64,000 nt of DNA, taken from positions 5,721 through 69,720 of the forward strand of contig JBHLLP010000012.1 of the NCBI GenBank assembly GCA_048885525.1. The letters run 5' to 3'. This DNA is from Candidatus Hermodarchaeota archaeon. GTDB lineage: Archaea > Asgardarchaeota > Lokiarchaeia > Sigyniarchaeales > SOKP01. This document shows positions 1 through 64,000 of the stretch, in pieces; position 1 is the first letter of the stretch; the number at the start of each line of letters is the position of its first letter. The notes under the pieces are model-generated. The model searched no databases and had not been told where the DNA came from. It saw nothing but the letters and a program-made list of their open reading frames with translations. Made by a program: the position numbers and the translations under genes.

Positions 1-1077
1 CTTATTAAGTCATCTGCTTTACTAAAAGGAGTTGTATTTCCTTTCCAATTTAGGAGTACATCACTAAATTGGTTTTCAAATGATAAATGAAACATTTCAA
101 GGCGATATCTAAATTCCTCAGCATGTCCTGCTGTAATTAAAATACTTTTTGTTTTGATACCATGAGTGAAAAATACTTTTTTATCTCCGTGATCAATTTC
201 TTTTATATGACCTTTATCTGATAATATTTCACCAAGAAGTATATCTACTCCTCCCATTGCTGATCCTGCTATATCACTTTCTACTTGTTTCACCTTATTT
301 TTGTTTACCCCTGACTGAAAATTATACTCATACAAAACTCCAGATGAGGCACTATCTATTACAAACAATCTTTCCATTTTTAACATCCAGTTTAGTTCTG
401 ATAACCTTGGTAAGCGATTCCACACATGTGTCATTAAAAGAGCACCAGTTAATATACATATATACATCAAAACAAACATCCAATTTCCAAAAATAGGTGT
501 AAGGAGTATAAAGTAAGTTGAAAATCCAGAAAGTGCAAAACCAATTATAAACCATACGATTGGGTTAGATTGTTTTACAACCTCGAGCTTCATAAATTTA
601 TCCATAAATTTACCACATGAAATCGCTAGAGGTACAACTATGACGATAATATCTATTATTAAACTTTCCAATCCAAAAATGCCAAGGATTATTATAGTAA
701 TAATGCCACCTCCAGAAAAAATAGAGAGTGTAAATGAAAATCTTTTTTTCTCTTGAATGGGACTATGTAAGTAACTATCCAATTCGTTCATGAATACAAA
801 AAGAAAAATTCCTATTGCCATGGAAAGGTTGATAAAAAGGGCAAAAATGGGATCATATTCAAGATCTGGATAGAATCGTGGTAATGATGAAAAAAACAAA
901 TTAAGTGCAAAGCATAAAAGATAGAGAGTAAATCCCGTTGTTGAGGAAGCTATTTTACCTTCTCGAATTCTTCTAATTGATTGAAGTGCTAAATAAAATA
1001 TTCCAATTGCAGCTAAAGAATGAAGTAGAAGAATAATATCTCTTTCAAAACCGAGTATTATTGTTTGGAATATCATC
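1..1077 (-). CDS. Multi-pass membrane protein with C-terminal cytoplasmic roadblock/LC7-like domain (partial; 3' end lies beyond window start)
   Basis: Missing from the ORF track because no stop lies inside the window. Hand translation of the minus strand from ATG 1077-1075 stays open to base 1 (359 codons). It starts MIFQTIILGFERDIILLLHSLAAIGIFYLALQ with about six hydrophobic helices. It then reads MERLFVIDSASSGVLYEYNF...DIAGSAMGGVDILLGEIL...KKVFFTHGIKTKSILITAGHAEEFRYRLEMFHLSFENQF, a strand-strand-helix-3 strands-helix pattern like the C-terminal domain of the Rag-like GTPase at 32178-33101. Track ORFs 257-496 and 352-555 are out-of-frame shadows. Confidence 0.6.
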
Positions 1078-1340
1078 TTGATTACCATAAAAACTCTTTA
1101 TTTTTAAAGTTAATCTTCAAGCTTAGTTATTAGTATTATGGTGCTCACAGATATTCCAGAACCCAAATTTATGAATAAGCGAAAAGAGTAATTAAGGCTC
1201 GATCAAATTTCAGTCGTAACTTTATTCTATTTTTTCATTTCAGGATGAATAGAGAAAATAAATGTTTTTGAACAATGCTAGAAGAAGTTTGAATCTATAA
1301 AGTTTAAACAATCTTCAAAACTCCCCTTTTCGAAAAATGT

Positions 1341-1429
1341 TGTCACTAGCTGGTATTAGATCCAATATTTTAAAAGGAAAGTAGAATTAATCTTTAAAAT
1401 CTATAAAGATTCTAAAAAATGAATTTTTT
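1341..1429 (+). promoter_or_regulatory. Conserved upstream block (putative promoter/5' leader) of Ntn-hydrolase-like paralog A
   Basis: TGTCACTA (1341-1348), ATATTTTAAAAGG (1365-1377, TATA-like) and TAGAATTAA (1382-1390) recur with nearly the same spacing upstream of paralog B (10082-10167). Confidence 0.45.
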
Positions 1430-2581
1430 ATGAAGAATACAAAACTATCTGTATTTATATTAATATTTAGCATCGGTTTTTTATTTACGAATATTTCCAT
1501 CCCACAAGGGTTAAGTATCGCCAATCTCGGTAAAATTCCTGAATCCTGTACAATTTTTACTGCTGCAATTGGAGATAAAGTGTTTTTTGGTAACAATGAG
1601 GACTTCCTTCTTGATGGAACATATATGTGGTTTTTTCCGAGTCAAGAGATTGAAATCCCTAATGGAACATTACTGACGCATGGGTCGATATTTTTCGGAT
1701 TTGATAATAATTATAATCATCCCGCTGATGGACGGGTCATGGGAGGGATGAATGATCAAGGCTTATGTTTTGATATAAATGGACTATCTGATATTATTAA
1801 GTTAAACTTATACCCTGAGCGAGAAGAAATTTACTCGTGGGCTTTAGGGAACGAAGGTCTCCAAGTGTTGTGGGAATGTAGTACTGTTAATGATACAATT
1901 GAATGGTTTGAATCTCATCATCCCTATAGTTATATTGCATGGCAGATACATTTCGCTGATGCTACAGGGGATGCTGTAGTTATCAGTGGAGGAGACGATG
2001 GAGAGCTCGTATATACTAGAAAAGGAAATTCAACTTACTTAATTTCAACTAATTTTAATGTCGCAAATTTTTCTAGTTGGCCACATGAATGTTGGCGTTA
2101 TGATACGGCGAAATCCTATCTCGAAGCCCTCTCTGACGAAGAAAGCCTTACTGTTGACTACTGCCGGGACATATTAGATGCTGTATCTACGTCTGAGACC
2201 TCATATAGCAATATTTTTGATCCTATTCAATTTGATATTTATGTGTACTATGAACATAGATATAGTAAAGTTATTAAACTGAATTTAGAAGAAGAACTGG
2301 CAAATATCACGACAGGAATTAATGGAGAACCAACCACACTTGGTGATATGCTGTCGTATTGGGGAGAATTTACTTTAAAAGCGATTCGCATTGCAGATCT
2401 ATTTCAAACTGATTATTCCTGGAATTATTACCCTGATACTCCAGAACCATCTTCTTTAAATCTCTGGCTTTTAATTCCATTAATTCTTGGTATTACGGGT
2501 TTAGCAATAGGTTCAGTGGTGGGTGTGATTTATGGCTCTAAGCACTTAATTAGATATTTTAAAAAGCTTAGAATGAAATGA
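1430..2581 (+). CDS. Secreted, C-terminally membrane-anchored Ntn-hydrolase-like protein (C45/C59 choloylglycine hydrolase-like), paralog A
   Basis: 383 aa. Signal/anchor KLSVFILIFSIGFLFTNISI, then SCTIFTAAIGDKVFFGNNEDF, which resembles the nucleophile Cys plus GRN.D motif of linear-amide Ntn hydrolases. C-terminal TM helix and basic tail LIRYFKKLRMK. About 60% identical by eye to 10168-11307. Confidence 0.5.
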   Translation: MKNTKLSVFILIFSIGFLFTNISIPQGLSIANLGKIPESCTIFTAAIGDKVFFGNNEDFLLDGTYMWFFPSQEIEIPNGTLLTHGSIFFGFDNNYNHPADGRVMGGMNDQGLCFDINGLSDIIKLNLYPEREEIYSWALGNEGLQVLWECSTVNDTIEWFESHHPYSYIAWQIHFADATGDAVVISGGDDGELVYTRKGNSTYLISTNFNVANFSSWPHECWRYDTAKSYLEALSDEESLTVDYCRDILDAVSTSETSYSNIFDPIQFDIYVYYEHRYSKVIKLNLEEELANITTGINGEPTTLGDMLSYWGEFTLKAIRIADLFQTDYSWNYYPDTPEPSSLNLWLLIPLILGITGLAIGSVVGVIYGSKHLIRYFKKLRMK

Positions 2582-2662
2582 TAATAATATTATAAAATTC
2601 CTATATCCATTTGGAACTCTTAAGATATTAGAAATTTCTGATTAAATGAGAATTCACGAGAC

Positions 2663-3535
2663 TTAAAGAATTTTACAACCGTGAATATTCTTTTTCCTCT
2701 GTTTTCTTTTATATAGTAGTATTAATATTATAGACACTCCAATAAAAGACCCAAAAATGATAAAGGGAGATAATCTGGTAAGTACCATTATCCAGTAATT
2801 GCTATATGAGATAAACACACCATTTATATTAATAATTTCATTTTTCCATTCCCACACATAACTTTTACCGTTCACAATATTGGTTATCGTACAGTTATAA
2901 TCTGAGTATGATTTAGGTTGCTTTCCAATTACCCTAAATTCAACTTTTTCTGTTATTGGCCCATTCCAAGCACGGGAAGTTCCTATATCATAATAGATGT
3001 ATATATAATCACTTCTAAAGTTTGGATTAGAGATATATGAATCAAAAATATATCTAATATTAAGAGAATTACTCCCAGGAATAGATAGATTGACAACTAT
3101 AAATTTTCTATTGAATTGGCCTTGATAATAGAAATCATGATATTTATCCCAAGGAGCATCCCAAATATCTTGCTGAATAACATTAAAAGGAATTGAACTT
3201 TCATTTACTTTTATTAAGCAAGAGTCTTTTATATTATTAAAAGCTGAAGAAAAAGGAGCTCCAAGTGTTATGTATTTGGACTCATTGGGATTATAGATTG
3301 TATAATTCGCTTCTATATGAAGATATATCTTATTAGCAGATTCCCGATAATTAATATCAAAAACAACATTAGCGTTTGTTAAAATTAAATGATCATTTTC
3401 TACGGGAACAAATCCAGCGGTTCCTCTATAATCAATAGGTATAATATCAGCTTTAGCACTACTTATATAGTTTGGAGAAATTAAGAATATTATCAAAAAA
3501 GTGTATAAATATGCTTTAATTCGAGTTTGTCCCAA
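2663..3535 (-). CDS. Hypothetical surface protein (signal peptide, beta-rich ectodomain, C-terminal TM anchor)
   Basis: 290 aa. Hydrophobic N-terminus YLYTFLIIFLISPNYISSAKA, N/Y/S-rich body with many N-x-S/T sequons, C-terminal TM plus KRKQRKK tail. No family recognised. Confidence 0.6.
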   Translation of the reverse strand: MGQTRIKAYLYTFLIIFLISPNYISSAKADIIPIDYRGTAGFVPVENDHLILTNANVVFDINYRESANKIYLHIEANYTIYNPNESKYITLGAPFSSAFNNIKDSCLIKVNESSIPFNVIQQDIWDAPWDKYHDFYYQGQFNRKFIVVNLSIPGSNSLNIRYIFDSYISNPNFRSDYIYIYYDIGTSRAWNGPITEKVEFRVIGKQPKSYSDYNCTITNIVNGKSYVWEWKNEIININGVFISYSNYWIMVLTRLSPFIIFGSFIGVSIILILLYKRKQRKKNIHGCKIL

Positions 3536-3737
3536 TATAGATGCTCCAGTCTTATTTTTTCCTTGTCTAATTAATTATTGGCGGTTATCTTTAAATATTA
3601 ATTTATAAGAAATTTGATCATTTAAATATTACAATAAATTAAAAAAATCTCTAGAAGTAGGGGGCACCGCTTTTATTTGAATTAATTTATACAAAGCTAA
3701 ATTTGAAAAGAATAATAAAATGAAGGAAAATTTTTAA

Positions 3738-4676
3738 TCACATTATTTCTTTGCTAAAAACAGTAATCGGATCTTCAATAACAGGACTTTCTATGATTAT
3801 AACCATTTTATTTACTCCTAAATTTTCAAATTCCTGTATTTTTTCTTGAATATCTTTAATAGTACCCATGAAATGGTATTTTATATTGGATTTAAAGATT
3901 CCCTTCTCTTTTCTTATTCTTTCAAGCGTTTTTTGGTTGTCTACAATTGTAATATTAGTATAAATAGAGGTCTCAAACTCCATTGGATCTCGACCGTATT
4001 CCTTTAATTTTTCATTAATCGTAGAAATACTCTCTCTGAATTTTTTTTGATCTCGAGGAATTTGATATGCTAGATTTACTCCATCTGCTTCTCTACACGC
4101 AAGATCGATCATTCTCTTCCCATTGTTAGTTCCAACAACAATCTGCGGGTAAGGTTTCTGAATAGACTTTGGAAAATTTATATGGGTTTCTAGTTTCCAA
4201 AATTTTCCATCAAATGTAGTTTCATCTTCTGTAAATATCTTCTTGTAAATAATAAGGGATTCTTCTAACTCATCAACTCTCCTTTTTGGGGAATAAAATG
4301 GATAACCATAGGCCTCAAATTCATCTTTAAGCCACCCTGCTCCTACCCACAGTAAAATACGGCCATTAGAAATATGATCCAATGTCAATATTACTTTAGC
4401 TAAATAAGCTGGATTGCGAAATGAATTACACATAACGATATGGCCTAATTTTATCCTATTTGTTTCCGTTGCTAAAGCAGCCAATATTGTATTAGATTCT
4501 AAAAATGGTATTTTTTTCTTTTGTACATCTCCTAAACTAAAGAAATGATCTGTAACGTGAACAGATTCAAATCCTAATCTTTCAGCTTTTACTGTTAAGT
4601 CTCTAATTTCAGAATATTTTTGATTTGAAGGATCTCTCACAACATACCCAAATCTCATAGGATTAAAAAAAAACAT
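3738..4676 (-). CDS. Luciferase-like monooxygenase (LLM) family flavin/F420-dependent oxidoreductase
   Basis: 312 aa. LGFESVHVTDHF, VGAGW and overall LLM TIM-barrel pattern. The true start may be the internal ATG at 4658 (MRFGYVV). Confidence 0.65.
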   Translation of the reverse strand: MFFFNPMRFGYVVRDPSNQKYSEIRDLTVKAERLGFESVHVTDHFFSLGDVQKKKIPFLESNTILAALATETNRIKLGHIVMCNSFRNPAYLAKVILTLDHISNGRILLWVGAGWLKDEFEAYGYPFYSPKRRVDELEESLIIYKKIFTEDETTFDGKFWKLETHINFPKSIQKPYPQIVVGTNNGKRMIDLACREADGVNLAYQIPRDQKKFRESISTINEKLKEYGRDPMEFETSIYTNITIVDNQKTLERIRKEKGIFKSNIKYHFMGTIKDIQEKIQEFENLGVNKMVIIIESPVIEDPITVFSKEIM

Positions 4677-4730
4677 GAACTAAATTAAGTTTTATCGTTT
4701 TTACCGAAAAATGTACATATACGTTATTTT

Positions 4731-5324
4731 TTAAAATGGTTTTTTAAATATTTTAGTTATCCTTTTTCGCGTCATATAAGCTGAGATCCCAATAATAGAC
4801 AAGAATATAATTATATGAGAATAACCTGGAATATCATTTGGTTGATATAAATCCCATGAAGTAAGTATTAAGGTACGTTGAGGATGGTCAGCTTCTACTA
4901 TGATTCCCGTGGCTATGTCAATAATTTCATATTCTTCGGGATTGATCATAAAGGTTTTACAGACTGTTATCAATCTCAATGCGTAAGTATGGTTGTATGT
5001 TCCATATATAGAACTCATTGTTGCTGTCCAAGTGTCATCATGAATAAAATCATTAGAAATTATCTGATTTGAATTAAAGGCTCCATTTACGTAATTATCT
5101 GCTCGAACTTCTGTTGTTGAGATGCTTGTTACATTAAAGCTATAATAATCTTTACTATCAATTCTAACTGTCCACTTAAACCCTATTGATATCCCTTTAT
5201 AATCCGCTGTTCTTAATCGAGAAAAAGTGTCTTCATATGATCGAATATTTCCAATATTGCTGAAAATACATAAAAAGATTATGATCGGGATTATATTAGG
5301 AAGAAATTTTCTGAGTTTTTTCAT
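4731..5324 (-). CDS. Hypothetical small surface protein (N-terminal signal/anchor, C-terminal TM anchor)
   Basis: 197 aa. N-terminal hydrophobic segment IIPIIIFLCIFSNIG and C-terminal HIIIFLSIIGISAYM followed by the basic tail TRKRITKIFKKPF. Confidence 0.5.
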   Translation of the reverse strand: MKKLRKFLPNIIPIIIFLCIFSNIGNIRSYEDTFSRLRTADYKGISIGFKWTVRIDSKDYYSFNVTSISTTEVRADNYVNGAFNSNQIISNDFIHDDTWTATMSSIYGTYNHTYALRLITVCKTFMINPEEYEIIDIATGIIVEADHPQRTLILTSWDLYQPNDIPGYSHIIIFLSIIGISAYMTRKRITKIFKKPF

Positions 5325-5578
5325 TTTAAATTACTTTCCACCTTTTTACTTTCTATTATTAACTAGATGGTCTTTAGATATATATTTAGATGTATATAAC
5401 TTCTATCGAACAATTTAAATAATGTCTAAATATTTCATTAGGTTAATAATTTATGAATTAAATTGCAAACAGAATTTAGCTCATAAATACTTCGATTTAA
5501 ATTGAAGTTAATGTACTTTTTTTTGAGCATTTCCATATCTGATTATGTTCTTTAGTTATAATTGCAATTTTTTTTTTA

Positions 5579-6028
5579 TTATAGATAAGGTAAAAATTTA
5601 TCTAGAGTTATTTTTGCCCCTATTTTCGATGGAATTTCAACTGCTTTCTTTACATCATTATAAGAATAACCCTTATTATATAAATTTTCTATTACTGGAG
5701 AGAAAACCTTTTTATAATATTTATCTCCAATTTTATTAATAATTTTATCGAATTCCTTGGTTGCTATCCATTTCTCTTGTTTTCTATGAGTAATTGATAC
5801 CCCTTTCTCCTTTCCTTTTTGTTCTAATTTATATTTCTGGGGTTCTTTTCCTAGCCGCGCTTGATATCCAACAATAGCAATCACAATTCCATGGATCTTT
5901 GCCTCTTCTTCATTATGTCCAGCTTTAAGCCAATCAATACGATGATATTCGGAGATTATATCCCATTTACCTATCTTAATTAATTTCATTTCTTCTATTT
6001 CTTTTGAGTTAAAGCCGTTAGGTATCAT
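5579..6028 (-). CDS. Hypothetical protein
   Basis: 149-aa ORF flanked by about 250-280 nt AT-rich spacers. Lys-rich, no recognisable motif. Confidence 0.4.
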   Translation of the reverse strand: MIPNGFNSKEIEEMKLIKIGKWDIISEYHRIDWLKAGHNEEEAKIHGIVIAIVGYQARLGKEPQKYKLEQKGKEKGVSITHRKQEKWIATKEFDKIINKIGDKYYKKVFSPVIENLYNKGYSYNDVKKAVEIPSKIGAKITLDKFLPYL

Positions 6029-6307
6029 GTAATTAGCTATAATTTTTACTGTACACTTTTAAAAATAAATAAGTAATTTGCTATTTTAATTCTTTTAGTT
6101 GTGTGTTAAAATAATATATATTATTTTAAGAATGAAGCGAGTAGTGATTAAGATTACTTAAAGAGTGCTGATGCAGATTCTCGGGAATTAGCCAAGAAAA
6201 TTAGGAATATTTTATAGTATAAGGTTTTTTTCAATCTTTTCTACTAATTTTGAAAAAAGTTAAATATATTTTTTATAGTTCTGAGCATCTTTTTCAAATT
6301 AATTCAT

Positions 6308-6979
6308 TTATTTCTTAAGAATTATTTTCATCCAACCATCAGTCAATATCAATTGGAATTTTTTATTAAATTTTGTGTGTTCAAGAAGCCTTTTAATTTT
6401 GGTATTGTATAATTTCCATGGAAAGCCATGTGCTTTCTGGATTTGGCTAACAATATGATATTTAAAAGATCCATATTGACGTTTTAATTTAAGAATTTCA
6501 TCCTTAGGGGGATTTGAGCATCCATCATAAATCCAAGCTTCGCTACCATGTTTTAACACACGATAACACTCATTGAAAACCTTGAGAGGGTGCTTCCAGT
6601 GATGAAATGAACCCGTGCTAGCGATAAAATCGACAGAATTGTTTTCAAAAGGAATATTTATAGCATTTGCTAATTTAAAATTTACATTTTTAAAACCTTT
6701 TGCATTACTCGTAGCAATTTCAACCATTTTTCTACTCAAATCAATCCCATAAATATTTAACTTAGGTGCTCTTTTTGCGATTTCTATTGATAAGAAACCG
6801 GTACCTGACCCTACATCAATAAGAATTCCTTTATCTATTTTTTGAACAATATCTTGGGCAATTCTTAATTCCGGTTTACTCAAAATTATTTTTACAAGAG
6901 CATTATAAAGAATTGCACCAGGGGTAGGGATTGCTTCAAATTTTACTTGGATATCTCTAATAATTTTTGCTAAACCCAT
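6308..6979 (-). CDS. Class I SAM-dependent methyltransferase
   Basis: 223 aa. Motif I LIDVGSGTGFLSIEIA, post-I acidic IYGIDLS, Methyltransf_11-like layout. Confidence 0.75.
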   Translation of the reverse strand: MGLAKIIRDIQVKFEAIPTPGAILYNALVKIILSKPELRIAQDIVQKIDKGILIDVGSGTGFLSIEIAKRAPKLNIYGIDLSRKMVEIATSNAKGFKNVNFKLANAINIPFENNSVDFIASTGSFHHWKHPLKVFNECYRVLKHGSEAWIYDGCSNPPKDEILKLKRQYGSFKYHIVSQIQKAHGFPWKLYNTKIKRLLEHTKFNKKFQLILTDGWMKIILKK

Positions 6980-7244
6980 TTGTGTATTCTCTTTTATGAT
7001 TATAATTATACTTTGAATTTTCTTTCGTCATATATCACATTTTCTCTTGAAATAATGATTTACTTCTGAAATAGTCTTTTTTGCATCTACTCTTTGTTTT
7101 CAATATTTCGATAAGTTATTCAAATATTTAAATATTGGAATTAGTCAACAAAATCAAGAGAAGATTAAAAAAAGATTATAACTAAAGAATAATTTATCAT
7201 CAATCTTGTTTATATTGATAAATCCCAAAATTAAATGAAAAATA

Positions 7245-7637
7245 ATGTCGAGCAATCAATCTGAAAATATTGAAGATATTGAAATTAAATCTATAAAAAA
7301 GGCTATTATGGATTATTACCATGAAGGGCATGTTAAGAGCGATCCAGAACTCTATAAAAAAATCTTGCATGATGAATGGAAGTTTTTTCTATTCAATGAG
7401 AATAATCAATTAAGAATAGTTGATAAAGAAGAGTATTTATCTTGGTATGATCCAGAAAAAGTGAATAAAGACTTAACTTGGACTACTGAGTTTTATAATA
7501 TTGATGTAACTGGGAATAATGCTGCTGTAAAATTAAGAATAGAATGTGAGGAAGTTGGATATATTGATTACTTTAACCTAATGAAAATTAACGATAAATG
7601 GTGGATCGTCCATAAAATTTCACATAAAATCAAATAA
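7245..7637 (+). CDS. NTF2-like / SnoaL-like (putative lumazine-binding) family protein
   Basis: 130 aa. IMDYYHEGHVKSDPELYKKILHDEW and C-terminal KWWIVHK pattern typical of small NTF2-fold proteins. Confidence 0.45.
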   Translation: MSSNQSENIEDIEIKSIKKAIMDYYHEGHVKSDPELYKKILHDEWKFFLFNENNQLRIVDKEEYLSWYDPEKVNKDLTWTTEFYNIDVTGNNAAVKLRIECEEVGYIDYFNLMKINDKWWIVHKISHKIK

Positions 7638-7664
7638 AATTATTTCAAAATATTTTCTTTTTTT

Positions 7665-8609
7665 TTAAGAGAAATTAAATTTTTTAAAAATTTTAGCTAT
7701 ATTCTTTATGTGACGATGATTTGTGCCACAGCATCCCCCTAGGATTCTGACATTTGAGTTTAAATATAAATCTATCATCCTTTTCGCCCAAGTGCGTGGG
7801 TTTTCAGAAACCGTTTTGTTAAGTAATTCTAATTCTTCAGGACTCTTAGCAGAACCATTCGCTTGTAATCCCATAAGTCGAGTTCTTACTAGTTCCGTAT
7901 TATTAGGGTCATTATTTATTGTACTTATACAATGATTTGGATGAATGCAATTTAGCATATAATAGAACGGTTTTGGTGAAACAGAATTATCAATTACTGA
8001 AATTGCTTCATTAAGGGATGTTCCATCTAACAAAGTCCCATTTGGGCGAATAACAAAACTCAAAACATAATCAATATTTGATTCTGCCATAGCTTTAGCC
8101 ATACCTAGAGCCTCTGAAGAAGCTGGTAAAGTGGACCCAAGTAAGAAGTCCACACCTGCTTCAGTTAGCTCTTTTACTTGAAATTTATGAAAATCGTGTG
8201 CCTTATCAGTTGGAAGAGCTTCTTCTGGATTATAGGCATCCCCTTTACAAGCCATTGGTCCTCCTATTGATATTTTATTAGCAAATTCCCCGTATTTCTC
8301 ACGAATGTCAAATAAAAATTTAACACAATCAGCATTAACGTTTTTATTTTTTAATCCAGCTAATTCTATACGCTCCTGATTTGCTCGCCAAGTAGGAGTA
8401 AGAATTAGAATTGGTAAGTTAAATTTATAGGCTACAGAGATATACTGATTATAGATTTTATCAAGTATTTTTTTTCCAATAGTATCATAAATCATACCAG
8501 CATTCGCGATGTATTCGTCCAACTCAAATTTGAATTCTGTTTTTACTCTTTCGATAACAGCTCCTTCAGCAAGGATTAAAGGATTTTCTGAAATTAATTT
8601 TCTTAACAT
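7665..8609 (-). CDS. Homocysteine S-methyltransferase family protein
   Basis: 314 aa. Hcy-binding domain layout with the C-terminal zinc-ligand motif ILGGCCGT. Confidence 0.75.
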   Translation of the reverse strand: MLRKLISENPLILAEGAVIERVKTEFKFELDEYIANAGMIYDTIGKKILDKIYNQYISVAYKFNLPILILTPTWRANQERIELAGLKNKNVNADCVKFLFDIREKYGEFANKISIGGPMACKGDAYNPEEALPTDKAHDFHKFQVKELTEAGVDFLLGSTLPASSEALGMAKAMAESNIDYVLSFVIRPNGTLLDGTSLNEAISVIDNSVSPKPFYYMLNCIHPNHCISTINNDPNNTELVRTRLMGLQANGSAKSPEELELLNKTVSENPRTWAKRMIDLYLNSNVRILGGCCGTNHRHIKNIAKIFKKFNFS

Positions 8610-8754
8610 AATTCCTTAGCTTCCTAACATTAAGTTTTAAAATTTACTTATTAACATAAAAGAATCATAAAGAATTTTAAAGATAGGAATTAATAAATAT
8701 TTTGCTAGAGGACAAAAAATAATTGTAAATACTTTAGATTAATTTTAAAAGAGT

Positions 8755-9915
8755 TTAGTACACTAAATTGGAATCATGCTCTTTTAAAGTATCTGTAAGA
8801 ACCAAACAGACTTTCTCTAAAATTTTTGAATCAATTTTGTCGATGGTATCATTAGGAGTATGCATAAAAGCATATGATTCTACACCACCTATTTCAAATC
8901 CCTGAAGCCCCCTATCTCCTAAAAAGCCTCCATCGGAATGTGTACCGAGGACTCTTTCCGTAAAGTAGTGTCTGATTGGAAGATTTCTTTTATTATTCAA
9001 TAGTAAATGATTAATATGTCTAGCGTGATCTCCTTCATTTTCTCCAGGAAATAGAAATACTTGTTTAGCTATAGATTCAAAATTAAAGATTATTGATTTT
9101 TTGGGATCAAAATCCTTTAAATTATTATAAAATTGTCTTATACCCATTGTTCCGCATTCCTCAGCTCCAGTAAAAAGAAACCACATGTTATAATTTTGTA
9201 ATCTGTTTTCAGGGATGCTATAATAGTTTAATAGCTCTAAATTGCACGCGATACCTGACGCATTATCAATAGCGCCATCAGAACTATTATCCGTAGTGTT
9301 AATAAGCAGTATTATTGAGGTAAATATGTTAAATGTTAAAGGAACCAACCCGATAACATAAAATATGATTTCAAATCCTATAAATATCAAATTTTTAAAG
9401 ACTACATTAATAGCTAAAATAATTGAGGTAGCGATCCAAAGTCTTATAATTCTTATACGTATTCTAATCTTGAATCTTTGTCCTTTAGAATCCAGATGAC
9501 TTATAAACAATAAAATTCTGTTATTATTCTTTATTTTATTAGTTAAGGATTTAACTTTTACTAAAAGGTTTTGTGAATTGAATTTTGGTCTAAACTGAAT
9601 TTTTTCGGGTTTCCTCGTCAATATAATAGATGTAATCAATATACTAAGTAAAATAAATATTAAAATCATAGACGCAATCAGATCTACCTTCATATAAAGT
9701 AAAAATAATATTAATGAAGTAGATAAAAATGATATTTTGGGATATATTCTTGAATAAAATGAACTATATGTAAATTTTTGCATTTCAAATTCCAAATTTA
9801 AATTCTCTACTTCTTCTTTTACCTTATTAAACGCCTTAAGTTCGAATTCCGTGCCAGATAATCGAGGAAAAGAGAATTTTTTAAGATTCTTTTTAATGCG
9901 GGCTTCTTCAATCAT
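8755..9915 (-). CDS. Membrane-embedded M28 family metallopeptidase
   Basis: 386 aa. Several TM helices in the N-terminal two thirds. M28 motifs DGAIDNASGIA and FTGAEECG, C-terminal HTPNDT. Confidence 0.65.
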   Translation of the reverse strand: MIEEARIKKNLKKFSFPRLSGTEFELKAFNKVKEEVENLNLEFEMQKFTYSSFYSRIYPKISFLSTSLILFLLYMKVDLIASMILIFILLSILITSIILTRKPEKIQFRPKFNSQNLLVKVKSLTNKIKNNNRILLFISHLDSKGQRFKIRIRIRIIRLWIATSIILAINVVFKNLIFIGFEIIFYVIGLVPLTFNIFTSIILLINTTDNSSDGAIDNASGIACNLELLNYYSIPENRLQNYNMWFLFTGAEECGTMGIRQFYNNLKDFDPKKSIIFNFESIAKQVFLFPGENEGDHARHINHLLLNNKRNLPIRHYFTERVLGTHSDGGFLGDRGLQGFEIGGVESYAFMHTPNDTIDKIDSKILEKVCLVLTDTLKEHDSNLVY

Positions 9916-10081
9916 AATAATCGTAAAAATTTTTAAGAGATGTAGTATAAAAGAGTAAAAAATCTATATAGAGTATCATTGTACATTACCTATTAATATA
10001 GAGATTTTATGGTTTTTTATCTGGTTTTGTTTAATTGTAAGATTACAATTTAAAACAGATTAAGAACTTTCCTAAATATTT

Positions 10082-10167
10082 TGTCACTATGATTATTTGA
10101 ACTTATATTTTATAAGGACATTAGAATTAAACTTTTAAATCAAAGCAGTCTATAATAAGTAATTTTT
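10082..10167 (+). promoter_or_regulatory. Conserved upstream block (putative promoter/5' leader) of Ntn-hydrolase-like paralog B
   Basis: TGTCACTA (10082-10089), ATATTTTATAAGG (10105-10117) and TAGAATTAA (10122-10130) match the block at 1341-1429 with 2-3 nt spacing differences. Confidence 0.45.
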
Positions 10168-11307
10168 ATGAAGATCACGAAGTTACCTATTTTTATATTA
10201 ATATTTAGTTTTGGTTTTCTATTTACTAATATTAGCATTCCAATAGGAGTAAGTATGACCCATTTCGATAATATACATGGATCCTGTAGTATTTTTACCG
10301 CTGCAATTGGAGATACAGTACTTTTTGGTAATAATGAGGATTACCTTCTTGATGGAACATATATGTGGTTTTTTCCAAGTCAGAAGCTTGAGACTTCCAA
10401 TGGAATAATGCAAACATATGGAGCAGTATTTTTTGGTTTTGATAATAATGATCATCCTGCTGATGGATATGTACAAGGAGGGATGAACGATAAGGGTTTA
10501 TGTTGGGATGGGAATGGATTACCAGTTCTTCCCATGATTCCACACCCAGAACGAGAAGACACACATCAATATTTTCATTTTTTCATGGAAATTTTATGGG
10601 AATGTAGTACTGTTAATGAAACAATTGAATGGTATGAATCTCATTATCTCGGTGATGCTATTGCATGTCAGATGCATTTTGCTGACGCCACAGGGGATGC
10701 CGTAGTTATTAGCAGAGGACTTGATGGTGAGTTGGCTTTTACACGAATAAGTAACTCAACCCATTTAATTTCTACTAATTTTAATTTAGCAGATTATTCA
10801 AATGGATGGTATCCTTGTACACGATATTCTGCGGTAGATTTTTATCTTGAAAGCCTTTCTTCTGAAGAAGATCTCACTGTTAGTTACTGTGAGCATATAT
10901 TGGATGTTGTATCTACTTCTCAAACCTCATATAGCAACATTTTTGACCTTCCTCGGCGCGATATTTATGTATATTATGAAAGTAGTTTTAATAGAGTTGA
11001 GAAACTAAATCTTGATGAAGAATTAGAAAATTTAACTACTGGAATGAATGGAGAACCTACTACACTTGGTTATAATACCTGGATTTTAGGGAATCTTACT
11101 TCAAATGCGATTCGAATTGGAGATCTTTTTCCATCTCAATATCCTTGGTTTCCTGAAACTCCAGATCCAGAAAATGTCTCACTAAATCCTTGGCTTTTAA
11201 TTCCATTCATTTTTGGAATAGGCAGTCTAACAGTTGGTGCAGTTACTGCAAGTATTTTTGGCTCTAAACGTCTTATAAGGTATTTCAAAAAACATAGAAT
11301 TGAATAA
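10168..11307 (+). CDS. Secreted, C-terminally membrane-anchored Ntn-hydrolase-like protein, paralog B
   Basis: 379 aa. SCSIFTAAIGDTVLFGNNEDY, HFADATGDAVVIS, STNFN, SYSNIFD, NGEPTTLG and the tail LIRYFKKHRIE are all shared with 1430-2581. Confidence 0.5.
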   Translation: MKITKLPIFILIFSFGFLFTNISIPIGVSMTHFDNIHGSCSIFTAAIGDTVLFGNNEDYLLDGTYMWFFPSQKLETSNGIMQTYGAVFFGFDNNDHPADGYVQGGMNDKGLCWDGNGLPVLPMIPHPEREDTHQYFHFFMEILWECSTVNETIEWYESHYLGDAIACQMHFADATGDAVVISRGLDGELAFTRISNSTHLISTNFNLADYSNGWYPCTRYSAVDFYLESLSSEEDLTVSYCEHILDVVSTSQTSYSNIFDLPRRDIYVYYESSFNRVEKLNLDEELENLTTGMNGEPTTLGYNTWILGNLTSNAIRIGDLFPSQYPWFPETPDPENVSLNPWLLIPFIFGIGSLTVGAVTASIFGSKRLIRYFKKHRIE

Positions 11308-11412
11308 AATATAATAGAGATTTTATGTTAATTACTGGACTCCATTTTATTAATTTATGTTAATTTATTACTCTTCTTTAAAGAGGATATAAGACAAATA
11401 AGGATTTGCAAA

Positions 11413-11877
11413 ATGAAAAAATTAGAATTGAAAGATGTAATTGATACAACCCTTCCTGAAAATGAAATCTTTGATAGAATCATGGAGTTTTTTAGTCAAA
11501 ACCAAATTAAAATAAAACAATTGAATAAAAAAAGTGTGATTGGTATGTATGGTTCTAGATTAAAAGCTCACACAAGAGGCATTCGAGCTGATTCGTCAAT
11601 TTTACCTGTAAAGATTACGATTAATTTACAAGATAAGGAGAACGCTACAGAATTGAGTATTCTTATGAAAAAAGGGTACATTGGAATACCTCCGTTAGGG
11701 TTAAATAAGAAATATCTAATAATATTTGCAAGGTTAATGAATAGTTTAAAATTACAATTTTATAAACAAATGTACCTAAAAAAAGAAATAAGTAAATGTA
11801 GTAATTGTGGTAAGGATATTCTTTATGAAAATCAAAGATTCTGTGAATTGTGCGGTATCGACTTATTAGAAACTTAA
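11413..11877 (+). CDS. Hypothetical protein with C-terminal zinc ribbon
   Basis: 154 aa. C-terminal CSNCGKDILYENQRFCELCG (CxxC-N10-CxxC). Confidence 0.5.
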   Translation: MKKLELKDVIDTTLPENEIFDRIMEFFSQNQIKIKQLNKKSVIGMYGSRLKAHTRGIRADSSILPVKITINLQDKENATELSILMKKGYIGIPPLGLNKKYLIIFARLMNSLKLQFYKQMYLKKEISKCSNCGKDILYENQRFCELCGIDLLET

Positions 11878-11934
11878 TATCACATTAAATCTTATTCTTT
11901 TATCTTTAACGATATTCAAATTATTTAACAACTA

Positions 11935-12861
11935 TTATAATTTTAACTCCCATTGTTCTTCGGTTAAATCTTGCCCCCATATACAATGAGTTTTTGATTC
12001 TACTAATTGAAATCCATACTTTTCATATAATTTCCGCGCTATTATAAGATAACTAAATGTCCCTAAAATAACTTTTTGATAACCTCGATTTTTACAAAAA
12101 CTTAGAGCTTCAAGCACTAATTTATTGCCGATTCCTTTATTACGTTCATGAGGTTCAACAAGTAGCCAACGTAATTGTGCGATTTTCTCTTCAAATTTCA
12201 CAATGGCAATCGAACCGATAATCTCAGTTCCCTTCTCTACAATCCACAAAGATTCTTTAAAGGGATCATAGTTTTCAATAAATTTTGCCATGTATTTAGC
12301 CACATAAGCTTCAAATGTTTCATCAAGCTGATATTCATTAGCATAAATCACTCCATGTCGATACGTAATATATCCAATATCACCAGGTTTGTGAGAACGT
12401 ATACTATAAAATTTTGATTTCTCTGTCTCAGGCTTTAAAATTCTTTCAATAGTTCCCATAGCAGCAACAAGTCGATTCTTATCCTCATCTGTTATATTAT
12501 CAAGCAGCGTTTTAATTTGTTCATTTGCTTTTTCTTGTAGTTCTGAAATAAGTTCTTGCCCTTTAGAAGTTAATGAAAGCAATTGTTTACGCATATCGTT
12601 GGTTGATTGCTCTTTTCGAATTAAATCTTTCTTTTCAAAACTACTTAATATTCGACTAAGATAAGCTGGATCTAGATTAAGCAGTTTGACAAGTTCAGTC
12701 GCAGTTGAGGTTGATAAACGATTAAGTTCGAACATAATTCTCACCTCAGTTAAAGAATGCGCACTCTTTAATAGGGTTCTATCTAGGAGCCCTAGCAAAT
12801 TAGTATAGAACCGATTAAAACTTCGTATTTTTGCAATTCTTTCTAAATTAGTTTTCATCAT
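11935..12861 (-). CDS. MarR-family winged-helix regulator fused to GNAT N-acetyltransferase
   Basis: N-terminal MarR-like wHTH (SLTEVRIMFELNRLSTSTATELVKLLNLDPAYLSRILSSFEKKDLI). C-terminal GNAT motif A (RWLLVEPHERNKGIGNKLVLEAL). The track start TTG 12909 adds 16 aa; ATG-ATG at 12861/12858 (MMKTNLERI) looks more plausible. Confidence 0.75.
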   Translation of the reverse strand: MMKTNLERIAKIRSFNRFYTNLLGLLDRTLLKSAHSLTEVRIMFELNRLSTSTATELVKLLNLDPAYLSRILSSFEKKDLIRKEQSTNDMRKQLLSLTSKGQELISELQEKANEQIKTLLDNITDEDKNRLVAAMGTIERILKPETEKSKFYSIRSHKPGDIGYITYRHGVIYANEYQLDETFEAYVAKYMAKFIENYDPFKESLWIVEKGTEIIGSIAIVKFEEKIAQLRWLLVEPHERNKGIGNKLVLEALSFCKNRGYQKVILGTFSYLIIARKLYEKYGFQLVESKTHCIWGQDLTEEQWELKL

Positions 12862-12914
12862 TCTATATCTAATAAAATGATTTTTGAATTTAAATCTTGA
12901 CAAAATCAACTAAA

Positions 12915-12933
12915 TACTTGATATTATCAAGTA
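12915..12933. promoter_or_regulatory. Perfect 19-bp palindrome, candidate MarR operator
   Basis: TACTTGATA-T-TATCAAGTA lies 54 nt upstream of ATG 12861 in the divergent MarR-GNAT / MglA-like intergenic region. Confidence 0.4.
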
Positions 12934-13083
12934 GTTTTTTATTATAAAAATTCCAATTTTATAGAATAAGGGCTTGTTTTACCATTTTTATATGATGTAT
13001 CTTCGGATAAACAAATCTTTTTTCAACTCCTGTAATCTCATTAAAAAATTGGTTTTTAAAAATGTACTTTTAGAAGTATATTC

Positions 13084-13677
13084 ATGATTATAGATCACTG
13101 TGATAAAACACTCAGCATAAAAATAGTGTATTTTGGACCCGCATATTCGGGTAAGACTACTTCCATTAAATCATTATTCTCCCATTTTGGAAAGGGTGAT
13201 GCGCTGCAAAGCATCGAAAGTACAGTTAAAAGAACCTTATTTTTTGATTATGGTACAATTACTTTCCAAAATGAAGAATGGAGGTTGAAGCTTCACATTT
13301 ATACTACAACTGGTCAGGATTTCTATTTAATAACCAGACCAATTACTTTACGAGCAGTTGATGGCATTATACTTGTGCTGGACTCTCAAGAGGATGTATA
13401 TGAACGTAACCTTACATCATGGAATGAACTTCTATCATATTTTAGAGATTGTATCGAAGATATTCCTATAATAATTGCATTTAACAAACAGGATTTACCA
13501 GATAAATTTAATCCAAGAAATTTCTTAACAGAGATTGATTTTGATAAATATAAGAATATGGATTCACGATATACTATTGCAGTTAGTGGAGAGGGAATAC
13601 TTGATTGTTTTGAGGATATATTAAGATTGGTATTAAGGAAGTTTTGCAAACATCGATTAATTTCAACTATAAACTGA
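13084..13677 (+). CDS. MglA-family small GTPase
   Basis: 197 aa. KIVYFGPAYSGKTTS (MglA: KIVYYGPGLCGKTT), RTLFFDY, IYTTTGQDFY (MglA: LYTVPGQVFY), VDGIILVLDSQ, FNKQDLP. Comparison is to the Myxococcus MglA sequence as I recall it. Confidence 0.8.
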   Translation: MIIDHCDKTLSIKIVYFGPAYSGKTTSIKSLFSHFGKGDALQSIESTVKRTLFFDYGTITFQNEEWRLKLHIYTTTGQDFYLITRPITLRAVDGIILVLDSQEDVYERNLTSWNELLSYFRDCIEDIPIIIAFNKQDLPDKFNPRNFLTEIDFDKYKNMDSRYTIAVSGEGILDCFEDILRLVLRKFCKHRLISTIN

Positions 13678-13680
13678 TAC

Positions 13681-14607
13681 TTAATTTTCTGATTCAGCTG
13701 CTCGGTTAATGAGGTCTTTTATCCATGTAAATTTTGCAGGATTGTGTTTCATGGTTTCTCTAAGTAGCTCTTGAGCTTTATCATTATTGGGTTCAATTTC
13801 TAACAAGTAATTACAAAAATCCAATGCCATTTCATAGAACTCAAGTTCATAAGAGATTGATGCCAAATTAAATAAAGCATTTACATCGGATGGGTTTTCT
13901 AATACAACTATATTAAGATTTTTATTAATTTCCATATACGCTTCAATATACTTCAGTACCTTTTCTGCTGGTTCGATAATTTTCTCGTGACCTTCGCAAA
14001 GAATATCAATTGCAAGGTTACGGTTTAATAATTTCTTCATTGAGTTAATATAAATTTCTAAATTCCCTCCTTGAAAATTAATAGCTATCCCTGGTAGGTC
14101 TCCAGCAAAAAGGATCCTTTTATCATCCGTTTCTAAAAGATATGCTACAGATCCCGGAGTATGTCCTGGAATGTGAATACATTTAAACTCATAATTTCCA
14201 AATCTTAAAATCTCATTATCATTTTTCAGTATTCTATTAATTTTAACGGGTTCATATTTATAATCTGGAAATATTTGTTCAATATTAGGATTTCTTATCT
14301 TTAGCTCATTATCTTCAGCATCTAGCTCATGGGCATAAAATTTGATATTCGTATTAAATTCTTTAAGTTTATAACATATACCATAATGGTCTATATGACC
14401 ATGTGTAATAAGACAGTGCTTAATATCTTTCAAATCAAACCCTTCTTTCTCTATAACTTGTATCGGTTCAATATCCAATCCCGCGTCTATCAATACTAAC
14501 CCATCATCACTTTTAGTATCGACCATGTAAACACAACACCCTCGAACATTAGGGTCATATGGTTTAACAATATACACATTATCTACGATGGTTTTCATTT
14601 TCACCAT
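13681..14607 (-). CDS. MBL-fold metallo-hydrolase with C-terminal TPR-like helical domain
   Basis: 308 aa. LITHGHIDHYG (HxHxDH), HIPGHTPGS, and a C-terminal helical repeat (YEMALDFCNYLLEIEPNNDKAQELL). Confidence 0.75.
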   Translation of the reverse strand: MVKMKTIVDNVYIVKPYDPNVRGCCVYMVDTKSDDGLVLIDAGLDIEPIQVIEKEGFDLKDIKHCLITHGHIDHYGICYKLKEFNTNIKFYAHELDAEDNELKIRNPNIEQIFPDYKYEPVKINRILKNDNEILRFGNYEFKCIHIPGHTPGSVAYLLETDDKRILFAGDLPGIAINFQGGNLEIYINSMKKLLNRNLAIDILCEGHEKIIEPAEKVLKYIEAYMEINKNLNIVVLENPSDVNALFNLASISYELEFYEMALDFCNYLLEIEPNNDKAQELLRETMKHNPAKFTWIKDLINRAAESEN

Positions 14608-14797
14608 TAATTCATCTTTGATTTAAAGTGAAGTTAAATATTTATTTTATTTTAAAAGACTTTGGATAATACTGATTTTTTGTGGAGATATTGAGCCTAA
14701 TATTCTGATTTTTTCAAAATTTTAAGTAGAATAAATCTTTCTTAGTATTAATTTTGAAATAGCAAAACTAATAAAAATTAGTTTAAGGGCGGTTTTT

Positions 14798-15973
14798 GTG
14801 AAGTTTATTGAAGAAACTTGCGAACAATGTGGAAATTGTCTTTTTGAGTGTCCATTTTTAAAATTATCACGAGAGAGTGCTAAGGAAGCGATAATCCATA
14901 TGATTGATAAAAGAATGAAGAATGAATCACTAAAGAACTGTATAGGATGTGGATATTGCGATAATGTCTGCCCTACAAATTCAAACCCTAGTGAACTTAT
15001 AAAAGAAATAAATGTAAAAGAGATTAGTAATCGAGGCTTACCACGTTTCTATTTTATTTCTGAAGAAATTCCTTTTAATTCAGCTACAATTGCTATGCAA
15101 ATCGAAACTAAAACAAAAGAAAAAAAACTTAGAGAATACCTAAATCCACCCAAAAGTGAAGAAATGTTTTATCTCGGATGTAGTCTTTCTTATATCCAAA
15201 CAGATTTACTAAACACCAGATTATTAGAAGGATTACCAAAAATAGGGGGAGCAAAATATTGTTGTGGGGGCATTGTAACTTATTTTGGTGATGAAGAAGT
15301 TAAAATAAAAGGTAAAGCATTATTAGAGGAATTCACTCGACTTGGCGTTAAAAAATTAATAATGTTCTGTCCTGGATGTTTAGGAATGATGAAAGGAGTT
15401 TATTCAAATCTTTTACCGGAGTTTAGGAATAGTATCGAATTTCAGACGTTTAGTCAATATCTTATAGAGAAGTATCATAAGGATGAAATTCGATTTACCA
15501 CTAAAATTAATGAAAGGATAACATTTCATGATCCTTGTGCTTGGGTTGGTTTAGATGAAGAGGTCTTTAACGCTCCACGTGAATTACTGGAAATACTAGG
15601 TTATGAGGTAGTAGAAATGAAACATAATAGAAAAATGACTTTATGTTGCGCAGCTTCAGTTTCAGATTCAAATAAAGAGCTATATAACGAAATTTCAGGA
15701 ATGAGAATTGCAGAAGCTGAAGAGATTGATGCTAAAAGGATGGTTGTTAGTTGTACTGGATGCTTATCCTTAGCAAAACCGGCACGAGAAAGGAATATAG
15801 AAACATATCATATGTTAGAATTAGCTCAAATGGCAATCGGTGAAAAACCAGCTCATAGAACGATTGAATTAAGGGAAAACTATAAAAAACTTCTTACAAA
15901 AACAATAAAGGAAAACCCAAATCTACTTAAAGATAAAGTAATAATCAAGAATGGAAAAATCCAACACTTATAG
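14798..15973 (+). CDS. HdrD/GlpC-like Fe-S oxidoreductase (2x[4Fe-4S] ferredoxin domain + two CCG domains)
   Basis: 391 aa, GTG start. CEQCGNCLFECP and CIGCGYCDNVCP, then Cys-rich CCG-type segments (YLGCSLSY, KYCCGG, MFCPGC; HDPCAW, LCCAAS, SCTGC). Confidence 0.7.
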   Translation: MKFIEETCEQCGNCLFECPFLKLSRESAKEAIIHMIDKRMKNESLKNCIGCGYCDNVCPTNSNPSELIKEINVKEISNRGLPRFYFISEEIPFNSATIAMQIETKTKEKKLREYLNPPKSEEMFYLGCSLSYIQTDLLNTRLLEGLPKIGGAKYCCGGIVTYFGDEEVKIKGKALLEEFTRLGVKKLIMFCPGCLGMMKGVYSNLLPEFRNSIEFQTFSQYLIEKYHKDEIRFTTKINERITFHDPCAWVGLDEEVFNAPRELLEILGYEVVEMKHNRKMTLCCAASVSDSNKELYNEISGMRIAEAEEIDAKRMVVSCTGCLSLAKPARERNIETYHMLELAQMAIGEKPAHRTIELRENYKKLLTKTIKENPNLLKDKVIIKNGKIQHL

Positions 15974-15982
15974 ATGTCTTGT

Positions 15983-16648
15983 TTATTTTTTCCATTCAGT
16001 TTTTTCAATAGGATACAAATAATCTAAGATTAATCTAATAGGTAACAACATCATTCCTCCATAATATGGATTTTCATCGCTTTTACTCTCTACTTCATCA
16101 GGAATTTCTTTATATAATGCACGTGTCTTTTTATAAAACAAGGTTGCATTTTCAGGAGTATAAAATGCAATTGAATGATAAGAAGTTCTATTTTCTTTAA
16201 ACATCTTTTTAAAAATGCTAATTACGTTCTCCAAATTTCCCATATCAATCTCTTTTTCCAAGGATCCTAGGAAATCAATCCAGTTTTTTAGAATACTTTG
16301 GTTTAAAACAGCAAAAGATCTTAGAGTTTCAATTTTAGATCTGCAATATTCTTCACTGAATTTCTCTGGTTTTATTATTTCCGAGTCTTTTTCAATCCAA
16401 GAATAATACTTTCTATAAATATTGCTACGAGATTTTTCTTCACGAGATACTTTTACAAATCCTGCATCCATCATTTTTTTTAGATGCTCATAAATTGTAC
16501 TTTTAGATTTACCCATTCTTTTACTTAAATCTAATATACTTAATTCTCTGTATATAATTAAAAAATTGCATATTTGAAATCGCGTTTTAGAGCGTAAGAT
16601 ATCGGTTATAGATAGTTTCTCAGATTTTTGTTTTACTTTTTTTGTCAA
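15983..16648 (-). CDS. ArsR-like winged-helix transcriptional regulator with C-terminal extension
   Basis: 221 aa, TTG start. KTRFQICNFLIIYRELSILDLSKRMGKSKSTIYEHLKKMMDAGFV. Divergent from the MFS transporter gene. Confidence 0.6.
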   Translation of the reverse strand: MTKKVKQKSEKLSITDILRSKTRFQICNFLIIYRELSILDLSKRMGKSKSTIYEHLKKMMDAGFVKVSREEKSRSNIYRKYYSWIEKDSEIIKPEKFSEEYCRSKIETLRSFAVLNQSILKNWIDFLGSLEKEIDMGNLENVISIFKKMFKENRTSYHSIAFYTPENATLFYKKTRALYKEIPDEVESKSDENPYYGGMMLLPIRLILDYLYPIEKTEWKK

Positions 16649-16670
16649 ATAACCACCTTATGAGAAATTA

Positions 16671-16742
16671 TTAAATGATTGGTTTCGTTAGAAAAAAACG
16701 AACATTTAAATGATCGGTTTATTTATAATAAAACGATCGTTT
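16671..16742. promoter_or_regulatory. Operator-like repeats in the ArsR-like / MFS divergent intergenic region
   Basis: Direct repeat TTAAATGAT(T/C)GGTTT at 16671-16685 and 16706-16720. Inverted repeat TTCGTT-N7-AACGAA at 16684-16702. Perfect palindrome AAACGATCGTTT at 16731-16742. The CG-containing half-sites stand out in an AT-rich spacer. Confidence 0.4.
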
Positions 16743-16792
16743 GGAATAATATAAATTTTCCCACTAAAAGGAAAATAATAGATTGAAAGATA

Positions 16793-18049
16793 ATGCTAAA
16801 AAAAGAATTAGAGAAAACTGAATCAATAGAAATTATTGCTAGTAATCAAAAGTTCACAAGTTATATTCTTTTTTGGGTTGGCCAGTTAATTTCATTGTTA
16901 GGCTCATCAATAGTGCAATTTGCGATAATTTGGTGGATTACTCTTGAAACAGAAAGTGCAGTTTTTCTATCGATTGCCGCAGTTATTACATTTCTCCCAC
17001 AAGTTATTATCATTCCTATTGCTGGGGTATTTGCTGATAAATGGAATCGGAGATTAGCTCTCATTGCAATAGACTTTTCACAAGCATTCTTCACATTTAT
17101 CTTACTCTTAATATTTCTTGGAGGAGGTGGGACAGTGTGGATAGTTGTTTTATTCAATTGTATTCGTAGTATTTTTCAAGCATTCCACATGCCCACGGTT
17201 GACGCTATTGTCCCAGCTATGGTTCCAAAAGAAAAATTGACTCGGATAAATAGTTTTAATAATCTTTTTACTGGTTTAATTAGATTTATTGGTCCTATTA
17301 TTGGTGCGATTGTAACCGCTTTTTGGTCATTAGATAAAATTCTTTGGATTGATGTAATAACATTTATCATAGCAGTAATTCCTTTGTTATTTATATCAAT
17401 ACCCTCTGTTGAAAAACACCAAGAAAAGGAAGAAGATTATTCATTCATAAAGGAATTTAAAGAGGGTATTGGTTTATTAAAAACTACACCTGGTTTTCTT
17501 ATACTAGCACTCTGGTCGCTCTTAATGAATTTTCTTTCAGTTCCTTTCGTTACTTTATTGCCATATTTTGTAAAGGTCACACATTTCGGAACAGAATCTC
17601 ATTTTGCTATGCTATTGGTGTTTCTACAAGCAGGTTCAATAGTGGGGGCTTTAGTTATTTCTATTAAAAAAGACTGGAGTAAGAAAATATTAATTATAAT
17701 GGGGGGGAGTACTATAACATTTATAGGTTACTTTTTTGTGTCGTTAGCACCAACAGGATTATTTCTAATGATGGGAATAGGGGAATTTATTATAGGGTTC
17801 ACTTTAGCTACTGGACTCCCTGTATATTTTACCATTTTACAAACAGCTGTTCCTCCTGATAAACAAGGTAGAATATTTTCAATTGATGCAACATTATCTT
17901 TTGCTATAATGCCTTTTGGAATGTTAGTAGCAGGTCCATTAGCTAATTTGATGGGAATTGTCAATTTCTTTGTTTTACTCTCTTTTTTAGGGATTTCTGT
18001 TAGTCTAGGAACTTATTTCCTTACAGGAATTAGAAAAATAAAATATTGA
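16793..18049 (+). CDS. MFS transporter (12-TM, efflux-type)
   Basis: 418 aa, about 12 hydrophobic helices. GVFADKWNRR loop motif between TM2 and TM3, typical of MFS. Confidence 0.75.
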   Translation: MLKKELEKTESIEIIASNQKFTSYILFWVGQLISLLGSSIVQFAIIWWITLETESAVFLSIAAVITFLPQVIIIPIAGVFADKWNRRLALIAIDFSQAFFTFILLLIFLGGGGTVWIVVLFNCIRSIFQAFHMPTVDAIVPAMVPKEKLTRINSFNNLFTGLIRFIGPIIGAIVTAFWSLDKILWIDVITFIIAVIPLLFISIPSVEKHQEKEEDYSFIKEFKEGIGLLKTTPGFLILALWSLLMNFLSVPFVTLLPYFVKVTHFGTESHFAMLLVFLQAGSIVGALVISIKKDWSKKILIIMGGSTITFIGYFFVSLAPTGLFLMMGIGEFIIGFTLATGLPVYFTILQTAVPPDKQGRIFSIDATLSFAIMPFGMLVAGPLANLMGIVNFFVLLSFLGISVSLGTYFLTGIRKIKY

Positions 18050-18057
18050 AAAGATGT

Positions 18058-18522
18058 TTATATTATTCGACCTTCAGATTGTGACACTTTGATAGGACGA
18101 AGAACTACACATACCCGTTCAACACTTTTCACATCAGCACGGGCACGAAATGATTCTATTAATGCATCTAGTTCAACAATTTCAGGTACATTCACTTTCA
18201 CTAAAACCCCACATTCCCCCGCAAGAAAATAGACTTCTTCACATTGAGGAAGAATCTGTGCTTCTCTCAATAACTCTTTAGTCTCGGCTTGAGTTTTTGG
18301 AATAAGTGTAAGGAATGCAATAATACATCTTTCATCTTCACGGCAGATCTTTATTGTAAATTTTTCAATTACACCTTCCTCTTGAAGCTTAATAACCCTT
18401 TTTCTCACGGTTGATTCAGATAATTGAACATTTGGATCTGCTGCGATTTCGTGGTATGGTCTCCTAGAATCCTCAAGGAGCATTTCAAGTATTCTTTTAT
18501 CTTTATCATCAAGATTTTTCAT
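18058..18522 (-). CDS. Lrp/AsnC family transcriptional regulator
   Basis: 154 aa. DDKDKRILEMLLEDSRRPYHEIAADPNVQLSESTVRKRVIKLQEEGVI HTH plus a RAM-type C-terminal domain. Lies 74 nt downstream of metF on the same strand. Confidence 0.8.
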   Translation of the reverse strand: MKNLDDKDKRILEMLLEDSRRPYHEIAADPNVQLSESTVRKRVIKLQEEGVIEKFTIKICREDERCIIAFLTLIPKTQAETKELLREAQILPQCEEVYFLAGECGVLVKVNVPEIVELDALIESFRARADVKSVERVCVVLRPIKVSQSEGRII

Positions 18523-18596
18523 AATTCTTCCTCATGCTTATTATTTAAAATTAAAAAAATATAAAATTTGATAAAAAAATTTTTATTATCTGTTAC

Positions 18597-19550
18597 TTAT
18601 TTTACATATTCTGGATAATCTCCCAGAAGGGGTGCGAAAAGTCTTTCGTATTCTACTGCCATACAATGAATACCCGCAGCTTTAGTAGTTTTTTTGATTT
18701 CATCTATAAATGGTTTGAAATATTCGATATTAATTTTATCGATAGCCGCATATTTAGCCGGTTTGTTTCCTTTGTTATCTTTCTCTGCTTTCTTAAGGGA
18801 TTTAAGAAGTTCCTTTGGTACCGAGACTCCTGGAATAAAATTATCGAAATACCATGCAATCCCATGCGATTTTAAGGGAAAGACGCCCAACAAAACAGGA
18901 ACATTAAATTGCTCAAGTTCTTTGAGAAATTCTTTTGCTTGGTCTATATCAAATGCAGTCTGTGTTTGGATGAAATCAACACCTTTTTCTACTTTACGGC
19001 CTACTTTGAGGATCTCGGGTTCGCGTGGGTTACTATTAGGGTTTGCGACACATCCAAAATTCATCTCTATTTTACCACCTTCAAGTTCATTACCTTCATA
19101 ATCAGTACCTTCATCAATCATTATAGAGAGCATTTCAGCAAACTGAGTACTATCGATATCATATACTGGACGGCCTTTTTTATGATCTCCAAGTGCTGTA
19201 TGGTCTCCTGTAAGTGTAAGAATATTTTTTAATCCAAGAACGGCTCCCGCGATGACATCACCAAAGAGAGCAACGCGGTTTCTGTCTCTTACGGTTACTT
19301 GCCACACAGCTTCAATGTTTGCTTTTTCTTGAACAAGATAACTTGGTACCATTGAAGACATATAGGCATCACCTTGGGGACCATCTGTTACGTTGGCAGC
19401 TACTATCCTACCTGTTTTTTTCATCTCTTTAGCAGAATGAATAATTTCATCAAGGCTTAAGATTTTTTTAGGCTCAAGTTCTCCAGTAAACACAAAATGG
19501 CCGGCCTCAATTGCTTTACATAAATTGCTATATGCTGTTCTTTTTGCCAT
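18597..19550 (-). CDS. metF: Methylenetetrahydrofolate reductase, acetogen/MetFV type
   Basis: 317 aa. FTGELEPKK, ANVTDGPQG, TVRDRNRVAL, NILTLTGDH. The start abuts the metV stop with no spacer. Confidence 0.8.
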   Translation of the reverse strand: MAKRTAYSNLCKAIEAGHFVFTGELEPKKILSLDEIIHSAKEMKKTGRIVAANVTDGPQGDAYMSSMVPSYLVQEKANIEAVWQVTVRDRNRVALFGDVIAGAVLGLKNILTLTGDHTALGDHKKGRPVYDIDSTQFAEMLSIMIDEGTDYEGNELEGGKIEMNFGCVANPNSNPREPEILKVGRKVEKGVDFIQTQTAFDIDQAKEFLKELEQFNVPVLLGVFPLKSHGIAWYFDNFIPGVSVPKELLKSLKKAEKDNKGNKPAKYAAIDKINIEYFKPFIDEIKKTTKAAGIHCMAVEYERLFAPLLGDYPEYVK

Positions 19551-20246
19551 TTATTTGCTCTCCTCCTTTTTTTCTTCAATATTAGTATAATCTTTGTAAA
19601 TATTGTTATATCCTGGGCTTGTTGAGGTTCTAAAATCTCTTGGACCTCTATATTTTTTGAAAAGATCGATTCTACCAAATTCTTTTAACCGTTGCCAAAT
19701 ACTTACCCATGCACAAGGAATTGTATATCCACCAACTTCACACATTCCTTCAACCATTCCTCCACAAGGACCGTTACTCAAATGTTTAGCACATCCTGCT
19801 CGAGGACATATCCCACCAGTCTCACCAATTATACAATCTCCACAAGATTCACAGAATTCGATATAATTATTTTGACTGTTGTCTTGAGCTCCACCGAACA
19901 TACTGTTTTGAGCAGGGTATGTTAAAATCTTCGGAAGAACTCTGTTCATCATAACAACACCAAGACCGCACGCTAGAGTAACTATAGCATCAAAATCCTC
20001 TTCATAAGGACGACATGTCGTGGCAGCAATCCTATCATCGCATTGTCGTAGAACTGTTATTGCTTTCCATTTTAATTCTTTACCTTCAGTTCTAGCTTTT
20101 AATTCTAAAAGTTGTCCTAGCACCTTTGCTTCATTAAGCGATCGAGGAGGTTGGCAACAACCGTCGCAACCAGTAATTAAAATCTTATTGTATGGCTTTA
20201 TTAGCTCATATATTTCGCTTATATCTTTTTGTTGCGTAATTATCAT
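19551..20246 (-). CDS. metV: MetV, Cys-rich MTHFR small subunit (MTHFR C-terminal-like domain)
   Basis: 231 aa. ITGCDGCCQP, LACGLG, FCESCGDCIIGETGGICPRAGCAKHLSNGPCGG, as in Moorella-type MetV. Confidence 0.7.
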   Translation of the reverse strand: MIITQQKDISEIYELIKPYNKILITGCDGCCQPPRSLNEAKVLGQLLELKARTEGKELKWKAITVLRQCDDRIAATTCRPYEEDFDAIVTLACGLGVVMMNRVLPKILTYPAQNSMFGGAQDNSQNNYIEFCESCGDCIIGETGGICPRAGCAKHLSNGPCGGMVEGMCEVGGYTIPCAWVSIWQRLKEFGRIDLFKKYRGPRDFRTSTSPGYNNIYKDYTNIEEKKEESK

Positions 20247-20341
20247 ATTACTAAACTCCTTTTTTTACATTTTTGTATTAATTTTTACTTTTAAATTTAA
20301 TTTATTAATAGCTTTATTAGTGTTTAAAAAATTCACACATC

Positions 20342-21223
20342 TTAGGTTGTTAATTTCTGAATTAACTTATTCGGTTTAACACTTCTGTTCTTCAAACTGA
20401 GATCTTGAAGATCAACTCCTAAAGCGACCGCAATAATTTCGGGTAAATATAGGATAGGAATATCAAGTTCCTTTCCCGTCTTTCGAGAAATTAATTTTTC
20501 CTTCCTATCATATTGAGTCACACAAGCGGGGCATACCGCAATTAGGGCATCAACATCTTGCTCAAGTTCACATAATTCCGTCATCTTATCCTCAACAAGT
20601 TTTTCGCCTATTTCTTCTTGTAATCGGGCGCAAAAACCGCAGCATTCTAATTTATTTGCAAACTCAATCGTTTTAGCACCAAGTGCTTGAAGAATATTAT
20701 CGATTTTTTCAGGTTTCTCGGGATGATCAAACTGCATAATTTTACTTGGTCTAACAAGATGGCAGCCATAATGCACAGCGAGAGTTAAGTCGTCAAGGGG
20801 TTTAACTGTTAAATCTTTAAGTTTTTCTATCCATTCTGGCTGACTAAACAGTTCTACAAAATGATACACTTTAGTTTTTCCAGTATAGTGATAGTTAATC
20901 TTCTTTAATATCCTATCTATTTTTTCCAAATATTCTTCATCTTCTTCTAATAACACACTTACCGTTTTTAATGTTTCATAGCAACCTGAACAGATGGTAA
21001 GGATATCCAAACCCATTTTTTCAGCAATGGCTAGATTTCGTGCTCCTAAAGTGACCCATGTATCAATATTTAATGATTGAAGAGATACAGGTTCAGGGCA
21101 ACAACTTACTCCTTCCATTTCTTTCAATTTCATATCTAAAATGCTTGCGACATCTCGAAATGCTTTCTCTAAATGAGGCATCTTTAAAGGTATTGTACAT
21201 CCTAAATATAATGCAAGTTCCAT
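20342..21223 (-). CDS. hdrB: Heterodisulfide reductase subunit B (two CCG domains)
   Basis: 293 aa. YLGCTIP, GVSCCPEP, ICSGC, HYGCH, LECCGF, VCPAC. Confidence 0.8.
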   Translation of the reverse strand: MELALYLGCTIPLKMPHLEKAFRDVASILDMKLKEMEGVSCCPEPVSLQSLNIDTWVTLGARNLAIAEKMGLDILTICSGCYETLKTVSVLLEEDEEYLEKIDRILKKINYHYTGKTKVYHFVELFSQPEWIEKLKDLTVKPLDDLTLAVHYGCHLVRPSKIMQFDHPEKPEKIDNILQALGAKTIEFANKLECCGFCARLQEEIGEKLVEDKMTELCELEQDVDALIAVCPACVTQYDRKEKLISRKTGKELDIPILYLPEIIAVALGVDLQDLSLKNRSVKPNKLIQKLTT

Positions 21224-21225
21224 TT

Positions 21226-21756
21226 TTAATCATCCTCCTTTTTTTTTGCGAGATCTCCTAATCCCGTTTCTTCTATTATATATCTAATTTCATCTAGATT
21301 AGGGGGTATAAGTTGGGGTAACCCCATCCTACTTCTTCTTCTATCAATATTATCTTTTAAGCCACCAGTATAAGGTACTACATATCCATTATCATAGATT
21401 GTAACAACAGTTCCTGAATATTCTTTGGGAATTTTTCCCAATTTAACTGCCATGTTACGAAGAAGAGCAAGAATAAAAGAGTAATCTACATTCTTTGGAC
21501 ATCTTTCAGTGCATCTATGGCATAAAGAACACGTCCAAATTGCTTGACTTGAAAGAACTTCATCTTTTAAACCTAAAAGACAGGATGCAACAACTCTATG
21601 TGGTTGCATATCAACATATTCCGTTACAGTACAGCCTGAGCTACATACACCACATTGGATACAGTTTAGAAGTGATTTTGCACCAACTTTTTGACTAATT
21701 TCATAACGAAAATTATGATCTAAATTTTTAGCATCTTTTTTCATCATTTCTGACAT
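21226..21756 (-). CDS. hdrC: Heterodisulfide reductase subunit C (2x[4Fe-4S])
   Basis: 176 aa. CIQCGVCSSGC and CSLCHRCTERCP. 2-nt spacers to both hdrA and hdrB. Confidence 0.8.
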   Translation of the reverse strand: MSEMMKKDAKNLDHNFRYEISQKVGAKSLLNCIQCGVCSSGCTVTEYVDMQPHRVVASCLLGLKDEVLSSQAIWTCSLCHRCTERCPKNVDYSFILALLRNMAVKLGKIPKEYSGTVVTIYDNGYVVPYTGGLKDNIDRRRSRMGLPQLIPPNLDEIRYIIEETGLGDLAKKKEDD

Positions 21757-21758
21757 TT

Positions 21759-24700
21759 TTAAGCAGCCTCCTTAGCTTTTTGTTTTTTTTCAATTTTATC
21801 ACCTGTTTTAGGAAGTGGTCCTAATTCTTTAATTTGATTAACAAACTCAGTGATAACTTGAGAAAATCGTTTTCCTTCTGAAGCGCTTATCCATTCAAGA
21901 TGATATCTATCGGAATTGATGCCAACACTTTCAAGTATATCTTTAAGCTCATTGTAACGTTGTAACATGTCATAATTTCCTTCTAAATAGTGACAGTCAC
22001 CGATATGACATCCTCCAACAAACACACCGTCAGCACCTTCCAAAAATGCTTGTAAAATAAAGCTTTTGGGTATTCTGCCAGTACACATCACTCGTATTGG
22101 TCGAATATTAGTTGGATATTGAAAGCGGCTTACACCACATGTGTCAGCACCAGCATAACTACACCAATTACATAAGAAAGTTACGATTCTAGGCCTTTCA
22201 TCTAAATATTCACCCTTGACAGCTTCACGGATCATAGGATAAATTTGATTATCTGCGAAATGACTCATTGTTATCGCTCCTGCGGGACATGCAGCCGAAC
22301 AATCGCCACAACCTTTACATAAAAGAGGATTAGTTTCTGAAACTAAAACATTTTTATCAAAGTTAACTCCTATAGCTCCAAAGTTGCAAACTTCTTCACA
22401 TTTTTGACATGCAATACATAGTGCTGGATCAACAAGCGATACGAGCGGTTCATTTTCCACTTCTCCTGAGATTAATGGAATTAAAGCATGAGCTGCCGCA
22501 CCTCTACCTTGTGAGATTGAATCTGCAATTCCTTTGGGACCATGGCAAGTTCCTGCTAGGTATATACCATCAGTTGCAAAATCTACTGGTCTTAATTTAA
22601 TATGAGCTTCTAAGAAAAAACCATTTTGATCTCGAGCACATTTTATCATCTCACCTAATTTTTGAGTATCATGAGGTATTAAGGGTGTAGATAAAACTAC
22701 TTTGTCAGTCTCAATAGTAAGGTTAGTTTGAGTTAGAATATCTTTAACCATTACATTCAATTTACCATTTTTAACATCAACAGTAGGATATTCGTTAAAA
22801 CGTATATAGTTTACATTCTCACGTGCTTCCCAGTAAAAAGGTTCTTCATTGGTCCCTACTCGGATATCTCTATATAAAACATAAATAGTTGAGTGTGGAT
22901 ATGTTTCTCTTACGTATAAAGCATGTCTGATTGACTCTGAACAACAAATTAATGAACAATATGTGACCCCATTTCCACCTTCTGGTTGTCTAGAACCCAC
23001 ACAATGGATAAAAACAAGAGTTTCTCCATCTTTTAGTTCATTATTCCTAAGTTTTTCAGATAATTCAAGTTGTGTCATAACATTATTATTTTCACCATAA
23101 TGAAACCATCCAATGGGTTTATACTCATAAGCACCAGTAGCAGCTATAATTGTACCAATATTCAAACTAATATCTTTCCCTTCAAAATTGTTTGTAACTC
23201 TGACTTTAAAATCTCCAATAGATCCTTTCACATCAGTAACTTCAGAATTTAAATAAATAGTAACATTCTTATGTTCATTGAATTCTTTTAACTCTGCTTC
23301 TATAAACTCCTTTGAGTCAATTCTATCGAAATTGATTTTATAGATTGAGTTTAATTGCCCTCCTAGTTTATCATCTTTTTCTATTAAATGCACTTTAAAG
23401 CCCTTATTGGCGATTTCCAGAGCTGCACTCATTCCAGCTATCCCTCCACCTATTACCATTGCTTCGGGAATAACATTACCTTTAATTTTTAACTCTGCTT
23501 TTTGTGCTGCTACACGAGCAACACCCATTCTGATAAGGTCCTTTGCTTTATCGGTTGCTTTAGGGTTATCATTCATATGTACCCATGAATCTAACTCTCT
23601 AATACTTACGAAATTAAACAAATATTCATTTAAACCTGCTTCCCTAATGGTCTTTTGGAATAATGGTTCGTGAGTTCTTGGTGTACATGCTGCAACTACA
23701 ACCCTATTTAAGTTTAATTCTTCTATCTTTTCTTTTATAATGTCTTGGGTTAATTGTGAGCAGCTATACTTATTTTCCATTGAATAAACTACATTTGGAA
23801 GTGTTTTTGTATAATCAACTAATTTAGGAACATCCATATATCCTGCAATATTAACACCACAGCGACATATGAATACACCAATTCGAGGTTGATCCTTTGG
23901 ATTTATGGGTTTAAGAGGAGGAAGATCTACTTTCGTTTCTTCGGCACTTAATGGAACAGCATGAGTTGCTGCTAAAGCTGCTGCTCCACCCGCCTTTGCC
24001 ACCGAATTTGCAATATCATCAGGAGATTGGCATGAACCAGTCACATATATTCCTTCTCTTGTAGAACATAGATCTTCTATAGAATCTTTGGTTTTGAAAA
24101 ACCCGAAATCATTTTGTTCAATTCCTAGTATCTTCGCTAATTGTTCAGTGTCTTTTCGGGGAGTAACAGCATTTGCAAGGACAACTAGGTCAAATTCACT
24201 AACTTCAACCTCACCGGTATCAAGGTTTGCATGCTTAACATATAGATTATGATTTTCTGGATTTTCACGGATATCTCCAGGAATTCCTCTATAATACAAT
24301 ATATTATACTCCTCTTTAGCTCTTTCAATAAACTCCTCTTGATTTTTTCCTATAACTCTAGTATCGTTGAAGAAGATCGTTACATTTGTATCGGGAGCAT
24401 GCTCTCTCGTAACTACTCCTTCTTTAGTTTGATACATACAACAAAATTTAGAGCAATAAGGACATAAATCTATGTTTCTCGAACCTACACAACTAATAAA
24501 ACCTATATTATACGCATGCTCCTTATCTGAGGGTCTTAATATTTCACCTTCAGTAGGACCAGATGCACTTAGTAATCGTTCATACTGCATCGCAGTAATA
24601 ACATTTGGATATTCCCCATAATGATAACGATCAAGAACACTAGGGTCTAGTTGATCATATCCAGTAGCACAAATGATAGATGCTACGTTATACTCAACAA

Positions 24701-25241
24701 TTTCATCTTTCATATCCCAATTAATAGCTCCTGCCTCACATTCTTTTTCACAGAGTTTGCAAGCGTTTTTCGTAAAAAATAAGCATCTTTCTGCATCAAT
24801 GACTGCTTTTCTTGGTACTGCTTGCGGAAATGGAATATAAATAGCTGTACGATAACCCATACCTTCTTCAAATTCTGAAGGTATTTTTTTCATAGGACAT
24901 TTCTCCATACATTGTCCACAACCAGTGCACACATCCCAATCAACATATCTAGACTTTTTAAGTACTTTTATGTTAAAATTTCCAGCTTCACCTGAAATTT
25001 CCTGTATTTCTGAATATGCTATGAGTTCTACATTAGGATGCCTAGACACTTCTACCATTTTAGGAGCCAGAATACATATACTGCAGTCTAATGTTGGAAA
25101 GGTTTTATCGAGTTGTGCCATTCGGCCTCCAACAGAAGGAGTTTTTTCAACAAGAATTACTTTATATCCTTGTTCAGCTAAAGTTAATGCTGCTTCGATT
25201 CCACTAATACCTGCACCGATAATTAATATTTTACTATTCAT
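21759..25241 (-). CDS. hdrA: Tandem HdrA-HdrA-MvhD fusion protein (flavin/Fe-S electron-bifurcation-type subunit)
   Basis: 1160 aa. First FAD module GAGISG (res 8-13) with CTGCGQCMEKCP and CVGSR...CPYCSKFCC. HdrA N-terminal-type FICRCGVNI (res 458-466). Second FAD module GGGIAG (598-603) with CVGSR...YCSLICC. 2x[4Fe-4S] CIACQKCEEVC and CKGCGDCSAACP. MvhD domain (about 1017-1140) with FLCNWCSYAGADTCG and GGCHIGDCH. Confidence 0.85.
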   Translation of the reverse strand: MNSKILIIGAGISGIEAALTLAEQGYKVILVEKTPSVGGRMAQLDKTFPTLDCSICILAPKMVEVSRHPNVELIAYSEIQEISGEAGNFNIKVLKKSRYVDWDVCTGCGQCMEKCPMKKIPSEFEEGMGYRTAIYIPFPQAVPRKAVIDAERCLFFTKNACKLCEKECEAGAINWDMKDEIVEYNVASIICATGYDQLDPSVLDRYHYGEYPNVITAMQYERLLSASGPTEGEILRPSDKEHAYNIGFISCVGSRNIDLCPYCSKFCCMYQTKEGVVTREHAPDTNVTIFFNDTRVIGKNQEEFIERAKEEYNILYYRGIPGDIRENPENHNLYVKHANLDTGEVEVSEFDLVVLANAVTPRKDTEQLAKILGIEQNDFGFFKTKDSIEDLCSTREGIYVTGSCQSPDDIANSVAKAGGAAALAATHAVPLSAEETKVDLPPLKPINPKDQPRIGVFICRCGVNIAGYMDVPKLVDYTKTLPNVVYSMENKYSCSQLTQDIIKEKIEELNLNRVVVAACTPRTHEPLFQKTIREAGLNEYLFNFVSIRELDSWVHMNDNPKATDKAKDLIRMGVARVAAQKAELKIKGNVIPEAMVIGGGIAGMSAALEIANKGFKVHLIEKDDKLGGQLNSIYKINFDRIDSKEFIEAELKEFNEHKNVTIYLNSEVTDVKGSIGDFKVRVTNNFEGKDISLNIGTIIAATGAYEYKPIGWFHYGENNNVMTQLELSEKLRNNELKDGETLVFIHCVGSRQPEGGNGVTYCSLICCSESIRHALYVRETYPHSTIYVLYRDIRVGTNEEPFYWEARENVNYIRFNEYPTVDVKNGKLNVMVKDILTQTNLTIETDKVVLSTPLIPHDTQKLGEMIKCARDQNGFFLEAHIKLRPVDFATDGIYLAGTCHGPKGIADSISQGRGAAAHALIPLISGEVENEPLVSLVDPALCIACQKCEEVCNFGAIGVNFDKNVLVSETNPLLCKGCGDCSAACPAGAITMSHFADNQIYPMIREAVKGEYLDERPRIVTFLCNWCSYAGADTCGVSRFQYPTNIRPIRVMCTGRIPKSFILQAFLEGADGVFVGGCHIGDCHYLEGNYDMLQRYNELKDILESVGINSDRYHLEWISASEGKRFSQVITEFVNQIKELGPLPKTGDKIEKKQKAKEAA

Positions 25242-25804
25242 AATTATTCTATTTCAATTTTTCTTTAGATTTTATTGTAATTTATTAATTTGTTAGAAAT
25301 ATTCAATCAAATTTGAAAATTGTTTTTAATTTTGATAAGACATTTATATATTTTTTAATGACTATCTACGACAAAAATATTAATAAGGCTTTCTATTTAT
25401 AACTAATTTCAAAAATTCAAGGTTTATACTTTTTAGAAAAAGTTACTCATAGATCAAGCTTTCTAAAAAAGTTATCGAATATAGGAACCTTTTGTATAAA
25501 ACTTGAAAGTTAAATAAATGACAATTTTCGTAAATAAGAATACTTTTTTGTGATAATTTTTTTTTTTTTGAAAAATTAGCAATATACGTTAAGCATCAGA
25601 AGAATAACGTAAAAATCTGTTAATCTAATTGTTCATTAATTTCCTTATTTATATACGAAAACTTGAAAAAATACTTAAGATTTTAATATTTAAAGCATAA
25701 AATAACTTATTAATAAAAAATTAATTAATATCTTGGTAATATTCTACTATATAAATATTTAAAGTAAAATCTAAATGTTCATTGCATTATTAAAATTTTG
25801 GTGA

Positions 25805-26491
25805 AAAAGTATTAAAATTCTTGTTTCTGGGCCACTTCAATCAGGAAAGTCAAGTTATATTAAAGCTTTAGACGATAATGCATTGAATGTTGAAGCACAA
25901 GGTAAAGACCAGAAGTTTTATACAGTTGCGATGGATTTAGGATGCGTTAAATTAAATGGATTTGAATGTTACTTATTTGGTACACCGGGTCTTTTGCGGT
26001 TTTCTGTAATGAGAAATATCGTTACTAATGGTAGTGATGGATTAGTTTTTATATTCGATGCTGCTGCTCCTGAAAAAGATGATAGTGCAATTATGATATT
26101 AAATTCTATTAGAAAAATATTACCGACCAATATCCCAACTGTTTTTTTGGCAAACAAACAAGATGTTGAAGGTGCTCGAACCCCAGAAGTTATCCGATCA
26201 CAGAATTATTTACCCGAAGATAGTAGAATCTTTCCAACAAGTTCAAAAACAGGATTAAACATAAGAGAATCTATTACACACTTAGTTAATCATATATATG
26301 AAAAATATTCATCATTACTACAAACTCTTCGTGTGTATGAGAATGATATTGAAGGTTTAGCTGAAGAATTAAAAAAAGATACAATTCAAATGCGAGATTT
26401 CTTAAATAATTTAGAAATTAAACGATTTATTGAAATAGATAGGATTTCTAAAACATATAAGGTACGACAAGGATTAAAATATTTAGTATAA
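25805..26491 (+). CDS. Small GTPase (COG2229/CvnD-like) with C-terminal winged-helix-like tail; start codon unresolved, possible frameshift or pseudogene
   Basis: The track ORF starts at TTG 25883. However, the same frame upstream to 25805 encodes KSIKILVSGPLQSGKSSYIKALDDNA, the P-loop (GPLQSGKS). Downstream motifs are LFGTPGLLRF (G3) and LANKQDVEG (G4). There is no ATG/GTG/TTG between the in-frame TGA at 25802 and TTG 25883. Confidence 0.7.
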   Translation, partial: KSIKILVSGPLQSGKSSYIKALDDNALNVEAQGKDQKFYTVAMDLGCVKLNGFECYLFGTPGLLRFSVMRNIVTNGSDGLVFIFDAAAPEKDDSAIMILNSIRKILPTNIPTVFLANKQDVEGARTPEVIRSQNYLPEDSRIFPTSSKTGLNIRESITHLVNHIYEKYSSLLQTLRVYENDIEGLAEELKKDTIQMRDFLNNLEIKRFIEIDRISKTYKVRQGLKYLV

Positions 26492-26501
26492 TTAGCTCTT
26501 T

Positions 26502-28388
26502 TTAATTAGCTCTTTTTCTAAATAACAACGGGGAAATTTCTTCTCTGCCATAGTCTTTTATTAAGTTCGCTAATTCTATCCTGTGGTTATTAAGAATATC
26601 CCAAAAAAATTCTGGTACTCCCTCTTCTTTTTTATAAATCGCTTCAATGCGATCAAATTTTTCTAAAACTTTTTTGGGTTTTATAGAAAATTGTTCAATA
26701 TAATGCTCTTCTTGATAATCTTCATTAAGATATTGTTTAAACAATGTTCTTAAATCCATATACTCTGGAATATAACCAATGGGTGTTGTTATAGCTTTAA
26801 AATCATTATGAATTCGCCCTTCAGCCCAGATTACCCAACATAATTTATCTAAAATCCCGTTTAAATATTTTCCTTCTTTATTTTTAAGAAAATAATTAGT
26901 AGCAAATACTTTTGGGGGATGTTCTAATCTATTGCCAAATTTTTGATGATTTTTGAGGTATTTTCCCAAACTAACAACCATGAAGTCAAGATTGGCCATG
27001 GGTTGTTGCATCCTCACCCCTTCAGCACCTAGAGTTGCAGAGGTTGTTTCAGATTCAATTGAAGCCCCTAGAAAAACTCCATGCTCCCAATTTTTACTTT
27101 CTAGTACAGGTGGCATAGTATCGCTATCTCGCCCTCCATAAAGAATACCATGTACTGGTACTCCATCTGGGTTATGTAAATTGGGATCTGCGTTATTTAA
27201 TTGTTCAATACCAATTGTGTAACGAGCGTTTGGGTGTGCATGAGGAATTTCTTTACCATCTCTATCTTTTTTTCCTTTAAACCAATTTCCTGAAAAATTG
27301 AATCCATCATCTGGGGTTGACCTTCCATCTCCAATCCAATAAGGAGTTCCATCTTTTAATAAAACATTTGAAAAGATAGTTTCCCGAGGTGTTGTAAGGG
27401 CTTCAAAAATTACTGGATCATCTTTTGCATTTACATCTTTAATGATTCCAAAGATACCCTTCTCAATATTTACTGCATGTGCATAACCGTCATTCCAAAC
27501 TCTAAGATATGCAATATCATCTCCTATTATACTTTGCCCCGGTAACATAGCAGTACTAGTTTTACCACATGCAGAAGGAAAAGCACCACAGAAATATGAA
27601 ACTCTAGATGTTCCTTTTGGATGAACACCCATTAAGAAGTAATGTTCTGATAACCAATCTTCATTGTTAGCCTTGTAAATTGCTAAACGTAAGGCGAGCT
27701 TTTTTAATCCGAGCGAATTTCCAGCATATTGATTATTTACTGAAAGCACACATCCTTCTTTTAAATCTATATAAACTCTTCTTTTATCAAGATTTTTAGT
27801 TACTGGAGGATCTCCAGTTAGTTCACCCGAAGAGTGAATGAAATAGAAGAAATTATTAGACCCATTTAATCTTTTGAATTCCTCATACCCTGCTCTATAT
27901 AGAAGATCTTCTGAATGAGCAACATAAAAAGAATCGGTTAATTGAAGAGCAAGTATTGAGAATTCTGAATTTTTTGGACCTAAACAAAAAAATCGTACTA
28001 CACACTCATGGTCTTTCATACACCCATCCATGATTTCTAAGATTTCTTTTAATCCTTTTTCTCTTTCCATCGTATTTATCCAAGGGTATGCATCTATTTC
28101 ATCTTTAGGCACTAAAACTTGAGTATTATCTTTATCTCTTGCTTGATCATGATTTGACATTGTAAAAAATCCATCAAAATGGTTTGTGTGCCCCTCAATT
28201 GCTAATATTAGCTCTTCCCCGAGATTAATTGCTTTTTGTCTGCAGTAATCAATATCGTCTTTAGAATCCGTTATAACTGTCACTTTAGATGGTTTACATA
28301 AAGATACAAATTCGTTTACGATTTTTAAGATATGTTTATTATTTAAAGTCTTAATCTTTTCAAGATTATTGTTATCAATAACTTCCAT
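26502..28388 (-). CDS. pckG: Phosphoenolpyruvate carboxykinase (GTP)
   Basis: 628 aa. GAFPSACGKTS kinase-1a motif, IGDDIAY, and overall GTP-PEPCK length and pattern. Confidence 0.85.
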   Translation of the reverse strand: MEVIDNNNLEKIKTLNNKHILKIVNEFVSLCKPSKVTVITDSKDDIDYCRQKAINLGEELILAIEGHTNHFDGFFTMSNHDQARDKDNTQVLVPKDEIDAYPWINTMEREKGLKEILEIMDGCMKDHECVVRFFCLGPKNSEFSILALQLTDSFYVAHSEDLLYRAGYEEFKRLNGSNNFFYFIHSSGELTGDPPVTKNLDKRRVYIDLKEGCVLSVNNQYAGNSLGLKKLALRLAIYKANNEDWLSEHYFLMGVHPKGTSRVSYFCGAFPSACGKTSTAMLPGQSIIGDDIAYLRVWNDGYAHAVNIEKGIFGIIKDVNAKDDPVIFEALTTPRETIFSNVLLKDGTPYWIGDGRSTPDDGFNFSGNWFKGKKDRDGKEIPHAHPNARYTIGIEQLNNADPNLHNPDGVPVHGILYGGRDSDTMPPVLESKNWEHGVFLGASIESETTSATLGAEGVRMQQPMANLDFMVVSLGKYLKNHQKFGNRLEHPPKVFATNYFLKNKEGKYLNGILDKLCWVIWAEGRIHNDFKAITTPIGYIPEYMDLRTLFKQYLNEDYQEEHYIEQFSIKPKKVLEKFDRIEAIYKKEEGVPEFFWDILNNHRIELANLIKDYGREEISPLLFRKRAN

Positions 28389-28590
28389 TTTATCTTTTTT
28401 TGCTCATTATATTGTTGAATCAATTCATTATGACTCTAGAGGTGTTACAAGAAAAGTTTTGAACTTTTTTAATTTTTGTTTTTTATTCTGTTATGGTTGT
28501 TAGCTTCAGTTAAAGAATTGGGAAGATATAAATCTCGAAATCGTGCTAAATTTGAATTTAGTTCATTCAATAGATATTAAATTGATAATA

Positions 28591-28611
28591 AAACAAAAAA
28601 GAAATAAAAAA
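28591..28611 (-). terminator. Oligo-T tracts downstream of the thermosome gene (archaeal-type terminator candidate)
   Basis: The minus strand reads TTTTTTATTTCTTTTTTGTTT starting 14 nt after the TAA stop (28625-28627). Confidence 0.4.
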
Positions 28612-28624
28612 GATTTAGTAGTTA

Positions 28625-30217
28625 TTAATCTAAGCCTGCAGGTTTACTACCTTTAGCACTTATTATTCTATCAACTCTTAAGATTAAATTGGCCAGCTCG
28701 CTCCCAGATTTAATAATGTGATTTATTAATTCCGCTGGTTCAACAATTCCTCTTTGAAAGTTATCTCCTATCGTGTTAGTAATAGTATCAATGCCAATCC
28801 ATTTATCATCTATTGTTTTATGCGATGCTCTTAATTCTGTTAACATTTCTATTTCTTCTAATCCAGCATTTTTGATTAAAGTTTTAGGTATTTCTTCAAG
28901 TGCTAAGGCAAAAGCATTTACAGCAAGTTGTTCTTTACCACTAATTTCATTCGCATATTCTCTTATTCTTTTGGCAAGTTCAATATATATTGCTCCTCCT
29001 CCAGCAACAACAGTTTTTGTATCAATTATTTTAGCGATAACTGACAACACATCGTTCAGAGAAACTTCAGCTGTACTTAGAATCTTATCAAGACCACCTT
29101 TGAGTAAAATTGAAACAGATTTAGGATTTTTACATTCTGAAAATAATGTATATTCATCATCTCCTAATTTTTCAAAATGGATTTTTGCAGCAAATCCTAA
29201 ATCATCTTCTGAAAGCGAAGTTAAATCATCTACAAGTTTTGCTCCAACAGCTTTTAGTATCGATTTATAATCACTTTCACCAACATTTTTAATACCAGCA
29301 ATACCTTCTCTTGCTAAATAAGCACCAAATTTATCTGAGATATCACTACTATTAACAACCATATTGACCCCAAGATTCTTAAAGATCTTCAAATAATCCA
29401 TTAGTATTTTGTCTTCTTGATCGAGAAATTTTTGAATTTCAGAGGGACTAGAAATTCGAACCTGAGCATCGAATTCTGTTTTTTTAACATCTAACTTGCG
29501 TCGAATAACAGCGATTTTTGCGTTTTTTATAGTATCTGGCATCATCGAATTTACTTTTTCTTTTTGAGTATATACTCCATTAATCAATTCTGTTTCTCTA
29601 AGGGATTTACCTGGAGCTTTTACGATTTTTACATTGCTAACTTTTGCAAATGTATTTCCCTTATCATCAGCTATATGTTTAATTGCTTTTAAAGCAAGAT
29701 TGGCAAAGAAATCTTTTAATGGAGCAATATCTTTGGCATTCATTGCAGTTTTGGCAGCATTTTTAAGAAGATTATCATCATCACTCGATATTTTTGCCGC
29801 AATTTCTTTAATAATTGAAAGGGCTTTATCTCCTGCTAATTTATATCCATGAGTAATAGGTTTAGGATGAATATCTTGTTCAATCAATTCTAAAGCATTA
29901 TTTAGTAAAGCAGCAGAAAAAATTACGGCAGAAGTAGTACCATCACCAATATCTTCATCAATTGACTTTGCTACATTAACCATCATATTCGCAGCTATAT
30001 TTTCAATGTCAAGATTCTTCAAGATTTCTGCTCCGTCATTAGTAATGGTAACATCTCCCATAGAATCAACGAGCATCTTTGACATGCCTTTTGGGCCAAG
30101 AGTAGACCGAACAGTCTCCGCAATTGCAACCATTGCTGTAATATTCTGCTTTCGAGCTTCTCTCTCACGAACTTCCTCTGTTCCTTCTTTTAAAATAATT
30201 ATTGGAACATTACTCAA
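28625..30217 (-). CDS. ths: Thermosome subunit (group II chaperonin)
   Basis: 530 aa. LGPKGM, ITNDGAEIL, GDGTTSAV, VAGGGA. The only available start is TTG 30217, preceded by AGGTGA (30232-30227) and an A9 spacer. Confidence 0.9.
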   Translation of the reverse strand: MSNVPIIILKEGTEEVREREARKQNITAMVAIAETVRSTLGPKGMSKMLVDSMGDVTITNDGAEILKNLDIENIAANMMVNVAKSIDEDIGDGTTSAVIFSAALLNNALELIEQDIHPKPITHGYKLAGDKALSIIKEIAAKISSDDDNLLKNAAKTAMNAKDIAPLKDFFANLALKAIKHIADDKGNTFAKVSNVKIVKAPGKSLRETELINGVYTQKEKVNSMMPDTIKNAKIAVIRRKLDVKKTEFDAQVRISSPSEIQKFLDQEDKILMDYLKIFKNLGVNMVVNSSDISDKFGAYLAREGIAGIKNVGESDYKSILKAVGAKLVDDLTSLSEDDLGFAAKIHFEKLGDDEYTLFSECKNPKSVSILLKGGLDKILSTAEVSLNDVLSVIAKIIDTKTVVAGGGAIYIELAKRIREYANEISGKEQLAVNAFALALEEIPKTLIKNAGLEEIEMLTELRASHKTIDDKWIGIDTITNTIGDNFQRGIVEPAELINHIIKSGSELANLILRVDRIISAKGSKPAGLD

Positions 30218-30443
30218 TTTTTTTTTTCACCTATAAATTTGATTTAAGATCTAAAAATTACTTTAAATAGATCTCTATGTCATAAAAATTTTATCAAATT
30301 TCTTTGAAATTTTGAACAACTTTAAATACGAAACCTATTAATCAGGAATTCTAATTGAAATTTTTCTAAACTTTTATATAGTTCTCAAAATAAAATATAT
30401 TGATCTTAGTAGTTCATTATAATTTTTTCAGAGTTGATTCTTC

Positions 30444-30902
30444 ATGAAAAAGGAGAAAGTTCTTGACGAAATCGATAGAAATATCCTTAGAATATTACAA
30501 AACGATGCTCGTACAAGCTATAGGGAAGTTCAAGATCAATTAGGTATATCAATCGGTACAATACATAATAGGATTTCAAAGCTCAAAAAAAGAGGAATCA
30601 TCGAGGGATACACTTTAAAGCTTAATAATGAGAAACTTGGTTATAAACTTTCTTTTTTGATAAGAATTAACTGCGATGGCAAATTTACTGAAGAGATACT
30701 TAATGAAATTGCTGAAATACCTGAGGTATGTAGCGTTTTCCATACAACTGGAGATCAATCTGCTGCTTTAATTTGCAGGTTTAAAGAATCAGCAGATGTA
30801 CATAGTTTCATTAGAGAATTAAACCAAAAAGAATATATTACGAGAACAAATTCCAATATGATCCTTAAAGAGTATAAAAACGCTTCTTTTGTGCAAATTT
30901 AG
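30444..30902 (+). CDS. Lrp/AsnC family transcriptional regulator
   Basis: 152 aa. LDEIDRNILRILQNDARTSYREVQDQLGISIGTIHNRISKLKKRGII plus a RAM domain. Confidence 0.8.
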   Translation: MKKEKVLDEIDRNILRILQNDARTSYREVQDQLGISIGTIHNRISKLKKRGIIEGYTLKLNNEKLGYKLSFLIRINCDGKFTEEILNEIAEIPEVCSVFHTTGDQSAALICRFKESADVHSFIRELNQKEYITRTNSNMILKEYKNASFVQI

Positions 30903-31063
30903 TCATTCTAAAAAAATTTTAACATTGAAAATTTTTTAGATATTATTTTCTTGATTATTTCTAAGATTATCAGTTTTTATACTTTTTATTTTGAAATGAA
31001 ATCAAAATTTATTATGCTAGATATATTTCTATTATTATCAAACATTAACTGTAGGAGAAAAGC

Positions 31064-32164
31064 ATGACTGAGGATTTCAAAATAGATCCGTGGGGGGCTA
31101 CTTCACTTGAGGAGGAAGATTACTCTAGATTAATAAAAGAATTTGGTATCAATGAAATAACAGAATCTCTTAGACAGAAAATGATCAAAAATAGATTTGT
31201 AAGGAGGAAGATCATCTTCGGCCATCGTGATTTAGGTCTTATTTATAAAGCTATAGAAAAAGGCCAACCCTGGGCAGTAATGAGTGGCATTAAACCTTCT
31301 GGGCCATTTCACTTAGGTACAGCAACTACAGCCTTAGAGATTGTTGAATTTCAGAAAATGGGAGGTAAAGCTTATTATGGAATCGCAGATATTGAAAGTT
31401 GGGAAGATAATGGAATACCATGGGAAGAAGCAGAAGAAACCGCGGTAGATAATATTGCTGATATATTGGCTCTAGGTTTGGATCCGTCTCCAGAAAAAGC
31501 ATATATTTGGAGACAATCAAAAGAGCCAAAAGTAAAAGACATTTGTTTTAAGGTTAGTAGACTAGTTACCCAAAATATGTTGACCGCTATTTATGGCGAG
31601 CGGACATTTGGACTTTACATATCTTCTTTAATACAAGTAGGAGATATCGTACTCCCCCAAGTAGTAGAAGGACCTCAACCAACTATAGTACCTGTAGGAA
31701 TAGATCAAGATCCTCATATTCGTCTAACTAGAGATTTAACTCGTAGAAATTACAAGAATTTTTTTTTACCAGGGGCAACATATCATTATTTATTAGCAGG
31801 AATTGATGGTTCAGAAAAGATGGCTAAGAGAAGCCCTAACAGTTATTTTACATTCAATGAATCGCTTGAGTCAATTGAGAGAAAAGTTAAGGGTGCTTTA
31901 ACTGGAGGTAGACGAAACTTAAAAGAGCAACGTGAATTAGGCGGTGAACCTCAAAAATGCATGGTCTATAAAATGTTAATGTATCATTTTGAGGAAGATG
32001 ATGAAAAATTATCGAGAGATTTTGAAATGTGTGTGAAAGGAGAATTGATGTGCGGAGAGCATAAACAAGAATGCGTTGAGAAAGTTCTGAAATTCATAGA
32101 AAACCATAGAATGAAAAAAGAAAAACTAATAGATAAGGCAAAAGAAATTTTAAATATTGATTAA
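31064..32164 (+). CDS. trpS: Tryptophan--tRNA ligase, archaeal/eukaryotic type
   Basis: 366 aa. N-terminal IDPWG...DYSRLIKEFG (eukaryotic TrpRS has VDPW...DYDKLIVRFG), PSGPFHLG (HIGH-like) and KMAKRSP (KMSKS-like). GGAG lies 8-11 nt upstream of the ATG. Confidence 0.8.
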   Translation: MTEDFKIDPWGATSLEEEDYSRLIKEFGINEITESLRQKMIKNRFVRRKIIFGHRDLGLIYKAIEKGQPWAVMSGIKPSGPFHLGTATTALEIVEFQKMGGKAYYGIADIESWEDNGIPWEEAEETAVDNIADILALGLDPSPEKAYIWRQSKEPKVKDICFKVSRLVTQNMLTAIYGERTFGLYISSLIQVGDIVLPQVVEGPQPTIVPVGIDQDPHIRLTRDLTRRNYKNFFLPGATYHYLLAGIDGSEKMAKRSPNSYFTFNESLESIERKVKGALTGGRRNLKEQRELGGEPQKCMVYKMLMYHFEEDDEKLSRDFEMCVKGELMCGEHKQECVEKVLKFIENHRMKKEKLIDKAKEILNID

Positions 32165-32177
32165 TAACTTCTAAATC

Positions 32178-33101
32178 TTATATTAATTGTTCTAAAATCT
32201 TAACCAAACTATCAAGAAAAACTGGGAACTTTTCAAAGAATTTTTCTTTATATTGGTCTTTAAGTACTGCTGAAATGAAAAACGTGTCATTTTTAATTTT
32301 CTTTTTTAGTAGATATGAAAAGAGCTTACCTTCAGTTGAGGTAAAATCAAAATTTCCTTCATATTTTTCCTCTTCCATCCGTTTAAGTAAAAAGAGATGC
32401 TCTTTAATGGATTCTAACAACTCAACATATACTTCGGCTTCTATATCGCTGTAATATTCAGAAACAATAATTCCATTCCGATCGAATAAAATAAGAGCTT
32501 GACTTTGAAATATTTCTAAATAATATTCTAATAATTCTGAAAGCTCAAAGAATTTTTTATCAAAAACAGATAAGCCATATGAGACTAACTGAACGATCGA
32601 AATGATATCATAAATTGATGATTGTTGAAATAAAATATTGAAATTCGGATAATCATTCAAAATTTTTTTTCTTAATTTTTCAATATTAGCTAAAATTTTA
32701 ACATCAGCTTTTAAATCTGGATCATATTTATGAAAAGTGATAATAATGGGGACATTCATTTCGCTTTTTTCAAAAAAACTTAGAATTGCATTTAAATATT
32801 CAAGTGAGTCATCAAATCGATCTGGATCTTGAATATCGATAACATAGATAAGTAAATCAGTAGCATCAAAATACACATCTTGATAATTGACGTAAATCTC
32901 TCTATAAGTTTCTTGTCCTCCCATATCCCAGAATACAGTATTACTTTTTAAAAAATTCATCTTATGGTATTCTACTCTAATAGTAGGTTTAAGTTGGACA
33001 ATATCCTTTTCAAAATCATATTTTTTATCTAAGGCTGTTAAGATTGAAGTCTTTCCGGCGTTATCAAGTCCTGAAATTATACACTTTAATAGACCTTCCA
33101 A
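32178..33101 (-). CDS. Rag/Gtr-type small GTPase with C-terminal roadblock domain
   Basis: 307 aa, TTG start. G1 GLDNAGKTS, G3 WDMGGQETY, G4 HKYD (His, as in RagA HKMD), SSIYD (RagA TSIWD). C-terminal ALILFDRNGIIVSEYY parallels RagA EVLLFERATFLVISHY. Comparison is to RagA as I recall it. Confidence 0.75.
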   Translation of the reverse strand: MEGLLKCIISGLDNAGKTSILTALDKKYDFEKDIVQLKPTIRVEYHKMNFLKSNTVFWDMGGQETYREIYVNYQDVYFDATDLLIYVIDIQDPDRFDDSLEYLNAILSFFEKSEMNVPIIITFHKYDPDLKADVKILANIEKLRKKILNDYPNFNILFQQSSIYDIISIVQLVSYGLSVFDKKFFELSELLEYYLEIFQSQALILFDRNGIIVSEYYSDIEAEVYVELLESIKEHLFLLKRMEEEKYEGNFDFTSTEGKLFSYLLKKKIKNDTFFISAVLKDQYKEKFFEKFPVFLDSLVKILEQLI

Positions 33102-33415
33102 TTGTTTTCAGCTCTTATTTATTTTAGCAAATAGTTGAATTTAATAAAATAATAGATTCATTTAAATTTAAAGTTCTGGGAATAGCAAAAAGAGTTTTTC
33201 AAATTTAACCTTGAGATGACTTAAGATATTGTTTGCTATAATATCAAGGAAACATTCAAATATTACTCTTATGTTTATAATTTCAATTTCTTGATGGAAA
33301 TTACTAAAAGAATAATGATTTTAGAGTCATTTCGATGACATTTATATGATATTTATATTTTTTAAACCAGATCTATTGATTTTACTTAAGAATATAATTC
33401 ATAAAAGAGGATGAT

Positions 33416-33652
33416 GTGTTTTTGATAGAAGTTGAAAATAAATTTTTAGAATTTTTAGAGTATCAAATTAGTCTAAAAGAAAATACTTATAAAACAATGA
33501 AAAAGATTCCAGTTTTCTCTGAGCAGGTGAAACAGTTAGATAAATCTGTTATTGACCTTACAGAAAAATTTGATAGAATTCGTCTTCGGGATAAATATCG
33601 GATAATCATAACAGAATTGGATAATTTAATAAAAAGCGCTAAATTAAAATAA
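33416..33652 (+). CDS. Hypothetical small helical protein
   Basis: 78-aa GTG-start ORF, helical/coiled-coil composition. Divergent from the Rag-like gene. Confidence 0.35.
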   Translation: MFLIEVENKFLEFLEYQISLKENTYKTMKKIPVFSEQVKQLDKSVIDLTEKFDRIRLRDKYRIIITELDNLIKSAKLK

Positions 33653-33682
33653 ATTTAAATTTTTTTTTATATTCCTAAAATA

Positions 33683-34105
33683 TTACTCGCCAACAATCAT
33701 ACAATAGATTTTTCTTGATCTTGCTTTTTCATCGCATTCGATAAATATAATCTGCTGCCACGTACCTAATATCAATTTTTGATTACTAAAAGGAAATACT
33801 TGAGATGTTTTAATTAAGAAACTACGTAAATGTCCAGCTCCGTTATAATCATGCCATGTTTCATGATGCTTATAGCGATCATCATATGGTATAAGTTTTT
33901 CTAAAAGATTTTTGATGTCATACTTAACAAGACCTGGTTCGTATTCTACAGTAGAAATTGCTCCTGTGGATCCAGCTACATGCAAATTTACAATTCCGCT
34001 GTTTATTTGACTATCGCTTATGCATTGCTGAACTTGGTCTGTTATATTAATGACATCGCAATAGGCTTTAGACCTTAAATCAAAGGTTTTTAATACAACT
34101 GTCAT
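33683..34105 (-). CDS. YjbQ/UPF0047 family protein (secondary thiamine-phosphate synthase-like)
   Basis: 140 aa. LHVAGSTGAISTVEYEPG, HHETWHDYNGAGHLRS, LGTWQQI. The start is 3 nt after the upstream gene's stop. Confidence 0.75.
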   Translation of the reverse strand: MTVVLKTFDLRSKAYCDVINITDQVQQCISDSQINSGIVNLHVAGSTGAISTVEYEPGLVKYDIKNLLEKLIPYDDRYKHHETWHDYNGAGHLRSFLIKTSQVFPFSNQKLILGTWQQIIFIECDEKARSRKIYCMIVGE

Positions 34106-34108
34106 TTT

Positions 34109-35152
34109 TTATTTCTTAAATCGCTCACATTTGTTTAAATTTTTAATTTGCTTTAATACTGATTTAGGTAAAGTATTTTGATTTCCCTCTTTTAACGCAA
34201 GTATTTTAGTTATGATAAGAAGTTCATTTTGATCAAATCCATCAATATTAGTCCATCCTGTCGATTCTCCCGCTTCAATACATATAAAAAATGGGGCTTT
34301 TTTGCATTTCAAGCATCTGCTGTCCATACATTTCTTACATATTTTAGGATAATAATACACATTCCCATTTTTAAGGAAAATTGAAAATTGACCAAATTCT
34401 TTGTTATTAACTCTAAGCCAATTAGTAGATTCAAATTGAACGTCTAACTTTAAATTTAAAATAAACTTAACTAATTGTTCTGTATTTATAGTTTGAGTGA
34501 GATTTGCATTGTGAGATTCAGGTTCATAATAATCATTACATTCATCACTTATATTAGAATGAGAGAAGAGAAGGTTTAAGGGAATAAAGTCGATTATGTA
34601 AACATTATCTATTTCTTTACATTTAGATTTTTTAAAAAAAAATGAACAAATTTGGTATAATATGTTTGAGGGTTTAGATATTTCATTAATTTCAATATTG
34701 TTTGATTTTATTAATGAGTTAAAATTCTCGTTATTAAAATACCTATTACTAATCTCAGCTTTTGTGGATTGCTCAAGAATTATGCAAAATATTATAGTAA
34801 TTGATGGTAAACGGGTCTGGATTTCATTAAAATATTGTAGAATCTGATCTATTTTTGTTTCAGATATGAATATTATTATAGCTTCAGCCCCATTGTAAAA
34901 TACTGTACGCAAATAAGATCTCTGTTGTCTACAATCAATATTCCACAAAAGAAATTCAAATCTTTCATATTTTTTAAATAAATAATCAATTTTACTAATA
35001 TTTACTCCAATGTTTACCTTATTTTCTAAAGGTAAGGAATTTGAACTTAATTTCTTTTGAAACTCATCTTTATAATTTTCCATCCCTCCAAGGATGCAGA
35101 TTTTTTTTTTAATGAGGGGATTACTTAAAAGTGGAGTTTCTAATGAGCTCAT
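34109..35152 (-). CDS. Degenerate Ras-like (pseudo-GTPase) domain protein with Cys-rich C-terminal domain
   Basis: 347 aa. KICILGGMENYKDEF sits where G1 is expected (GxxxxGK[ST] lost). LLWNIDCRQQ replaces DxxGQ. AEAIIIFISETK is strand-like as in Ras. There is no NKxD. The C-terminal half carries CKKCMDSRCLKCKKAPFFIC. Confidence 0.45.
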   Translation of the reverse strand: MSSLETPLLSNPLIKKKICILGGMENYKDEFQKKLSSNSLPLENKVNIGVNISKIDYLFKKYERFEFLLWNIDCRQQRSYLRTVFYNGAEAIIIFISETKIDQILQYFNEIQTRLPSITIIFCIILEQSTKAEISNRYFNNENFNSLIKSNNIEINEISKPSNILYQICSFFFKKSKCKEIDNVYIIDFIPLNLLFSHSNISDECNDYYEPESHNANLTQTINTEQLVKFILNLKLDVQFESTNWLRVNNKEFGQFSIFLKNGNVYYYPKICKKCMDSRCLKCKKAPFFICIEAGESTGWTNIDGFDQNELLIITKILALKEGNQNTLPKSVLKQIKNLNKCERFKK

Positions 35153-35267
35153 TTTACAATCTTCTAATTAATAAAGAATTTAAGCTAAATCTATTAAATA
35201 ATAAATTTATTTATGAATTTTAATTTATCTATCTAGCTTTCAACTATATCAACTTTTTGAATCAACT

Positions 35268-35690
35268 ATGAGTAAAAGACTTGATGAATTTTATAAGAAA
35301 ATACACAACCCGAAAAATTCCATTCCTGAGTATGCCAGTATAATCATTCGCCCGGGTAAAAAGTTAATCGACTTTAAAATTAGAAAAGAAGATGCTAATA
35401 TCTTGAAAGTGATTGGCCATGAAGAGAAAAAAACTGGTTGGTTCCTACATTCTGTTCACATTCCATTAAAAAACTTAGGTTTATCTGAGGATTCAAAAGA
35501 TAAAGAAATATTAGAATATTTATCAGAACCTAGCAGAATTACAAGTAATAAAATAACTAAAGAATACGTTGAAGATTTATTAAGGAAATATGTAGAAATT
35601 TTACCTGAAAAAAAGAAGCATTTCTTTAGAACTGAAAGGTTTAAGAAAAAGAGAGAGTTTAAAACTGGGACTCAGTTAAAAGGCTTTTAA
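35268..35690 (+). CDS. Hypothetical basic protein
   Basis: 140 aa, Lys-rich, no recognised motif. Confidence 0.45.
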   Translation: MSKRLDEFYKKIHNPKNSIPEYASIIIRPGKKLIDFKIRKEDANILKVIGHEEKKTGWFLHSVHIPLKNLGLSEDSKDKEILEYLSEPSRITSNKITKEYVEDLLRKYVEILPEKKKHFFRTERFKKKREFKTGTQLKGF

Positions 35691-36023
35691 CTACTTTATT
35701 TTAGATCCAGGTGGAATTGGTTTCCTCTCATCGATTTTTAATAAGAATGGTTCGTTATTAAGATCAACAGCAAGGAGCATACCTTGACTATCAAAATTCA
35801 TAAATTTTCTTGGTTTTAAATTTGTTAACACAATAATCTTTTTATTAAGTAATTCTTCTATTGAATAAAATGGTGCTATCCCAGTAATAATTTGCCTAAA
35901 GTTTTCTTCTCCACAATCTACCATTAATTTATAGAGTTTTTTTGATTTTGGTACTTTTTCACAGCTTTTAATTAATCCAACTCGAATATCCAATTTTGAA
36001 AAATCTTTATAATCAATTTCCAT
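35691..36023 (-). CDS. tRNA-binding domain protein (Trbp111/CsaA/EMAP-like OB fold)
   Basis: 110 aa. FSKLDIRVGLIKSCEKVPKSKKLYKLMVDCGEE...LKPRKFMNFDSQGMLLA. Lies 6 nt downstream of trmI on the same strand. Confidence 0.75.
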   Translation of the reverse strand: MEIDYKDFSKLDIRVGLIKSCEKVPKSKKLYKLMVDCGEENFRQIITGIAPFYSIEELLNKKIIVLTNLKPRKFMNFDSQGMLLAVDLNNEPFLLKIDERKPIPPGSKIK

Positions 36024-36029
36024 AAATTT

Positions 36030-36896
36030 TCACTTTCTTAAGGGCATTCCATTCATATCTATCTTTTGATTTCCTATTGGCTTTTTTTCTCTATAGGGAT
36101 TTCTTATATCATTAATTTTTCTACAAAAAGTTAAATACCCTGTATGACCAATCATTCTCACTTCTGGTCTTGTTGCATTTTCTTTTACTTGTATCTTTCT
36201 TTTTATTAATTCATAGGTATTTATCTCAATAAAATCATTTTTTTTCATTGATGAAACAGTCTTTTTAACTTGTTCAATTGTGGGTGAGAAAGATACCAAG
36301 GTACCACTAAATTTTAAATATCTCTTAACTTTTTCGATCACGTGCCAAGGAGTAGCTAAATCTAAAACAATAGCATCCACATTCTCGTGTTTTAGATTGT
36401 CTTTTACTAAATCTCCATAATTAATTGTTACTATATCTTCTAACTTTACTCTGACTACATTTGCACTCGCTCTTTTAAGTGATTTTTCACTGATATCATA
36501 TGAGTAAATATGCCCATTTGGACGAACATAATTACCCAAAATACATGTTAGAGCTCCAGAACCACATCCCGCTTCAATAACAACACTTCCTGGTCCGATT
36601 CCTGAATAAAGTAAAATCATACCAGCATCTTTAGGATAAATAATTTGAGTTTTCCTAGTCATATGAAGAATATAATCAGACGGTAACGGTTTTAGTACAT
36701 AAAATTTATACCCTTGAGTTTCAAGAGGCTTTGAAAAGACTACTGATCCAAAATTCTTTCCAATTATGTCATCGAACTCAATAATTCCTTTATGTGAATG
36801 AAAATTTTCACCGGGTTTCACCTGAACAAGCCATCGCCTTTTATCGTCAAGAATTAAAAAGATTAAGTCGTTCTCTTTAACAATTTCTGAGCCCAT
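36030..36896 (-). CDS. trmI: tRNA (adenine-N1)-methyltransferase TrmI/Gcd14 family
   Basis: 288 aa. N-terminal beta domain (KRRWLVQVKPGENFHSHKGIIEFDDIIGKNFGS), SAM motif VIEAGCGSGALT, VDAIVLDL. Confidence 0.8.
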   Translation of the reverse strand: MGSEIVKENDLIFLILDDKRRWLVQVKPGENFHSHKGIIEFDDIIGKNFGSVVFSKPLETQGYKFYVLKPLPSDYILHMTRKTQIIYPKDAGMILLYSGIGPGSVVIEAGCGSGALTCILGNYVRPNGHIYSYDISEKSLKRASANVVRVKLEDIVTINYGDLVKDNLKHENVDAIVLDLATPWHVIEKVKRYLKFSGTLVSFSPTIEQVKKTVSSMKKNDFIEINTYELIKRKIQVKENATRPEVRMIGHTGYLTFCRKINDIRNPYREKKPIGNQKIDMNGMPLRK

Positions 36897-37068
36897 TTTA
36901 AATGCAATCTTTTTTTATTTCTAAAGTATCTAAATCTTTAATTGGATATAAGAAGGCTTTCTTTTATTATTAATTTATTTACAAAAAATATATAAAAAAT
37001 CTATAACTCTCAAATATATTAAACATATAAAAAAGCTTTTTCATAAATACTTTCTAATAAGATAAGTT

Positions 37069-37986
37069 ATGAGTAGAGAGAGACAGCATAATACTCAAAC
37101 ATCTCGAACATCTGTTAGATCCCTTCAGACTCAGATTGAAGATTTACGACAAAAAAGGGATGAATTAAATAAGAAAACAAAGCAATTTATCAACGATCTC
37201 CAGAACATTGAAACTGAAATTGCAAATTCACTGAAAATCGCCAAAGAAAAACACAAAAAAAAAAGAGACTACTGGAATAATAAAGTTAAACAATTAAAGG
37301 AAAAGAAGATTGAGTATAAATCGCTATTGGATAAATTTGTAGAGGAAAAGAAAATTTTACAAAAATCAGACGCTAAAGATCAAGAAAATACTCAAGTTCT
37401 CTCAATAAAACAAATAGAACGGAAAATAGATAATTTAGAGAGAAGAATTGAAACAGAAAAGCTTGATATTACTGAAGAAAATGCAATTATTGATAAAATA
37501 AGAGAATTAGCATCAATAAAACAAGAATATTTGTCAGAGCAAAAAAACACTGAAATTTTGAAAATCGAGAGAAAAATAGAAATAGTTAAAATTAATCTGA
37601 ATAAGATTTATGAACAATTAAATAAATGGTCAGATAAATCTCAAGAAAATCATGCAAAAATGCTACAAGAGTTCCAAAACATTGATAAATTGAAGGAAGA
37701 CAAAAAAAAACTGGAAGAAGAATTAATTGAAAATAAAAAAACTGCTGATCGATATCATGAACAATATTTACTCGTAAAGAATCAAAGAAAGAAAATATAT
37801 AAAGGTAAAAAACCTTATAGACCGATCAAAAAACCTCCACCAAAATTAGATCAAATTTCGAAAAAGAATGAAATGATAGAAAAGATTAAACAAGATAAAT
37901 TAGCAACAGCATTAGAAAAGCAAAAAGCTGGAAAAAAATTAAATCTATTCGAAGCTAGGCTGATTCTTGAGAAGTCTAAGGAATAA
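37069..37986 (+). CDS. Archaeal coiled-coil protein (COG1340-like)
   Basis: 305 aa, almost entirely K/E/Q/L heptad-like sequence with a basic C-terminus. Confidence 0.55.
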   Translation: MSRERQHNTQTSRTSVRSLQTQIEDLRQKRDELNKKTKQFINDLQNIETEIANSLKIAKEKHKKKRDYWNNKVKQLKEKKIEYKSLLDKFVEEKKILQKSDAKDQENTQVLSIKQIERKIDNLERRIETEKLDITEENAIIDKIRELASIKQEYLSEQKNTEILKIERKIEIVKINLNKIYEQLNKWSDKSQENHAKMLQEFQNIDKLKEDKKKLEEELIENKKTADRYHEQYLLVKNQRKKIYKGKKPYRPIKKPPPKLDQISKKNEMIEKIKQDKLATALEKQKAGKKLNLFEARLILEKSKE

Positions 37987-38165
37987 TTACTTTTTTTATA
38001 TTTGGATATTTTTTATATTCCTCCAATTTAAAGCAATTTTAATTAATTTCGTAATTTATTTAAAGATATCTTATCAAAAAATTAAGAGAGCTGAATAAGG
38101 TTTAAAAAAATTGTATATTTATTATTTAATTAACGTTTAAAAATAATGGAAAGGATTGATTAAAT

Positions 38166-39494
38166 TTGAAGAAAAAAATAGCTGAAATCCGAAATCTATT
38201 ACTTGAACATCATGAATGGTTTCAAAGATCAATACCTCTGATTGCTTCTGAAAATATTACGAGTCCAGCAGTGGATGAAGTTTGTGCATCAGATTTCTCA
38301 CATCGATATGCAGAAGGATGGAGTGGACAAAGAGTTTATGCCGGATGCACCTATATTGATAAGGTTGAAGATATTTGCATGGAACTTACAAAAGAGTATT
38401 TTAAATGCTTACATGCCGATGTAAGACCTGTTTCCGGCGTTGTAGCAAATTTAGTTATGTATAATGCATTTACTTCAGATAATAATGGTAAAATGTGTTG
38501 CATGTCTATCGTTAGGGGGGGCCATATTTCACATGGTCCTAGATTTGCTAAAAGTGGGAGAGAAATATTTGGTACTGCTGGAACAACAAGAGGAATAGAT
38601 GTTGAATATTTAGCGTTTGATAATGATGAAATGAATCTTGATATTGACGCTTCAGCAAAAATTATTAGAAAATTTGAACCTGAATTAGTTTTGTTTGGAG
38701 GTTCTGTATTTTTATTCCCACATCCCGTTAAAGAGCTTGGTGATGTAGCAAGAGAAGTTGGAGCTTATGTTGGTTATGATGCCGCTCATGTGGCGGGCTT
38801 GATTGGTTCAGGATATTTCCAAGATCCATTAAGGGAGGGGGCAGATACCATGACAATGAGCACTCATAAGACACTTCCAGGACCTCAACATGGGACTTTA
38901 GTATCAAATAGAGAAGATTTAATTGAAACTCTGAGATCTTGTGCCTTTCCTGCTCTTTTATCTAATCATCATTTACATAATGTTGCTGGATTAGCGATCG
39001 CATTAGCAGAAATGCTAGAATTTGGAAAGGATTACCATAAAAATGTTATTCAAAATGCAAAGGCTCTTGGTCAAGCTTTATCTGAGCATGGTTTGAAAGT
39101 TTTAATGGAACATAAAGGTTTTACTGAATCTCACCAGATAATAGTTGATGTTACTGAATTTGAGAAAACTATCGGGTTAGGTGGAGATATTGAGAAATTA
39201 TTAGAACAAGCAAATATCATACTTAATCGTAATCTATTGCCCTATGACATTGCTCAAGGCAGACATTATCAAAATCCAGGTGGTTTAAGAATAGGCACAT
39301 CTGAAATTACTAGACTTGGTATGGGTAAAAGTGAAATGATCGATATTGCTGAATTTTTTAAGAAATTATTAATTGAAAAAAAAGACCCTAAAGAAGTTAA
39401 AGATGAAATAATGGATTTTAGAAAAGATTTCCAAGAAATTAAATATTGCTTTCAGTCTTCAAATAAGGCTTATGAATATTTAAAATTTTATTAA
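38166..39494 (+). CDS. glyA: Serine hydroxymethyltransferase
   Basis: 442 aa, TTG start. IPLIASENITSPAV, and STHKTLPGPQHG with the PLP lysine. Confidence 0.9.
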   Translation: MKKKIAEIRNLLLEHHEWFQRSIPLIASENITSPAVDEVCASDFSHRYAEGWSGQRVYAGCTYIDKVEDICMELTKEYFKCLHADVRPVSGVVANLVMYNAFTSDNNGKMCCMSIVRGGHISHGPRFAKSGREIFGTAGTTRGIDVEYLAFDNDEMNLDIDASAKIIRKFEPELVLFGGSVFLFPHPVKELGDVAREVGAYVGYDAAHVAGLIGSGYFQDPLREGADTMTMSTHKTLPGPQHGTLVSNREDLIETLRSCAFPALLSNHHLHNVAGLAIALAEMLEFGKDYHKNVIQNAKALGQALSEHGLKVLMEHKGFTESHQIIVDVTEFEKTIGLGGDIEKLLEQANIILNRNLLPYDIAQGRHYQNPGGLRIGTSEITRLGMGKSEMIDIAEFFKKLLIEKKDPKEVKDEIMDFRKDFQEIKYCFQSSNKAYEYLKFY

Positions 39495-39580
39495 TCTTCT
39501 TTATTCTTGTTTTTTCTTTAGAATAAATAATAAAACTTATCTTAAACGATTCATTTCAGACTTATTATAATTTTGAATTA

Positions 39581-40423
39581 ATGAAAGTCATGAATCTCGA
39601 AGTTCTTGAAAAAAGTGATAGAAAACTCATATTTGTAGTTGAGGGGATATCAATTGAGATGGCTAATGCAATTCGTAGAATTATTATTTCTGAAATTCCT
39701 GTTATGGCTGTAGATGAAATTATCATTCTGAAAAACGATAGTCCATTATATGATGAAATAATATCACACAGGCTCGGATTAATCCCTTTGACAACAGATT
39801 TAGAGGTTTACAAATTACCACGTGAATGTGAGTGTGGTGGATATGGTTGTCCTCTCTGTCAAGTTTCCTTAACATGTGAAGTTACTAACACATCAACCGC
39901 TCCTCTAGAAATTTACTCGGGTGACCTCAAATCAAATGACCCTAAGATAATTCCTGTTGATCCAAATATTCCAATAGTAAAAATAGATAAAAATGATAAA
40001 GTAATAATTGAGGCTTATGCTATACTAGGTTTAGCAAAAGATCACGTTAAATGGCAAGCAATTTCAAATATATTTTACAGATTTTATCCCCAAATCGATT
40101 TTAATAATAGTAAGTGTGCTAAATGCCCGGATAAATGTATAGTATCAAGAATGTGTCCTGAAGATTTATATGATTTCTCAAGTAAAAAAACTACAGTGTT
40201 AATAGAAGATTATTGGAAAAAATGCACATTATGTAATTCTTGCCAGAATGATTGTCCAGAAGAAGCTATTAAAGTAGGTTGGAAAGAAAATACTTATATA
40301 TTTTCAATTGAAAGTGATGGAGTTCTTCCATTTGAGACAATTATTAAGAAAACATTTGATATTTTTTTAGAAAAGATTGATGAATTTGTAGAAAGACTTG
40401 AAGAAGCAGAGATAGAATCGTGA
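39581..40423 (+). CDS. rpoD: DNA-directed RNA polymerase subunit D (Rpo3) with ferredoxin-like Cys domain
   Basis: 280 aa. ANAIRRIIISEIPVMAVDEI, HRLGLIPL, Cys clusters CECGGYGCPLC, CAKCPDKC and CTLCNSCQNDCP. Confidence 0.85.
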   Translation: MKVMNLEVLEKSDRKLIFVVEGISIEMANAIRRIIISEIPVMAVDEIIILKNDSPLYDEIISHRLGLIPLTTDLEVYKLPRECECGGYGCPLCQVSLTCEVTNTSTAPLEIYSGDLKSNDPKIIPVDPNIPIVKIDKNDKVIIEAYAILGLAKDHVKWQAISNIFYRFYPQIDFNNSKCAKCPDKCIVSRMCPEDLYDFSSKKTTVLIEDYWKKCTLCNSCQNDCPEEAIKVGWKENTYIFSIESDGVLPFETIIKKTFDIFLEKIDEFVERLEEAEIES

Positions 40424-40493
40424 TTTATCAAAAAATTATTTAAATATTATAAATTTAAGATATCAGAATTAATAAATTAGAGCGTCGTTTTAC

Positions 40494-40850
40494 ATGTCTC
40501 ACAAGGTAACTGGTCCATCAAATTATTACGTTAGAAAGCTAATTAGAGATTTATGGAAGACAAAGATAAATATATGGAAAACTGTATCAAAAAAATTAAG
40601 TGGTCCAAGAAGAAATAGAGTAAAAGCAAATTTATATCGTATTAATAAGAAGACAAAGAAGAACGATATAATTGTAATTCCCGGAAAAATTTTAGGACTA
40701 GGAGAATTAGATCATACTCTTACTATAGCATGCTTAGATTATTCAAAATCAGCGAAGAAAAAAATTGAATCCTCTGGAAGCACGTTAATGACAATTGAAA
40801 AATTATTAGAACAAAACCCTAAAGGTAGTGGTGTAAAGATCTTATATTGA
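40494..40850 (+). CDS. rpl18e: 50S ribosomal protein L18e
   Basis: 118 aa. LSGPRRNRVKANL, VIPGKILG, and position after rpoD. Confidence 0.8.
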   Translation: MSHKVTGPSNYYVRKLIRDLWKTKINIWKTVSKKLSGPRRNRVKANLYRINKKTKKNDIIVIPGKILGLGELDHTLTIACLDYSKSAKKKIESSGSTLMTIEKLLEQNPKGSGVKILY

Positions 40851-40883
40851 AATAACAAATATCTTATTTAAAAGTGATAAAAC

Positions 40884-41357
40884 ATGGTAGTTGAATATCA
40901 ATTATATGATGCTTCGAATAAAATTTTGGGTCGTTTTTGTAGTCACATAGCAAAAAAAGCTTTATTGGGTGAGTATATAGTAATTATTAATGCGAAAGAT
41001 GCAATTGTCAGTGGAACAAAAAGAAATATTCATGAGAATTATCTTGCTAAATTAAAAATTTCAACAGCTACTAATCCACGTAGGGGACCATTTCATGAAA
41101 GGAGACCAGATACTTTTATGAGAAGAGTTGTAAAACAAATGTTACCAAGAAAGAAACTGCGAGGAAAGGAAGCTCTTAAGAGAGTCCACGTTTATATATC
41201 GGATATTCCAGAAAGATTTAAGAAGAGATATCAAACCTTAGTACCTAATGAAATTAATAATGTAGACAAGAAGAGACTTTCATATTACAATCGATATATC
41301 ACTTTAGAAAATTTATGTCAAAGAATAGGTTGGAAGAAAACCGAGGTTGAAGTTTAA
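40884..41357 (+). CDS. rpl13: 50S ribosomal protein L13 (uL13)
   Basis: 157 aa. DASNKILGRFCSHIAKKAL...IVIINAKDAIVSG. Confidence 0.85.
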   Translation: MVVEYQLYDASNKILGRFCSHIAKKALLGEYIVIINAKDAIVSGTKRNIHENYLAKLKISTATNPRRGPFHERRPDTFMRRVVKQMLPRKKLRGKEALKRVHVYISDIPERFKKRYQTLVPNEINNVDKKRLSYYNRYITLENLCQRIGWKKTEVEV

Positions 41358-41360
41358 AAT

Positions 41361-41771
41361 ATGTCAATGAAAGTTATTCAAGCATCAGGAAAAAGAAAAT
41401 CTGCTATTGCAAGAGCTGTTTTGAGACATCCTGCTAAAGGTCAAATAAAAATAAATAATACACCTCTACAATTATATGAACCTGAAATAGAGCGATTAAG
41501 AATCCAAGAAGTAGTTGAAATAGTAAACCATCCAAAAGTTGATAAATGTGACATTAATATTAATGTGAAAGGTGGTGGAAAGAGTGGACAAACTGATGCT
41601 GTACGTATGGCTATTGCGAAATCAATATTTAAGTTTTTAGGTACAAAAACAATAGAAAGAATTTTTAGAGAATATGATGACTCCTTATTAAGTGGAGATT
41701 CGAGACGAACAGAACCAAAGAAATTCGGAGGCAAAAAAGCTAGATCTCGAAGACAAAAAAGTTTCAGATAA
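41361..41771 (+). CDS. rps9: 30S ribosomal protein S9 (uS9)
   Basis: 136 aa. GKRKSAIARA, GGGKSGQTDA, C-terminal RRQKSFR. Confidence 0.9.
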   Translation: MSMKVIQASGKRKSAIARAVLRHPAKGQIKINNTPLQLYEPEIERLRIQEVVEIVNHPKVDKCDININVKGGGKSGQTDAVRMAIAKSIFKFLGTKTIERIFREYDDSLLSGDSRRTEPKKFGGKKARSRRQKSFR

Positions 41772-41784
41772 AATTTTAAAAATC

Positions 41785-43101
41785 TCAAAGAATTTCGATA
41801 TTTGCTCCTAATTCTTTCAAATCCTCATAAAAGCTAGGATATGAATCTTTTACGATATTACTGTTATGAATAGATGAACTTGAATCAGCAAATAAAGCTG
41901 CTATGCTACAAGCCATAGCTATTCTATGATCATTATTATGATTAATTTTTATTCCCGAAATTTTATCACAGTGAAAGATCGTCAATTTATCTTTCTCTTC
42001 AATAACTTTAACACCCATTTTAGTTAATTCTCGAGCCATTGCAGCAATTCTGTCAGTTTCTTTCAATCTTTGGTTAGAAGCGTTGTAAAGAACGGTTTTT
42101 CCTTCTGCGAAAGCACCAATGACAGACAAAATCGGAAATAAATCGGGAATTTCAATACAATTAATCTCAATGCCATTTAAAGGTGAGTTTCTATTATCTC
42201 CGTTTATGAGTACCCAGTCGTTTTCTTGGTCAATTTTAATTTTTGCTCCCATTTGTGTAAAAATCTCAAGAATTATTTTGTCTCCTTGGTAATTATTAAT
42301 ATTAAGGTTTTTAATAATTATAGATGATGGTTTATTAGATAGAACTGCAGCTGCTAAAATGTATGCGGCAGAACTAAAATCTCCCGGGATTGTAATTGAT
42401 TGTGATCTATAAATCTGTTCATTTGTTATATAGAACTTTCTATCTTTGAAATTAGCTTGAATATTAATTCCAAATGACTCTAATATATCTAAGGTAATAT
42501 TAATAAAAGGTTTAGAGGATAATGGAGTTAATGATTCAATTTCAATATAGTCTATGTTTTTGCATTTTATTAAGGGACACAATATTAACAACGCAGTTAT
42601 AAACTGTGAGCTTATATCGCCTTGAATCTTAATTTTATTGCAAACAACTTTTTTACGTTTTATTTTAAGTTTTTTATCTGTTAATTTGAAAACTCCTCCT
42701 AATTGTTCAAGTGCATTGAGAAGTGGAAGAATAGGTCGTTTAAAGTTAAAAAAATCTCCTTTTAAAGTTAATCCTCCCTCAATAAGCAAACCTAAAGCAC
42801 TGAAAATTCTGACTGTTGTACCTGAATTTCTGCAATCTATTGCTTTTTTATAAGATCTATAGGCATCTTTAACTCGTTTAACGATGTAAGTGTTACCATC
42901 TTTTTTAAGAATTCTCACTCCTAATAATTGTAATAAATTCATTGTAACAGCTACATCTCCACTCGTCAAGGGATTTTTAATTATTGAAATGCCATCAGCT
43001 AAACTAGCAGCAATAAAAGCTCTATGGGAATAACTTTTAGATCCAGGTGCTATGACTTCACCATTTAAACCGTTTTTTATCGGAGTAATTTTGAGATTCA
43101 T
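41785..43101 (-). CDS. aroA: 3-phosphoshikimate 1-carboxyvinyltransferase (EPSP synthase)
   Basis: 438 aa. APGSKSYSHRA, NSGTTVR, DHRIAMA. Confidence 0.85.
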   Translation of the reverse strand: MNLKITPIKNGLNGEVIAPGSKSYSHRAFIAASLADGISIIKNPLTSGDVAVTMNLLQLLGVRILKKDGNTYIVKRVKDAYRSYKKAIDCRNSGTTVRIFSALGLLIEGGLTLKGDFFNFKRPILPLLNALEQLGGVFKLTDKKLKIKRKKVVCNKIKIQGDISSQFITALLILCPLIKCKNIDYIEIESLTPLSSKPFINITLDILESFGINIQANFKDRKFYITNEQIYRSQSITIPGDFSSAAYILAAAVLSNKPSSIIIKNLNINNYQGDKIILEIFTQMGAKIKIDQENDWVLINGDNRNSPLNGIEINCIEIPDLFPILSVIGAFAEGKTVLYNASNQRLKETDRIAAMARELTKMGVKVIEEKDKLTIFHCDKISGIKINHNNDHRIAMACSIAALFADSSSSIHNSNIVKDSYPSFYEDLKELGANIEIL

Positions 43102-43191
43102 TAAATAATAAATAGAAACTTATAGATATAATATTATTTAAATAATCATATAAGACTATTGTTAAATAATTCCTTAGAGAACGTGAAAAAG

Positions 43192-44298
43192 ATGCATAAT
43201 TCATTGGGTACCATCTTTAGAATAACTTCATTTGGAGAGAGTCATGGAGAATTAGTTGGAATTATATTAGATGGAGTACCAGCGGGATTAGACTTTGATT
43301 TAAGTATAATTCAAAACGAACTCGATAGAAGAAAACCGGGTCAAACACTAATTAGTACTAACCGTTTAGAGGAGGATCGCGTTAAATTATTATCTGGTGT
43401 TTTTGATAATAAAACAACAGGAGCTCCCATTTGTTTAATAATTGAGAATAAAGATGTAGATTCATCAATATATAAAACATATAAAAATTTCTTGCGTCCA
43501 TCACATGTAGATTACTCTGCATTCAAAAAGTATGGTGGTTATTCAGATTATCGAGGATCGGGTAGGTTTTCTGGTAGAATAACTGCAGGGTTTGTTATGG
43601 CTGGAGCCATAGCGAAACAGATATTAAAAAAATATAATATCTTGATATTTGCCTATACAAAGAGTATCGGGAATATTATTGATGAACAAAATTATTCTTC
43701 AAATGAGCTTAAAGAATTATATAAAATTAGAGAAGAAAATACTGTTAGAGCTATTAGTTCCAAAAAGGCCAAATTAATGGAAGAACTAGTTAAAAATGTG
43801 AAAAATCAAAATGATTCTATTGGAGGAACAGTTAGATGTATAGTAATAAATTTTCCAGAAGGAAAAGGGAACCCTATTTTTAACAGTATTGAGTCAAATA
43901 TAAGTAGCGCGATTTTTGCAATTCCGGGAATAAAGGGTATAGAGTTTGGAGCTGGTTTTAAGGGAACTAGAATGAAAGGCTCGGAGCACAACGATCCATG
44001 GGTTTTTAAGGATGGAAAAATCCAAACAACTAAAAATGACTCCGGGGGAATTATTGGGGGGATTTCTACAGGAATGCCAATTGAATTTACAGTTGGAATT
44101 AAACCAACTGCTTCCATAGCTATTCGACAGAGAACTGTTAACATTGAAACAATGAAAAATGTAGAAGTTGAATTTCCTGGTCGTCATGATCCATGTATAG
44201 TCCCAAGGGTGGTGTCAGTAATTGAAGCTATGACCGCCAATGTTTTACTTGATTGTTTATTAATTGAGGGTTATATTCCTAGAATTTTAAATTCTTAA
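43192..44298 (+). CDS. aroC: Chorismate synthase
   Basis: MHNSLGTIFRITSFGESHG, RPGQ, GRHDPC. The track ORF starts at TTG 43159; ATG 43192 (or GTG 43183) fits the family N-terminus better. Confidence 0.85.
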   Translation: MHNSLGTIFRITSFGESHGELVGIILDGVPAGLDFDLSIIQNELDRRKPGQTLISTNRLEEDRVKLLSGVFDNKTTGAPICLIIENKDVDSSIYKTYKNFLRPSHVDYSAFKKYGGYSDYRGSGRFSGRITAGFVMAGAIAKQILKKYNILIFAYTKSIGNIIDEQNYSSNELKELYKIREENTVRAISSKKAKLMEELVKNVKNQNDSIGGTVRCIVINFPEGKGNPIFNSIESNISSAIFAIPGIKGIEFGAGFKGTRMKGSEHNDPWVFKDGKIQTTKNDSGGIIGGISTGMPIEFTVGIKPTASIAIRQRTVNIETMKNVEVEFPGRHDPCIVPRVVSVIEAMTANVLLDCLLIEGYIPRILNS

Positions 44299-44393
44299 AA
44301 GAATAACCTAATTATAATTTGTCATAAGATAGAATAAAAATTAAAAATTATTAATTATAAATTGAGTATAATAAGAAGTAAATTGAGTTAATA

Positions 44394-44633
44394 GTGTCTA
44401 TACAAGAAAAATTTATTAAAGACGTAATTAAAGTAATAGATAGATGGTCTTTTGAGCAGTGTGCTTTTTGTGAAAATGGGACAATGGTATCAATTGAAGG
44501 GATGGTTGATTTCAAATGTAGCAAATGTGGAAATACCATGAACCCCCTTAATTATTTAGGAGAGATTGCTAAGTATGTTTTTAATTATAGAGAACAAAAT
44601 CCACATCTTAATAATGAACCCGGGTATGATTAA
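44394..44633 (+). CDS. Small zinc-ribbon protein
   Basis: 79 aa, GTG start. CAFCENG...CSKCGN. Confidence 0.45.
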   Translation: MSIQEKFIKDVIKVIDRWSFEQCAFCENGTMVSIEGMVDFKCSKCGNTMNPLNYLGEIAKYVFNYREQNPHLNNEPGYD

Positions 44634-44730
44634 TCTCATCTAAAATTAGGAAATTATTAATTAAATTGCATAATTTATAATTATAAACTCAATTCTTTAA
44701 AAAATTAAATAAATTTCTTAGGTATTTAAA

Positions 44731-46155
44731 ATGGAATTACCTATTACAGCAGTTTTATTAGGAGCAGGTAGGAGAGGATTTCATGTCTATGGTAATTATG
44801 CTCTAAAAAATAAAGAAAAAATAAAATTTGTAGCTGTAGCAGAACCTATCAAAAATACACGTGAAAACTTTGCCAAATTACATAATATCCCTACTAATAG
44901 ATGTTTTGAAAGCTGGGAGGATTTGCTTATTAAGGAGAAACTAGCAGAAGTTGCTTTTGTGTGTACTCAAGATCAAATGCACACAGCACCTACATTATTG
45001 GCATTAGAGAAAGGATATCATATATTACTAGAAAAACCCATGGCACATAGATTAACTGATTGTATTAAAATAGTGAAAAAAGTAGAGGAAACGGGTAAAA
45101 TTTTAGGAGTTTCTCATGTATTAAGATACACCGAATTTTTTTTAACGATTTTAAAAATTATTAATAAAGGATTGCTTGGAGATATTGTTAATATCTCACA
45201 TCGAGAAAATGTTTCATGGTATCACATGGCACACAGTTTTGTCCGAGGACCATGGGCAGTTAGAGAAAAATCTTCACCCATGATTTTAGCAAAAGCTTGT
45301 CATGATTTAGATTTATTATATTGGATGGTGGGGTCCATTCCGAAAAAAATTAGTTCTTTTGGTAGCTTATTCCATTTCAAAGCAGAGAATGCACCTCAAG
45401 GAGCTCCAAAATTTTGTTTAGATGGATGTCCTGTAAAAAATACATGTAAATACTACGCTCCAAGGACTTATATTGATATAATCCCAATAATTCAAATTAT
45501 GCAAAAAGGAAAAAACAGAGGACTTAAATTTTTGAGTAATTTACGTAAGAATTATATTAAATTATATACGTTCTTAGCTAAAATAATTCCTGCATTTAAG
45601 AGATTGAGATACTGGAGTGAATGGCCTGTTTATTATTTATATTCTGGACAACAAGAAGACTATTCAGACCAGGCAAAATTAAAAATTCTTAAAACAAGTC
45701 AATATGGGAGGTGTGTGTATTTTAGTGATAACAACGTAGTTGATCATCAAGTAGTCAATATAGAGTTTGAAAATGGTGTTACAGCTAATTTTACTATGCA
45801 TGGATTTAGTGAGAGAGAAGGTAGAACTCTGAGAATTGATGGTACAGAAGCAACTTTAATAGGAGAATTTCATGATTCCAATAAAAAGTTAACTCTCTAT
45901 AATCATTTTTCTGGAGATAAAAGAATTATTTTAGATCAAAAACTTACACTTAGTACAGCTGAACATGGTGGAGGAGACCCTAAATTAATTGATGCTTTTA
46001 TCGAATCATTGAATAACCCAAACTTTGTTCAACCTTTAACAAATGCTAGAGCTTGTCTTGAAAGTCATTTAATGGCTTTTGCCGCTGATGAATCTCGAAT
46101 AAAAGGAACCGTGATTAATATGGATGAATATCGCAAGAGATCAGATAATCTTTGA
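44731..46155 (+). CDS. Gfo/Idh/MocA family oxidoreductase
   Basis: 474 aa. N-terminal Rossmann LLGAGRRG, ILLEKPMA, and a long C-terminal alpha/beta domain. Confidence 0.75.
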   Translation: MELPITAVLLGAGRRGFHVYGNYALKNKEKIKFVAVAEPIKNTRENFAKLHNIPTNRCFESWEDLLIKEKLAEVAFVCTQDQMHTAPTLLALEKGYHILLEKPMAHRLTDCIKIVKKVEETGKILGVSHVLRYTEFFLTILKIINKGLLGDIVNISHRENVSWYHMAHSFVRGPWAVREKSSPMILAKACHDLDLLYWMVGSIPKKISSFGSLFHFKAENAPQGAPKFCLDGCPVKNTCKYYAPRTYIDIIPIIQIMQKGKNRGLKFLSNLRKNYIKLYTFLAKIIPAFKRLRYWSEWPVYYLYSGQQEDYSDQAKLKILKTSQYGRCVYFSDNNVVDHQVVNIEFENGVTANFTMHGFSEREGRTLRIDGTEATLIGEFHDSNKKLTLYNHFSGDKRIILDQKLTLSTAEHGGGDPKLIDAFIESLNNPNFVQPLTNARACLESHLMAFAADESRIKGTVINMDEYRKRSDNL

Positions 46156-46268
46156 ATATTTTACTAGAGATAAATGTTAATATTGTGAAAAAAATATAGA
46201 TAATTTATTATTATTAATAACATAAAATATCTTATAATTAAAACTAAATTTTGGTCTGTTAAAATAGA

Positions 46269-46496
46269 ATGGATAAAAAAATTGACACTTCTCAGCAATT
46301 TATCGAATTCTACAAAAAAAAGGGTGACTACTTAGTATCTCTTTCAGAAAATCATTTCAAGAATATAGAATATCGTAAATGTCTTGAATTATTAAATCAA
46401 GCATATGGAATGTACATGAAGGGAAATTATATTGAACTTGCTGAAAAAACTAAACAAAGATTCTTAGAAATCAAAAAAAAATATATTAAAAAATGA
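46269..46496 (+). CDS. Hypothetical small helical protein
   Basis: 75 aa, helical, no motif. Confidence 0.35.
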   Translation: MDKKIDTSQQFIEFYKKKGDYLVSLSENHFKNIEYRKCLELLNQAYGMYMKGNYIELAEKTKQRFLEIKKKYIKK

Positions 46497-46501
46497 ACTT
46501 A

Positions 46502-47008
46502 TTAATTAATTTCTAAAGAATTACCTAATTTATATTCAATATCTTCAATATGAGAACCTTGCCAATATACTTTTTTACATTGAAGATTTGAACATTGATA
46601 AAATTCAGTATAATTATTATATGTTTCTTCTAAAACGTACATTTTTATAGAATTCTTATTTTGTACTCTTTCTAACTGTGAATTACACATTGAACATCTC
46701 GCCTGTTTAAGATTAAATTTAAAATTTAAACCTAACTTTTTATTGAGTTGTTTTAAGTAGTTATATATGCCTTCTCCACTGAGAAAAATACTCTTATCTT
46801 CATAATGCTTGTATAAGACATAATCTTTAGTAACGATAATTCTTCTATTTCTTTTTGCATAATCTATTAACTTTTCATCAGGAACTGGATCTATATTAAA
46901 ATAACCAATTAAATCATTGGCATAAATTGTGTCAAAACCAAATATTCTAAGGAATCTTGATAATTTACCTAACATCGCATCGACTAAAAATTTCATATTA
47001 TTTATCAT
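46502..47008 (-). CDS. Mut7-C (DUF82) PIN-like RNase domain protein with zinc ribbon
   Basis: 168 aa. FLVDAMLGKLSRFLRIFGFDT, plus CSMCNSQL...CSNLQCKKVYWQGSH. Confidence 0.75.
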   Translation of the reverse strand: MINNMKFLVDAMLGKLSRFLRIFGFDTIYANDLIGYFNIDPVPDEKLIDYAKRNRRIIVTKDYVLYKHYEDKSIFLSGEGIYNYLKQLNKKLGLNFKFNLKQARCSMCNSQLERVQNKNSIKMYVLEETYNNYTEFYQCSNLQCKKVYWQGSHIEDIEYKLGNSLEIN

Positions 47009-47094
47009 ACGCTTTTTTTATTTATTAATAGGATAAATATATTTAAAGCATCTTATTATTTTACTTAAACCAAATAAAAATCATATAGATTTAA

Positions 47095-47622
47095 ATGGAA
47101 GCTAAGGAATTAATGGAAAAAGCTGCAAGATTTCATGGGCATATTTGTCCGGGTCTTGCAATTGGTGTTTTAGTTGCTAAACATGTCTTAGAGCATGGAT
47201 ATAATTATTCTCCAAATGAAGAGTTAGTTGCTGTCGTTGAGAATGATAATTGTAGCGTTGATGCTCTCCAAGTAATTTTGGGCACAACATATGGGAAGGG
47301 TAATCTTGTGCATAGAGATTATGGGAAGATGAATTACTCTATTTATGATAGAAGAACTCAAAAAGGTATAAAATTAGCATTAAAAAGTAGACAACTTAAT
47401 GGTGAAAAATTAACAAGAGATGAAAAAATTCAATTTTTATTGAAATCAAAACCAGAAGATGTATTTAAAATTGATAAGATTGAATTTAATCCTCCAGGAT
47501 TAGCCCAGATTGAAGAATCTGCACCATGTGAGATATGTGGAGAAATTACTATGAGTAGTCGACTTATGATATATAATGATTCTGAAATGTGTGTTCCTTG
47601 TTATAAAAAAATAAGGGGATAG
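47095..47622 (+). CDS. FmdE family protein with C-terminal zinc ribbon
   Basis: 175 aa. RFHGHICPGLAIGV, NDNCSVDALQ, CEICGE...CVPC. Confidence 0.75.
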   Translation: MEAKELMEKAARFHGHICPGLAIGVLVAKHVLEHGYNYSPNEELVAVVENDNCSVDALQVILGTTYGKGNLVHRDYGKMNYSIYDRRTQKGIKLALKSRQLNGEKLTRDEKIQFLLKSKPEDVFKIDKIEFNPPGLAQIEESAPCEICGEITMSSRLMIYNDSEMCVPCYKKIRG

Positions 47623-47737
47623 ATAAAAATAATATCATTTCATGTATTAGATTTTATGGTATATTTCTTAATGCTTCTTTCAATATGAAGAAATTTACTT
47701 ATTATTTGATTGAAACTAAATAATGATGTAAAATGAA

Positions 47738-48502
47738 ATGGTTGATAAAAATCTGATGATAATGGATGGTGCGGGTCCTTTTCTTTTTGAAGGAAATAAA
47801 GTTGGAATCCTCATGATACATGGAGGTGGTGGAGGAACATGTGCAGATTTAAAACCTTTAGCAGAGTATTTGTATGCAAAAGGAGGTTATACTGTAAAAA
47901 TTCCCTTACTTCCTGGTTTTGGAACTTCGCCTGAAGATTTAAAAAACATTAAGATTAATGATTGGAAATCAGCTTTAAAGGAAGAAATAACAATATTAAA
48001 GGATACTTGCGATAAAATAATTGTAGGGGGGCATTCTATGGGGGGTCTTTTAACTTTAATATTAGCAGCAAATTATAATTTTGATGGAATTTTTACGATT
48101 AGTGCCCCCGCAGGAGTTCAATCATTTTTGATTAACTTAGTTCCTTTATTCCAAATTTTTGTAAAATATCATAAAACCCCTTCTGAAAAATTCAGAAAAG
48201 ACACAAATGGAAAGTGGGTTGGGTATGATAAGATTCCCGTAAATATTGGAATAAAAGCAAAAAAATTGATGATAGAGATGAAACAATCTTTATTCAAAAT
48301 TAACTGTCCAATAATATTATTTCAAGGTCGATTAGATTCTGATATTAAAAAAAATAGTATGGATTATATTTTCAGTAAAATCAGTTCTAAAACTAAAAAA
48401 AAGATATGGTTGGAACATAATGATCATCCAATATTAGACAGCCCCGATTACAATCAAATTGCGTCTGAACTTTTTAATTTTATTCATGAAATTTGTCCTT
48501 AA
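47738..48502 (+). CDS. Alpha/beta hydrolase (carboxylesterase/lysophospholipase-like)
   Basis: 254 aa. HGGGGG, nucleophile elbow GGHSMGG, C-terminal HNDHP. Confidence 0.7.
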   Translation: MVDKNLMIMDGAGPFLFEGNKVGILMIHGGGGGTCADLKPLAEYLYAKGGYTVKIPLLPGFGTSPEDLKNIKINDWKSALKEEITILKDTCDKIIVGGHSMGGLLTLILAANYNFDGIFTISAPAGVQSFLINLVPLFQIFVKYHKTPSEKFRKDTNGKWVGYDKIPVNIGIKAKKLMIEMKQSLFKINCPIILFQGRLDSDIKKNSMDYIFSKISSKTKKKIWLEHNDHPILDSPDYNQIASELFNFIHEICP

Positions 48503-48614
48503 ATTATTTATTTATGATTAAATTACTAAAAATATCGAAGAGTAGACTTTAGCAATTTTAAAAAGTTAAACTTATGAGATTTTTTAACGCTTTCAAATAT
48601 GAGAGGAATCATCC

Positions 48615-49838
48615 ATGATTAAGAATATAAATAAAGGGAATACTTTATTAGTTAAAGGTCCAGCAAGAATAACTTTACTAGAAGGAAAAGTAGATGTTAT
48701 TGGTAAGATATTTTCTCAGGATAAAAATATCCAGTCTGCTAATTCTACCGATAAAAATACATTAATTGTCCCTAGTGCCCAAGTTTATCCTCTATATGCC
48801 CTAGTTAAATCAAAGTTAGAAATTTATACTAATAATGAAGAAAATCTTAAAGAAATCCAAGAAAACACGATCTCCTCCAAGTGGAATGAAATTAAAGACT
48901 TGATAATAAACGAATTGAAAATAACTACAAATAAGCCTTTAAAAATAATGGTGTTAGGAATTAGTAGTGGAAAAACAACATTTATCAAATACTTAGCAAA
49001 TAACTTTCTTAAAGAAGGACTGAAGGGTGCATATTTAGATTCTGATTTAGGTCAACAAATTATATATATACCCACAACAATTAACATTGGTACAATTGAT
49101 GATTATATCATTTCAAGTGAGGATATTATATCTGAAAAAACCATTTTTATTGGTGCTACGTTCCCGAAAGGAGATAATAAATTTATTATCTCTCTTTCCT
49201 GTAAAGGTTTAGTCTCTGATTATGTTGCAAAATATAAAGATGTTGATTTTATTCTTATTGATACAGATGGCTGGATTAAGACTGAGGCAGGGATCATTTA
49301 TAAGAATTTTTTTATTAAAGTATTAGATCCAGATATCATAATTGTGTTTCACGATGAGACAATTGAAGAATTACTCGCTATAGAGAAGAGTTTCTCGAAT
49401 TTAAGAAAAGATAGAACAATGTATTTAATTAAGGAGAAAAATATATATTTTTATGAAAAAGATAAGGAAGAAAGAAGATTTTTACGCCAAAGTCAATTCT
49501 CTAAAAAATTTGAGGTGTTTAGGAAAATATCAATCCCTTTAAATGACACGAAATTTATAAAAACTGAATATGATAAAGAAAGAGATCAAATTATCGAAAA
49601 GAAAATTGATGTTAATGACCTTGTTACGCTTCCTTACCATTATGTAATAATAGGTTTAATGACTGAAGAATCAGATTTATTAGAAATAGGTCTCTTATTT
49701 ACAGTAAATATTGAAAAAAACTATATTTTATTATATTCAAACATTTCATATAAAGAACAACTAAAAGTAAAAAAGATATTGCTTGGAAGCTTAAGACTTA
49801 GCACGAAGGGTAACCATCAAGGATATCTATATCTTTAA
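48615..49838 (+). CDS. Clp1/Grc3-like polynucleotide 5'-kinase homolog
   Basis: 407 aa. N-terminal GNTLLVKGPARITLLEGKVDVIGKIF, P-loop VLGISSGKTT (first Gly position is Leu), YLDSDLGQQ, LIDTDGW. Confidence 0.6.
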   Translation: MIKNINKGNTLLVKGPARITLLEGKVDVIGKIFSQDKNIQSANSTDKNTLIVPSAQVYPLYALVKSKLEIYTNNEENLKEIQENTISSKWNEIKDLIINELKITTNKPLKIMVLGISSGKTTFIKYLANNFLKEGLKGAYLDSDLGQQIIYIPTTINIGTIDDYIISSEDIISEKTIFIGATFPKGDNKFIISLSCKGLVSDYVAKYKDVDFILIDTDGWIKTEAGIIYKNFFIKVLDPDIIIVFHDETIEELLAIEKSFSNLRKDRTMYLIKEKNIYFYEKDKEERRFLRQSQFSKKFEVFRKISIPLNDTKFIKTEYDKERDQIIEKKIDVNDLVTLPYHYVIIGLMTEESDLLEIGLLFTVNIEKNYILLYSNISYKEQLKVKKILLGSLRLSTKGNHQGYLYL

Positions 49839-49965
49839 TTTTTAATTTTTTCAATGAATCCCTTATTATTTCTTAATTTTGAAAAATCATGATATGAATC
49901 CCTTATTCAATTTTTACAAACATGGGATAAAATTTATTTAAATTATGATGTAATTATAATAAGTT

Positions 49966-51408
49966 ATGGACGAACTTCTCACAAAGTTTTTAAAATTGAT
50001 GTCCGCAAGAATTACAGATTCAGATTTAGAATTAATTAATTTAGGAAAATCTTTAGGATTAGATTTAGTATCTTTTGCCGATTTAAGAGCCTCACAAGAA
50101 GATATATTTGCTGATGAAGTAAGACAAAAAGCTTTAGAGATAATGGAAAAAAATAAGGATAATGTTTTAAGTACTTTAGATTCATTTTATGCTGGAAGTA
50201 TTGATTTTATGGTCTCAGATGAAGCCGAAGAGAAAAAGTTTTTTTTATTAGAAACTAATGGAGGATCTCATCGAGGACTTTCAATAATTACTGAAAAACA
50301 ACAAATTCTTCTATATGATGGATATTTAGAAGCTATTAAACAAGCAATTAAAAGAAAAGAGAATACTATAGATAATGTATTTGTAATAATTGGAGTACCA
50401 ATTAACGATGGATTAATTCATGAAAAAGTTATAATGATTGAATATTTCAGAAAAACACTTAAAGCTAATGGGTATTCTGTAAAAATTTTTAATACGGATA
50501 ATTACAATAAGGACTTTAAAGCTGAAATCATTGTTTTAATAGCTGATTATCAGCAACTATCCTCATCTCTTTCATTTTCTAATAATTGGATTAAATATAA
50601 AGGAGAGAACGTAGGAGTATTAATAGGAGATGGTATTACAAGACGTTTTAAGAATAAAAAATTTTCAAAATTAGTGAAAAAAGAGTTTCGAGAAATAAAA
50701 TCAATTTTAGTTAACCCTATATTTCATATAACAGATGATAAATCTCTAACATATTTAGCAAGCTATTTTAGTAAAGATCTCCTCAAAAAATATAATTTAA
50801 AATATCTTTTATTCACAAAAGCTTTTAATGAAAAGGATTTGATCGATAAATTAAAATATCTTATTAAGGAATATAAAAAATCTTTTATTATTAAACCTAG
50901 TGGGGGTTCTGGAGGAGCTGGCGTCATTCCCGTTTCTAAGGATGAAGATCCTCTTAATATTAAAAATATTGTTGAAGAAAGTAAAAAGGAATTTTTTGCT
51001 AAGTTCATGAAGTCGCGCGATCCTTTTCCATATACGATTCAAGAAATGGCCGATTTCTCATTAATAGAGTGGCAGGAAGGGAAACACACATTTGATTTAC
51101 GGATTTATTTAGCTCAAAGAGATGGTAAAGTTATCCCAATTGGAGGGTTAGCTAGAATTGCCCGAGAAGAATTTATTCATAAAAAAAGACTGAATAAGCA
51201 AGAATTTGTAGTCAATCTATCTGGCTACAATGGTCAAATTGAAGTTAAACGTGGAATAGGTTTCTCGGAAAAAAACTGTAAACTATTAAACTTAACAAAA
51301 GATGATTTTACAAATATGTTTTGCATAGGTTGTGTTTTATTTTCGGGAATGGTTAAAAATTATCATAAAATCATCAATTTTACAAATTGGGAAGAAATAT
51401 TCGATTGA
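49966..51408 (+). CDS. ATP-grasp-like amidoligase, apparently circularly permuted
   Basis: 480 aa. FFLLETNGGSHRG (E-x-N type) near residue 95. FIIKPSGGSGGAGV, YTIQEM, HTFDLRIYL, LARIA and VVNLSGYNG lie at about residues 305-410. Confidence 0.5.
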   Translation: MDELLTKFLKLMSARITDSDLELINLGKSLGLDLVSFADLRASQEDIFADEVRQKALEIMEKNKDNVLSTLDSFYAGSIDFMVSDEAEEKKFFLLETNGGSHRGLSIITEKQQILLYDGYLEAIKQAIKRKENTIDNVFVIIGVPINDGLIHEKVIMIEYFRKTLKANGYSVKIFNTDNYNKDFKAEIIVLIADYQQLSSSLSFSNNWIKYKGENVGVLIGDGITRRFKNKKFSKLVKKEFREIKSILVNPIFHITDDKSLTYLASYFSKDLLKKYNLKYLLFTKAFNEKDLIDKLKYLIKEYKKSFIIKPSGGSGGAGVIPVSKDEDPLNIKNIVEESKKEFFAKFMKSRDPFPYTIQEMADFSLIEWQEGKHTFDLRIYLAQRDGKVIPIGGLARIAREEFIHKKRLNKQEFVVNLSGYNGQIEVKRGIGFSEKNCKLLNLTKDDFTNMFCIGCVLFSGMVKNYHKIINFTNWEEIFD

Positions 51409-51409
51409 G

Positions 51410-52570
51410 ATGAATGCTGAAACCCTAAAATCATTATTAGATATTTCTAAACGTTACAATTTATATACAAAGATTCTGAAAGAATTAGATATTGTAAGAA
51501 ATTTAGAATATACCAGCTATCGAATTTATAATACTTCTGAAGGCATTATTCCTCTAATAAAAATTGCTAAAAATTCCAATTTTGATGAATTAAAACATAT
51601 TAAAATCTTTATTGGTGCACAGCAAAATGAATATAATGGTTTATTTAGTATCCTGAAATTTTTTAAATTAATACAAGATAATAAAATTCAAATCAATAAA
51701 TTAATCAGAGAAGATCAAGTTCTTTTCTTTTTGCCATTATTAAATCCTTATGGGTTTTTGAATCCTAGTAAAAATAATAAATCTGGTTATTATTTAAAAA
51801 ATGGTTCAAATCTTAATAGATTTTGGGTTAGAGCTTTCGTCCCTGAATATAAAAATGGGATTATAGATTTAGATACAATTAAAACACCCGAACAAGTTAT
51901 TATTGTGAAAGAATTACTTCAAAAATATTGGGATAACGAAGATATTCATATATACATACTCGATTTCCATGAGACTTCTTTATTGAATAGATTTCCAGTT
52001 GAATTAAGTACAAATCTAAATCCCTTTTATAAATTTGATCATTGGTTAAAAGAGGGTATTATACTAAATATTATTAAGCTATACGATATCCCTTATTATC
52101 GAAAACCTTTATTCTTTAAATGTAATCCTTCCGCCGATCACACGCATCTAAATTTAACTTATAAACAAATTGAGACCGTTCATGAAAAACTTTATGACTA
52201 TATATCAAGGAATTTGGGGATGGGCAAATTACCTTTCTATTTTTGCTACAGCGACAAGAGTAGAGATTTCTGTCTAAAACTTGCAAATAAAGTTTATAAT
52301 AAACTGAAAGACAAATTATGGGAAACTTACTTTCCTGCTTTTGATCATAGTTTTAAAAATCATGGTTGTTTTGTAAGAATGAGTGATGCGACATCTCGAG
52401 CTAGAGTTTATAGCATGGAATTAGAATCTCAAAAACATTTCTTCAACATCTTTGAAGAAATAAAAAAATTAAAATCAGTTCCTAATTACATTGAAAATAA
52501 ACTTGATCTCATTAATGTGAGTATTGAATTAGCACTTGAGACTATAAAGGAGATGATAGAATTATTTTAA
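51410..52570 (+). CDS. M14 zinc-carboxypeptidase-like protein with variant metal site
   Basis: 386 aa from ATG 51410, 1 nt after the upstream stop. The track TTG start 51332 overlaps the upstream gene. IGAQQNEYNG sits where HxxE is expected. LLNPYGF, GSNLNRFW, ILDFHETS. Confidence 0.5.
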   Translation: MNAETLKSLLDISKRYNLYTKILKELDIVRNLEYTSYRIYNTSEGIIPLIKIAKNSNFDELKHIKIFIGAQQNEYNGLFSILKFFKLIQDNKIQINKLIREDQVLFFLPLLNPYGFLNPSKNNKSGYYLKNGSNLNRFWVRAFVPEYKNGIIDLDTIKTPEQVIIVKELLQKYWDNEDIHIYILDFHETSLLNRFPVELSTNLNPFYKFDHWLKEGIILNIIKLYDIPYYRKPLFFKCNPSADHTHLNLTYKQIETVHEKLYDYISRNLGMGKLPFYFCYSDKSRDFCLKLANKVYNKLKDKLWETYFPAFDHSFKNHGCFVRMSDATSRARVYSMELESQKHFFNIFEEIKKLKSVPNYIENKLDLINVSIELALETIKEMIELF

Positions 52571-53565
52571 TTGTTTATAAAACTGAGAATTGCCCCAACT
52601 AAAATACATTCATTTTTTTTATTTGAATGACCACCTTTTTTTAATATTAGTATATTCTTCGCTGGTGATTCTAAAATTAGTTTATTTTCTATTAAATTTT
52701 TGAATTTTGTTACTTTATCGTTTTTACAATGGATTAGCATAACTTTTTTAGATAATTCTTTCCATTCTTCTGATGTTAGTTCCTTTTTAGCATTTTTTAT
52801 CAATAAATAAGGAGATAATTGACTATTCTCTTCCAAAGTTGGAAATAATTTCACCCCCTTAAATAAATAATTTAGGATAACAACTGGATTGTATTTTGGA
52901 ATGTTTTCTTTATAATGTGATATAGAAGCAATTGCAATAATTTTCTCAACATCTATATTCATAAAACCTCCTGATAAAACGGTAATAGCACCTATACTAA
53001 AACCAATACAAAAAATCTTCTTATTTGAAAATTTTTCTTGATTTTTTACCCATTGAATTATTTTTTTAAAATCTTCAATTCTTTGTAAAAAATCGCTTCT
53101 CCTTCCTGTTTTTTTTGATTTTCCCGTACCTCTTGCATCATAAGCTAAAATAATATAACCTTGATAAGCAATTGGAAAATATAAATATTGAAGTCTTTCT
53201 TTTGTGTCAGAAAAACCATGACAAATTATAATTACTGCATTTTTTGAATCAATTTTAGCTTGCTCCCTACTTTTTACTAGATTTACCGATAAAAATCCAT
53301 CAGAGACATTAATTTGTAAATTTAAGACTTGCAAATCCTTGAGAAAAAGCTTTCTCCACCGATCGAACCAGAGATCTCGAAAAGACCAATAAATTTCGAA
53401 TGGTGTGTAGACAATTAAAAAAGTTGTTAAAGATAAGATAAAACACTGTGAGAAAGCCGTTGTATAACAAGGATTTCCTAATGAAATATTGACCTGCCAA
53501 ATATACCAGCTAAATAAAATATCAATAAAAATTAAAATTATACGTTTTAGAGTATTTCTTATCAC
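52567..53565 (-). CDS. Membrane-anchored alpha/beta hydrolase
   Basis: 332 aa. Two N-terminal TM helices, ICHGFSD, nucleophile elbow GFSIGA, IHCKNDK. Confidence 0.65.
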   Translation of the reverse strand: MIRNTLKRIILIFIDILFSWYIWQVNISLGNPCYTTAFSQCFILSLTTFLIVYTPFEIYWSFRDLWFDRWRKLFLKDLQVLNLQINVSDGFLSVNLVKSREQAKIDSKNAVIIICHGFSDTKERLQYLYFPIAYQGYIILAYDARGTGKSKKTGRRSDFLQRIEDFKKIIQWVKNQEKFSNKKIFCIGFSIGAITVLSGGFMNIDVEKIIAIASISHYKENIPKYNPVVILNYLFKGVKLFPTLEENSQLSPYLLIKNAKKELTSEEWKELSKKVMLIHCKNDKVTKFKNLIENKLILESPAKNILILKKGGHSNKKNECILVGAILSFINN

Positions 53566-53706
53566 AGATTTTCACAGCAATAACTTATCTTAAGAAATCT
53601 ATACTTTTAATTTTTAAAAGATAGAAATGGTGTAGAAATAAAATATTTTTCTTAGTAAAATAGGAAGAGATTTATAATGTCTCTTCTCAGATTGATTTAT
53701 TGTGTG

Positions 53707-54036
53707 TTATTTTTTAGCTTTATCTGGAGGACATCCGAAATCATCCCTTACTTTACAATTTCTTTTGCTAGAACTGCCTGGGCATGGAGCACATTTAACT
53801 TTTCGCATAAGAGCTTCAACTTCATCTATCTCATAACCAAAAGATTCCTCCTCTGTCTCATCTACTAGCATATCATCCTTAATTTTACTCAGATCATAAT
53901 CTATATCTTCTTCTAGATTATCTTTCCAATCTTCCAAATCTAAAATCTCATCCCCATCTTCATCAATTTTTCCTGATGGAAGTTCTAAATCTTCATCCTC
54001 AACAGGAGCACTCTTTTTTTTAGCCATGTTATTCAC
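53707..54036 (-). CDS. Highly acidic small protein with basic four-Cys C-terminal tail
   Basis: 109 aa, 33 D/E by my count. The tail is KVKCAPCPGSSSKRNCKVRDDFGCPPDKAKK. Confidence 0.5.
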   Translation of the reverse strand: MNNMAKKKSAPVEDEDLELPSGKIDEDGDEILDLEDWKDNLEEDIDYDLSKIKDDMLVDETEEESFGYEIDEVEALMRKVKCAPCPGSSSKRNCKVRDDFGCPPDKAKK

Positions 54037-54182
54037 ATATATTAAAAATATATTTTTACAATTGAATTTTTTTTATATATAATATTTGCTAAAATTTAAT
54101 TTTATTAGTTTTAAGTATGGTAAATTCAAAAACACCATGACTATCTAATCGTATATAATAAAAAATTAATAGAAGAAGTGTC

Positions 54183-56273
54183 CTAGGATACATCTTTAAT
54201 ATAGATCTGATTAATTTGATCCAAGAGAGGTTCATTCTTGTATATAATGTTGAATATGTTCTTAATTTCATCTAAAGTAGGCTCCAGCTCTTCTATTAAG
54301 TACGTTTCATAATTATCAATCTTATATCGCGGTATGAGGTACTTAAATTGAATGTTTTTCAGTTCTATTTTCGAGTATAAGAATTCTCTTATAAAACTGA
54401 AATCAATATTAGATTCTAAATATAACTCATCTAAATATATTAGTTTTACTAAGGAATTACATAATTTTATAAAAAATCGTAATAATCTTTTAAGTTCCAG
54501 TTGATATTTTTGATTTAGAAATTTTAGATCTAGAGTTCTATAGATAAATTTTGAACTTAGATCATAATGCAATTGAGATAAAATTTGAATAATTTTTCCA
54601 CAATTGGATAATGATAAAGGAAGATTTTTTGGTATTGGCAATCTTCTTATAAAACTTCCATTGAATCTTAAATAGCCACCGGCCATGTGAAGAGAACTAA
54701 ATAATGTTTTAAATACAGTATCTAATAGTGTTGAGTTCAATAATGCTAAGAGACAATATAACTGCTGAGTATTTATCGAAGGGATCCTCATTAAATATAA
54801 ACCAGTTATATTAGCAAAGATTCCAGGGTCATACACACAGGTTAATTCTTTGGCAATTTCTCTAAAAATAATTTTTTCATTTTTTAGGTCCTGCCAAATA
54901 GGATTAAAAGTAGGATTATAATTAAAATAACAGATTTCAAGATCTCTCTTAGCTATCTTTATCCTTTTATTAAATTTAAGATAATATTTGTCGACATTTC
55001 CTGTCCCAATTAATAGTAAATCAAGATCAGATTGGGGTTCATCGCTGATATTATCAAAATATTTGCCATATTTTAAAAAACCAAAAGGGCGATATATAAT
55101 TTTCAAATCTTTGAAAGTTTCAGATAACGTTTTAAAGTTTCTAAACAAGTATGAAATTATGTTAATATTTCCTGAGATCGGTATTACTTTTGACGGGAAT
55201 ATATTGATTAGATTTTGATTGAATTTTATTATCTTTATACTATTATTTTCATTTAACTCATTTAGGTTATTAAAAGCTTTAACATTCACCTCATGTTCCT
55301 TTTTTTGCTTAACCTTTTTTAGCGATAAAATAATTGGATATGTAGCTACATTTTGAAATATAGATATCGACGATATATTTATGATTTCTTTAATTTCTGA
55401 TTTATTTAATATTAACTCTCTAATTTTGATACCATAATCAGCAGATAAGAATTTATTAGGTAAAATGAATGAAAGATATCCATTACTTTCTAATAATTCT
55501 AACGCTCTCTCAATAAAGAGGATTGAAAGATCAAATAAACGATAGGCTGTTTTATATCTTTTAGTTAAATTGTTCTTGAATTCAATTGGTTTTATCTTTT
55601 TATTTTCTACATAAGGAGGATTTCCAATTATTATATCGAATTTATCAGAATTAAACTCTAAAAGAAAATCTAAATTAAAAAGATTAAAACTTAGATTTAA
55701 GAGCTCAATGATTTGGTTAAAATTTGTGATTTTTATGTTTTTAAAATTATCATTTTGAAATGTAAAGTTATTGTTATCTGTTATTAAAAGCCATTTAATT
55801 AATCGCAGTTTTGAGATAAGAATACCTGATTTTTCAATTTCAATTCCATACAGATTTTTTTCAATTATTAATTTCTTTATATCAAAATCAGATAATTTTG
55901 GCTCTAACATTCTATAAATATAATACAATTTTTCAGCTATAGATACTAAAAATCTCCCAGAGCCACAAGAAGGGTCTAGAATCCTTATATTTTTAATTAT
56001 TTTAATTAAATTCTCTTTAGTTTTTAGATTTTTAATTAGTGTATGAATAACTTCTTCTAAATCCGATCCATTTTTAATTTCTTTATTAAAAGAAACAAAT
56101 TTTTCGAAATAGATTCTAAAGATCTTAGTTACTATATAATCTACAACTTGGTTCGGTGTATAGATTATTCCAAGATTCCGACTCTTATCCTTTTCGAGAA
56201 ATTTTTCATTTTCAAATCTCTCAATTCGTTTCTCAATATTATTTAATAATTTTTTAACTACTGATCCTTCCAT
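54183..56273 (-). CDS. Eco57I/TaqI-like gamma-class N6-adenine DNA methyltransferase with target-recognition domain; no nuclease domain recognised
   Basis: 696 aa. GIIYTPNQVVDYIV, motif I ILDPSCGSGRFL, motif IV IIGNPPYV, TaqI_C-like LALLNSTLLD...GGYLRF...LPIP. Confidence 0.75.
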   Translation of the reverse strand: MEGSVVKKLLNNIEKRIERFENEKFLEKDKSRNLGIIYTPNQVVDYIVTKIFRIYFEKFVSFNKEIKNGSDLEEVIHTLIKNLKTKENLIKIIKNIRILDPSCGSGRFLVSIAEKLYYIYRMLEPKLSDFDIKKLIIEKNLYGIEIEKSGILISKLRLIKWLLITDNNNFTFQNDNFKNIKITNFNQIIELLNLSFNLFNLDFLLEFNSDKFDIIIGNPPYVENKKIKPIEFKNNLTKRYKTAYRLFDLSILFIERALELLESNGYLSFILPNKFLSADYGIKIRELILNKSEIKEIINISSISIFQNVATYPIILSLKKVKQKKEHEVNVKAFNNLNELNENNSIKIIKFNQNLINIFPSKVIPISGNINIISYLFRNFKTLSETFKDLKIIYRPFGFLKYGKYFDNISDEPQSDLDLLLIGTGNVDKYYLKFNKRIKIAKRDLEICYFNYNPTFNPIWQDLKNEKIIFREIAKELTCVYDPGIFANITGLYLMRIPSINTQQLYCLLALLNSTLLDTVFKTLFSSLHMAGGYLRFNGSFIRRLPIPKNLPLSLSNCGKIIQILSQLHYDLSSKFIYRTLDLKFLNQKYQLELKRLLRFFIKLCNSLVKLIYLDELYLESNIDFSFIREFLYSKIELKNIQFKYLIPRYKIDNYETYLIEELEPTLDEIKNIFNIIYKNEPLLDQINQIYIKDVS

Positions 56274-56384
56274 TGAAATTATATTATGTATTTTAAATTT
56301 CTTTATTTATAAAAAGAAAAGTAACTATAATAAAAATAATAGAGTTATTAAAAAGATAATTAAAGGAAAACAACCAGATCAATT

Positions 56385-57290
56385 TTGAATTTTGTAGACA
56401 ATTCAGCTTTATATGAATTAATAAATAACCCACAGAAAATCTCTGCACTAAAATTTGATATTATTTTAAATATCATAAAGACATTTAAATGTATTTTAGA
56501 AAAAGAAAATTTACTCTTGGAGGTTAATTTTAAAGAAAAAAAGGAAGAAGCTTATGTAATAGGGGATATACATGGAAATTTGGAGACTTTAACAAAATTG
56601 ATTGAAATAATTAACCATAAAAATCCAAAAATCATCATTTTTTTAGGAGACATTGTCGATCGTGGACCAAAACAATTTGAATGCTTAATGATAGTCTTAA
56701 TTTTAAAGATTCTTCACCCATCAAAATATTATTTATTAAGAGGAAATCATGAAACATTAGAAATGAATGAATATTACGGTTTCTTTCAGGATTTTATTTC
56801 AAGATTTAAAAATCAGAGCAAATTCAATGAAATTTTGAGTATTTATAATCTAATACCGATATGTGCATTAATTAATAAAGCAATATTATGTTTGCATGGA
56901 GGGATTCCAGAGGATTTTGACATTTTAAAAAAATTGCAAGGTCAAAGATGCATGAACTTTAAAGAAGTTTTCAATTTAAATATGCAAGGGATTTATCAAA
57001 TTATGTGGAATGATCCTAAATCTGGATTAGAAGGATTTTCAGACAGTTTTAGAGGTCCAGGAATTAAATTTTTTGGATATGATGTTTTTGAAAATTTTAT
57101 GAAATATAACAATCTTAAATACATAATTAGATCACATGAATGTTTTTCTGAAGGATATCGATGGTTTTTTAACAAAAGATTATTATCTATATTTTCATCC
57201 GCAAATTATCGAGGATTTTATAGTCCAAATCCCGCATCTTATGCAATAATAAGAAATAATGAAATAGTTCCAAAATTATTGGTTTTATAA
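56385..57290 (+). CDS. PPP-family Ser/Thr protein phosphatase (PP1/PP2A-like)
   Basis: 301 aa, TTG start. GDIHG, GDIVDRG, RGNHE, LHGG, RSHE. Confidence 0.85.
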   Translation: MNFVDNSALYELINNPQKISALKFDIILNIIKTFKCILEKENLLLEVNFKEKKEEAYVIGDIHGNLETLTKLIEIINHKNPKIIIFLGDIVDRGPKQFECLMIVLILKILHPSKYYLLRGNHETLEMNEYYGFFQDFISRFKNQSKFNEILSIYNLIPICALINKAILCLHGGIPEDFDILKKLQGQRCMNFKEVFNLNMQGIYQIMWNDPKSGLEGFSDSFRGPGIKFFGYDVFENFMKYNNLKYIIRSHECFSEGYRWFFNKRLLSIFSSANYRGFYSPNPASYAIIRNNEIVPKLLVL

Positions 57291-57372
57291 AACTATGATA
57301 AATCATAGATTCATTAATTTGGGAAATTTGATGCTAAACATAAGGAATAAGTAACACAAATTCCCTATAAGA

Positions 57373-57636
57373 TTAAGTAATTTGAGAAGCATCTGGCTTA
57401 ATAAATAAGAGATTATTACCTCGAATAAATATCTCGTTGTATTTAGCCACAGGAGTTCCTTCTAATAACTCCGTAGCCTCTTCAAGAATCATATTCATGT
57501 ATGCATCTATTTCCTTTAATAATCCTCTATATTCAGTTCCATCTTTTAATCTGAGAAGTATAGTTGAACCTTGCGCATTCTGGAGTATTGTTAACGGATT
57601 CTTTGACCTTTGCTGAGTATTATTTTTATTTGACAT
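57373..57636 (-). CDS. Sm-like archaeal protein (LSm/SmAP)
   Basis: 87 aa. Sm1 ILLRLKDGTEYRGLLKEIDAYMNMILEEA and Sm2 IFIRGNNLLFI. Confidence 0.85.
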   Translation of the reverse strand: MSNKNNTQQRSKNPLTILQNAQGSTILLRLKDGTEYRGLLKEIDAYMNMILEEATELLEGTPVAKYNEIFIRGNNLLFIKPDASQIT

Positions 57637-57747
57637 TTTTAATTCTTATATCAAAAAATTATTATTATATTTATTGAAAAGATAATTTAAAGATAGAATT
57701 TTTTGAATTAAAACCTTACGACATAAAAAATAAGAGCTAAAATTTAT

Positions 57748-58365
57748 TTGGTTATCATTGTGGAAGAACACTTTAAAAATAAAAATAAAAAGAAAACCAT
57801 AATAGAAAAATACAATTCATCATCGCATTTTTATGACAAAAGGTACAAGGCACTACAAAAAGAAAAATATGAAATAATATTAAAAAACTACATAGCTAAT
57901 GGAAAAACTATCTTAGATCTAGGGTGTGGTACTGGTTTATTTTTTGAATATATAGTATTATCGTTAAAGAAGCAACATGAAATAAGAATTAACTACATAG
58001 CATTAGATATCTCTAGGAATATGCTATTACGTTTCAAATCCAAGGTTATATTTCATAATATAAAATCTATAAATTTGATACTATCAGATATTGAACATTT
58101 ACCTTTCAGAGATAATATTTTTCATTCAATTTTTTCAATTACTTCTTTCCAAAATTTACCACATATTCAGATTGGAATCAGAGAATCATTTAGGGTAAGT
58201 AAAAATAATGCAGAGTATAAATTTTCAATATTAAGAAAAAAAATAGAATTGCAATTGTTATTAAAAATATTTAAACCTAAGATTAAAGAAATAGAAATAA
58301 TAAGTAAAGAAAATCTAGAAGATATTATAATTCAAGGAAAAATTTCAAAAGATCAAGCAATTTAA
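57748..58365 (+). CDS. Class I SAM-dependent methyltransferase
   Basis: 205 aa. Motif I ILDLGCGTGLF, ALDIS. Convergent with rio2 across a 2-nt gap. Confidence 0.65.
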   Translation: MVIIVEEHFKNKNKKKTIIEKYNSSSHFYDKRYKALQKEKYEIILKNYIANGKTILDLGCGTGLFFEYIVLSLKKQHEIRINYIALDISRNMLLRFKSKVIFHNIKSINLILSDIEHLPFRDNIFHSIFSITSFQNLPHIQIGIRESFRVSKNNAEYKFSILRKKIELQLLLKIFKPKIKEIEIISKENLEDIIIQGKISKDQAI

Positions 58366-58367
58366 AT

Positions 58368-59246
58368 TCATTTTTTATAAAAATAGCTAAGGATCTTATC
58401 CATATTACTTTCAATGTTAAACTTTTTTTGAAAATACGTACATATATTCTCAAGATCCCTCTCCAAAAGTAAATTAGCATTAGGATGGTCAGTTGGAACC
58501 CATTGCAGCCAATCAATTATTAAAATATTGCCTTTCTCATCCAAAACAACATTGAATTCACCCAAATCACCATGAATCATTTTTGCTTTTTTATAGATTA
58601 TTCTGTATTGTTTTATAATTCTATTGAAAATTTTGATAGGATTTTTAATACTTTTATAATAAACCAATTCTTTTCCTCTTAGATATGACATTACAATAAT
58701 ATGTCTATTATAGGCTATTGGTTTTGGAGTGTTAAGTTTGAGTATATAGATTTTTTCAAGAGCTTCATATTCTTTTTTGGCAGCAAGCCTATTTACATAA
58801 AGCCAAGAAAGATGTGATCTCTCTCCAATAATGTCTCTAAGTTGTTTGATGCTTTTAAAACTTGTTCTTCCAATTCGATAAAATTTAGCAGCATAAATGT
58901 TTTCATCATCATCCATACAACTATAAACATCTGATTCTTTGCCTTTACCTATTAAAGGCCCTAATTGACTAATGACATTTTTTTCGACTAGGGTATGTAA
59001 AGCAAGCAAATCATATGCCTTAGAATTAAGAGTATAAGCAATTTCATACTTAGAGGCATCTCTAATTATTAGCCCGAGCTTATGAACTTTTTTCAACCGA
59101 AAAAGAGTCTCTTCCATCTTATATCTTGAATAAAATTTTATATTGTTGACTGTAACATACTCGGATCTTTTCATTCCAATTTCAATTGCCATAAGTATTC
59201 TTAGATCTTCCTTTTCCAATTCAGTAAGAAGATTTGCTACTTCCAC
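58368..59246 (-). CDS. rio2: RIO2-type serine kinase (N-terminal winged helix + RIO domain)
   Basis: 292 aa, GTG start. wHTH LRILMAIEIGMKRSEYV, IGKGKESDVY, HGDLGEFNV, IIDWLQ. Confidence 0.85.
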   Translation of the reverse strand: MEVANLLTELEKEDLRILMAIEIGMKRSEYVTVNNIKFYSRYKMEETLFRLKKVHKLGLIIRDASKYEIAYTLNSKAYDLLALHTLVEKNVISQLGPLIGKGKESDVYSCMDDDENIYAAKFYRIGRTSFKSIKQLRDIIGERSHLSWLYVNRLAAKKEYEALEKIYILKLNTPKPIAYNRHIIVMSYLRGKELVYYKSIKNPIKIFNRIIKQYRIIYKKAKMIHGDLGEFNVVLDEKGNILIIDWLQWVPTDHPNANLLLERDLENICTYFQKKFNIESNMDKILSYFYKK

Positions 59247-59258
59247 ACTTTTTTCAGC

Positions 59259-60041
59259 TTAAAATATGAATTTACGATATGTTTTGAAAAAAGATATTAA
59301 TTTATATATATTTGGTATTTCAAAAATCAGAATTGCAGTTAAAACTAAAAGCAAAAAGACTGAGATATCTTTCTGTAATATTAAATAATTAGTTAAAGTC
59401 CAACCTTCTTGAAATAAAAATAAAAAAATACCTTGGTTTAGATATATAAATAATCCAACTGAGATAATGAGACTAATTAATGAGAAAATTATAACTTGAT
59501 GTTCATTTTCAATAAATCCAATTATAATGTTAATGATAAATAAGATTATTGTAATTAATGTAATAATTTTTGAAAGATTAATCCAATTCGTGTAAATTAT
59601 ACTACTCACCTGATAAGTTCCATTTGAAATTGGCCAAAATAATGATGTACTTAAATTTATAAAAGACAAAATTGGTAAAACTACCCCAATGATTATTGAA
59701 ATACTATAAATCCGTATTGTTGTAAATTTGTTGAATTTCAATATATTCTCCTTTCCCAATTTTGTAGATTCTAACAGATAATTAAGTTTGTTTTGAATCT
59801 CAATTGGAAAATTCTTTTTTACCATGACAATTTGGATGCTTATTTCAGGAAATTTCGAAACTAATTCGTTAATTTGGCTATATGCTTTCCTAAATTTTGT
59901 TTTCTTACTTTTAGGACCGTTCCAAAGATAAATAATTTCCTTTTCTTCATCCAATACGGCACAAATATCGTGTGATAGTAGTTGATGTTCTACTTCTATC
60001 CAAAAAGATTTAGAATCATCAAATATAAAAGTTCTCAGCAT
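59259..60041 (-). CDS. Membrane protein: N-terminal gelsolin-like domain candidate fused to about 5 TM helices
   Basis: 260 aa. FWIEVEHQLLSHDICAVLDEEKEIIYLWNGPKSKKTKFRKAYSQINELVSKF compares with gelsolin G1 IWRVE...GDAYVIL...[26 protein letters not shown], as I recall it. Hydrophobic helices run from about residue 110 to 250. Confidence 0.4.
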   Translation of the reverse strand: MLRTFIFDDSKSFWIEVEHQLLSHDICAVLDEEKEIIYLWNGPKSKKTKFRKAYSQINELVSKFPEISIQIVMVKKNFPIEIQNKLNYLLESTKLGKENILKFNKFTTIRIYSISIIIGVVLPILSFINLSTSLFWPISNGTYQVSSIIYTNWINLSKIITLITIILFIINIIIGFIENEHQVIIFSLISLIISVGLFIYLNQGIFLFLFQEGWTLTNYLILQKDISVFLLLVLTAILIFEIPNIYKLISFFKTYRKFIF

Positions 60042-60155
60042 TTATAGTCTACTTAACTTAACTAAAATTAGCTTTTATTTTTTTCGATGACATATTAACG
60101 CTCAAAAAGAGAAAAAAAAATTATAAATTTTACTCATCCTTTGAGATTAGTAGAA

Positions 60156-61055
60156 TTACTTAGTTTCAAGTCTGTTTTTTATTTCTTTCCATATGTTATC
60201 GATATACTCTTCATAAATTTGCACCGTCTTTTCATCAATGGATTTAAATCGTTTTTGAGCTTTTAAATATTCTGTTATTGGTTTTCGTTTTAATTTATCT
60301 AAATATCTTTTACTAGGTTTCGAAATTTCAAATTTTCCATTAATAACCTCATAAAGAGGCCAAAAACCTGTTTCGGTAGCCAATCTACCAATTAAAATTG
60401 TATCCTTTGGTTCATATCCCCATCCAGGAGGGCAAGGGGATAATATATGAAAATATTTTGGTCCAAATATATTCTTGGCTCTTTTGAATTTTTCAAATAA
60501 ATCAAGAGGATAAGCAGCATTAGCCGTAGCTACGTATGGGATACCATGTGCTTCTAGTATCTTAGGCATATTTTTTTTATGGACATCCTTTCCCTCTGGA
60601 GTTGTTGTTGTTTTAACGCCTAGGGGGGTTGAACCACTTCTTTGGACACCCGTATTCATATAAGCTTCATTATCATAACACGCATATATGAAATTAGTTC
60701 CCCTTTCTGCAGCACCACTTAAAGCCTGCAATCCTATATCAGTTGTTCCTCCATCACCGGCAAACGCAAGAACTGTAATTTCATCTGCTAAACCTTTATC
60801 TTCTAATGAAGCCAAGATACCAGATGCTGAAGCCCCAGTTGTTGCAAAAGGAGTGTGATAAACTGATATTTTTGTTGAACAGAATCCCTGCATACCATGT
60901 AATACTGTTAAACAAGAAGCGGGTACGGTTACTAATGTCTTATTTCCTAGCGCTTTTAGAGCAATTCTATAAATTAATGCCATACCACATCCCGCACATG
61001 CACGAGTGCCAGGATAAATAAATTCCTCTTCAGGGAGATCCATTACATTTACCAT
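60156..61055 (-). CDS. porB: Pyruvate/2-oxoacid:ferredoxin oxidoreductase beta subunit
   Basis: 299 aa. CAGCG, TPP-binding GDGGTTDIG, YDNEAYMNTG. Confidence 0.85.
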   Translation of the reverse strand: MVNVMDLPEEEFIYPGTRACAGCGMALIYRIALKALGNKTLVTVPASCLTVLHGMQGFCSTKISVYHTPFATTGASASGILASLEDKGLADEITVLAFAGDGGTTDIGLQALSGAAERGTNFIYACYDNEAYMNTGVQRSGSTPLGVKTTTTPEGKDVHKKNMPKILEAHGIPYVATANAAYPLDLFEKFKRAKNIFGPKYFHILSPCPPGWGYEPKDTILIGRLATETGFWPLYEVINGKFEISKPSKRYLDKLKRKPITEYLKAQKRFKSIDEKTVQIYEEYIDNIWKEIKNRLETK

Positions 61056-61061
61056 TCTTTT

Positions 61062-62354
61062 TTACCCCCTTTTAAAGTAAGTTGATTCATCATAATCACT
61101 TAATTCATCTAATCTTAAACCCAAAAATTCAGTCTTATTAGTAAATATTCCTTGTTTAAATTCATTCAAAGCTTTATGGATACCAGTAATGATATGCTCT
61201 GTTTTTACATCTCTACCGCCTAATCCAACAATAAAACCCTTTATATTTGGTCTATTTTTTAATCCATAAAGCGCAGCTTTTAATTCATAAGAGAGAACTC
61301 CTTCATATCCATATCCAATATCCCTATCAAAAACTATAATATTTTCTTTATCTTTGAAAAATTCTCTTAATTCCTCTACTGGAAATGGTCTAAATAATCT
61401 GAGACTTATTAACCCAACTTTTAGCCCTTCAGACCTAAGAATTTTAATAGCTACTCTTGATTGAGAAGCTACTGAACCCATTGCAAAAATAATTATATTT
61501 GCATCATCTGTTTGAATTAATTTAAATACTCCATTTCCATAGGATCGACCGAATTTTTCTGCAAATTCATCATGAACCTCTTTAATTATATCGATTGAAC
61601 TTTCTAAAGATCTTTGAAGGGCATATCTATATTCATAATAACCCGGAGCTGTTCCTTCTTCTCGCTTTACGATGTGAGGAGTAGTTACTGGATCAACACC
61701 TTTTACCTGTGAAATGTCTGATAAATTAATATGGTGTTTAAGAGGTGGTAAAAAATCATCAATCATCTCCTGGCTTTCTAATTCGACTGGTTGGGCAGTA
61801 TGTGAGATTATATACCCATCATATCCGCATACAACTGGTAAAAATAAACGAGGATCTTCAGCGATTTTAAATGCTTGAAGATTAGTATCATAAACTTCTT
61901 GGTTATTTTCACACATAAATTGTATCCATCCTACATCCCGAATAGTTATGAAATCTTGATGATCTGTCCAAACACTCCAAGGTGCTCCAAGACTTCTTGT
62001 TGCTAAATTAAGTACAATAGGTAATCTATTCCCTGATGCCCAAGGTAACATTTCGTACATCAGCTCTAGACCATGGGCAGATGTTGCTGTAGCGACTCTG
62101 GATCCTGTTGCAGATGCAGCACATAAAACAGCCATCGCACTATGTTCAGATTCAACTTTTACGAATCTTGCTTTTAATTTTCCTTCAGAAATGAACTCCG
62201 CAATTTTTTCAACAACAGGACTTTGAGGAGTTATAGGATAAGCAGAAACAACACCAACCCTAGATTGACGAATTGCATGTGCAGCAGCATGATTTCCCGT
62301 CAAAATCATTACATTTTTATTAATTTTAAGTTTATCTTCATCACTCACAATCAT
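61062..62354 (-). CDS. porA: Pyruvate/2-oxoacid:ferredoxin oxidoreductase alpha subunit
   Basis: 430 aa. GNHAAAHA, AYPITPQS, ESEHSA. 4-nt overlap with porD. Confidence 0.85.
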   Translation of the reverse strand: MIVSDEDKLKINKNVMILTGNHAAAHAIRQSRVGVVSAYPITPQSPVVEKIAEFISEGKLKARFVKVESEHSAMAVLCAASATGSRVATATSAHGLELMYEMLPWASGNRLPIVLNLATRSLGAPWSVWTDHQDFITIRDVGWIQFMCENNQEVYDTNLQAFKIAEDPRLFLPVVCGYDGYIISHTAQPVELESQEMIDDFLPPLKHHINLSDISQVKGVDPVTTPHIVKREEGTAPGYYEYRYALQRSLESSIDIIKEVHDEFAEKFGRSYGNGVFKLIQTDDANIIIFAMGSVASQSRVAIKILRSEGLKVGLISLRLFRPFPVEELREFFKDKENIIVFDRDIGYGYEGVLSYELKAALYGLKNRPNIKGFIVGLGGRDVKTEHIITGIHKALNEFKQGIFTNKTEFLGLRLDELSDYDESTYFKRG

Positions 62355-62650
62355 TCCAATTTCACCTCTTTCATTGTTATAGCTTTAACTGGACATTCTT
62401 CCATACAAATTCCACACCCTTTACAATGTTCTAGATCAATCTGAGGTGGGATTGTTCTGGTAATTACAGCCTCGGGACAATAAAGCCAGCAATTAAAACA
62501 GCTATGCTTTCCGGACTTAACTGGAATGCATTTATTTAAATCAATAATCGGTTTATTTGAACTCCAAGTTCCAGTTTTACCAGCTTCACCAATTACTGGT
62601 TTTTGAACTGAACCTAATATTTTTTGATAATCTTTTTTCGAGTTAGTCAT
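62351..62650 (-). CDS. porD: Pyruvate/2-oxoacid:ferredoxin oxidoreductase delta subunit (2x[4Fe-4S])
   Basis: 99 aa. CFNCWLYCP and CKGCGICMEECP. Confidence 0.8.
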   Translation of the reverse strand: MTNSKKDYQKILGSVQKPVIGEAGKTGTWSSNKPIIDLNKCIPVKSGKHSCFNCWLYCPEAVITRTIPPQIDLEHCKGCGICMEECPVKAITMKEVKLE

Positions 62651-62961
62651 CTATTCATCAAAAATAGTTATAAATCAGATTCTGTATGAAATCAAACGTA
62701 GATAAGTTTTTAATTCTTATCATTTACAATAATAAAAGTTTGAGGCAAATTTCGGTTAGTTCATTAACAACTTTATTAAATTTATCAAGTTAAGTAAAGA
62801 GTATTAAATGAAAGGTATTACTTGTTTTTAAATAAAAAATAAATAGTTGATATTTCATTAACCTCATAAAAAGTAGTTAAATATTTTAGTATTATTAGAT
62901 TAATTTCTGAATTTATTTGGTTTTTGAGAATTTTTAATGTAACAGTAGGTTAAGGGAAAAG

Positions 62962-64000
62962 GTGGAATTTTCTAAAGATAAATTTTTACAGATAATTGAG
63001 AGCATTAAAGAATGTTACTTTGAAGTTGATTTAAAAGGAAATTTAATTTTCTTTAATGAATCAATGTGTAAACTAACGGGATTTTCAAGACAGGAACTTC
63101 AAGGATTAAATTATAAATATCTAACTGATGAATTTAATAGAAAAAAAATATTTAAGGGATTTAATGCCGTTTTCAGAACAACTGAATCATTAACTGATTT
63201 TGAATATCAATTTAGGAAAAAAAATGGAGAGAAAATTATTGGTGAAACTTCTGTATATTTAAAATGTGATTCCAATGGAAATAAAATCGGATTTTATGGG
63301 ATATTTCGAGACATTACCAAAAGAAAAGAAAGGGAAGAACAATTTAGACAAGAATTGGAACAATTAGTAAATCAAAGGACTCAGGAGTTAAGAGTGTCTG
63401 AAGAAAAATACAGTAATTTATTCCATCATTCAAATGATGCGATTATTCTTCATGATTTAGATGGTAATATTATAGACATTAATCAAAGAGCTTTAGAACA
63501 ATTTGGATATACAAGATCAGAGATATTAAAATTAAAAATTCCTCAACTTCATCCAATAAGCGAACTGGGGGCATCTAAAAAAGCTTTTGAAGAAATTTCG
63601 AAAAAAGGTGTAATTAAGTTTGAAATAAGTTTTAAAAAAAAAAATGGAAAAATTTTTCTTGCTGAAGTCTCATCAAGTTTATTTTATATGGGAGGAGAGC
63701 AAGTTATCCAAGGAAATATTCGTGATATTACAGTTCGAGTTCTAACCGAAAAAATGCTCAAAGAATCAGAAGAGAAATATAGAAACATGATAAACCATTT
63801 GGATTTAGGCTTTTATCAACTGAAATGGGATGGTATTTTATTAAATCATAATCCTCGATTTTGTGAGATATTAGGATATAATCCATCTGAAAATTTAAAA
63901 AACAGAGATGTACATGACTTTTGGCAAAGACCTGAAGAAAGATTAACATATTTAAAAGAACTAAAAGAAAATGGTTTCGTTAAGAATTACTTAGTTCACG
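62962..64000 (+). CDS. Multi-PAS-domain sensor protein (partial; 3' end beyond window end)
   Basis: Missing from the ORF track because it has no stop. Hand translation from GTG 62962 is open to 64000. There are three PAS-like repeats: FLQIIESIKECYFEVDLKGNLIFFNESMCKLTGFSRQEL, EEKYSNLFHHSNDAIILHDLDGNIIDINQRALEQFGYTRSEIL, and EEKYRNMINHLDLGFYQLKWDGILLNHNPRFCEILGYNPSE. Confidence 0.75.
   Translation, partial: MEFSKDKFLQIIESIKECYFEVDLKGNLIFFNESMCKLTGFSRQELQGLNYKYLTDEFNRKKIFKGFNAVFRTTESLTDFEYQFRKKNGEKIIGETSVYLKCDSNGNKIGFYGIFRDITKRKEREEQFRQELEQLVNQRTQELRVSEEKYSNLFHHSNDAIILHDLDGNIIDINQRALEQFGYTRSEILKLKIPQLHPISELGASKKAFEEISKKGVIKFEISFKKKNGKIFLAEVSSSLFYMGGEQVIQGNIRDITVRVLTEKMLKESEEKYRNMINHLDLGFYQLKWDGILLNHNPRFCEILGYNPSENLKNRDVHDFWQRPEERLTYLKELKENGFVKNYLVH

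Follow-up and report, generated by a model that had tools for sequence, protein, structure and literature searches.

A conserved Rag-like GTPase paralogue with a predicted roadblock domain in a housekeeping gene block of Asgard archaea

In eukaryotes, Rag GTPases control TORC1 at the lysosome. They are obligate heterodimers, pairing a RagA/B-type with a RagC/D-type subunit, that dock on the roadblock scaffold Ragulator/EGO and are regulated upstream of TOR by the longin GAPs GATOR1 or folliculin. For Lokiarchaeum, reports of Rag-like GTPases and of roadblock domains joined to them date from 2016 (see the summary in PMC4917890), Rag-family GTPases have been listed among the Asgard eukaryotic signature proteins (bioRxiv 10.1101/2020.10.19.343400), and Asgard archaea possess Rag/Gtr GTPases (PMC12290439). 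The GTPase-roadblock architecture, an insert in switch II and predicted Rag-like dimers have also been described in Asgard archaea (PMC10933270). Three crystal structures were released in 2025-2026. Entry 8YL2 is titled 'Homo Tetrameric RagA-like small GTPase from Asgard Lokiarchaeota (LokiRagO) in complex with GTP', and entries 8ZLA (GDP) and 9M28 (GTP) are titled as a 'monomeric Rag-like small GTPase' from Asgard Lokiarchaeota, LokiRagM. We found no paper in the literature that describes 8YL2 or the LokiRag structures, which are characterised here by their PDB titles.

We analyzed a gene within a 64-kb stretch of archaeal DNA (the window, 29.6% G+C). A preliminary description, made from the sequence alone, had read the 307-aa product of this gene as a Rag/Gtr-type GTPase with a C-terminal roadblock domain in an archaeal context. 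The context is archaeal, and more precisely the host is an Asgard genome, a setting in which such proteins were already known (PMC4917890, PMC10933270, 8YL2/8ZLA/9M28). The Rag/Gtr-type reading is supported. Taking all the evidence jointly, the gene very probably encodes an Asgard Rag-like (RagA/Gtr1-like) GTPase, composed of a G domain and a roadblock domain, that would act as a GTP/GDP switch and forms a conserved, separate paralogue.

The open reading frame comprises 307 codons plus a stop and lies on the minus strand, which had not been given before (Table 1). Its TTG start is sound because the starts of the orthologues fall at the same aligned position, where 71 of 76 have ATG, four TTG and one GTG. 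The NCBI entry identical to the protein is named 'MAG: ADP-ribosylation factor-like protein [Candidatus Hodarchaeota archaeon]', and another NCBI label for it is '50S ribosome-binding GTPase'. The evidence points to 'Rag-like' as a more accurate label than either.

Table 1. Positions in the window of the Rag-like GTPase gene, its upstream region, and the motifs and domains of its product.
Feature	Residues	Window coordinates	Strand	Remarks
Rag-like GTPase gene, 307 aa		32178..33101	minus	TTG start 33099-33101, stop 32178-32180
Intergenic region upstream of the gene, 314 bp		33102..33415		presumed promoter region
G1 / P-loop GLDNAGKTS	11-19	33045..33071	minus	read from sequence
Switch I threonine T40, in KPTIRVE	40	32982..32984	minus	aligned to RagA ATIDVE
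G3 / switch II WDMGGQ, catalytic-position Gln63	58-63	32913..32930	minus
G4 HKYD (FHKYD 123-127)	124-127	32721..32732	minus	aligned to RagA HKMD
G5 SSIYD	161-165	32607..32621	minus	aligned to RagA TSIWD
G domain, Ras-like fold (six strands, five helices)	1-178	32568..33101	minus	AF2 model and Pfam
Linker and C-terminal roadblock domain	179-307	32181..32567	minus	AF2 model, Foldseek

The four motifs named in the preliminary description are all present in the translation: G1 GLDNAGKTS, G3 WDMGGQETY (residues 58-66), G4 HKYD and G5 SSIYD. That description had also named the corresponding motifs of RagA. They are confirmed when the protein is aligned with HMMER to the human RagA chain 6ces_A (313 aa), which pairs WDMGGQ with WDCGGQ, HKYD with HKMD and SSIYD with TSIWD. 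At G4 a His replaces the usual Asn, as in Rag/Gtr, and HKxD is found in 75 of 75 orthologues. The parallel drawn earlier between the start of the C-terminal region and the start of the RagA roadblock domain also appears in the HMMER alignment, where ALILFDRNGIIVSEYY (residues 202-217) falls on EVLLFERATFLVISHY. The same alignment to 6ces_A pairs ALIVFDRNGI.IISEYY with EVLLFERATFLVISHYQ.

For the single protein, Pfam Gtr1_RagA scores 67.8 bits (E 1.2e-18), well above its cut-off of 22. The match spans residues 7-222 and profile positions 2-218 of 232, and so extends from the G domain into the C-terminal domain. Pfam SRPRB scores 36 bits, and Pfam Arf, also above threshold, exceeds Gtr1_RagA with 81.1 bits. 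This higher score speaks for the alternative that the protein is an Arf-family (Arf-like/ArfR) GTPase with an unrelated C-terminal extension, working as a membrane-inserting switch in the manner of Arf. The same alternative is favored by the P-loop GLDNAGKT, which is identical to the Arl3 motif and of the Arf/Arl/Sar type, not the RagA type, by the many Arl/Arf chains that a single-sequence search of the PDB retrieves at E 1e-14 to 1e-8, and by the first of the NCBI names given above. However, the Arf match is limited to residues 5-138 (profile positions 15-137 of 174), which is the first two thirds of the G domain. The preliminary description had stated that best profile matches to Arf/Sar or generic Ras without a predicted roadblock fold, or a HKYD that did not align to G4, would speak against a Rag identity. 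Arf does rank above Gtr1_RagA (81 vs 68 bits), but over those residues only, and both the roadblock prediction and the G4 alignment hold.

Several other features are difficult to reconcile with an Arf identity. Arf proteins are single domains of ~180 aa with NKxD at G4, whereas this protein has two domains in 307 aa and HKYD. Arf proteins also have an amphipathic N-terminal helix, usually with a myristoylated Gly2, that is released on GTP binding. Such a helix is absent here, since in the AF2 model only ~3 residues precede strand b1, which begins at residue 4 (the N-terminus reads MEGLLKCIISG), and there is no Gly2. The segment formed by switch II and helix a2 has the Rag length and is 4 residues longer than in Arl3; alignment to our protein requires a gap of 4 residues for Arl3, 1 for RagA and 0 for LokiRagO. 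The switch II insert relative to single-domain small GTPases is thus present. The C-terminal domain aligns in sequence to those of RagA and LokiRagO, matches to Arf-family folds are confined to the G domain, and a published tree excludes Asgard 'Arf-like' ('Arfl') proteins from the Arf clade, placing them close to Rag (PMC11914678). We consider an Arf identity improbable.

In the PDB sequence searches the Asgard Rag structures came first. The top match was 8yl2_A (single sequence, E 1e-31; orthogroup profile, E 1e-37 spanning residues 6-300), followed by 8zla_A (E 6e-19 and 1e-22, respectively). RagA and Arl3 came next, tied at ~54 bits, and RagA reached E 1.3e-13 with the orthogroup profile. 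We also searched the PDB with a family profile of 105 Rag-like family members, and at this level the order of Rag over Arf is unambiguous as far as sequence is concerned. LokiRagO (8yl2) scored 302 bits (E 4e-89), LokiRagM (8zla) 205 bits (E 1e-59), RagA 135 bits (E 5e-38, chain residues 6-281), Gtr1 113-124 bits (E 7e-35) and RagC/Gtr2 87-95 bits; Arl3 scored 92 bits (E 5e-25) in the G domain only. All 105 members match Pfam Gtr1_RagA (best E 6e-32) and also Arf (best E 8e-24). Judged from these sequence comparisons, the similarity of the protein to Rag/Gtr is far beyond chance.

An early AF2 model built from 38 close homologues (73-88% identity) was poor (pLDDT 62) and was replaced. The final model was built from an alignment of 105 sequences, 50%-cluster representatives among them, and reached a pLDDT of 89.8 and a pTM of 0.82 (model numbering is protein numbering minus 1). 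The roadblock fold proposed earlier for the C-terminal region is predicted with high confidence over residues ~183-306, and mean pLDDT per 10-residue block in the region (179-307) is 80-96. In protein numbering, the elements are a helix (183-198), two strands (200-206 and 212-217), a helix (222-244), three strands (252-257, 260-269 and 272-281) and a last helix (282-306). This a-b-b-a-b-b-b-a order is that of a roadblock domain.

With Foldseek, the top PDB match to the final model was 8yl2 over its full length (TM 0.80-0.85, rmsd 2.8-3.0 A, 28-29% identity), and ~30 full-length chains of RagA, RagC, Gtr1 and Gtr2 matched at TM 0.60-0.77 (E 1e-20 to 1e-11). Arl3, Arl2 and CIN4 matched the G domain only (query-normalised TM 0.44-0.49). 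Matches to 8zla and 9m28 were significant, but their global superposition was poor (TM 0.40-0.44, rmsd 16 A), from which it follows that the domains of LokiRagM are arranged differently from those of the model. The full-length superpositions suggest that the two domains of the model are arranged as in Rag, rather than with the roadblock domain on the switch face. Strict membership of the Rag clade is putative, judged from the ranking of profiles and of fold matches and from published trees.

This domain arrangement bears on a second alternative, in which the protein is a polarity GTPase of prokaryotic kind, a fused module of the MglA/MglB type, and its own roadblock domain acts intramolecularly as a GAP or GEF instead of as a Rag-type dimerisation platform. 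MglA/MglB likewise combine a small GTPase with a roadblock fold, bacterial roadblock proteins regulate small GTPases (PMC9481161, PMC11016934), and Foldseek with the early model (pLDDT 62) matched the MglB roadblock homodimers 3t1s and 6hjm to the C-terminal domain at E 2-3e-4. However, MglA and MglB are separate proteins, the roadblock partner serving as a GAP of the GTPase, whereas here both domains form one chain, and Rag/Gtr chains match both domains far better (E 1e-20 to 1e-11, TM 0.6-0.77). The family profile aligns with RagA and Gtr1 across both domains, and going by the superpositions the roadblock domain of the model would not sit on the switch face. We therefore regard a fused MglA/MglB-type module as very improbable.

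Among the solved proteins, LokiRagO resembles the Rag-like protein most closely: both of its domains are matched in sequence (residues 6-300) and in structure, and it has HKxD at G4 and a long switch II. It is nevertheless another paralogue, with 28-29% identity, and its solved chain has ~40 extra N-terminal residues. LokiRagM belongs to the same family, with a G domain followed by a C-terminal domain, but it is 385 aa long, has a C-terminal extension and another domain arrangement, and is titled monomeric. The eukaryotic RagA/B-Gtr1 and RagC/D-Gtr2 proteins (PF04670) share the length of ~310 aa, HKxD at G4 and [ST]SI[WY]D at G5. RagA has the same switch II length but for one residue, and its C-terminal roadblock domain can be aligned. 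Neither the eukaryotic Rag/Gtr proteins nor the Asgard protein have a lipid anchor. They differ in that identity is ~20%, in their P-loop (GKSGSGKT, against the Arf-type GLDNAGKT here), and in that no gene for a RagC/Gtr2-type partner is adjacent in the 64-kb window. To Arf/Arl/Sar (PF00025) the likeness consists of the highest Pfam score, over residues 5-138, and the Arl3 P-loop motif. The differences are the lack of an N-terminal amphipathic helix, the HKYD motif, the longer switch II and the extra roadblock domain.

To assess how widely the family occurs, we performed a HMMER search of 1.84 billion cluster representatives, in which 2291 clusters had E<=1e-3 and 616 had E<=1e-10. Lengths are mostly 300-345 aa, and some members of 390-510 aa carry an N-terminal extension. 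The orthogroup of the window protein covers 137 GTDB species genomes, of which the best 80 have orthologues at 57-87% identity. Nearly all are titled Promethearchaeota, the Asgard phylum, or Promethearchaeia, its Lokiarchaeia-equivalent class. The 307-aa protein is a separate, strongly conserved paralogue, distinct from the crystallised LokiRagO and LokiRagM, and with 57-88% identity across at least 80 species-level genomes it is unusually well conserved.

Conservation is not uniform along the protein. Across 74 orthologues it is highest in the P-loop and helix a1 (0.99, with a mean majority-residue frequency of 0.99 in the P-loop columns themselves), followed by G5, helix a5 and the linker (0.90-0.97) and by strand b2 and helix a2 of the roadblock domain (0.87-0.89). 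Among 95 full-length representatives of the wider Rag-like family, GK[TS] is kept in 93, the switch I threonine in all 95 and the G3 Gln in 91; the first residue of G4 is H in 69, S in 17 and N in 8. These counts bear on whether the protein could be a catalytically dead scaffold, a pseudo-GTPase in which the fold alone is kept. A degenerate GTPase-like gene does lie 1 kb away, so such decay occurs in the lineage, although this is nothing specific to the 307-aa protein. In contrast, none of the five G motifs is disrupted, and they hardly vary among 74-75 orthologues and the 95 family representatives. Going by their PDB titles, the solved relatives had GTP or GDP bound in the crystal. A dead scaffold is extremely improbable.

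For the Rag-like GTPase, the sequence holds the complete set of nucleotide-binding and catalytic motifs. By comparison with eukaryotic Rag/Gtr structures and the titles of the Asgard PDB entries, the protein would cycle between GTP and GDP as a switch. The roadblock domain would form a platform through which the protein either associates with itself or docks onto further roadblock or longin proteins, comparable to Rag dimers on Ragulator. The near-invariant segment of helix a5 and the linker may couple the nucleotide state to this platform. Because its solved relatives differ, one being a homotetramer and one a monomer by their titles, dimerisation of the protein is something that we infer. 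The sequence has no Gly2, no C-terminal Cys, no lipidation signal and no transmembrane segment. With no amphipathic N-terminal helix either, association with a membrane would need a partner.

The Rag-like gene occurs once per orthologous locus, within a housekeeping block of Promethearchaeia genomes. A collinear block from SHMT to PEPCK surrounds it and is kept in almost all of the best 80 loci, which were probed only with the products of genes surrounding the Rag-like gene in the window. The block runs SHMT, DUF7121, a TrmI-like methyltransferase, a tRNA-binding protein, a 140-aa protein, the degenerate GTPase (where present), YjbQ/UPF0047, an oppositely oriented ORF of 78 aa, the Rag-like gene, an aminoacyl-tRNA synthetase of class I (Trp/Tyr-type), an AsnC regulator, thermosome and PEPCK. 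We considered whether this synteny indicates a functional link and rejected it as uninformative: since the entire block is collinear across the whole clade, adjacency gives no specific functional clue. A homologue of the Rag-like protein with 51% identity lies in an unrelated gene context.

The absence of an adjacent second Rag paralog, stated in the preliminary description, was confirmed within the window. Family HMMs for the G domain and the C-terminal domain, run against all six-frame ORFs of the 64 kb, found no second Rag-like C-terminal domain, and no second Rag-like gene is among the gene products listed for four related loci with gene calls. Pfam scans of 25 window proteins gave no match to Robl_LC7 or longin. 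Neither the window nor the related loci examined showed any connection to Ragulator/EGO, GATOR, folliculin or TOR. Domain HMMs identified two other small GTPases in the window, at 13084-13677 and 25805/25883-26491.

Two other genes of the window had been brought up earlier in connection with the Rag-like protein. The first, at 34109-35152, had been called a degenerate GTPase-like gene. It is indeed GTPase-like, weakly resembling Rab/Ran, and it is not Rag-like. Its product scores below threshold with Pfam Roc (24.6 bits vs a cut-off of 27), and a 17-sequence profile gives 24 PDB matches at E<=1, every one to a Ran or Rab protein (lowest E 0.002, profile positions 10-183). The P-loop is degenerate (GGxENYKDEFQ), G3 reads WNIDC, NKxD is absent, and the C-terminal half contains an invariant cysteine cluster. 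Judging from these features, the product is probably a Rab/Ran-like pseudo-GTPase and not a Rag paralogue. We rejected it as a Rag partner: the Rag-like G-domain HMM gives E 5.9 and hhalign a probability of 6%, it has no roadblock domain, and its weak matches are all to Ran/Rab. The gene is confined to the sub-clade in which the Rag-like orthologue reaches 71% identity or more (41 of the 80 loci), and it is missing from loci whose orthologue is 62% identical or less. Nor is the Rag-like gene in an operon with it, as it has its own upstream region of 314 bp.

The second gene, on the minus strand at 1-1088, encodes a membrane protein with a full length of 368 aa, which had been described, with coordinates 1-1077, as ending in a similar roadblock-like domain. 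We found 19 homologues, and those named by organism are from Asgard MAGs. The protein has no match in Pfam, NCBIfam or the PDB by single sequence or profile, and none by hhalign to the Rag C-terminal domain. At the level of sequence, a roadblock domain in this protein is unsupported.

The upstream region of the Rag-like gene is shared with the divergent ORF beside it, which encodes a small helical protein of 78 aa (33416-33652) and is kept in 72 of the 80 loci. One could imagine the Rag-like protein as a housekeeping switch of Lokiarchaeia that works as a homo-oligomer, with the 78-aa protein as a minimal Ragulator-like adaptor, in growth or nutrient signalling and not in membrane traffic. We hold this to be unlikely. 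If it were true, the switch and its adaptor would represent a pre-eukaryotic module for signalling the nutrient or growth state.

The protein class itself is already described and includes relatives with crystal structures, and the 307-aa protein is a further, uncharacterised member of it. As the connection between Asgard archaea and Rag GTPases is already in the literature and in deposited structures, the gene adds a data point and is not a discovery. What is added here is a well-conserved paralogue with a constant housekeeping neighborhood and, in the window, no adjacent partner paralogue. Its wide conservation makes this paralogue a sensible target for biochemistry in cultured Lokiarchaeia. 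Asgard relatives of the Rag GTPases bear on the origin of eukaryotic signalling and of endomembrane regulation.

The gene for the Rag-like GTPase is transcribed divergently from a 78-aa ORF (table). Among the best 80 orthologous loci (57-87% identity) of the 137 GTDB species genomes with the Rag-like orthogroup, 72 carry an intact counterpart of this ORF, 68-86 aa long, and the family shares the conserved motif E..N.FLE.L.YQI..K...KIP.F. Searches against Pfam and NCBIfam returned no significant match, the Pfam hits all lying far below threshold (E of at least 0.003). The ORF is absent alongside a 51%-identical Rag-like homologue that sits in a different gene context.

Features of the window discussed here
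Feature	Position	Strand	Remark
78-aa ORF	33416-33652	+	
347-aa GTPase-like protein	34109-35152	-	
Ras/Roc-type small GTPase	13084-13677	+	197 aa
Ras/Roc-type small GTPase	25805/25883-26491	+	about 202-228 aa
Multi-pass membrane protein P0271	1-1088	-	368 aa in full; continues past window start
MTHFR (MetF) and Hdr-like gene cluster	18597-25241	-	

The contig DATKTW010000161.1 (L082), titled 'Candidatus Nanopelagicaceae bacterium', contains the full Asgard syntenic block, with a Rag-like gene that is 60% identical; most likely this contig was misbinned into a bacterial MAG. In one series of deposits, MAGs (loci L009, L021, L022, L024, L029, L038, L046, L068 and others) bear the names Hodarchaeota, Hermodarchaeota, Thorarchaeota or Odinarchaeota. 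Their gene order and identity levels are the same as in MAGs titled Promethearchaeia. The phylum labels of these records look unreliable, including that of the record whose protein is identical to the Rag-like GTPase of the window.

The 347-aa protein is weakly Rab/Ran-like over its N-terminal ~180 residues. Its P-loop is degenerate (GGxENYKDEFQ), G3 reads WNIDC and NKxD is missing, and the C-terminal half contains four invariant cysteines (C272, C275, C280 and C291). Lying upstream of the YjbQ gene and ending 3 bp short of it, the gene is restricted to one sub-clade and occurs at 41 of the same 80 loci.

For the two Ras/Roc-type GTPases elsewhere in the window, Pfam found neither a roadblock nor a longin gene adjoining them among the ORFs that the scan covered. 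The gene cluster at 18597-25241 encodes MTHFR (MetF), a MetV-like protein, heterodisulfide reductase-like CCG and 4Fe-4S subunits, and a 1160-aa HdrA-like flavoprotein with a fused MvhD/FlpD domain.

The membrane protein P0271 matched nothing in Pfam, NCBIfam or the PDB. Its family is small: 19 homologues were found, and the named ones are all from Asgard MAGs. The preliminary description had read a roadblock-like domain at its C-terminus. Inspected by eye, the soluble C-terminal ~120 residues follow the pattern strand-strand-helix-strand-strand-strand-helix-helix, which, judged from the sequence, appears nearer to the longin than to the roadblock order.

Follow-up and report, generated by a model that had tools for sequence, protein, structure and literature searches.

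Two adjacent genes, here called A and B, were analysed within a 64,000-nt window (the whole stretch of DNA that was examined) from a Lokiarchaeia-type Asgard MAG; the original prediction had described a genome rich in eukaryote-like proteins. The open reading frames, the 1-nt junction and all of the A and B motifs quoted in that prediction are present in these genes, whose features are collected in Table 1. The stop codon of A (51406-51408) is followed by a single base and then by the ATG of B, and the junction reads ...GAT TGA g ATG AAT.... The 386-aa start of B agrees with the lengths of its homologues. A GTG open reading frame from 51332 is only a mechanical extension. Because residues 1-11 of A are conserved, the 480-aa start is favored over the NCBI call of 469 aa.

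Table 1. Features of the A/B locus, with window positions.
Feature	Position	Strand	Basis
Clp1/Grc3-type P-loop polynucleotide kinase, upstream neighbour	48615..49838	+	PF16575 at 1.8e-26
Upstream spacer, AT-rich, 127 nt; TATA-like TTTATTTAAAT and two TGAATCCCTTATT copies	49839..49965	+	sequence
Gene A, predicted ATP-grasp carboxylate-amine ligase, permuted order (eukaryotic GS/GspS-type)	49966..51408	+	ORF, 480 aa
A 77-104, beta-hairpin GSID80FMV...FFLLE96TN98GGS101HR103G	50194..50277	+	strands 77-85 and 90-99 in model
A 138-264, Rossmann-like pre-ATP-grasp region	50377..50757	+	alternating strand/helix pattern in model
A 307-320, FIIK310PSGGSGGAGV, predicted phosphate-binding Lys and Gly-rich lid loop	50884..50925	+	invariant
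A 356-423, ATP-grasp core: YTIQ359E360 hinge, D377-x-R379, R397, N417...G420	51031..51234	+	invariant
A/B junction, TGA-g-ATG	51406..51412	+	sequence
Gene B, divergent M14/AstE-AspA-clan metallohydrolase homologue	51410..52570	+	ORF from ATG 51410, 386 aa
B 69-77, G-A-Q71-Q72-N-E74-Y-N-G, HxxE position	51614..51640	+	codons, alignment
B 109-139, PLLN112PYGF...K124...N136-R137-FW	51734..51826	+	hhalign with validated bovine CPA; invariant
B 183-191, ILD185-F-H187-E188-T-S-L, putative third zinc-ligand His	51956..51982	+	MAFFT with CPA and M14 proteins
B 335-342, YSMELE339SQK342	52412..52435	+	E339, K342 invariant
Alpha/beta hydrolase (S33/S15-like), convergent neighbour	52567..53565	-	PF12146 at 1.9e-18

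The spacer upstream of A is likely the pair's own promoter, judging from its sequence. Its repeat occurs three times against 0.38 expected, and no conservation of the spacer elements was seen in the upstream regions of relatives. At the other end, the 3' end of the alpha/beta hydrolase gene overlaps the B stop codon by 4 nt. Mut7-C RNase and LSm genes also lie in the vicinity of the pair.

A is directly upstream of B in 125/126 testable loci, all labelled as Asgard or unclassified archaeal MAGs, with a gap of 1-28 nt in the 125. The tight coupling and co-location in related genomes that had been predicted were therefore both found. Most of the 126 loci come from close relatives, 50-80% identical, that share the gene order from Clp1 to a Metallophos gene, and a large part of the adjacency count is therefore not made up of independent cases. 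A distant branch, 27-40% identical, retains the pair (A' and B') with a spacer of 19-22 nt while every other neighbour is different. The pair lies between rpS7/aEF1-alpha and rpS10 in three distant-branch loci and beside arginine decarboxylase and deoxyhypusine synthase in a fourth (L078). The Clp1-type kinase is found upstream in 87/92 main-branch loci and the alpha/beta hydrolase is a neighbour in 111/116 loci; both are absent from all distant-branch contexts examined. Each gene can persist without the other, as B' is kept beside a frameshifted remnant of A' in one distant-branch locus (L083), and A is intact while B is cut to ~68 aa in one main-branch MAG (L079). Among 1.84 billion clustered proteins, just 36 representatives of the B family can be detected, and every labelled member is from an Asgard MAG. 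Together A and B make up a two-gene module confined to Asgard archaea of the Lokiarchaeia type.

Fold and motif order of A

The AF2 model of A has a pLDDT of 83 and a pTM of 0.86; conserved N-terminal residues 12-44 are modelled with low confidence. Foldseek returned 38 PDB matches at E<=1e-3, all of them ATP-grasp enzymes except NisB. Human, yeast and plant glutathione synthetases (GS) and the structures 3k1t and 3n6x matched with E values of 3.9e-12 to 7e-9 over 413-487 aligned columns, followed by YjfC/YgiC (4e-8 and 1e-6). Matches to canonical Ddl, GshB and TTLL6 (6e-5 to 5e-3) were weaker than those to permuted members. In A, E96-x-N98 precedes K310, just as residues 144-146 precede K364 in human GS, while in E. 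coli GshB the order is the opposite, with K160 before 281-283. The hairpin motif of A and its spacing match D127...E144-x-N146-x-x-S149 of human GS. The prediction that A is an ATP-grasp protein with circularly permuted order holds on the AF2 model, the Foldseek matches and the motif order. Sequence-level proof of the permutation was not obtained by hhalign against human GS (probability 0.3%) or by other alignments.

The motifs of A are FFLLETNGGSHRG (92-104), FIIKPSGGSGGAGV (307-320), YTIQEM (356-361), HTFDLRIYL (374-382), LARIA (395-399) and VVNLSGYNG (415-423). Residues D80, E96, N98, S101, K310, G313-G319, Q359, E360, D377, R379, R397 and N417 are invariant in 24 sequences from both branches. 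Invariance of the catalytic ATP-grasp residues across both branches indicates that these motifs are not chance. G99, G100, R103 and G104 of the hairpin are likewise invariant in both branches. On the model, the hairpin is predicted to be the Mg2+/substrate floor of the active site, placed N-terminally; in the GS literature the corresponding hairpin is the floor of the nucleotide pocket. The pre-ATP-grasp region, presumed to be the acceptor-substrate site, has invariant residues D148, E153, K154, D222-G223, R226-R227, N250 and D257-D258-K259. The K-loop pairs with FVLK364PQREGGG of human GS by hhalign and with IILK160PLDGMGG of E. coli GshB by local alignment (z 5.3). The core matches positions 28-151 of 255 in the YheCD profile and 280-374 of 374 in CP_ATPgrasp_2 in Pfam. 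An ExR/DxR motif has been described as a mark of the peptide-type ligase assemblage.

Pfam searches with A gave ATP-grasp matches, all within residues 268-402 and all below gathering cut-offs. The best was PF14398 (24.8 bits against 26.8, residues 280-402), for which a precomputed match exists in some A relatives; PF14403 (CP_ATPgrasp_2) scored 16 bits, far short of its cut-off (32). No match to PF04174, PF03917, PF03738, PF03199 or CP_ATPgrasp_1 was found in the Pfam profile search. For all 78 members of the A family, alignments to canonical Pfam ATP-grasp profiles end at approximately position 151 of 255, and 20/78 match the C-terminal end of CP_ATPgrasp_2 (best E 3.4e-4). The later motifs had been likened to RimK/TTL-type peptide ligases. 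This resemblance is weak: only 4/78 members match Pfam TTL (best E 4.9e-4) and 1/78 matches RimK, and TTLL6 ranks 44th among the Foldseek matches (E 2.9e-3), whereas the nearest structures are eukaryotic GS, 3k1t/3n6x and YjfC/YgiC.

Fold and metal site of B

The AF2 model of B (pLDDT 92.8) matched M14 carboxypeptidases in Foldseek with a probability of 1.0 and E values down to 3.7e-7. There were 94 PDB matches at E<=1e-3, and the best 50 of the 94 are M14, M14-like and AstE/AspA-type enzymes. TM-scores against M14 structures are only about 0.45-0.5, and B has an extra C-terminal helical region. The motifs IGAQQNEYNG (68-77), LLNPYGF (110-116), GSNLNRFW (132-139) and ILDFHETS (183-190) contain many of the residues that are invariant down to 22-28% identity, namely Q71, N73, E74, N136, R137, H187 and E188; E339 is also invariant. 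MAFFT alignment equates E74 with E72 and H187 with H196 of carboxypeptidase A (CPA). Residues 109-139 correspond to N112-P-D-G, R124 and N144-R145 of CPA, the anchor for the C-terminal carboxylate. E339 is predicted from alignment to be the general-base Glu, equivalent to CPA E270, and it aligns with the Glu of ...LVE/TLE... in two PF00246 proteins (P0273 and P0275).

No match at E<=1 to a Pfam or NCBIfam profile was obtained with window B itself. PF00246 is matched by 16/79 B-family members (E<=0.1), one relative that is 57% identical exceeds its cut-off (P0214, 26.5 against 21.6), and genuine PF00246 proteins are within reach of the family profile. AstE_AspA_cat (PF24827) is matched by 13/79 members (best E 1.6e-4), window B not among them. 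N73-E74 presumably correspond to the N-E of the AstE/AspA HGNE motif. The high-confidence model of B is that of an M14/AstE-AspA-type metallohydrolase. The M14-like character claimed originally was upheld by the fold and by the equivalents of CPA E72, H196, N144/R145 and the catalytic Glu.

A replacement of the first zinc-ligand His by Gln had also been predicted. There is indeed no His, the first ligand of H-x-x-E, within the motif of window B. The family motif is nevertheless different: the site reads G-A-Q-H-N-E in approximately 135 relatives and Q-Q-N-E in window B alone (135 vs 1), confining that form to this MAG. Codon 72 (51623-51625) is CAA in window B and CAT or CAC (His) in relatives, with a census of 64 CAT, 17 CAC and 1 CAA. 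Q72 is the sole deviation of window B at 98 conserved columns, and rare B-family members, window B included, have Q or Y at this position. Anchored on G and E, MAFFT places Q71 of B opposite CPA H69 and E74 opposite E72. The HMMER alignment places H72 opposite the canonical His by means of a 1-residue gap. Since a nearly invariant His stands beside the Gln in Q-H-N-E, a His ligand is probably retained in the family; the window copy is a one-off that may be impaired. With no His at the position of the first zinc ligand, B may carry out chemistry unlike that of M14 peptidases.

Possible roles of the pair

We lean slightly towards a reading in which A, a permuted ligase, and B, an M14-type hydrolase, share an amide-linked substrate, with B reversing, trimming or recycling the product of A. 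ATP-Mg2+ would lie between the lid of A (K310, G313-G319 and hinge Q359/E360) and the floor hairpin (D80, E96, N98). A would phosphorylate a substrate carboxylate to an acyl-phosphate, and attack by an amine would then give a peptide-like bond. In B, E74 and H187 would bind the metal together with a first ligand (Q71 or its neighbour H72), N136/R137 (and K124) would hold the free carboxylate of the substrate and E339 would activate metal-bound water. An amino acid added by a ligase would be a terminal residue with a free alpha-carboxylate, the type of target expected for B, and for this reason B most likely acts on the product of A, in a role likened to that of the amidase domain of glutathionylspermidine and trypanothione synthetases. 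Probably the pair both forms and cleaves a single amide bond; we infer catalysis, the shared substrate and the direction of coupling. The reversible cycle of addition and removal that had been predicted would be plausible, and its TTL/CCP parallel is an analogy only. A small peptide or metabolite is the somewhat favored substrate, and a protein terminus is a possible one to which we give rather less than even chances. It is a long shot that the pair carries out a reversible ligation of amino acids (or polyamine) to a protein of the archaeal translation apparatus, as a prokaryotic counterpart in logic of RimK or TTL/CCP. That suggestion comes solely from the distant-branch context of rpS7/aEF1-alpha, rpS10, deoxyhypusine synthase and arginine decarboxylase.

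Co-expressed opposing activities would form a futile cycle unless regulated, which counts against the opposing pair. No such cycle arises if A and B are sequential steps of a biosynthetic pathway, in which B either uncovers a carboxylate or amine for A by trimming or deacylating a precursor, or frees the product from a carrier, much as LysK releases lysine after the LysW carrier protein has been charged by the ATP-grasp ligase LysX. This unlikely alternative fits the same gene coupling and the conservation of B active-site residues as in working hydrolases, but across the three genomic contexts of the pair neither a carrier protein nor any additional pathway gene is a conserved neighbour. The LysX/LysK analogy also spans different families, LysX being a RimK-type ligase and LysK an M20 peptidase. 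In metabolite pathways, ATP-grasp ligases are often linked with peptidases and with further ligases, as a sequential pathway would have it. B might instead be a pseudoenzyme that has no catalytic role but binds a substrate or partner, acting within a stoichiometric complex with A as the subunit responsible for specificity or regulation. A Gln at the canonical first zinc-ligand position family-wide and the tolerance of Q and Y at position 72 are consistent with this, the 1-nt stop/start spacing suits equimolar co-translation, and residues 12-44 of A could mark a docking segment. We consider it decidedly unlikely; E74, H187, E339, N136/R137 and the near-invariant H72 are kept across 22-28% identity, a pattern typical of catalytic constraint rather than of a binding surface, and metal can be bound by a His-x-Glu pair with i, i+2 spacing.

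The neighbourhood bears on two further readings. The extended gene order common to most of the loci, and the loci that keep one gene without the other, would suit inherited synteny of two genes that serve unrelated processes. This is very improbable, as A' and B' are still adjacent in the distant branch where all other neighbours change, and the short spacers imply co-transcription. Barely credible is membership of A in an RNA-repair or processing set with the Clp1-type kinase, for example as a ligase acting on nucleic acid ends. The position of Clp1 upstream of A in the main branch and the nearby Mut7-C RNase and LSm genes fit such a set, as do known sets of kinase, phosphoesterase and ATP-grasp RNA ligase. 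However, the fold of A is that of amidoligases with a pre-ATP-grasp domain, not of Rnl-type nucleotidyltransferases, Clp1 is missing in the distant branch, and the spacer between Clp1 and A carries its own TATA-like element.

Both superfamilies are well known, and neither the A nor the B family has a curated profile or model. If A and B write and erase the same amide bond as favored here, they would define a new metabolite, or a new modification of a protein, in those archaea that are closest to eukaryotes. The rearranged metal motif G-x-Q-H-x-E is a natural test of how strict the M14 zinc-site geometry is. Should the function turn out to be mundane, approximately 400 proteins now labelled hypothetical still gain names, active-site maps and a testable pairing.

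Comparison with known systems

The best structural match of A is eukaryotic GS (human 2HGS/8FBZ, yeast 1M0W and plant hGSH synthetase 3KAL; E 3.9e-12, 413-460 columns), and with A the permuted ATP-grasp group to which this enzyme belongs gains a member from the archaea. Human GS and A are similar in length (474 vs 480 aa) and in D-to-E spacing (17 vs 16), and in both the D...E-x-N-x-x-S floor hairpin falls within the N-terminal third, with the K-P-x-x-G-G-G lid loop following in the C-terminal third. In contrast, no sequence homology beyond the K-loop was detected by hhalign or Pfam. S101 is the only proposed equivalent of S149, from motif spacing, and the GS substrate residues R125, S151, E214/N216, R267 and R450 cannot be aligned to A (hhalign probability 0.3%). 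Eukaryotic GS also has no partner peptidase, unlike A. A review reports no archaeal GshB-type enzyme.

The bacterial circularly permuted ATP-grasp proteins CP_ATPgrasp_2 (PF14403), CP_ATPgrasp_1, 3k1t and 3n6x resemble A in order; the JCSG structure 3k1t gives the highest TM-score with A (0.45), and the JCSG structure 3n6x gives the lowest rmsd. Iyer et al. 2009 (and Pfam) are said to list transglutaminase, Alpha-E, M20 and GAT-II as CP_ATPgrasp partners, and these reported partners were not found beside A. B shares its fold with M14 enzymes (carboxypeptidase A, bacterial CCP-like 3l2n/4b6z and REP34) and AstE/AspA deacylases, but the G-x-H-x-x-E of M14 is G-x-Q-H-x-E in the B family and G-x-Q-Q-x-E in window B. 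For TTL/TTLL with cytosolic carboxypeptidases (the tubulin code) and for RimK, where C-terminal or side-chain amino acids are attached by an ATP-grasp ligase and taken off by an M14 enzyme, the likeness to A/B is an analogy only. TTL and RimK are unpermuted, unlike A, and no link of A/B to tubulin or S6 was found.

The hydrolase of GspS and TryS is a fused cysteine amidase, whereas that of A/B is a separate M14-type metalloenzyme. The polyamine link of A/B comes from one locus (L078); YgiC and YjfC are peptide-spermidine ligases. GspS and TryS pair a synthetase with an opposing hydrolase, as in trypanothione synthetase-amidase, and this is the logic proposed for A and B.

Pairing of genes A and B

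Gene A, encoding a putative ATP-grasp-type ligase, and gene B, encoding a putative M14-like hydrolase, occupy the positions assigned to them in the original prediction, and all motifs quoted for the two proteins were found at the stated residues when the translations were checked. The junction reads GAT TGA g ATG, leaving a spacer of one base. The 386-aa form of B is supported by the lengths of its homologues, and the 480-aa form of A is favoured over the 469-aa NCBI call because residues 1–11 are conserved. The G+C content of the window is 24–36%.

Adjacency was counted over pooled genome and metagenome loci. A lies directly upstream of B in 125/126 testable loci with spacers of 1–28 nt. A Clp1-type kinase gene precedes A in 87/92 loci of the main branch, which comprises loci of the window type, and a convergent alpha/beta hydrolase gene follows B in 111/116. 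In L079, from the Loki_b32 MAG, A is intact and B appears to be deleted or truncated, as only its first ~68 residues match and the alpha/beta hydrolase directly follows the remnant.

With 36 representatives at E ≤ 1e-3 in 1.84 billion clustered proteins, the B family is small. B relatives were found at 78 genome loci, and the MAGs concerned are all labelled Promethearchaeota, Promethearchaeia, another Asgard phylum or unclassified uncultured archaeon. Neither MK-D1 nor L. ossiferum, both cultured, appears in this set, which came from a pattern scan that could miss them. Several record titles in the series L004–L081 read Hod-, Thor-, Hermod- or Odinarchaeota. Because A and B from these MAGs are 50–80% identical to the Promethearchaeota-labelled copies, with shared gene order, the phylum labels of the series are probably unreliable.

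Positions of genes and other features in the window and in related loci (L-numbers)
Feature	Location	Strand	Remarks
TGAATCCCTTATT, two exact copies	window 49855–49867, 49895–49907		40 nt apart in the 127-nt Clp1–A spacer
Gene A	window 49966–51408	+	ORF, 480 aa
Gene B	window 51410–52570	+	ORF from ATG 51410, 386 aa
Codon 72 of B	window 51623–51625		CAA (Gln)
Overlap of B stop codon with alpha/beta-hydrolase 3' end	window 52567–52570		4 nt, convergent
Very acidic protein	window 53707–54036	-	109 aa, C-terminal Cys-rich tail (CAPCPG...C...C)
MmeI/Eco57I-like N6-adenine methyltransferase homologue	window 54183–56273	-	696 aa
PPP-type protein phosphatase homologue	window 56385–57290	+	calcineurin-like (GDIHG/GDIVDRG/GNHE)
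LSm gene	window 57373–57636	-	next after the phosphatase homologue
A'-B' pair and surroundings	L153 4584–7143; L154 4587–7146; L155 4587–7137		directly after rpS7, aEF1-alpha
Radical SAM and Ddl-like genes	L153 7147–10594	-	adjoining A'-B'
A'-B' and preceding genes	L078 1013–6703		all on the same strand
B' and A' remnant	L083 511–1707; 5120–5577		opposite strands
B remnant locus	L079 6001–7256		Loki_b32 MAG

Both copies of TGAATCCCTTATT have a TATA-like TTTATTTAAAT downstream within the spacer. The window holds three matches to TGAATCCCTTATT against 0.38 expected. Related loci do not conserve this repeat ahead of A. Beyond B, the alpha/beta hydrolase has a hydrophobic N-terminal region, which suggests membrane anchoring. 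The acidic protein, which has no Pfam match, recurs downstream of the hydrolase in nearly all main-branch loci (57–88% identity). The methyltransferase homologue keeps its slot in the gene order (relatives 41–69% identical); as this is unusual for a restriction-modification gene, it suggests a housekeeping methyltransferase. The phosphatase homologue and the LSm gene, both of eukaryote-like type, are conserved in this neighbourhood.

Fold and motif order of protein A

Protein A had been predicted to be a circularly permuted ATP-grasp ligase with later motifs resembling RimK and TTL. Curated profiles did return ATP-grasp matches, but all fell below threshold and were restricted to residues 268–402. 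YheC/D reached 24.8 bits (cut-off 26.8; positions 28–151 of 255 in the profile) and CP_ATPgrasp_2 scored 16 bits (positions 280–374 of 374). This truncated pattern was common to 78/78 family members scanned.

The structure of A was modelled with AlphaFold2 from 78 homologues (pLDDT 83, pTM 0.86) and searched against the PDB with Foldseek. Human glutathione synthetase (GS) was the top match (E 3.9e-12), followed by the yeast, plant and nematode enzymes. The JCSG structures 3k1t and 3n6x and E. coli YjfC and YgiC were also among the best matches, and 371–487 columns were aligned in each. Canonical ATP-grasp proteins matched far more weakly (Ddl, 6e-5; E. coli GshB, 2e-3; TTLL6, 3e-3). Set against the value for human GS, the TTLL6 match, together with the Pfam scan of the family, does not sustain the RimK/TTL likeness. 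The CDC123/R2K ATP-grasp clade, which has a link to translation factors, was rejected as the home of A because it was missing from the structural matches.

For the comparison of motif order, the GS and GshB sequences were checked against the PDB. Protein A has the hairpin GSID80FMV...LLE96TN98GGS101 ahead of the Lys loop FIIK310PSGGSGG. Human GS has the same order, RSD127YMF...IE144IN146TIS149 and then FVLK364PQREGGG, whereas the order is reversed in the unpermuted E. coli GshB, where K160 comes first and LD273II...E281IN283 follows. According to the GS literature, the N-terminal hairpin forms the floor of the nucleotide pocket and supplies Mg ligands. Eukaryotic GS is reportedly the classic permuted ATP-grasp enzyme. 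The expected catalytic residues of A are all invariant in both branches of the family. A also carries, as D377-x-R379, the D-x-R motif that marks the peptide-bond-forming assemblage among ATP-grasp ligases.

Every attempt to prove the permutation from sequence failed. Shifting residues 33–130 or 63–130 to the C-terminus gave neither a higher Pfam ATP-grasp score nor a longer alignment. The N-terminal fragment alone, from window A or one distant homologue, matched no Pfam family at E ≤ 10. The A-family HMM recovered only the K-loop of E. coli GshB and human GS, and an HMM of the hairpin alone gave no match. In Smith-Waterman alignments residues 70–112 scored no better than shuffles against GshB or human GS (z -0.6 and 1.6), and hhalign of the family with human GS gave a probability of 0.3%. 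The permutation claim rests on the structural model, its Foldseek ranking and the order of the motifs, which support A as a predicted ATP-grasp protein with circularly permuted order. Separately, a sequence-profile search of the PDB with A returned only noise, and NCBIfam had no useful match for A or B.

Putative metal site of protein B

Window B matched no Pfam or NCBIfam model at E ≤ 1, and the B-family profile found no PDB sequence at E ≤ 10. The model of B, built with high confidence from 79 homologues (pLDDT 92.8, pTM 0.92), matched M14 carboxypeptidases with probability 1.0 (3l2n at 3.7e-7). Further matches were Francisella REP34, carboxypeptidases A1/A2/A4, T, D, N and M, the bacterial CCP-like 4b6z and the AstE/AspA-type 3fmc. 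B is also linked to M14 by sequence. Three strong PF00246 members are within reach of the family profile, one B relative (57% identical) passes the PF00246 cut-off, and 16/79 and 13/79 family members touch Peptidase_M14 and AstE_AspA_cat, respectively. B was aligned to validated bovine carboxypeptidase A (CPA) and PF00246 M14 proteins. G69, E74, K124, N136-R137, H187 and E339 of B correspond to G67, E72, R124, N144-R145, H196 and the catalytic Glu (E270) of CPA, and remain invariant down to relatives of 22–28% identity. The predicted M14-like fold is supported.

The original prediction also proposed a His-to-Gln change at the first zinc ligand. This is true of window B, but the family retains a nearly invariant His. 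About 135 of 137 relatives have G-A-Q-H-N-E-[YF]-N-G; Q-Q-N-E is restricted to window B and its identical database copy, and one further sequence has Q-Y-N-E. Codon 72 is a His codon in the 81 related loci (CAT 64, CAC 17), and Q72 is the sole deviation of window B across the 98 columns with at least 95% conservation. This all-Gln motif is an isolated case, and may be a recent real mutation or a consensus error in a single MAG. The family motif can be aligned in two ways. With the neighbouring Gly and Glu as anchors, Q71 takes the canonical His position and H72 is at +1. With Q-H as anchor, as in the HMMER alignment, H72 aligns with the canonical His, implying a one-residue deletion and an H-x-E dyad. 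The proposed change holds for window B on both alignments.

The distant branch and possible function

A distant branch, in MAGs labelled Promethearchaeota or Lokiarchaeota, encodes homologues A' (about 40% identity) and B' (26–28%). At three loci (L153, L154 and L155) the pair lies between rpS7/aEF1-alpha and rpS10, separated from rpS10 in L155 by Metallophos, HD and an unknown 402-aa gene. It is thus inserted into the conserved translation-factor cluster. A ThiF/ubiquitin-like E1 gene lies upstream of A'-B' in this context. In L153 a lysine-2,3-aminomutase-like radical SAM gene lies between two Ddl-like ATP-grasp genes, which may belong to a beta-lysine peptide pathway. In L078 an unknown 405-aa gene, a pyruvoyl-dependent arginine decarboxylase and a deoxyhypusine synthase precede A'-B', a hint from one locus of a polyamine or aIF5A link. 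L083 has intact B' without A' before it; a frameshifted A' remnant of ~150 aa lies 3.5 kb away, beyond an M20 peptidase gene.

On the best-supported reading, A and B are a putative ligase and a putative hydrolase, functionally coupled, that share one amide-linked substrate. A would convert a carboxylate to an acyl-phosphate and then couple it with an amine. N136/R137 of B would hold a free carboxylate while the adjacent amide was hydrolysed. Addition of an amino acid by the ligase would yield exactly the type of terminus that B would hydrolyse.

Less probably, B could act sequentially with A in a biosynthesis, or be a non-catalytic partner; Q72 of window B would fit the latter, and the invariant CPA-equivalent residues count against it. 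It is improbable that their adjacency is mere inherited synteny, or that A serves RNA repair with Clp1, though in the main branch the flanking genes are retained with the pair. The window contains no arginine decarboxylase, deoxyhypusine synthase, EF1-alpha or rpS7, and its Metallophos gene has no detectable relation to the Metallophos gene next to A'-B'. Since A' and B' are adjacent in quite different surroundings, with neighbours absent from the window, the pair itself is the conserved unit. Reversible modification of a translation-apparatus protein, which draws on the distant-branch context only, seems improbable.

Both superfamilies are already known, as are the permutation and the pairing of ligases with peptidases. 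Novelty lies in the two uncurated families found in Asgard MAGs, in how strictly they are paired and in the G-x-Q-H-x-E form of the M14 metal site. For a coupled ligase and hydrolase, the parallel with TTL/CCP is an analogy only. YgiC and YjfC, in the structural group of A, are peptide-spermidine ligases. The synthetase-amidase arrangement reported for glutathionylspermidine and trypanothione synthetases is the closest precedent for the proposed logic of A and B in the structural neighbourhood of A.

Follow-up and report, generated by a model that had tools for sequence, protein, structure and literature searches.

Can a gelsolin domain be an integral part of an archaeal membrane protein, and could such a protein act on actin at the membrane? 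This question is raised by an open reading frame on the minus strand of the 64-kb stretch of DNA analysed here (the window; G+C about 29%). An earlier note had read the product of this frame as a gelsolin-like N-terminal domain fused to a multi-pass membrane region. Profile searches, HHalign, Foldseek and the obligate fusion in the orthologs support that reading, and we regard the structural identity of the protein, a gelsolin domain plus a membrane module, as nearly certain. We call the protein TM-gelsolin. The coordinates of its parts and of other features of the window are collected in Table 1.

The TM-gelsolin gene and its family

The open reading frame was present where the earlier note had placed it, with an ATG start and a length of 260 aa, and the N-terminal peptide quoted there is residues 13-78 letter for letter. 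A search of 5.8 billion proteins yielded 211 homologs at E<=0.01, nearly all of them 257-261 aa long. All are named 'hypothetical protein' in their sources and none carries a precomputed Pfam domain; they bear this label because single sequences fall below the Pfam threshold. Pairwise dN/dS was 0.06-0.30 for the gelsolin domain (residues 2-95) and 0.14-0.26 for the membrane domain (residues 106-259). These values are well below 1, and both domains are under purifying selection. Since the homologs are of near-uniform length, dN/dS is low and a block upstream of the gene is conserved, TM-gelsolin is a real gene and not a chance open reading frame.

An exhaustive HMMER scan of 1.84 billion representatives gave 93 cluster representatives of the family (50% identity, E<=1e-3). 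Orthologs, for which the earlier note had proposed a search, thus do exist; all complete ones align over their whole length, and the gelsolin-membrane fusion is never split. The fusion is obligate in this family. A soluble, domain-only form was ruled out, the short database matches being fragments or truncated or chimeric gene calls, and no soluble relative of the gelsolin domain was found at E<=1e-3 among the 1.84 billion representatives.

Besides its main clade, the family has a divergent tier of proteins of 270-350 aa, which have the same architecture and commonly a Lys-rich C-terminal tail. In several of them (e.g. P0122, P0200 and P0203) this tail is long and of low complexity, and in one it contains tandem 'KPSTTKKPAT' repeats; the window protein lacks it. 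Going by the topology proposed below, these tails would be cytoplasmic.

The family is small and carries Asgard labels only. The gene is present in 38 species-representative genomes, all of them Asgard MAGs, and every named source of a homolog is an Asgard MAG; no named cultured Asgard strain was among the sources found by the database searches. In NCBI, the orthologs are variously labelled Hod-, Thor-, Odin- or Hermodarchaeota or Promethearchaeota (including loci L008, L013 and L016), and the protein of the window is listed under 'Candidatus Hodarchaeota'. Given 65-77% identity and a common synteny among the orthologs, the labels Hod-, Thor-, Odin- and Hermodarchaeota cannot all hold and look unreliable. 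The best-classified MAGs with the gene belong to Promethearchaeia/Lokiarchaeia. The class label Promethearchaeia (ABR and WORC MAGs) fits the uniform synteny best, and the main clade looks like Promethearchaeia (Lokiarchaeia).

Table 1. Positions of TM-gelsolin, its predicted parts and other features in the window.
Feature	Position	Strand	Basis or remark
TM-gelsolin gene, 260 aa	59259..60041	minus	ORF list (ATG start), homologs, purifying selection
Gelsolin-homology domain, residues 1-95	59757..60041	minus	AF2 model, Foldseek, profile against PDB sequences, HHalign, motif counts
Juxtamembrane linker, probably flexible, Lys/Arg-rich, residues 96-105	59727..59756	minus	pLDDT <50 at residues 93-98; K/R count
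Predicted transmembrane helix 1 (in to out), residues 106-135	59637..59726	minus	AF2 models, hydropathy
Putative external loop 1, residues 136-146, with W136 and short strand 142-146	59604..59636	minus	AF2 models, hydropathy, K/R mean 0.3
Predicted transmembrane helix 2 (out to in), residues 147-177	59511..59603	minus	AF2 models, hydropathy
Putative cytoplasmic turn, tight, residues 178-180; acidic (E-x-E) in main clade only	59502..59510	minus	alignments
Predicted transmembrane helix 3 (in to out), residues 181-201	59439..59501	minus	AF2 models, hydropathy
Putative external loop 3, residues 202-222, NQGIFLFLFQEG	59376..59438	minus	AF2 model, 0.80 identity to consensus
Predicted transmembrane helix 4 (out to in), residues 223-250	59292..59375	minus	AF2 models, hydropathy
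Putative basic cytoplasmic tail 'SFFKTYRKFIF', residues 251-260	59262..59291	minus	2.8 K/R, 0 D/E; 0.87 identity to consensus
TM-gelsolin stop codon	59259-59261	minus	
Conserved 45-nt upstream block	60042..60087	minus	alignment of 14 species; promoter role suggested by position and composition
Rio2-type kinase gene (Rio2_N and RIO1 domains)	58368..59246	minus	starts 12 nt past TM-gelsolin stop
ORFs without Pfam match	1430-2581, 10168-11307, 35268-35690, 51332-52570	plus	
ORFs without Pfam match	2663-3535, 4731-5324, 5579-6028, 53707-54036	minus	

The gelsolin-homology domain

As a single sequence, the window protein scores 13.1-15.2 bits against Pfam PF00626 (Gelsolin; best E=0.019), below the curated threshold of 21 bits, and it matches a villin chain at E=0.005. 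Across the family, Gelsolin is the commonest weak Pfam match, found in 5 of 57 members at E<0.01 (best E=3.7e-4). The failure at the Pfam threshold is a limit of sensitivity and no evidence against gelsolin identity. The weak matches to RVT_3, AbiH, VEFS-Box and DUF7863 were ruled out, none of them recurring across members. DUF2207_C, a predicted bacterial membrane-protein C-terminal domain, gave sub-threshold matches in 3 of 57 members (best E=1e-4), which may reflect hydrophobic composition alone.

A profile built from 38 family sequences and searched against the PDB sequences returned the gelsolin family only among its top matches. Thorarchaeota ProGel (7c2f_B) came first at E=8e-4, with residues 19-72 of TM-gelsolin aligned to 23-76, followed by villin, gelsolin, CapG, adseverin and the Lokiarchaeota 2DGel. 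In the exhaustive scan, the single non-family protein recovered at E<=1e-3 was an 807-aa protein (E=5e-4), which is a villin according to Pfam, with five Gelsolin repeats (E=1e-53) and a headpiece. HHalign aligned the domain profile to repeat 1 of this villin with 93% probability (E=3e-7) and to another of its repeats with 68%. Gelsolin is thus the only family that profile searches, named by the earlier note as a check of its call, find for the N-terminal domain.

The DWG motif was used by Akil et al. as the discriminator between gelsolins and cofilins: an Asp is hydrogen-bonded to a Trp, which sterically permits Gly alone (PMC7444086; bioRxiv 768580). It consists of an Asp before strand C and Trp-x-Gly after strand D, whereas cofilins have WP instead. 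In TM-gelsolin the motif corresponds to D25, W40 and G42, and HHalign pairs these residues with the D, W and G of villin. They are the most conserved positions of the whole family: in an alignment of 57 sequences, the Asp is found in all 57 and the Gly in 56, while position 40 is Trp in 44 and Tyr or Phe in 10 more (54 aromatic in total). The type-2 Ca2+ site is incomplete. Its Asp is kept, but positions 46-52, where the long helix begins and the Glu of the site would be expected, show no conserved acidic residue, and Ca2+ control of TM-gelsolin is therefore unlikely. A Ca2+ site is not required for membership of the gelsolin superfamily, because ProGel has no complete Ca2+ sites either (PMC7444086).

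The AlphaFold2 model of TM-gelsolin (mean pLDDT 84.6) shows strands at residues 2-8, 13-17, 26-31 and 36-41, a long helix at 47-63, a strand at 70-73 and a helix at 80-94. This order, four strands, a long helix, a strand and a helix, matches in the predicted structure what defines the gelsolin fold, namely a mixed beta-sheet in the centre with a long helix on one side and a shorter helix on the other. In a Foldseek search of the PDB with this model, the best 50 matches were all gelsolin-family domains. ProGel 7c2f_B was again the best match (E=2e-5, 87 of 88 residues aligned, TM-score 0.69 on the target, about 18% identity), and no cofilin, ADF, twinfilin or Sec23/24 chain was among the best 50. 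The earlier note had proposed a comparison with gelsolin, villin and cofilin (ADF-H) folds; the predicted fold is gelsolin, and the ADF-H/cofilin reading was ruled out by the presence of WxG instead of WP and by the lack of any cofilin among these 50 matches. The assignment of the N-terminal domain as a gelsolin-homology domain is strongly supported by the profile, by HHalign and by Foldseek of the predicted structure. The domain is a single repeat of the Asgard 'ProGel' type.

The motif pattern from which the earlier note derived its call led to the right domain, but the placement of the 'W-x-E' strand was probably off, as residues 13-17 form the second strand of an N-terminal hairpin (2-8/13-17). 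We take this strand to be, probably, the one just ahead of the conserved Asp and not the first 'IWRVE' strand of G1. This would explain the spacing that had been thought too short.

The membrane module and comparison with known gelsolins

The earlier note had counted about five hydrophobic helices in the C-terminal part of the protein. Only four were found, both as Kyte-Doolittle peaks and as AF2 helices (residues 106-135, 147-177, 181-201 and 223-259). In the AF2 model a strand at 218-222 in the third loop pairs with the strand at 142-146 in the first. When modelled alone, the membrane module gave a pLDDT of 88.9 and a pTM of 0.81, and it is more confident than the gelsolin domain in the models (pLDDT above 90). 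Residues 106-250 are thus confidently predicted to form a four-helix membrane bundle. This module (residues 99-260) is not a known family in Pfam, NCBIfam, the PDB sequence profile search or Foldseek against the PDB: the profile search gave 0 matches among PDB sequences, and Foldseek against PDB structures gave nothing significant, the best matches being generic bundles (E=0.85 at best). Matches to cornichon, TRPV and ZnT (E about 1) were discounted as generic helix packing.

Basic residues are distributed unevenly along the protein. The mean number of Lys and Arg is 3.1 in residues 95-105, ahead of the first helix, and 2.8 in the C-terminal tail, but only 0.3 and 0.1 in the putative external loops; this makes about 6 for the segments proposed to be cytoplasmic and 0.4 for the external ones. 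There is no N-terminal signal peptide, because the first strand of the domain lies right at the start of the protein. The charge bias and the lack of a signal peptide suggest an N-in/C-in topology in which the gelsolin domain would face the cytoplasm.

In the main clade, the membrane module equals the gelsolin domain in conservation, which is highest in external loop 3 and the C-terminal tail. Y200, F208 and F210 are kept in both tiers of the family. The conservation of the module and of its external loop suggests that it is more than a passive anchor. On the other hand, the polar residues within the membrane part (E178, E180, Q182, E241 and N244) are clade-specific and not kept across the family, while the invariant or near-invariant positions shared by both tiers fall in the gelsolin domain, which suggests that this domain is the functional head.

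Three gelsolin architectures have been published for Asgard archaea, ProGel, 1DGelX/GelX and 2DGel, and all of them are soluble (bioRxiv 768580, among other sources). ProGel of Thorarchaeota (PDB 7C2F, Akil et al. 2020, PMC7444086) resembles TM-gelsolin in having a single gelsolin/cofilin-type core with DWG and no complete Ca2+ site. It differs in that it is soluble and consists of the domain only (88-98 aa), whereas TM-gelsolin has an additional membrane module of 160 residues with four helices; at about 18% identity to ProGel, the TM-gelsolin family is a divergent subgroup of its own. 1DGelX/GelX likewise combines a single gelsolin domain at its N-terminus with a C-terminal extension of another kind. 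However, this extension, domain X, is described as coiled-coil or disordered, and 1DGelX was purified in soluble form and runs near the size of actin, whereas TM-gelsolin is a 30-kDa protein with a hydrophobic extension of four transmembrane helices. Identity with 1DGelX was ruled out on these published descriptions (bioRxiv 768580).

The Asgard 2DGel and eukaryotic gelsolin, villin, CapG and adseverin share the domain fold and its signature with TM-gelsolin, but they have two to six repeats and WH2-like linkers, are regulated by Ca2+ and are soluble. TM-gelsolin has one repeat, no conserved Glu at the Ca2+ site and no WH2 motif, and is membrane-integral. The gelsolin-like domain of Sec23/Sec24 (COPII) also occurs in a membrane-associated context, in proteins that are peripheral multi-domain coat proteins. 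In a full-text literature search, whose coverage of subscription journals was mostly lacking, we found no membrane-anchored archaeal gelsolin domain. This agrees with the earlier note, which knew of no such protein, and the Asgard gelsolin papers among the searchable texts describe soluble forms only. What is new here is the intrinsically membrane-anchored architecture of a gelsolin-homology domain, none being described in the searchable literature; the domain fold itself is known.

Genomic neighbourhood and possible functions

In all 38 main-clade loci, the PFOR delta-alpha-beta genes, TM-gelsolin and Rio2 follow each other in this order on the same strand. Next come genes for a methyltransferase, an LSm protein, a phosphatase of the PPP type, an Eco57I-like methylase and a hydrolase. 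Where divergent-tier loci have flanking sequence (L039-L041, L043 and L044), PFOR is also near, but on the opposite strand and with one or two unrelated genes between. Rio2 is absent beside the divergent-tier genes. LSm and the methyltransferase are kept in L039 and L044, and L042 has no annotated neighbours.

A T-run follows the PFOR-beta stop. In the 114-bp spacer after this stop, the upstream block of Table 1, which begins 'AGAAAAAAATAAAAGCTAATTTTAGTTAAGTTAAGTAGA', is nearly invariant in 14 species, while the remainder is unalignable and not conserved among them. The block contains an invariant A-rich BRE/TATA-like element (60072-60085, 33-46 nt upstream of the ATG). Its conservation runs past this element into 'GTTAAGTTAAGTAG', which could be an operator or a 5'-UTR element. 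An operon with PFOR was ruled out by the T-run, by the gene's own conserved promoter-like block and by the opposite orientation in the divergent tier. The collinear 10-kb block with LSm, methyltransferases and phosphatase suggests a conserved backbone of one clade. In our reading, the neighbourhood is a conserved genome backbone and not a functional module, although TM-gelsolin and Rio2 may be co-transcribed in one clade. The earlier note had raised the possibility of linkage to actin or profilin genes. None was found: the 64-kb window and 44 related loci (38 main-clade and 6 divergent-tier; 777 kb in total) contain no actin, profilin or further gelsolin gene.

Several other features of these loci were observed. 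In L039, a UbiE-type methyltransferase gene overlaps the start of TM-gelsolin by 20 nt on the same strand (1863-3621, +); the homologous methyltransferase in the window (57748-58365) lies on the strand opposite to TM-gelsolin. The PPP-family phosphatase gene (56385-57290, +) is 2 kb away in the conserved block that holds TM-gelsolin and Rio2. The Eco57I/N6-DNA-methylase-like protein (696 aa; 54183-56273, -) keeps its position in nearly all 38 species. Restriction-modification genes are normally mobile, and such a fixed position is thus unusual.

For the protein as a whole, the explanation towards which we lean slightly is that it is an integral membrane protein whose cytoplasmic ProGel-type domain, carried on a four-helix bundle, would bind or regulate Lokiactin at the membrane. 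For the function in actin at the membrane taken by itself, we regard the chances as about even. By analogy with the soluble gelsolins, from which we infer actin binding, the most likely role is that of a membrane-fixed binder or regulator of Lokiactin.

Three other explanations have to be weighed against this one. The main rival, less likely but deserving attention, is that the gelsolin fold serves as an interaction or regulatory module that does not act on actin, as in Sec23/24, and that the membrane bundle is the functional part, as a small channel, a receptor, a scaffold or an envelope-contacting protein. The gelsolin-like domain of Sec23a has the gelsolin fold, and actin binding by it has not been shown (PMC7444086). 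The absence of cytoskeletal genes from the window and the related loci is consistent with this explanation, and so are the higher confidence of the membrane module (pLDDT above 90) and a conservation equal to that of the gelsolin domain in the main clade, with external loop 3 and the C-terminal tail conserved best. The polar residues within the membrane, however, vary across the family while the gelsolin signature is invariant, a pattern that speaks against any fixed site for catalysis or ion binding within the bundle. Moreover, the bundle is unlike any solved channel or transporter, and the best matches in sequence and structure are actin-binding gelsolins, with no Sec23/24 among the best 50. 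We favour the actin role over a non-actin one because the family-wide constraint lies on the gelsolin signature and not on the intramembrane polar residues, because the nearest relatives in sequence and structure are all actin-binding gelsolins, and because Lokiactin filaments run inside membrane protrusions.

It is improbable that TM-gelsolin works with its neighbours Rio2 or PFOR, as their partner or sensor at the membrane, with a role in ribosome maturation or energy metabolism and not in the cytoskeleton. The gene order is kept in 38 of 38 main-clade species, the gap to Rio2 is 12 nt, and PFOR stays near in five divergent-tier loci. Yet Rio2 is missing beside the divergent-tier genes, and PFOR there, on the opposite strand at a distance of one or two genes, points to a positional association and not to an operon. 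The promoter-like block and the T-run after PFOR-beta also speak against a partnership, and the collinearity of the whole 10-kb block suggests the genome backbone of one clade. Finally, convergence or a spurious match might account for the resemblance to gelsolin, and the N-terminal part would then be a small alpha/beta domain of unrelated kind; we consider this very improbable. The fold call is based on a predicted structure, and the single-sequence Pfam score of 15.2 against 21 bits is no better than the chance matches to RVT_3, AbiH and VEFS-Box. Against this, three independent methods agree on gelsolin alone, the DWG residues are the most conserved positions of the family, and no other weak Pfam family recurs.

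The preferred reading, a membrane-fixed binder or regulator of Lokiactin, may imply the following mechanism. The short, flexible, basic linker would hold the gelsolin domain a few nanometres off the inner face of the membrane, and the rest of the protein would be the four-helix bundle (N-in, C-in) with its aromatic external loop. The domain would bind either the side or end of a Lokiactin filament, as ProGel binds actin, or a Lokiactin monomer, and TM-gelsolin would in this way anchor filaments to the membrane or control them at that site. Regulation of actin by Asgard gelsolins has been demonstrated in vitro, and the binding site of ProGel is the cleft of actin (PMC7444086). The very weak binding of ProGel to rabbit actin (Kd about 337 uM) and the identity of only about 18% between ProGel and the domain of TM-gelsolin count against an actin role. 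Permanent two-dimensional confinement to the membrane, however, would raise the effective local concentration of the domain, and we propose that a weak ProGel-like affinity could then suffice for tethering, capping or nucleating filaments. In membrane protrusions, Lokiactin filaments fill the interior (PMC9834061). A co-immunoprecipitation study of Lokiactin states that it under-sampled membrane proteins.

A tentative extension, which we would place on the doubtful side, is that the family is the integral-membrane attachment point of Lokiactin, which binds, caps or nucleates filaments at the inner face and helps to shape the protrusions of Lokiarchaeia. If true, direct transmembrane coupling of a regulated actin cytoskeleton, via a gelsolin domain, would have existed already in archaea. 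Asgard archaea crawl and build actin-filled membrane protrusions, and their known actin regulators (profilins, ProGel, GelX and 2DGel) are all soluble. TM-gelsolin is a concrete candidate for the link between filament and membrane, because this conserved protein hard-wires a gelsolin domain to the membrane. Divergent gelsolin domains are missed by standard annotation, so the tally of Asgard actin-binding proteins is probably too low.

Membrane-actin linkers of eukaryotes include Dictyostelium ponticulin, supervillin and the ERM proteins, of which supervillin and ERM are peripheral and ponticulin has no gelsolin domain. TM-gelsolin may resemble them in its proposed working, by keeping an actin-binding module at the membrane. 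The analogy is purely one of function; to our knowledge, its membrane part has no homology to ponticulin, supervillin or ERM proteins.

Elsewhere in the window there are four small GTPases of Ras/Arf/Roc/RagA-like type (13084-13677, +; 25883-26491, +; 32178-33101, -; 34109-35152, -), the third of which matches both Arf and Gtr1/RagA. Several small GTPases close together are typical of Asgard genomes. A cluster at 18597-25241 (-) encodes MTHFR, DUF5981 (MetV-like), two CCG/4Fe-4S proteins (HdrB/C-like) and an HdrA-like flavoprotein of 1160 aa that is fused to an MvhD/FlpD domain. This cluster looks like an electron-bifurcating methylene-THF reductase complex, and its G+C (0.34-0.36) is higher than that of the window. 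For eight open reading frames of 109-412 aa, Pfam gave no match at E<=1e-4 (Table 1), and the last of them (53707-54036, -) keeps its synteny across the related loci. A 407-aa protein encoded at 48615-49838 (+) has a CLP1 P-loop domain, of the eukaryote-type polynucleotide kinase family.
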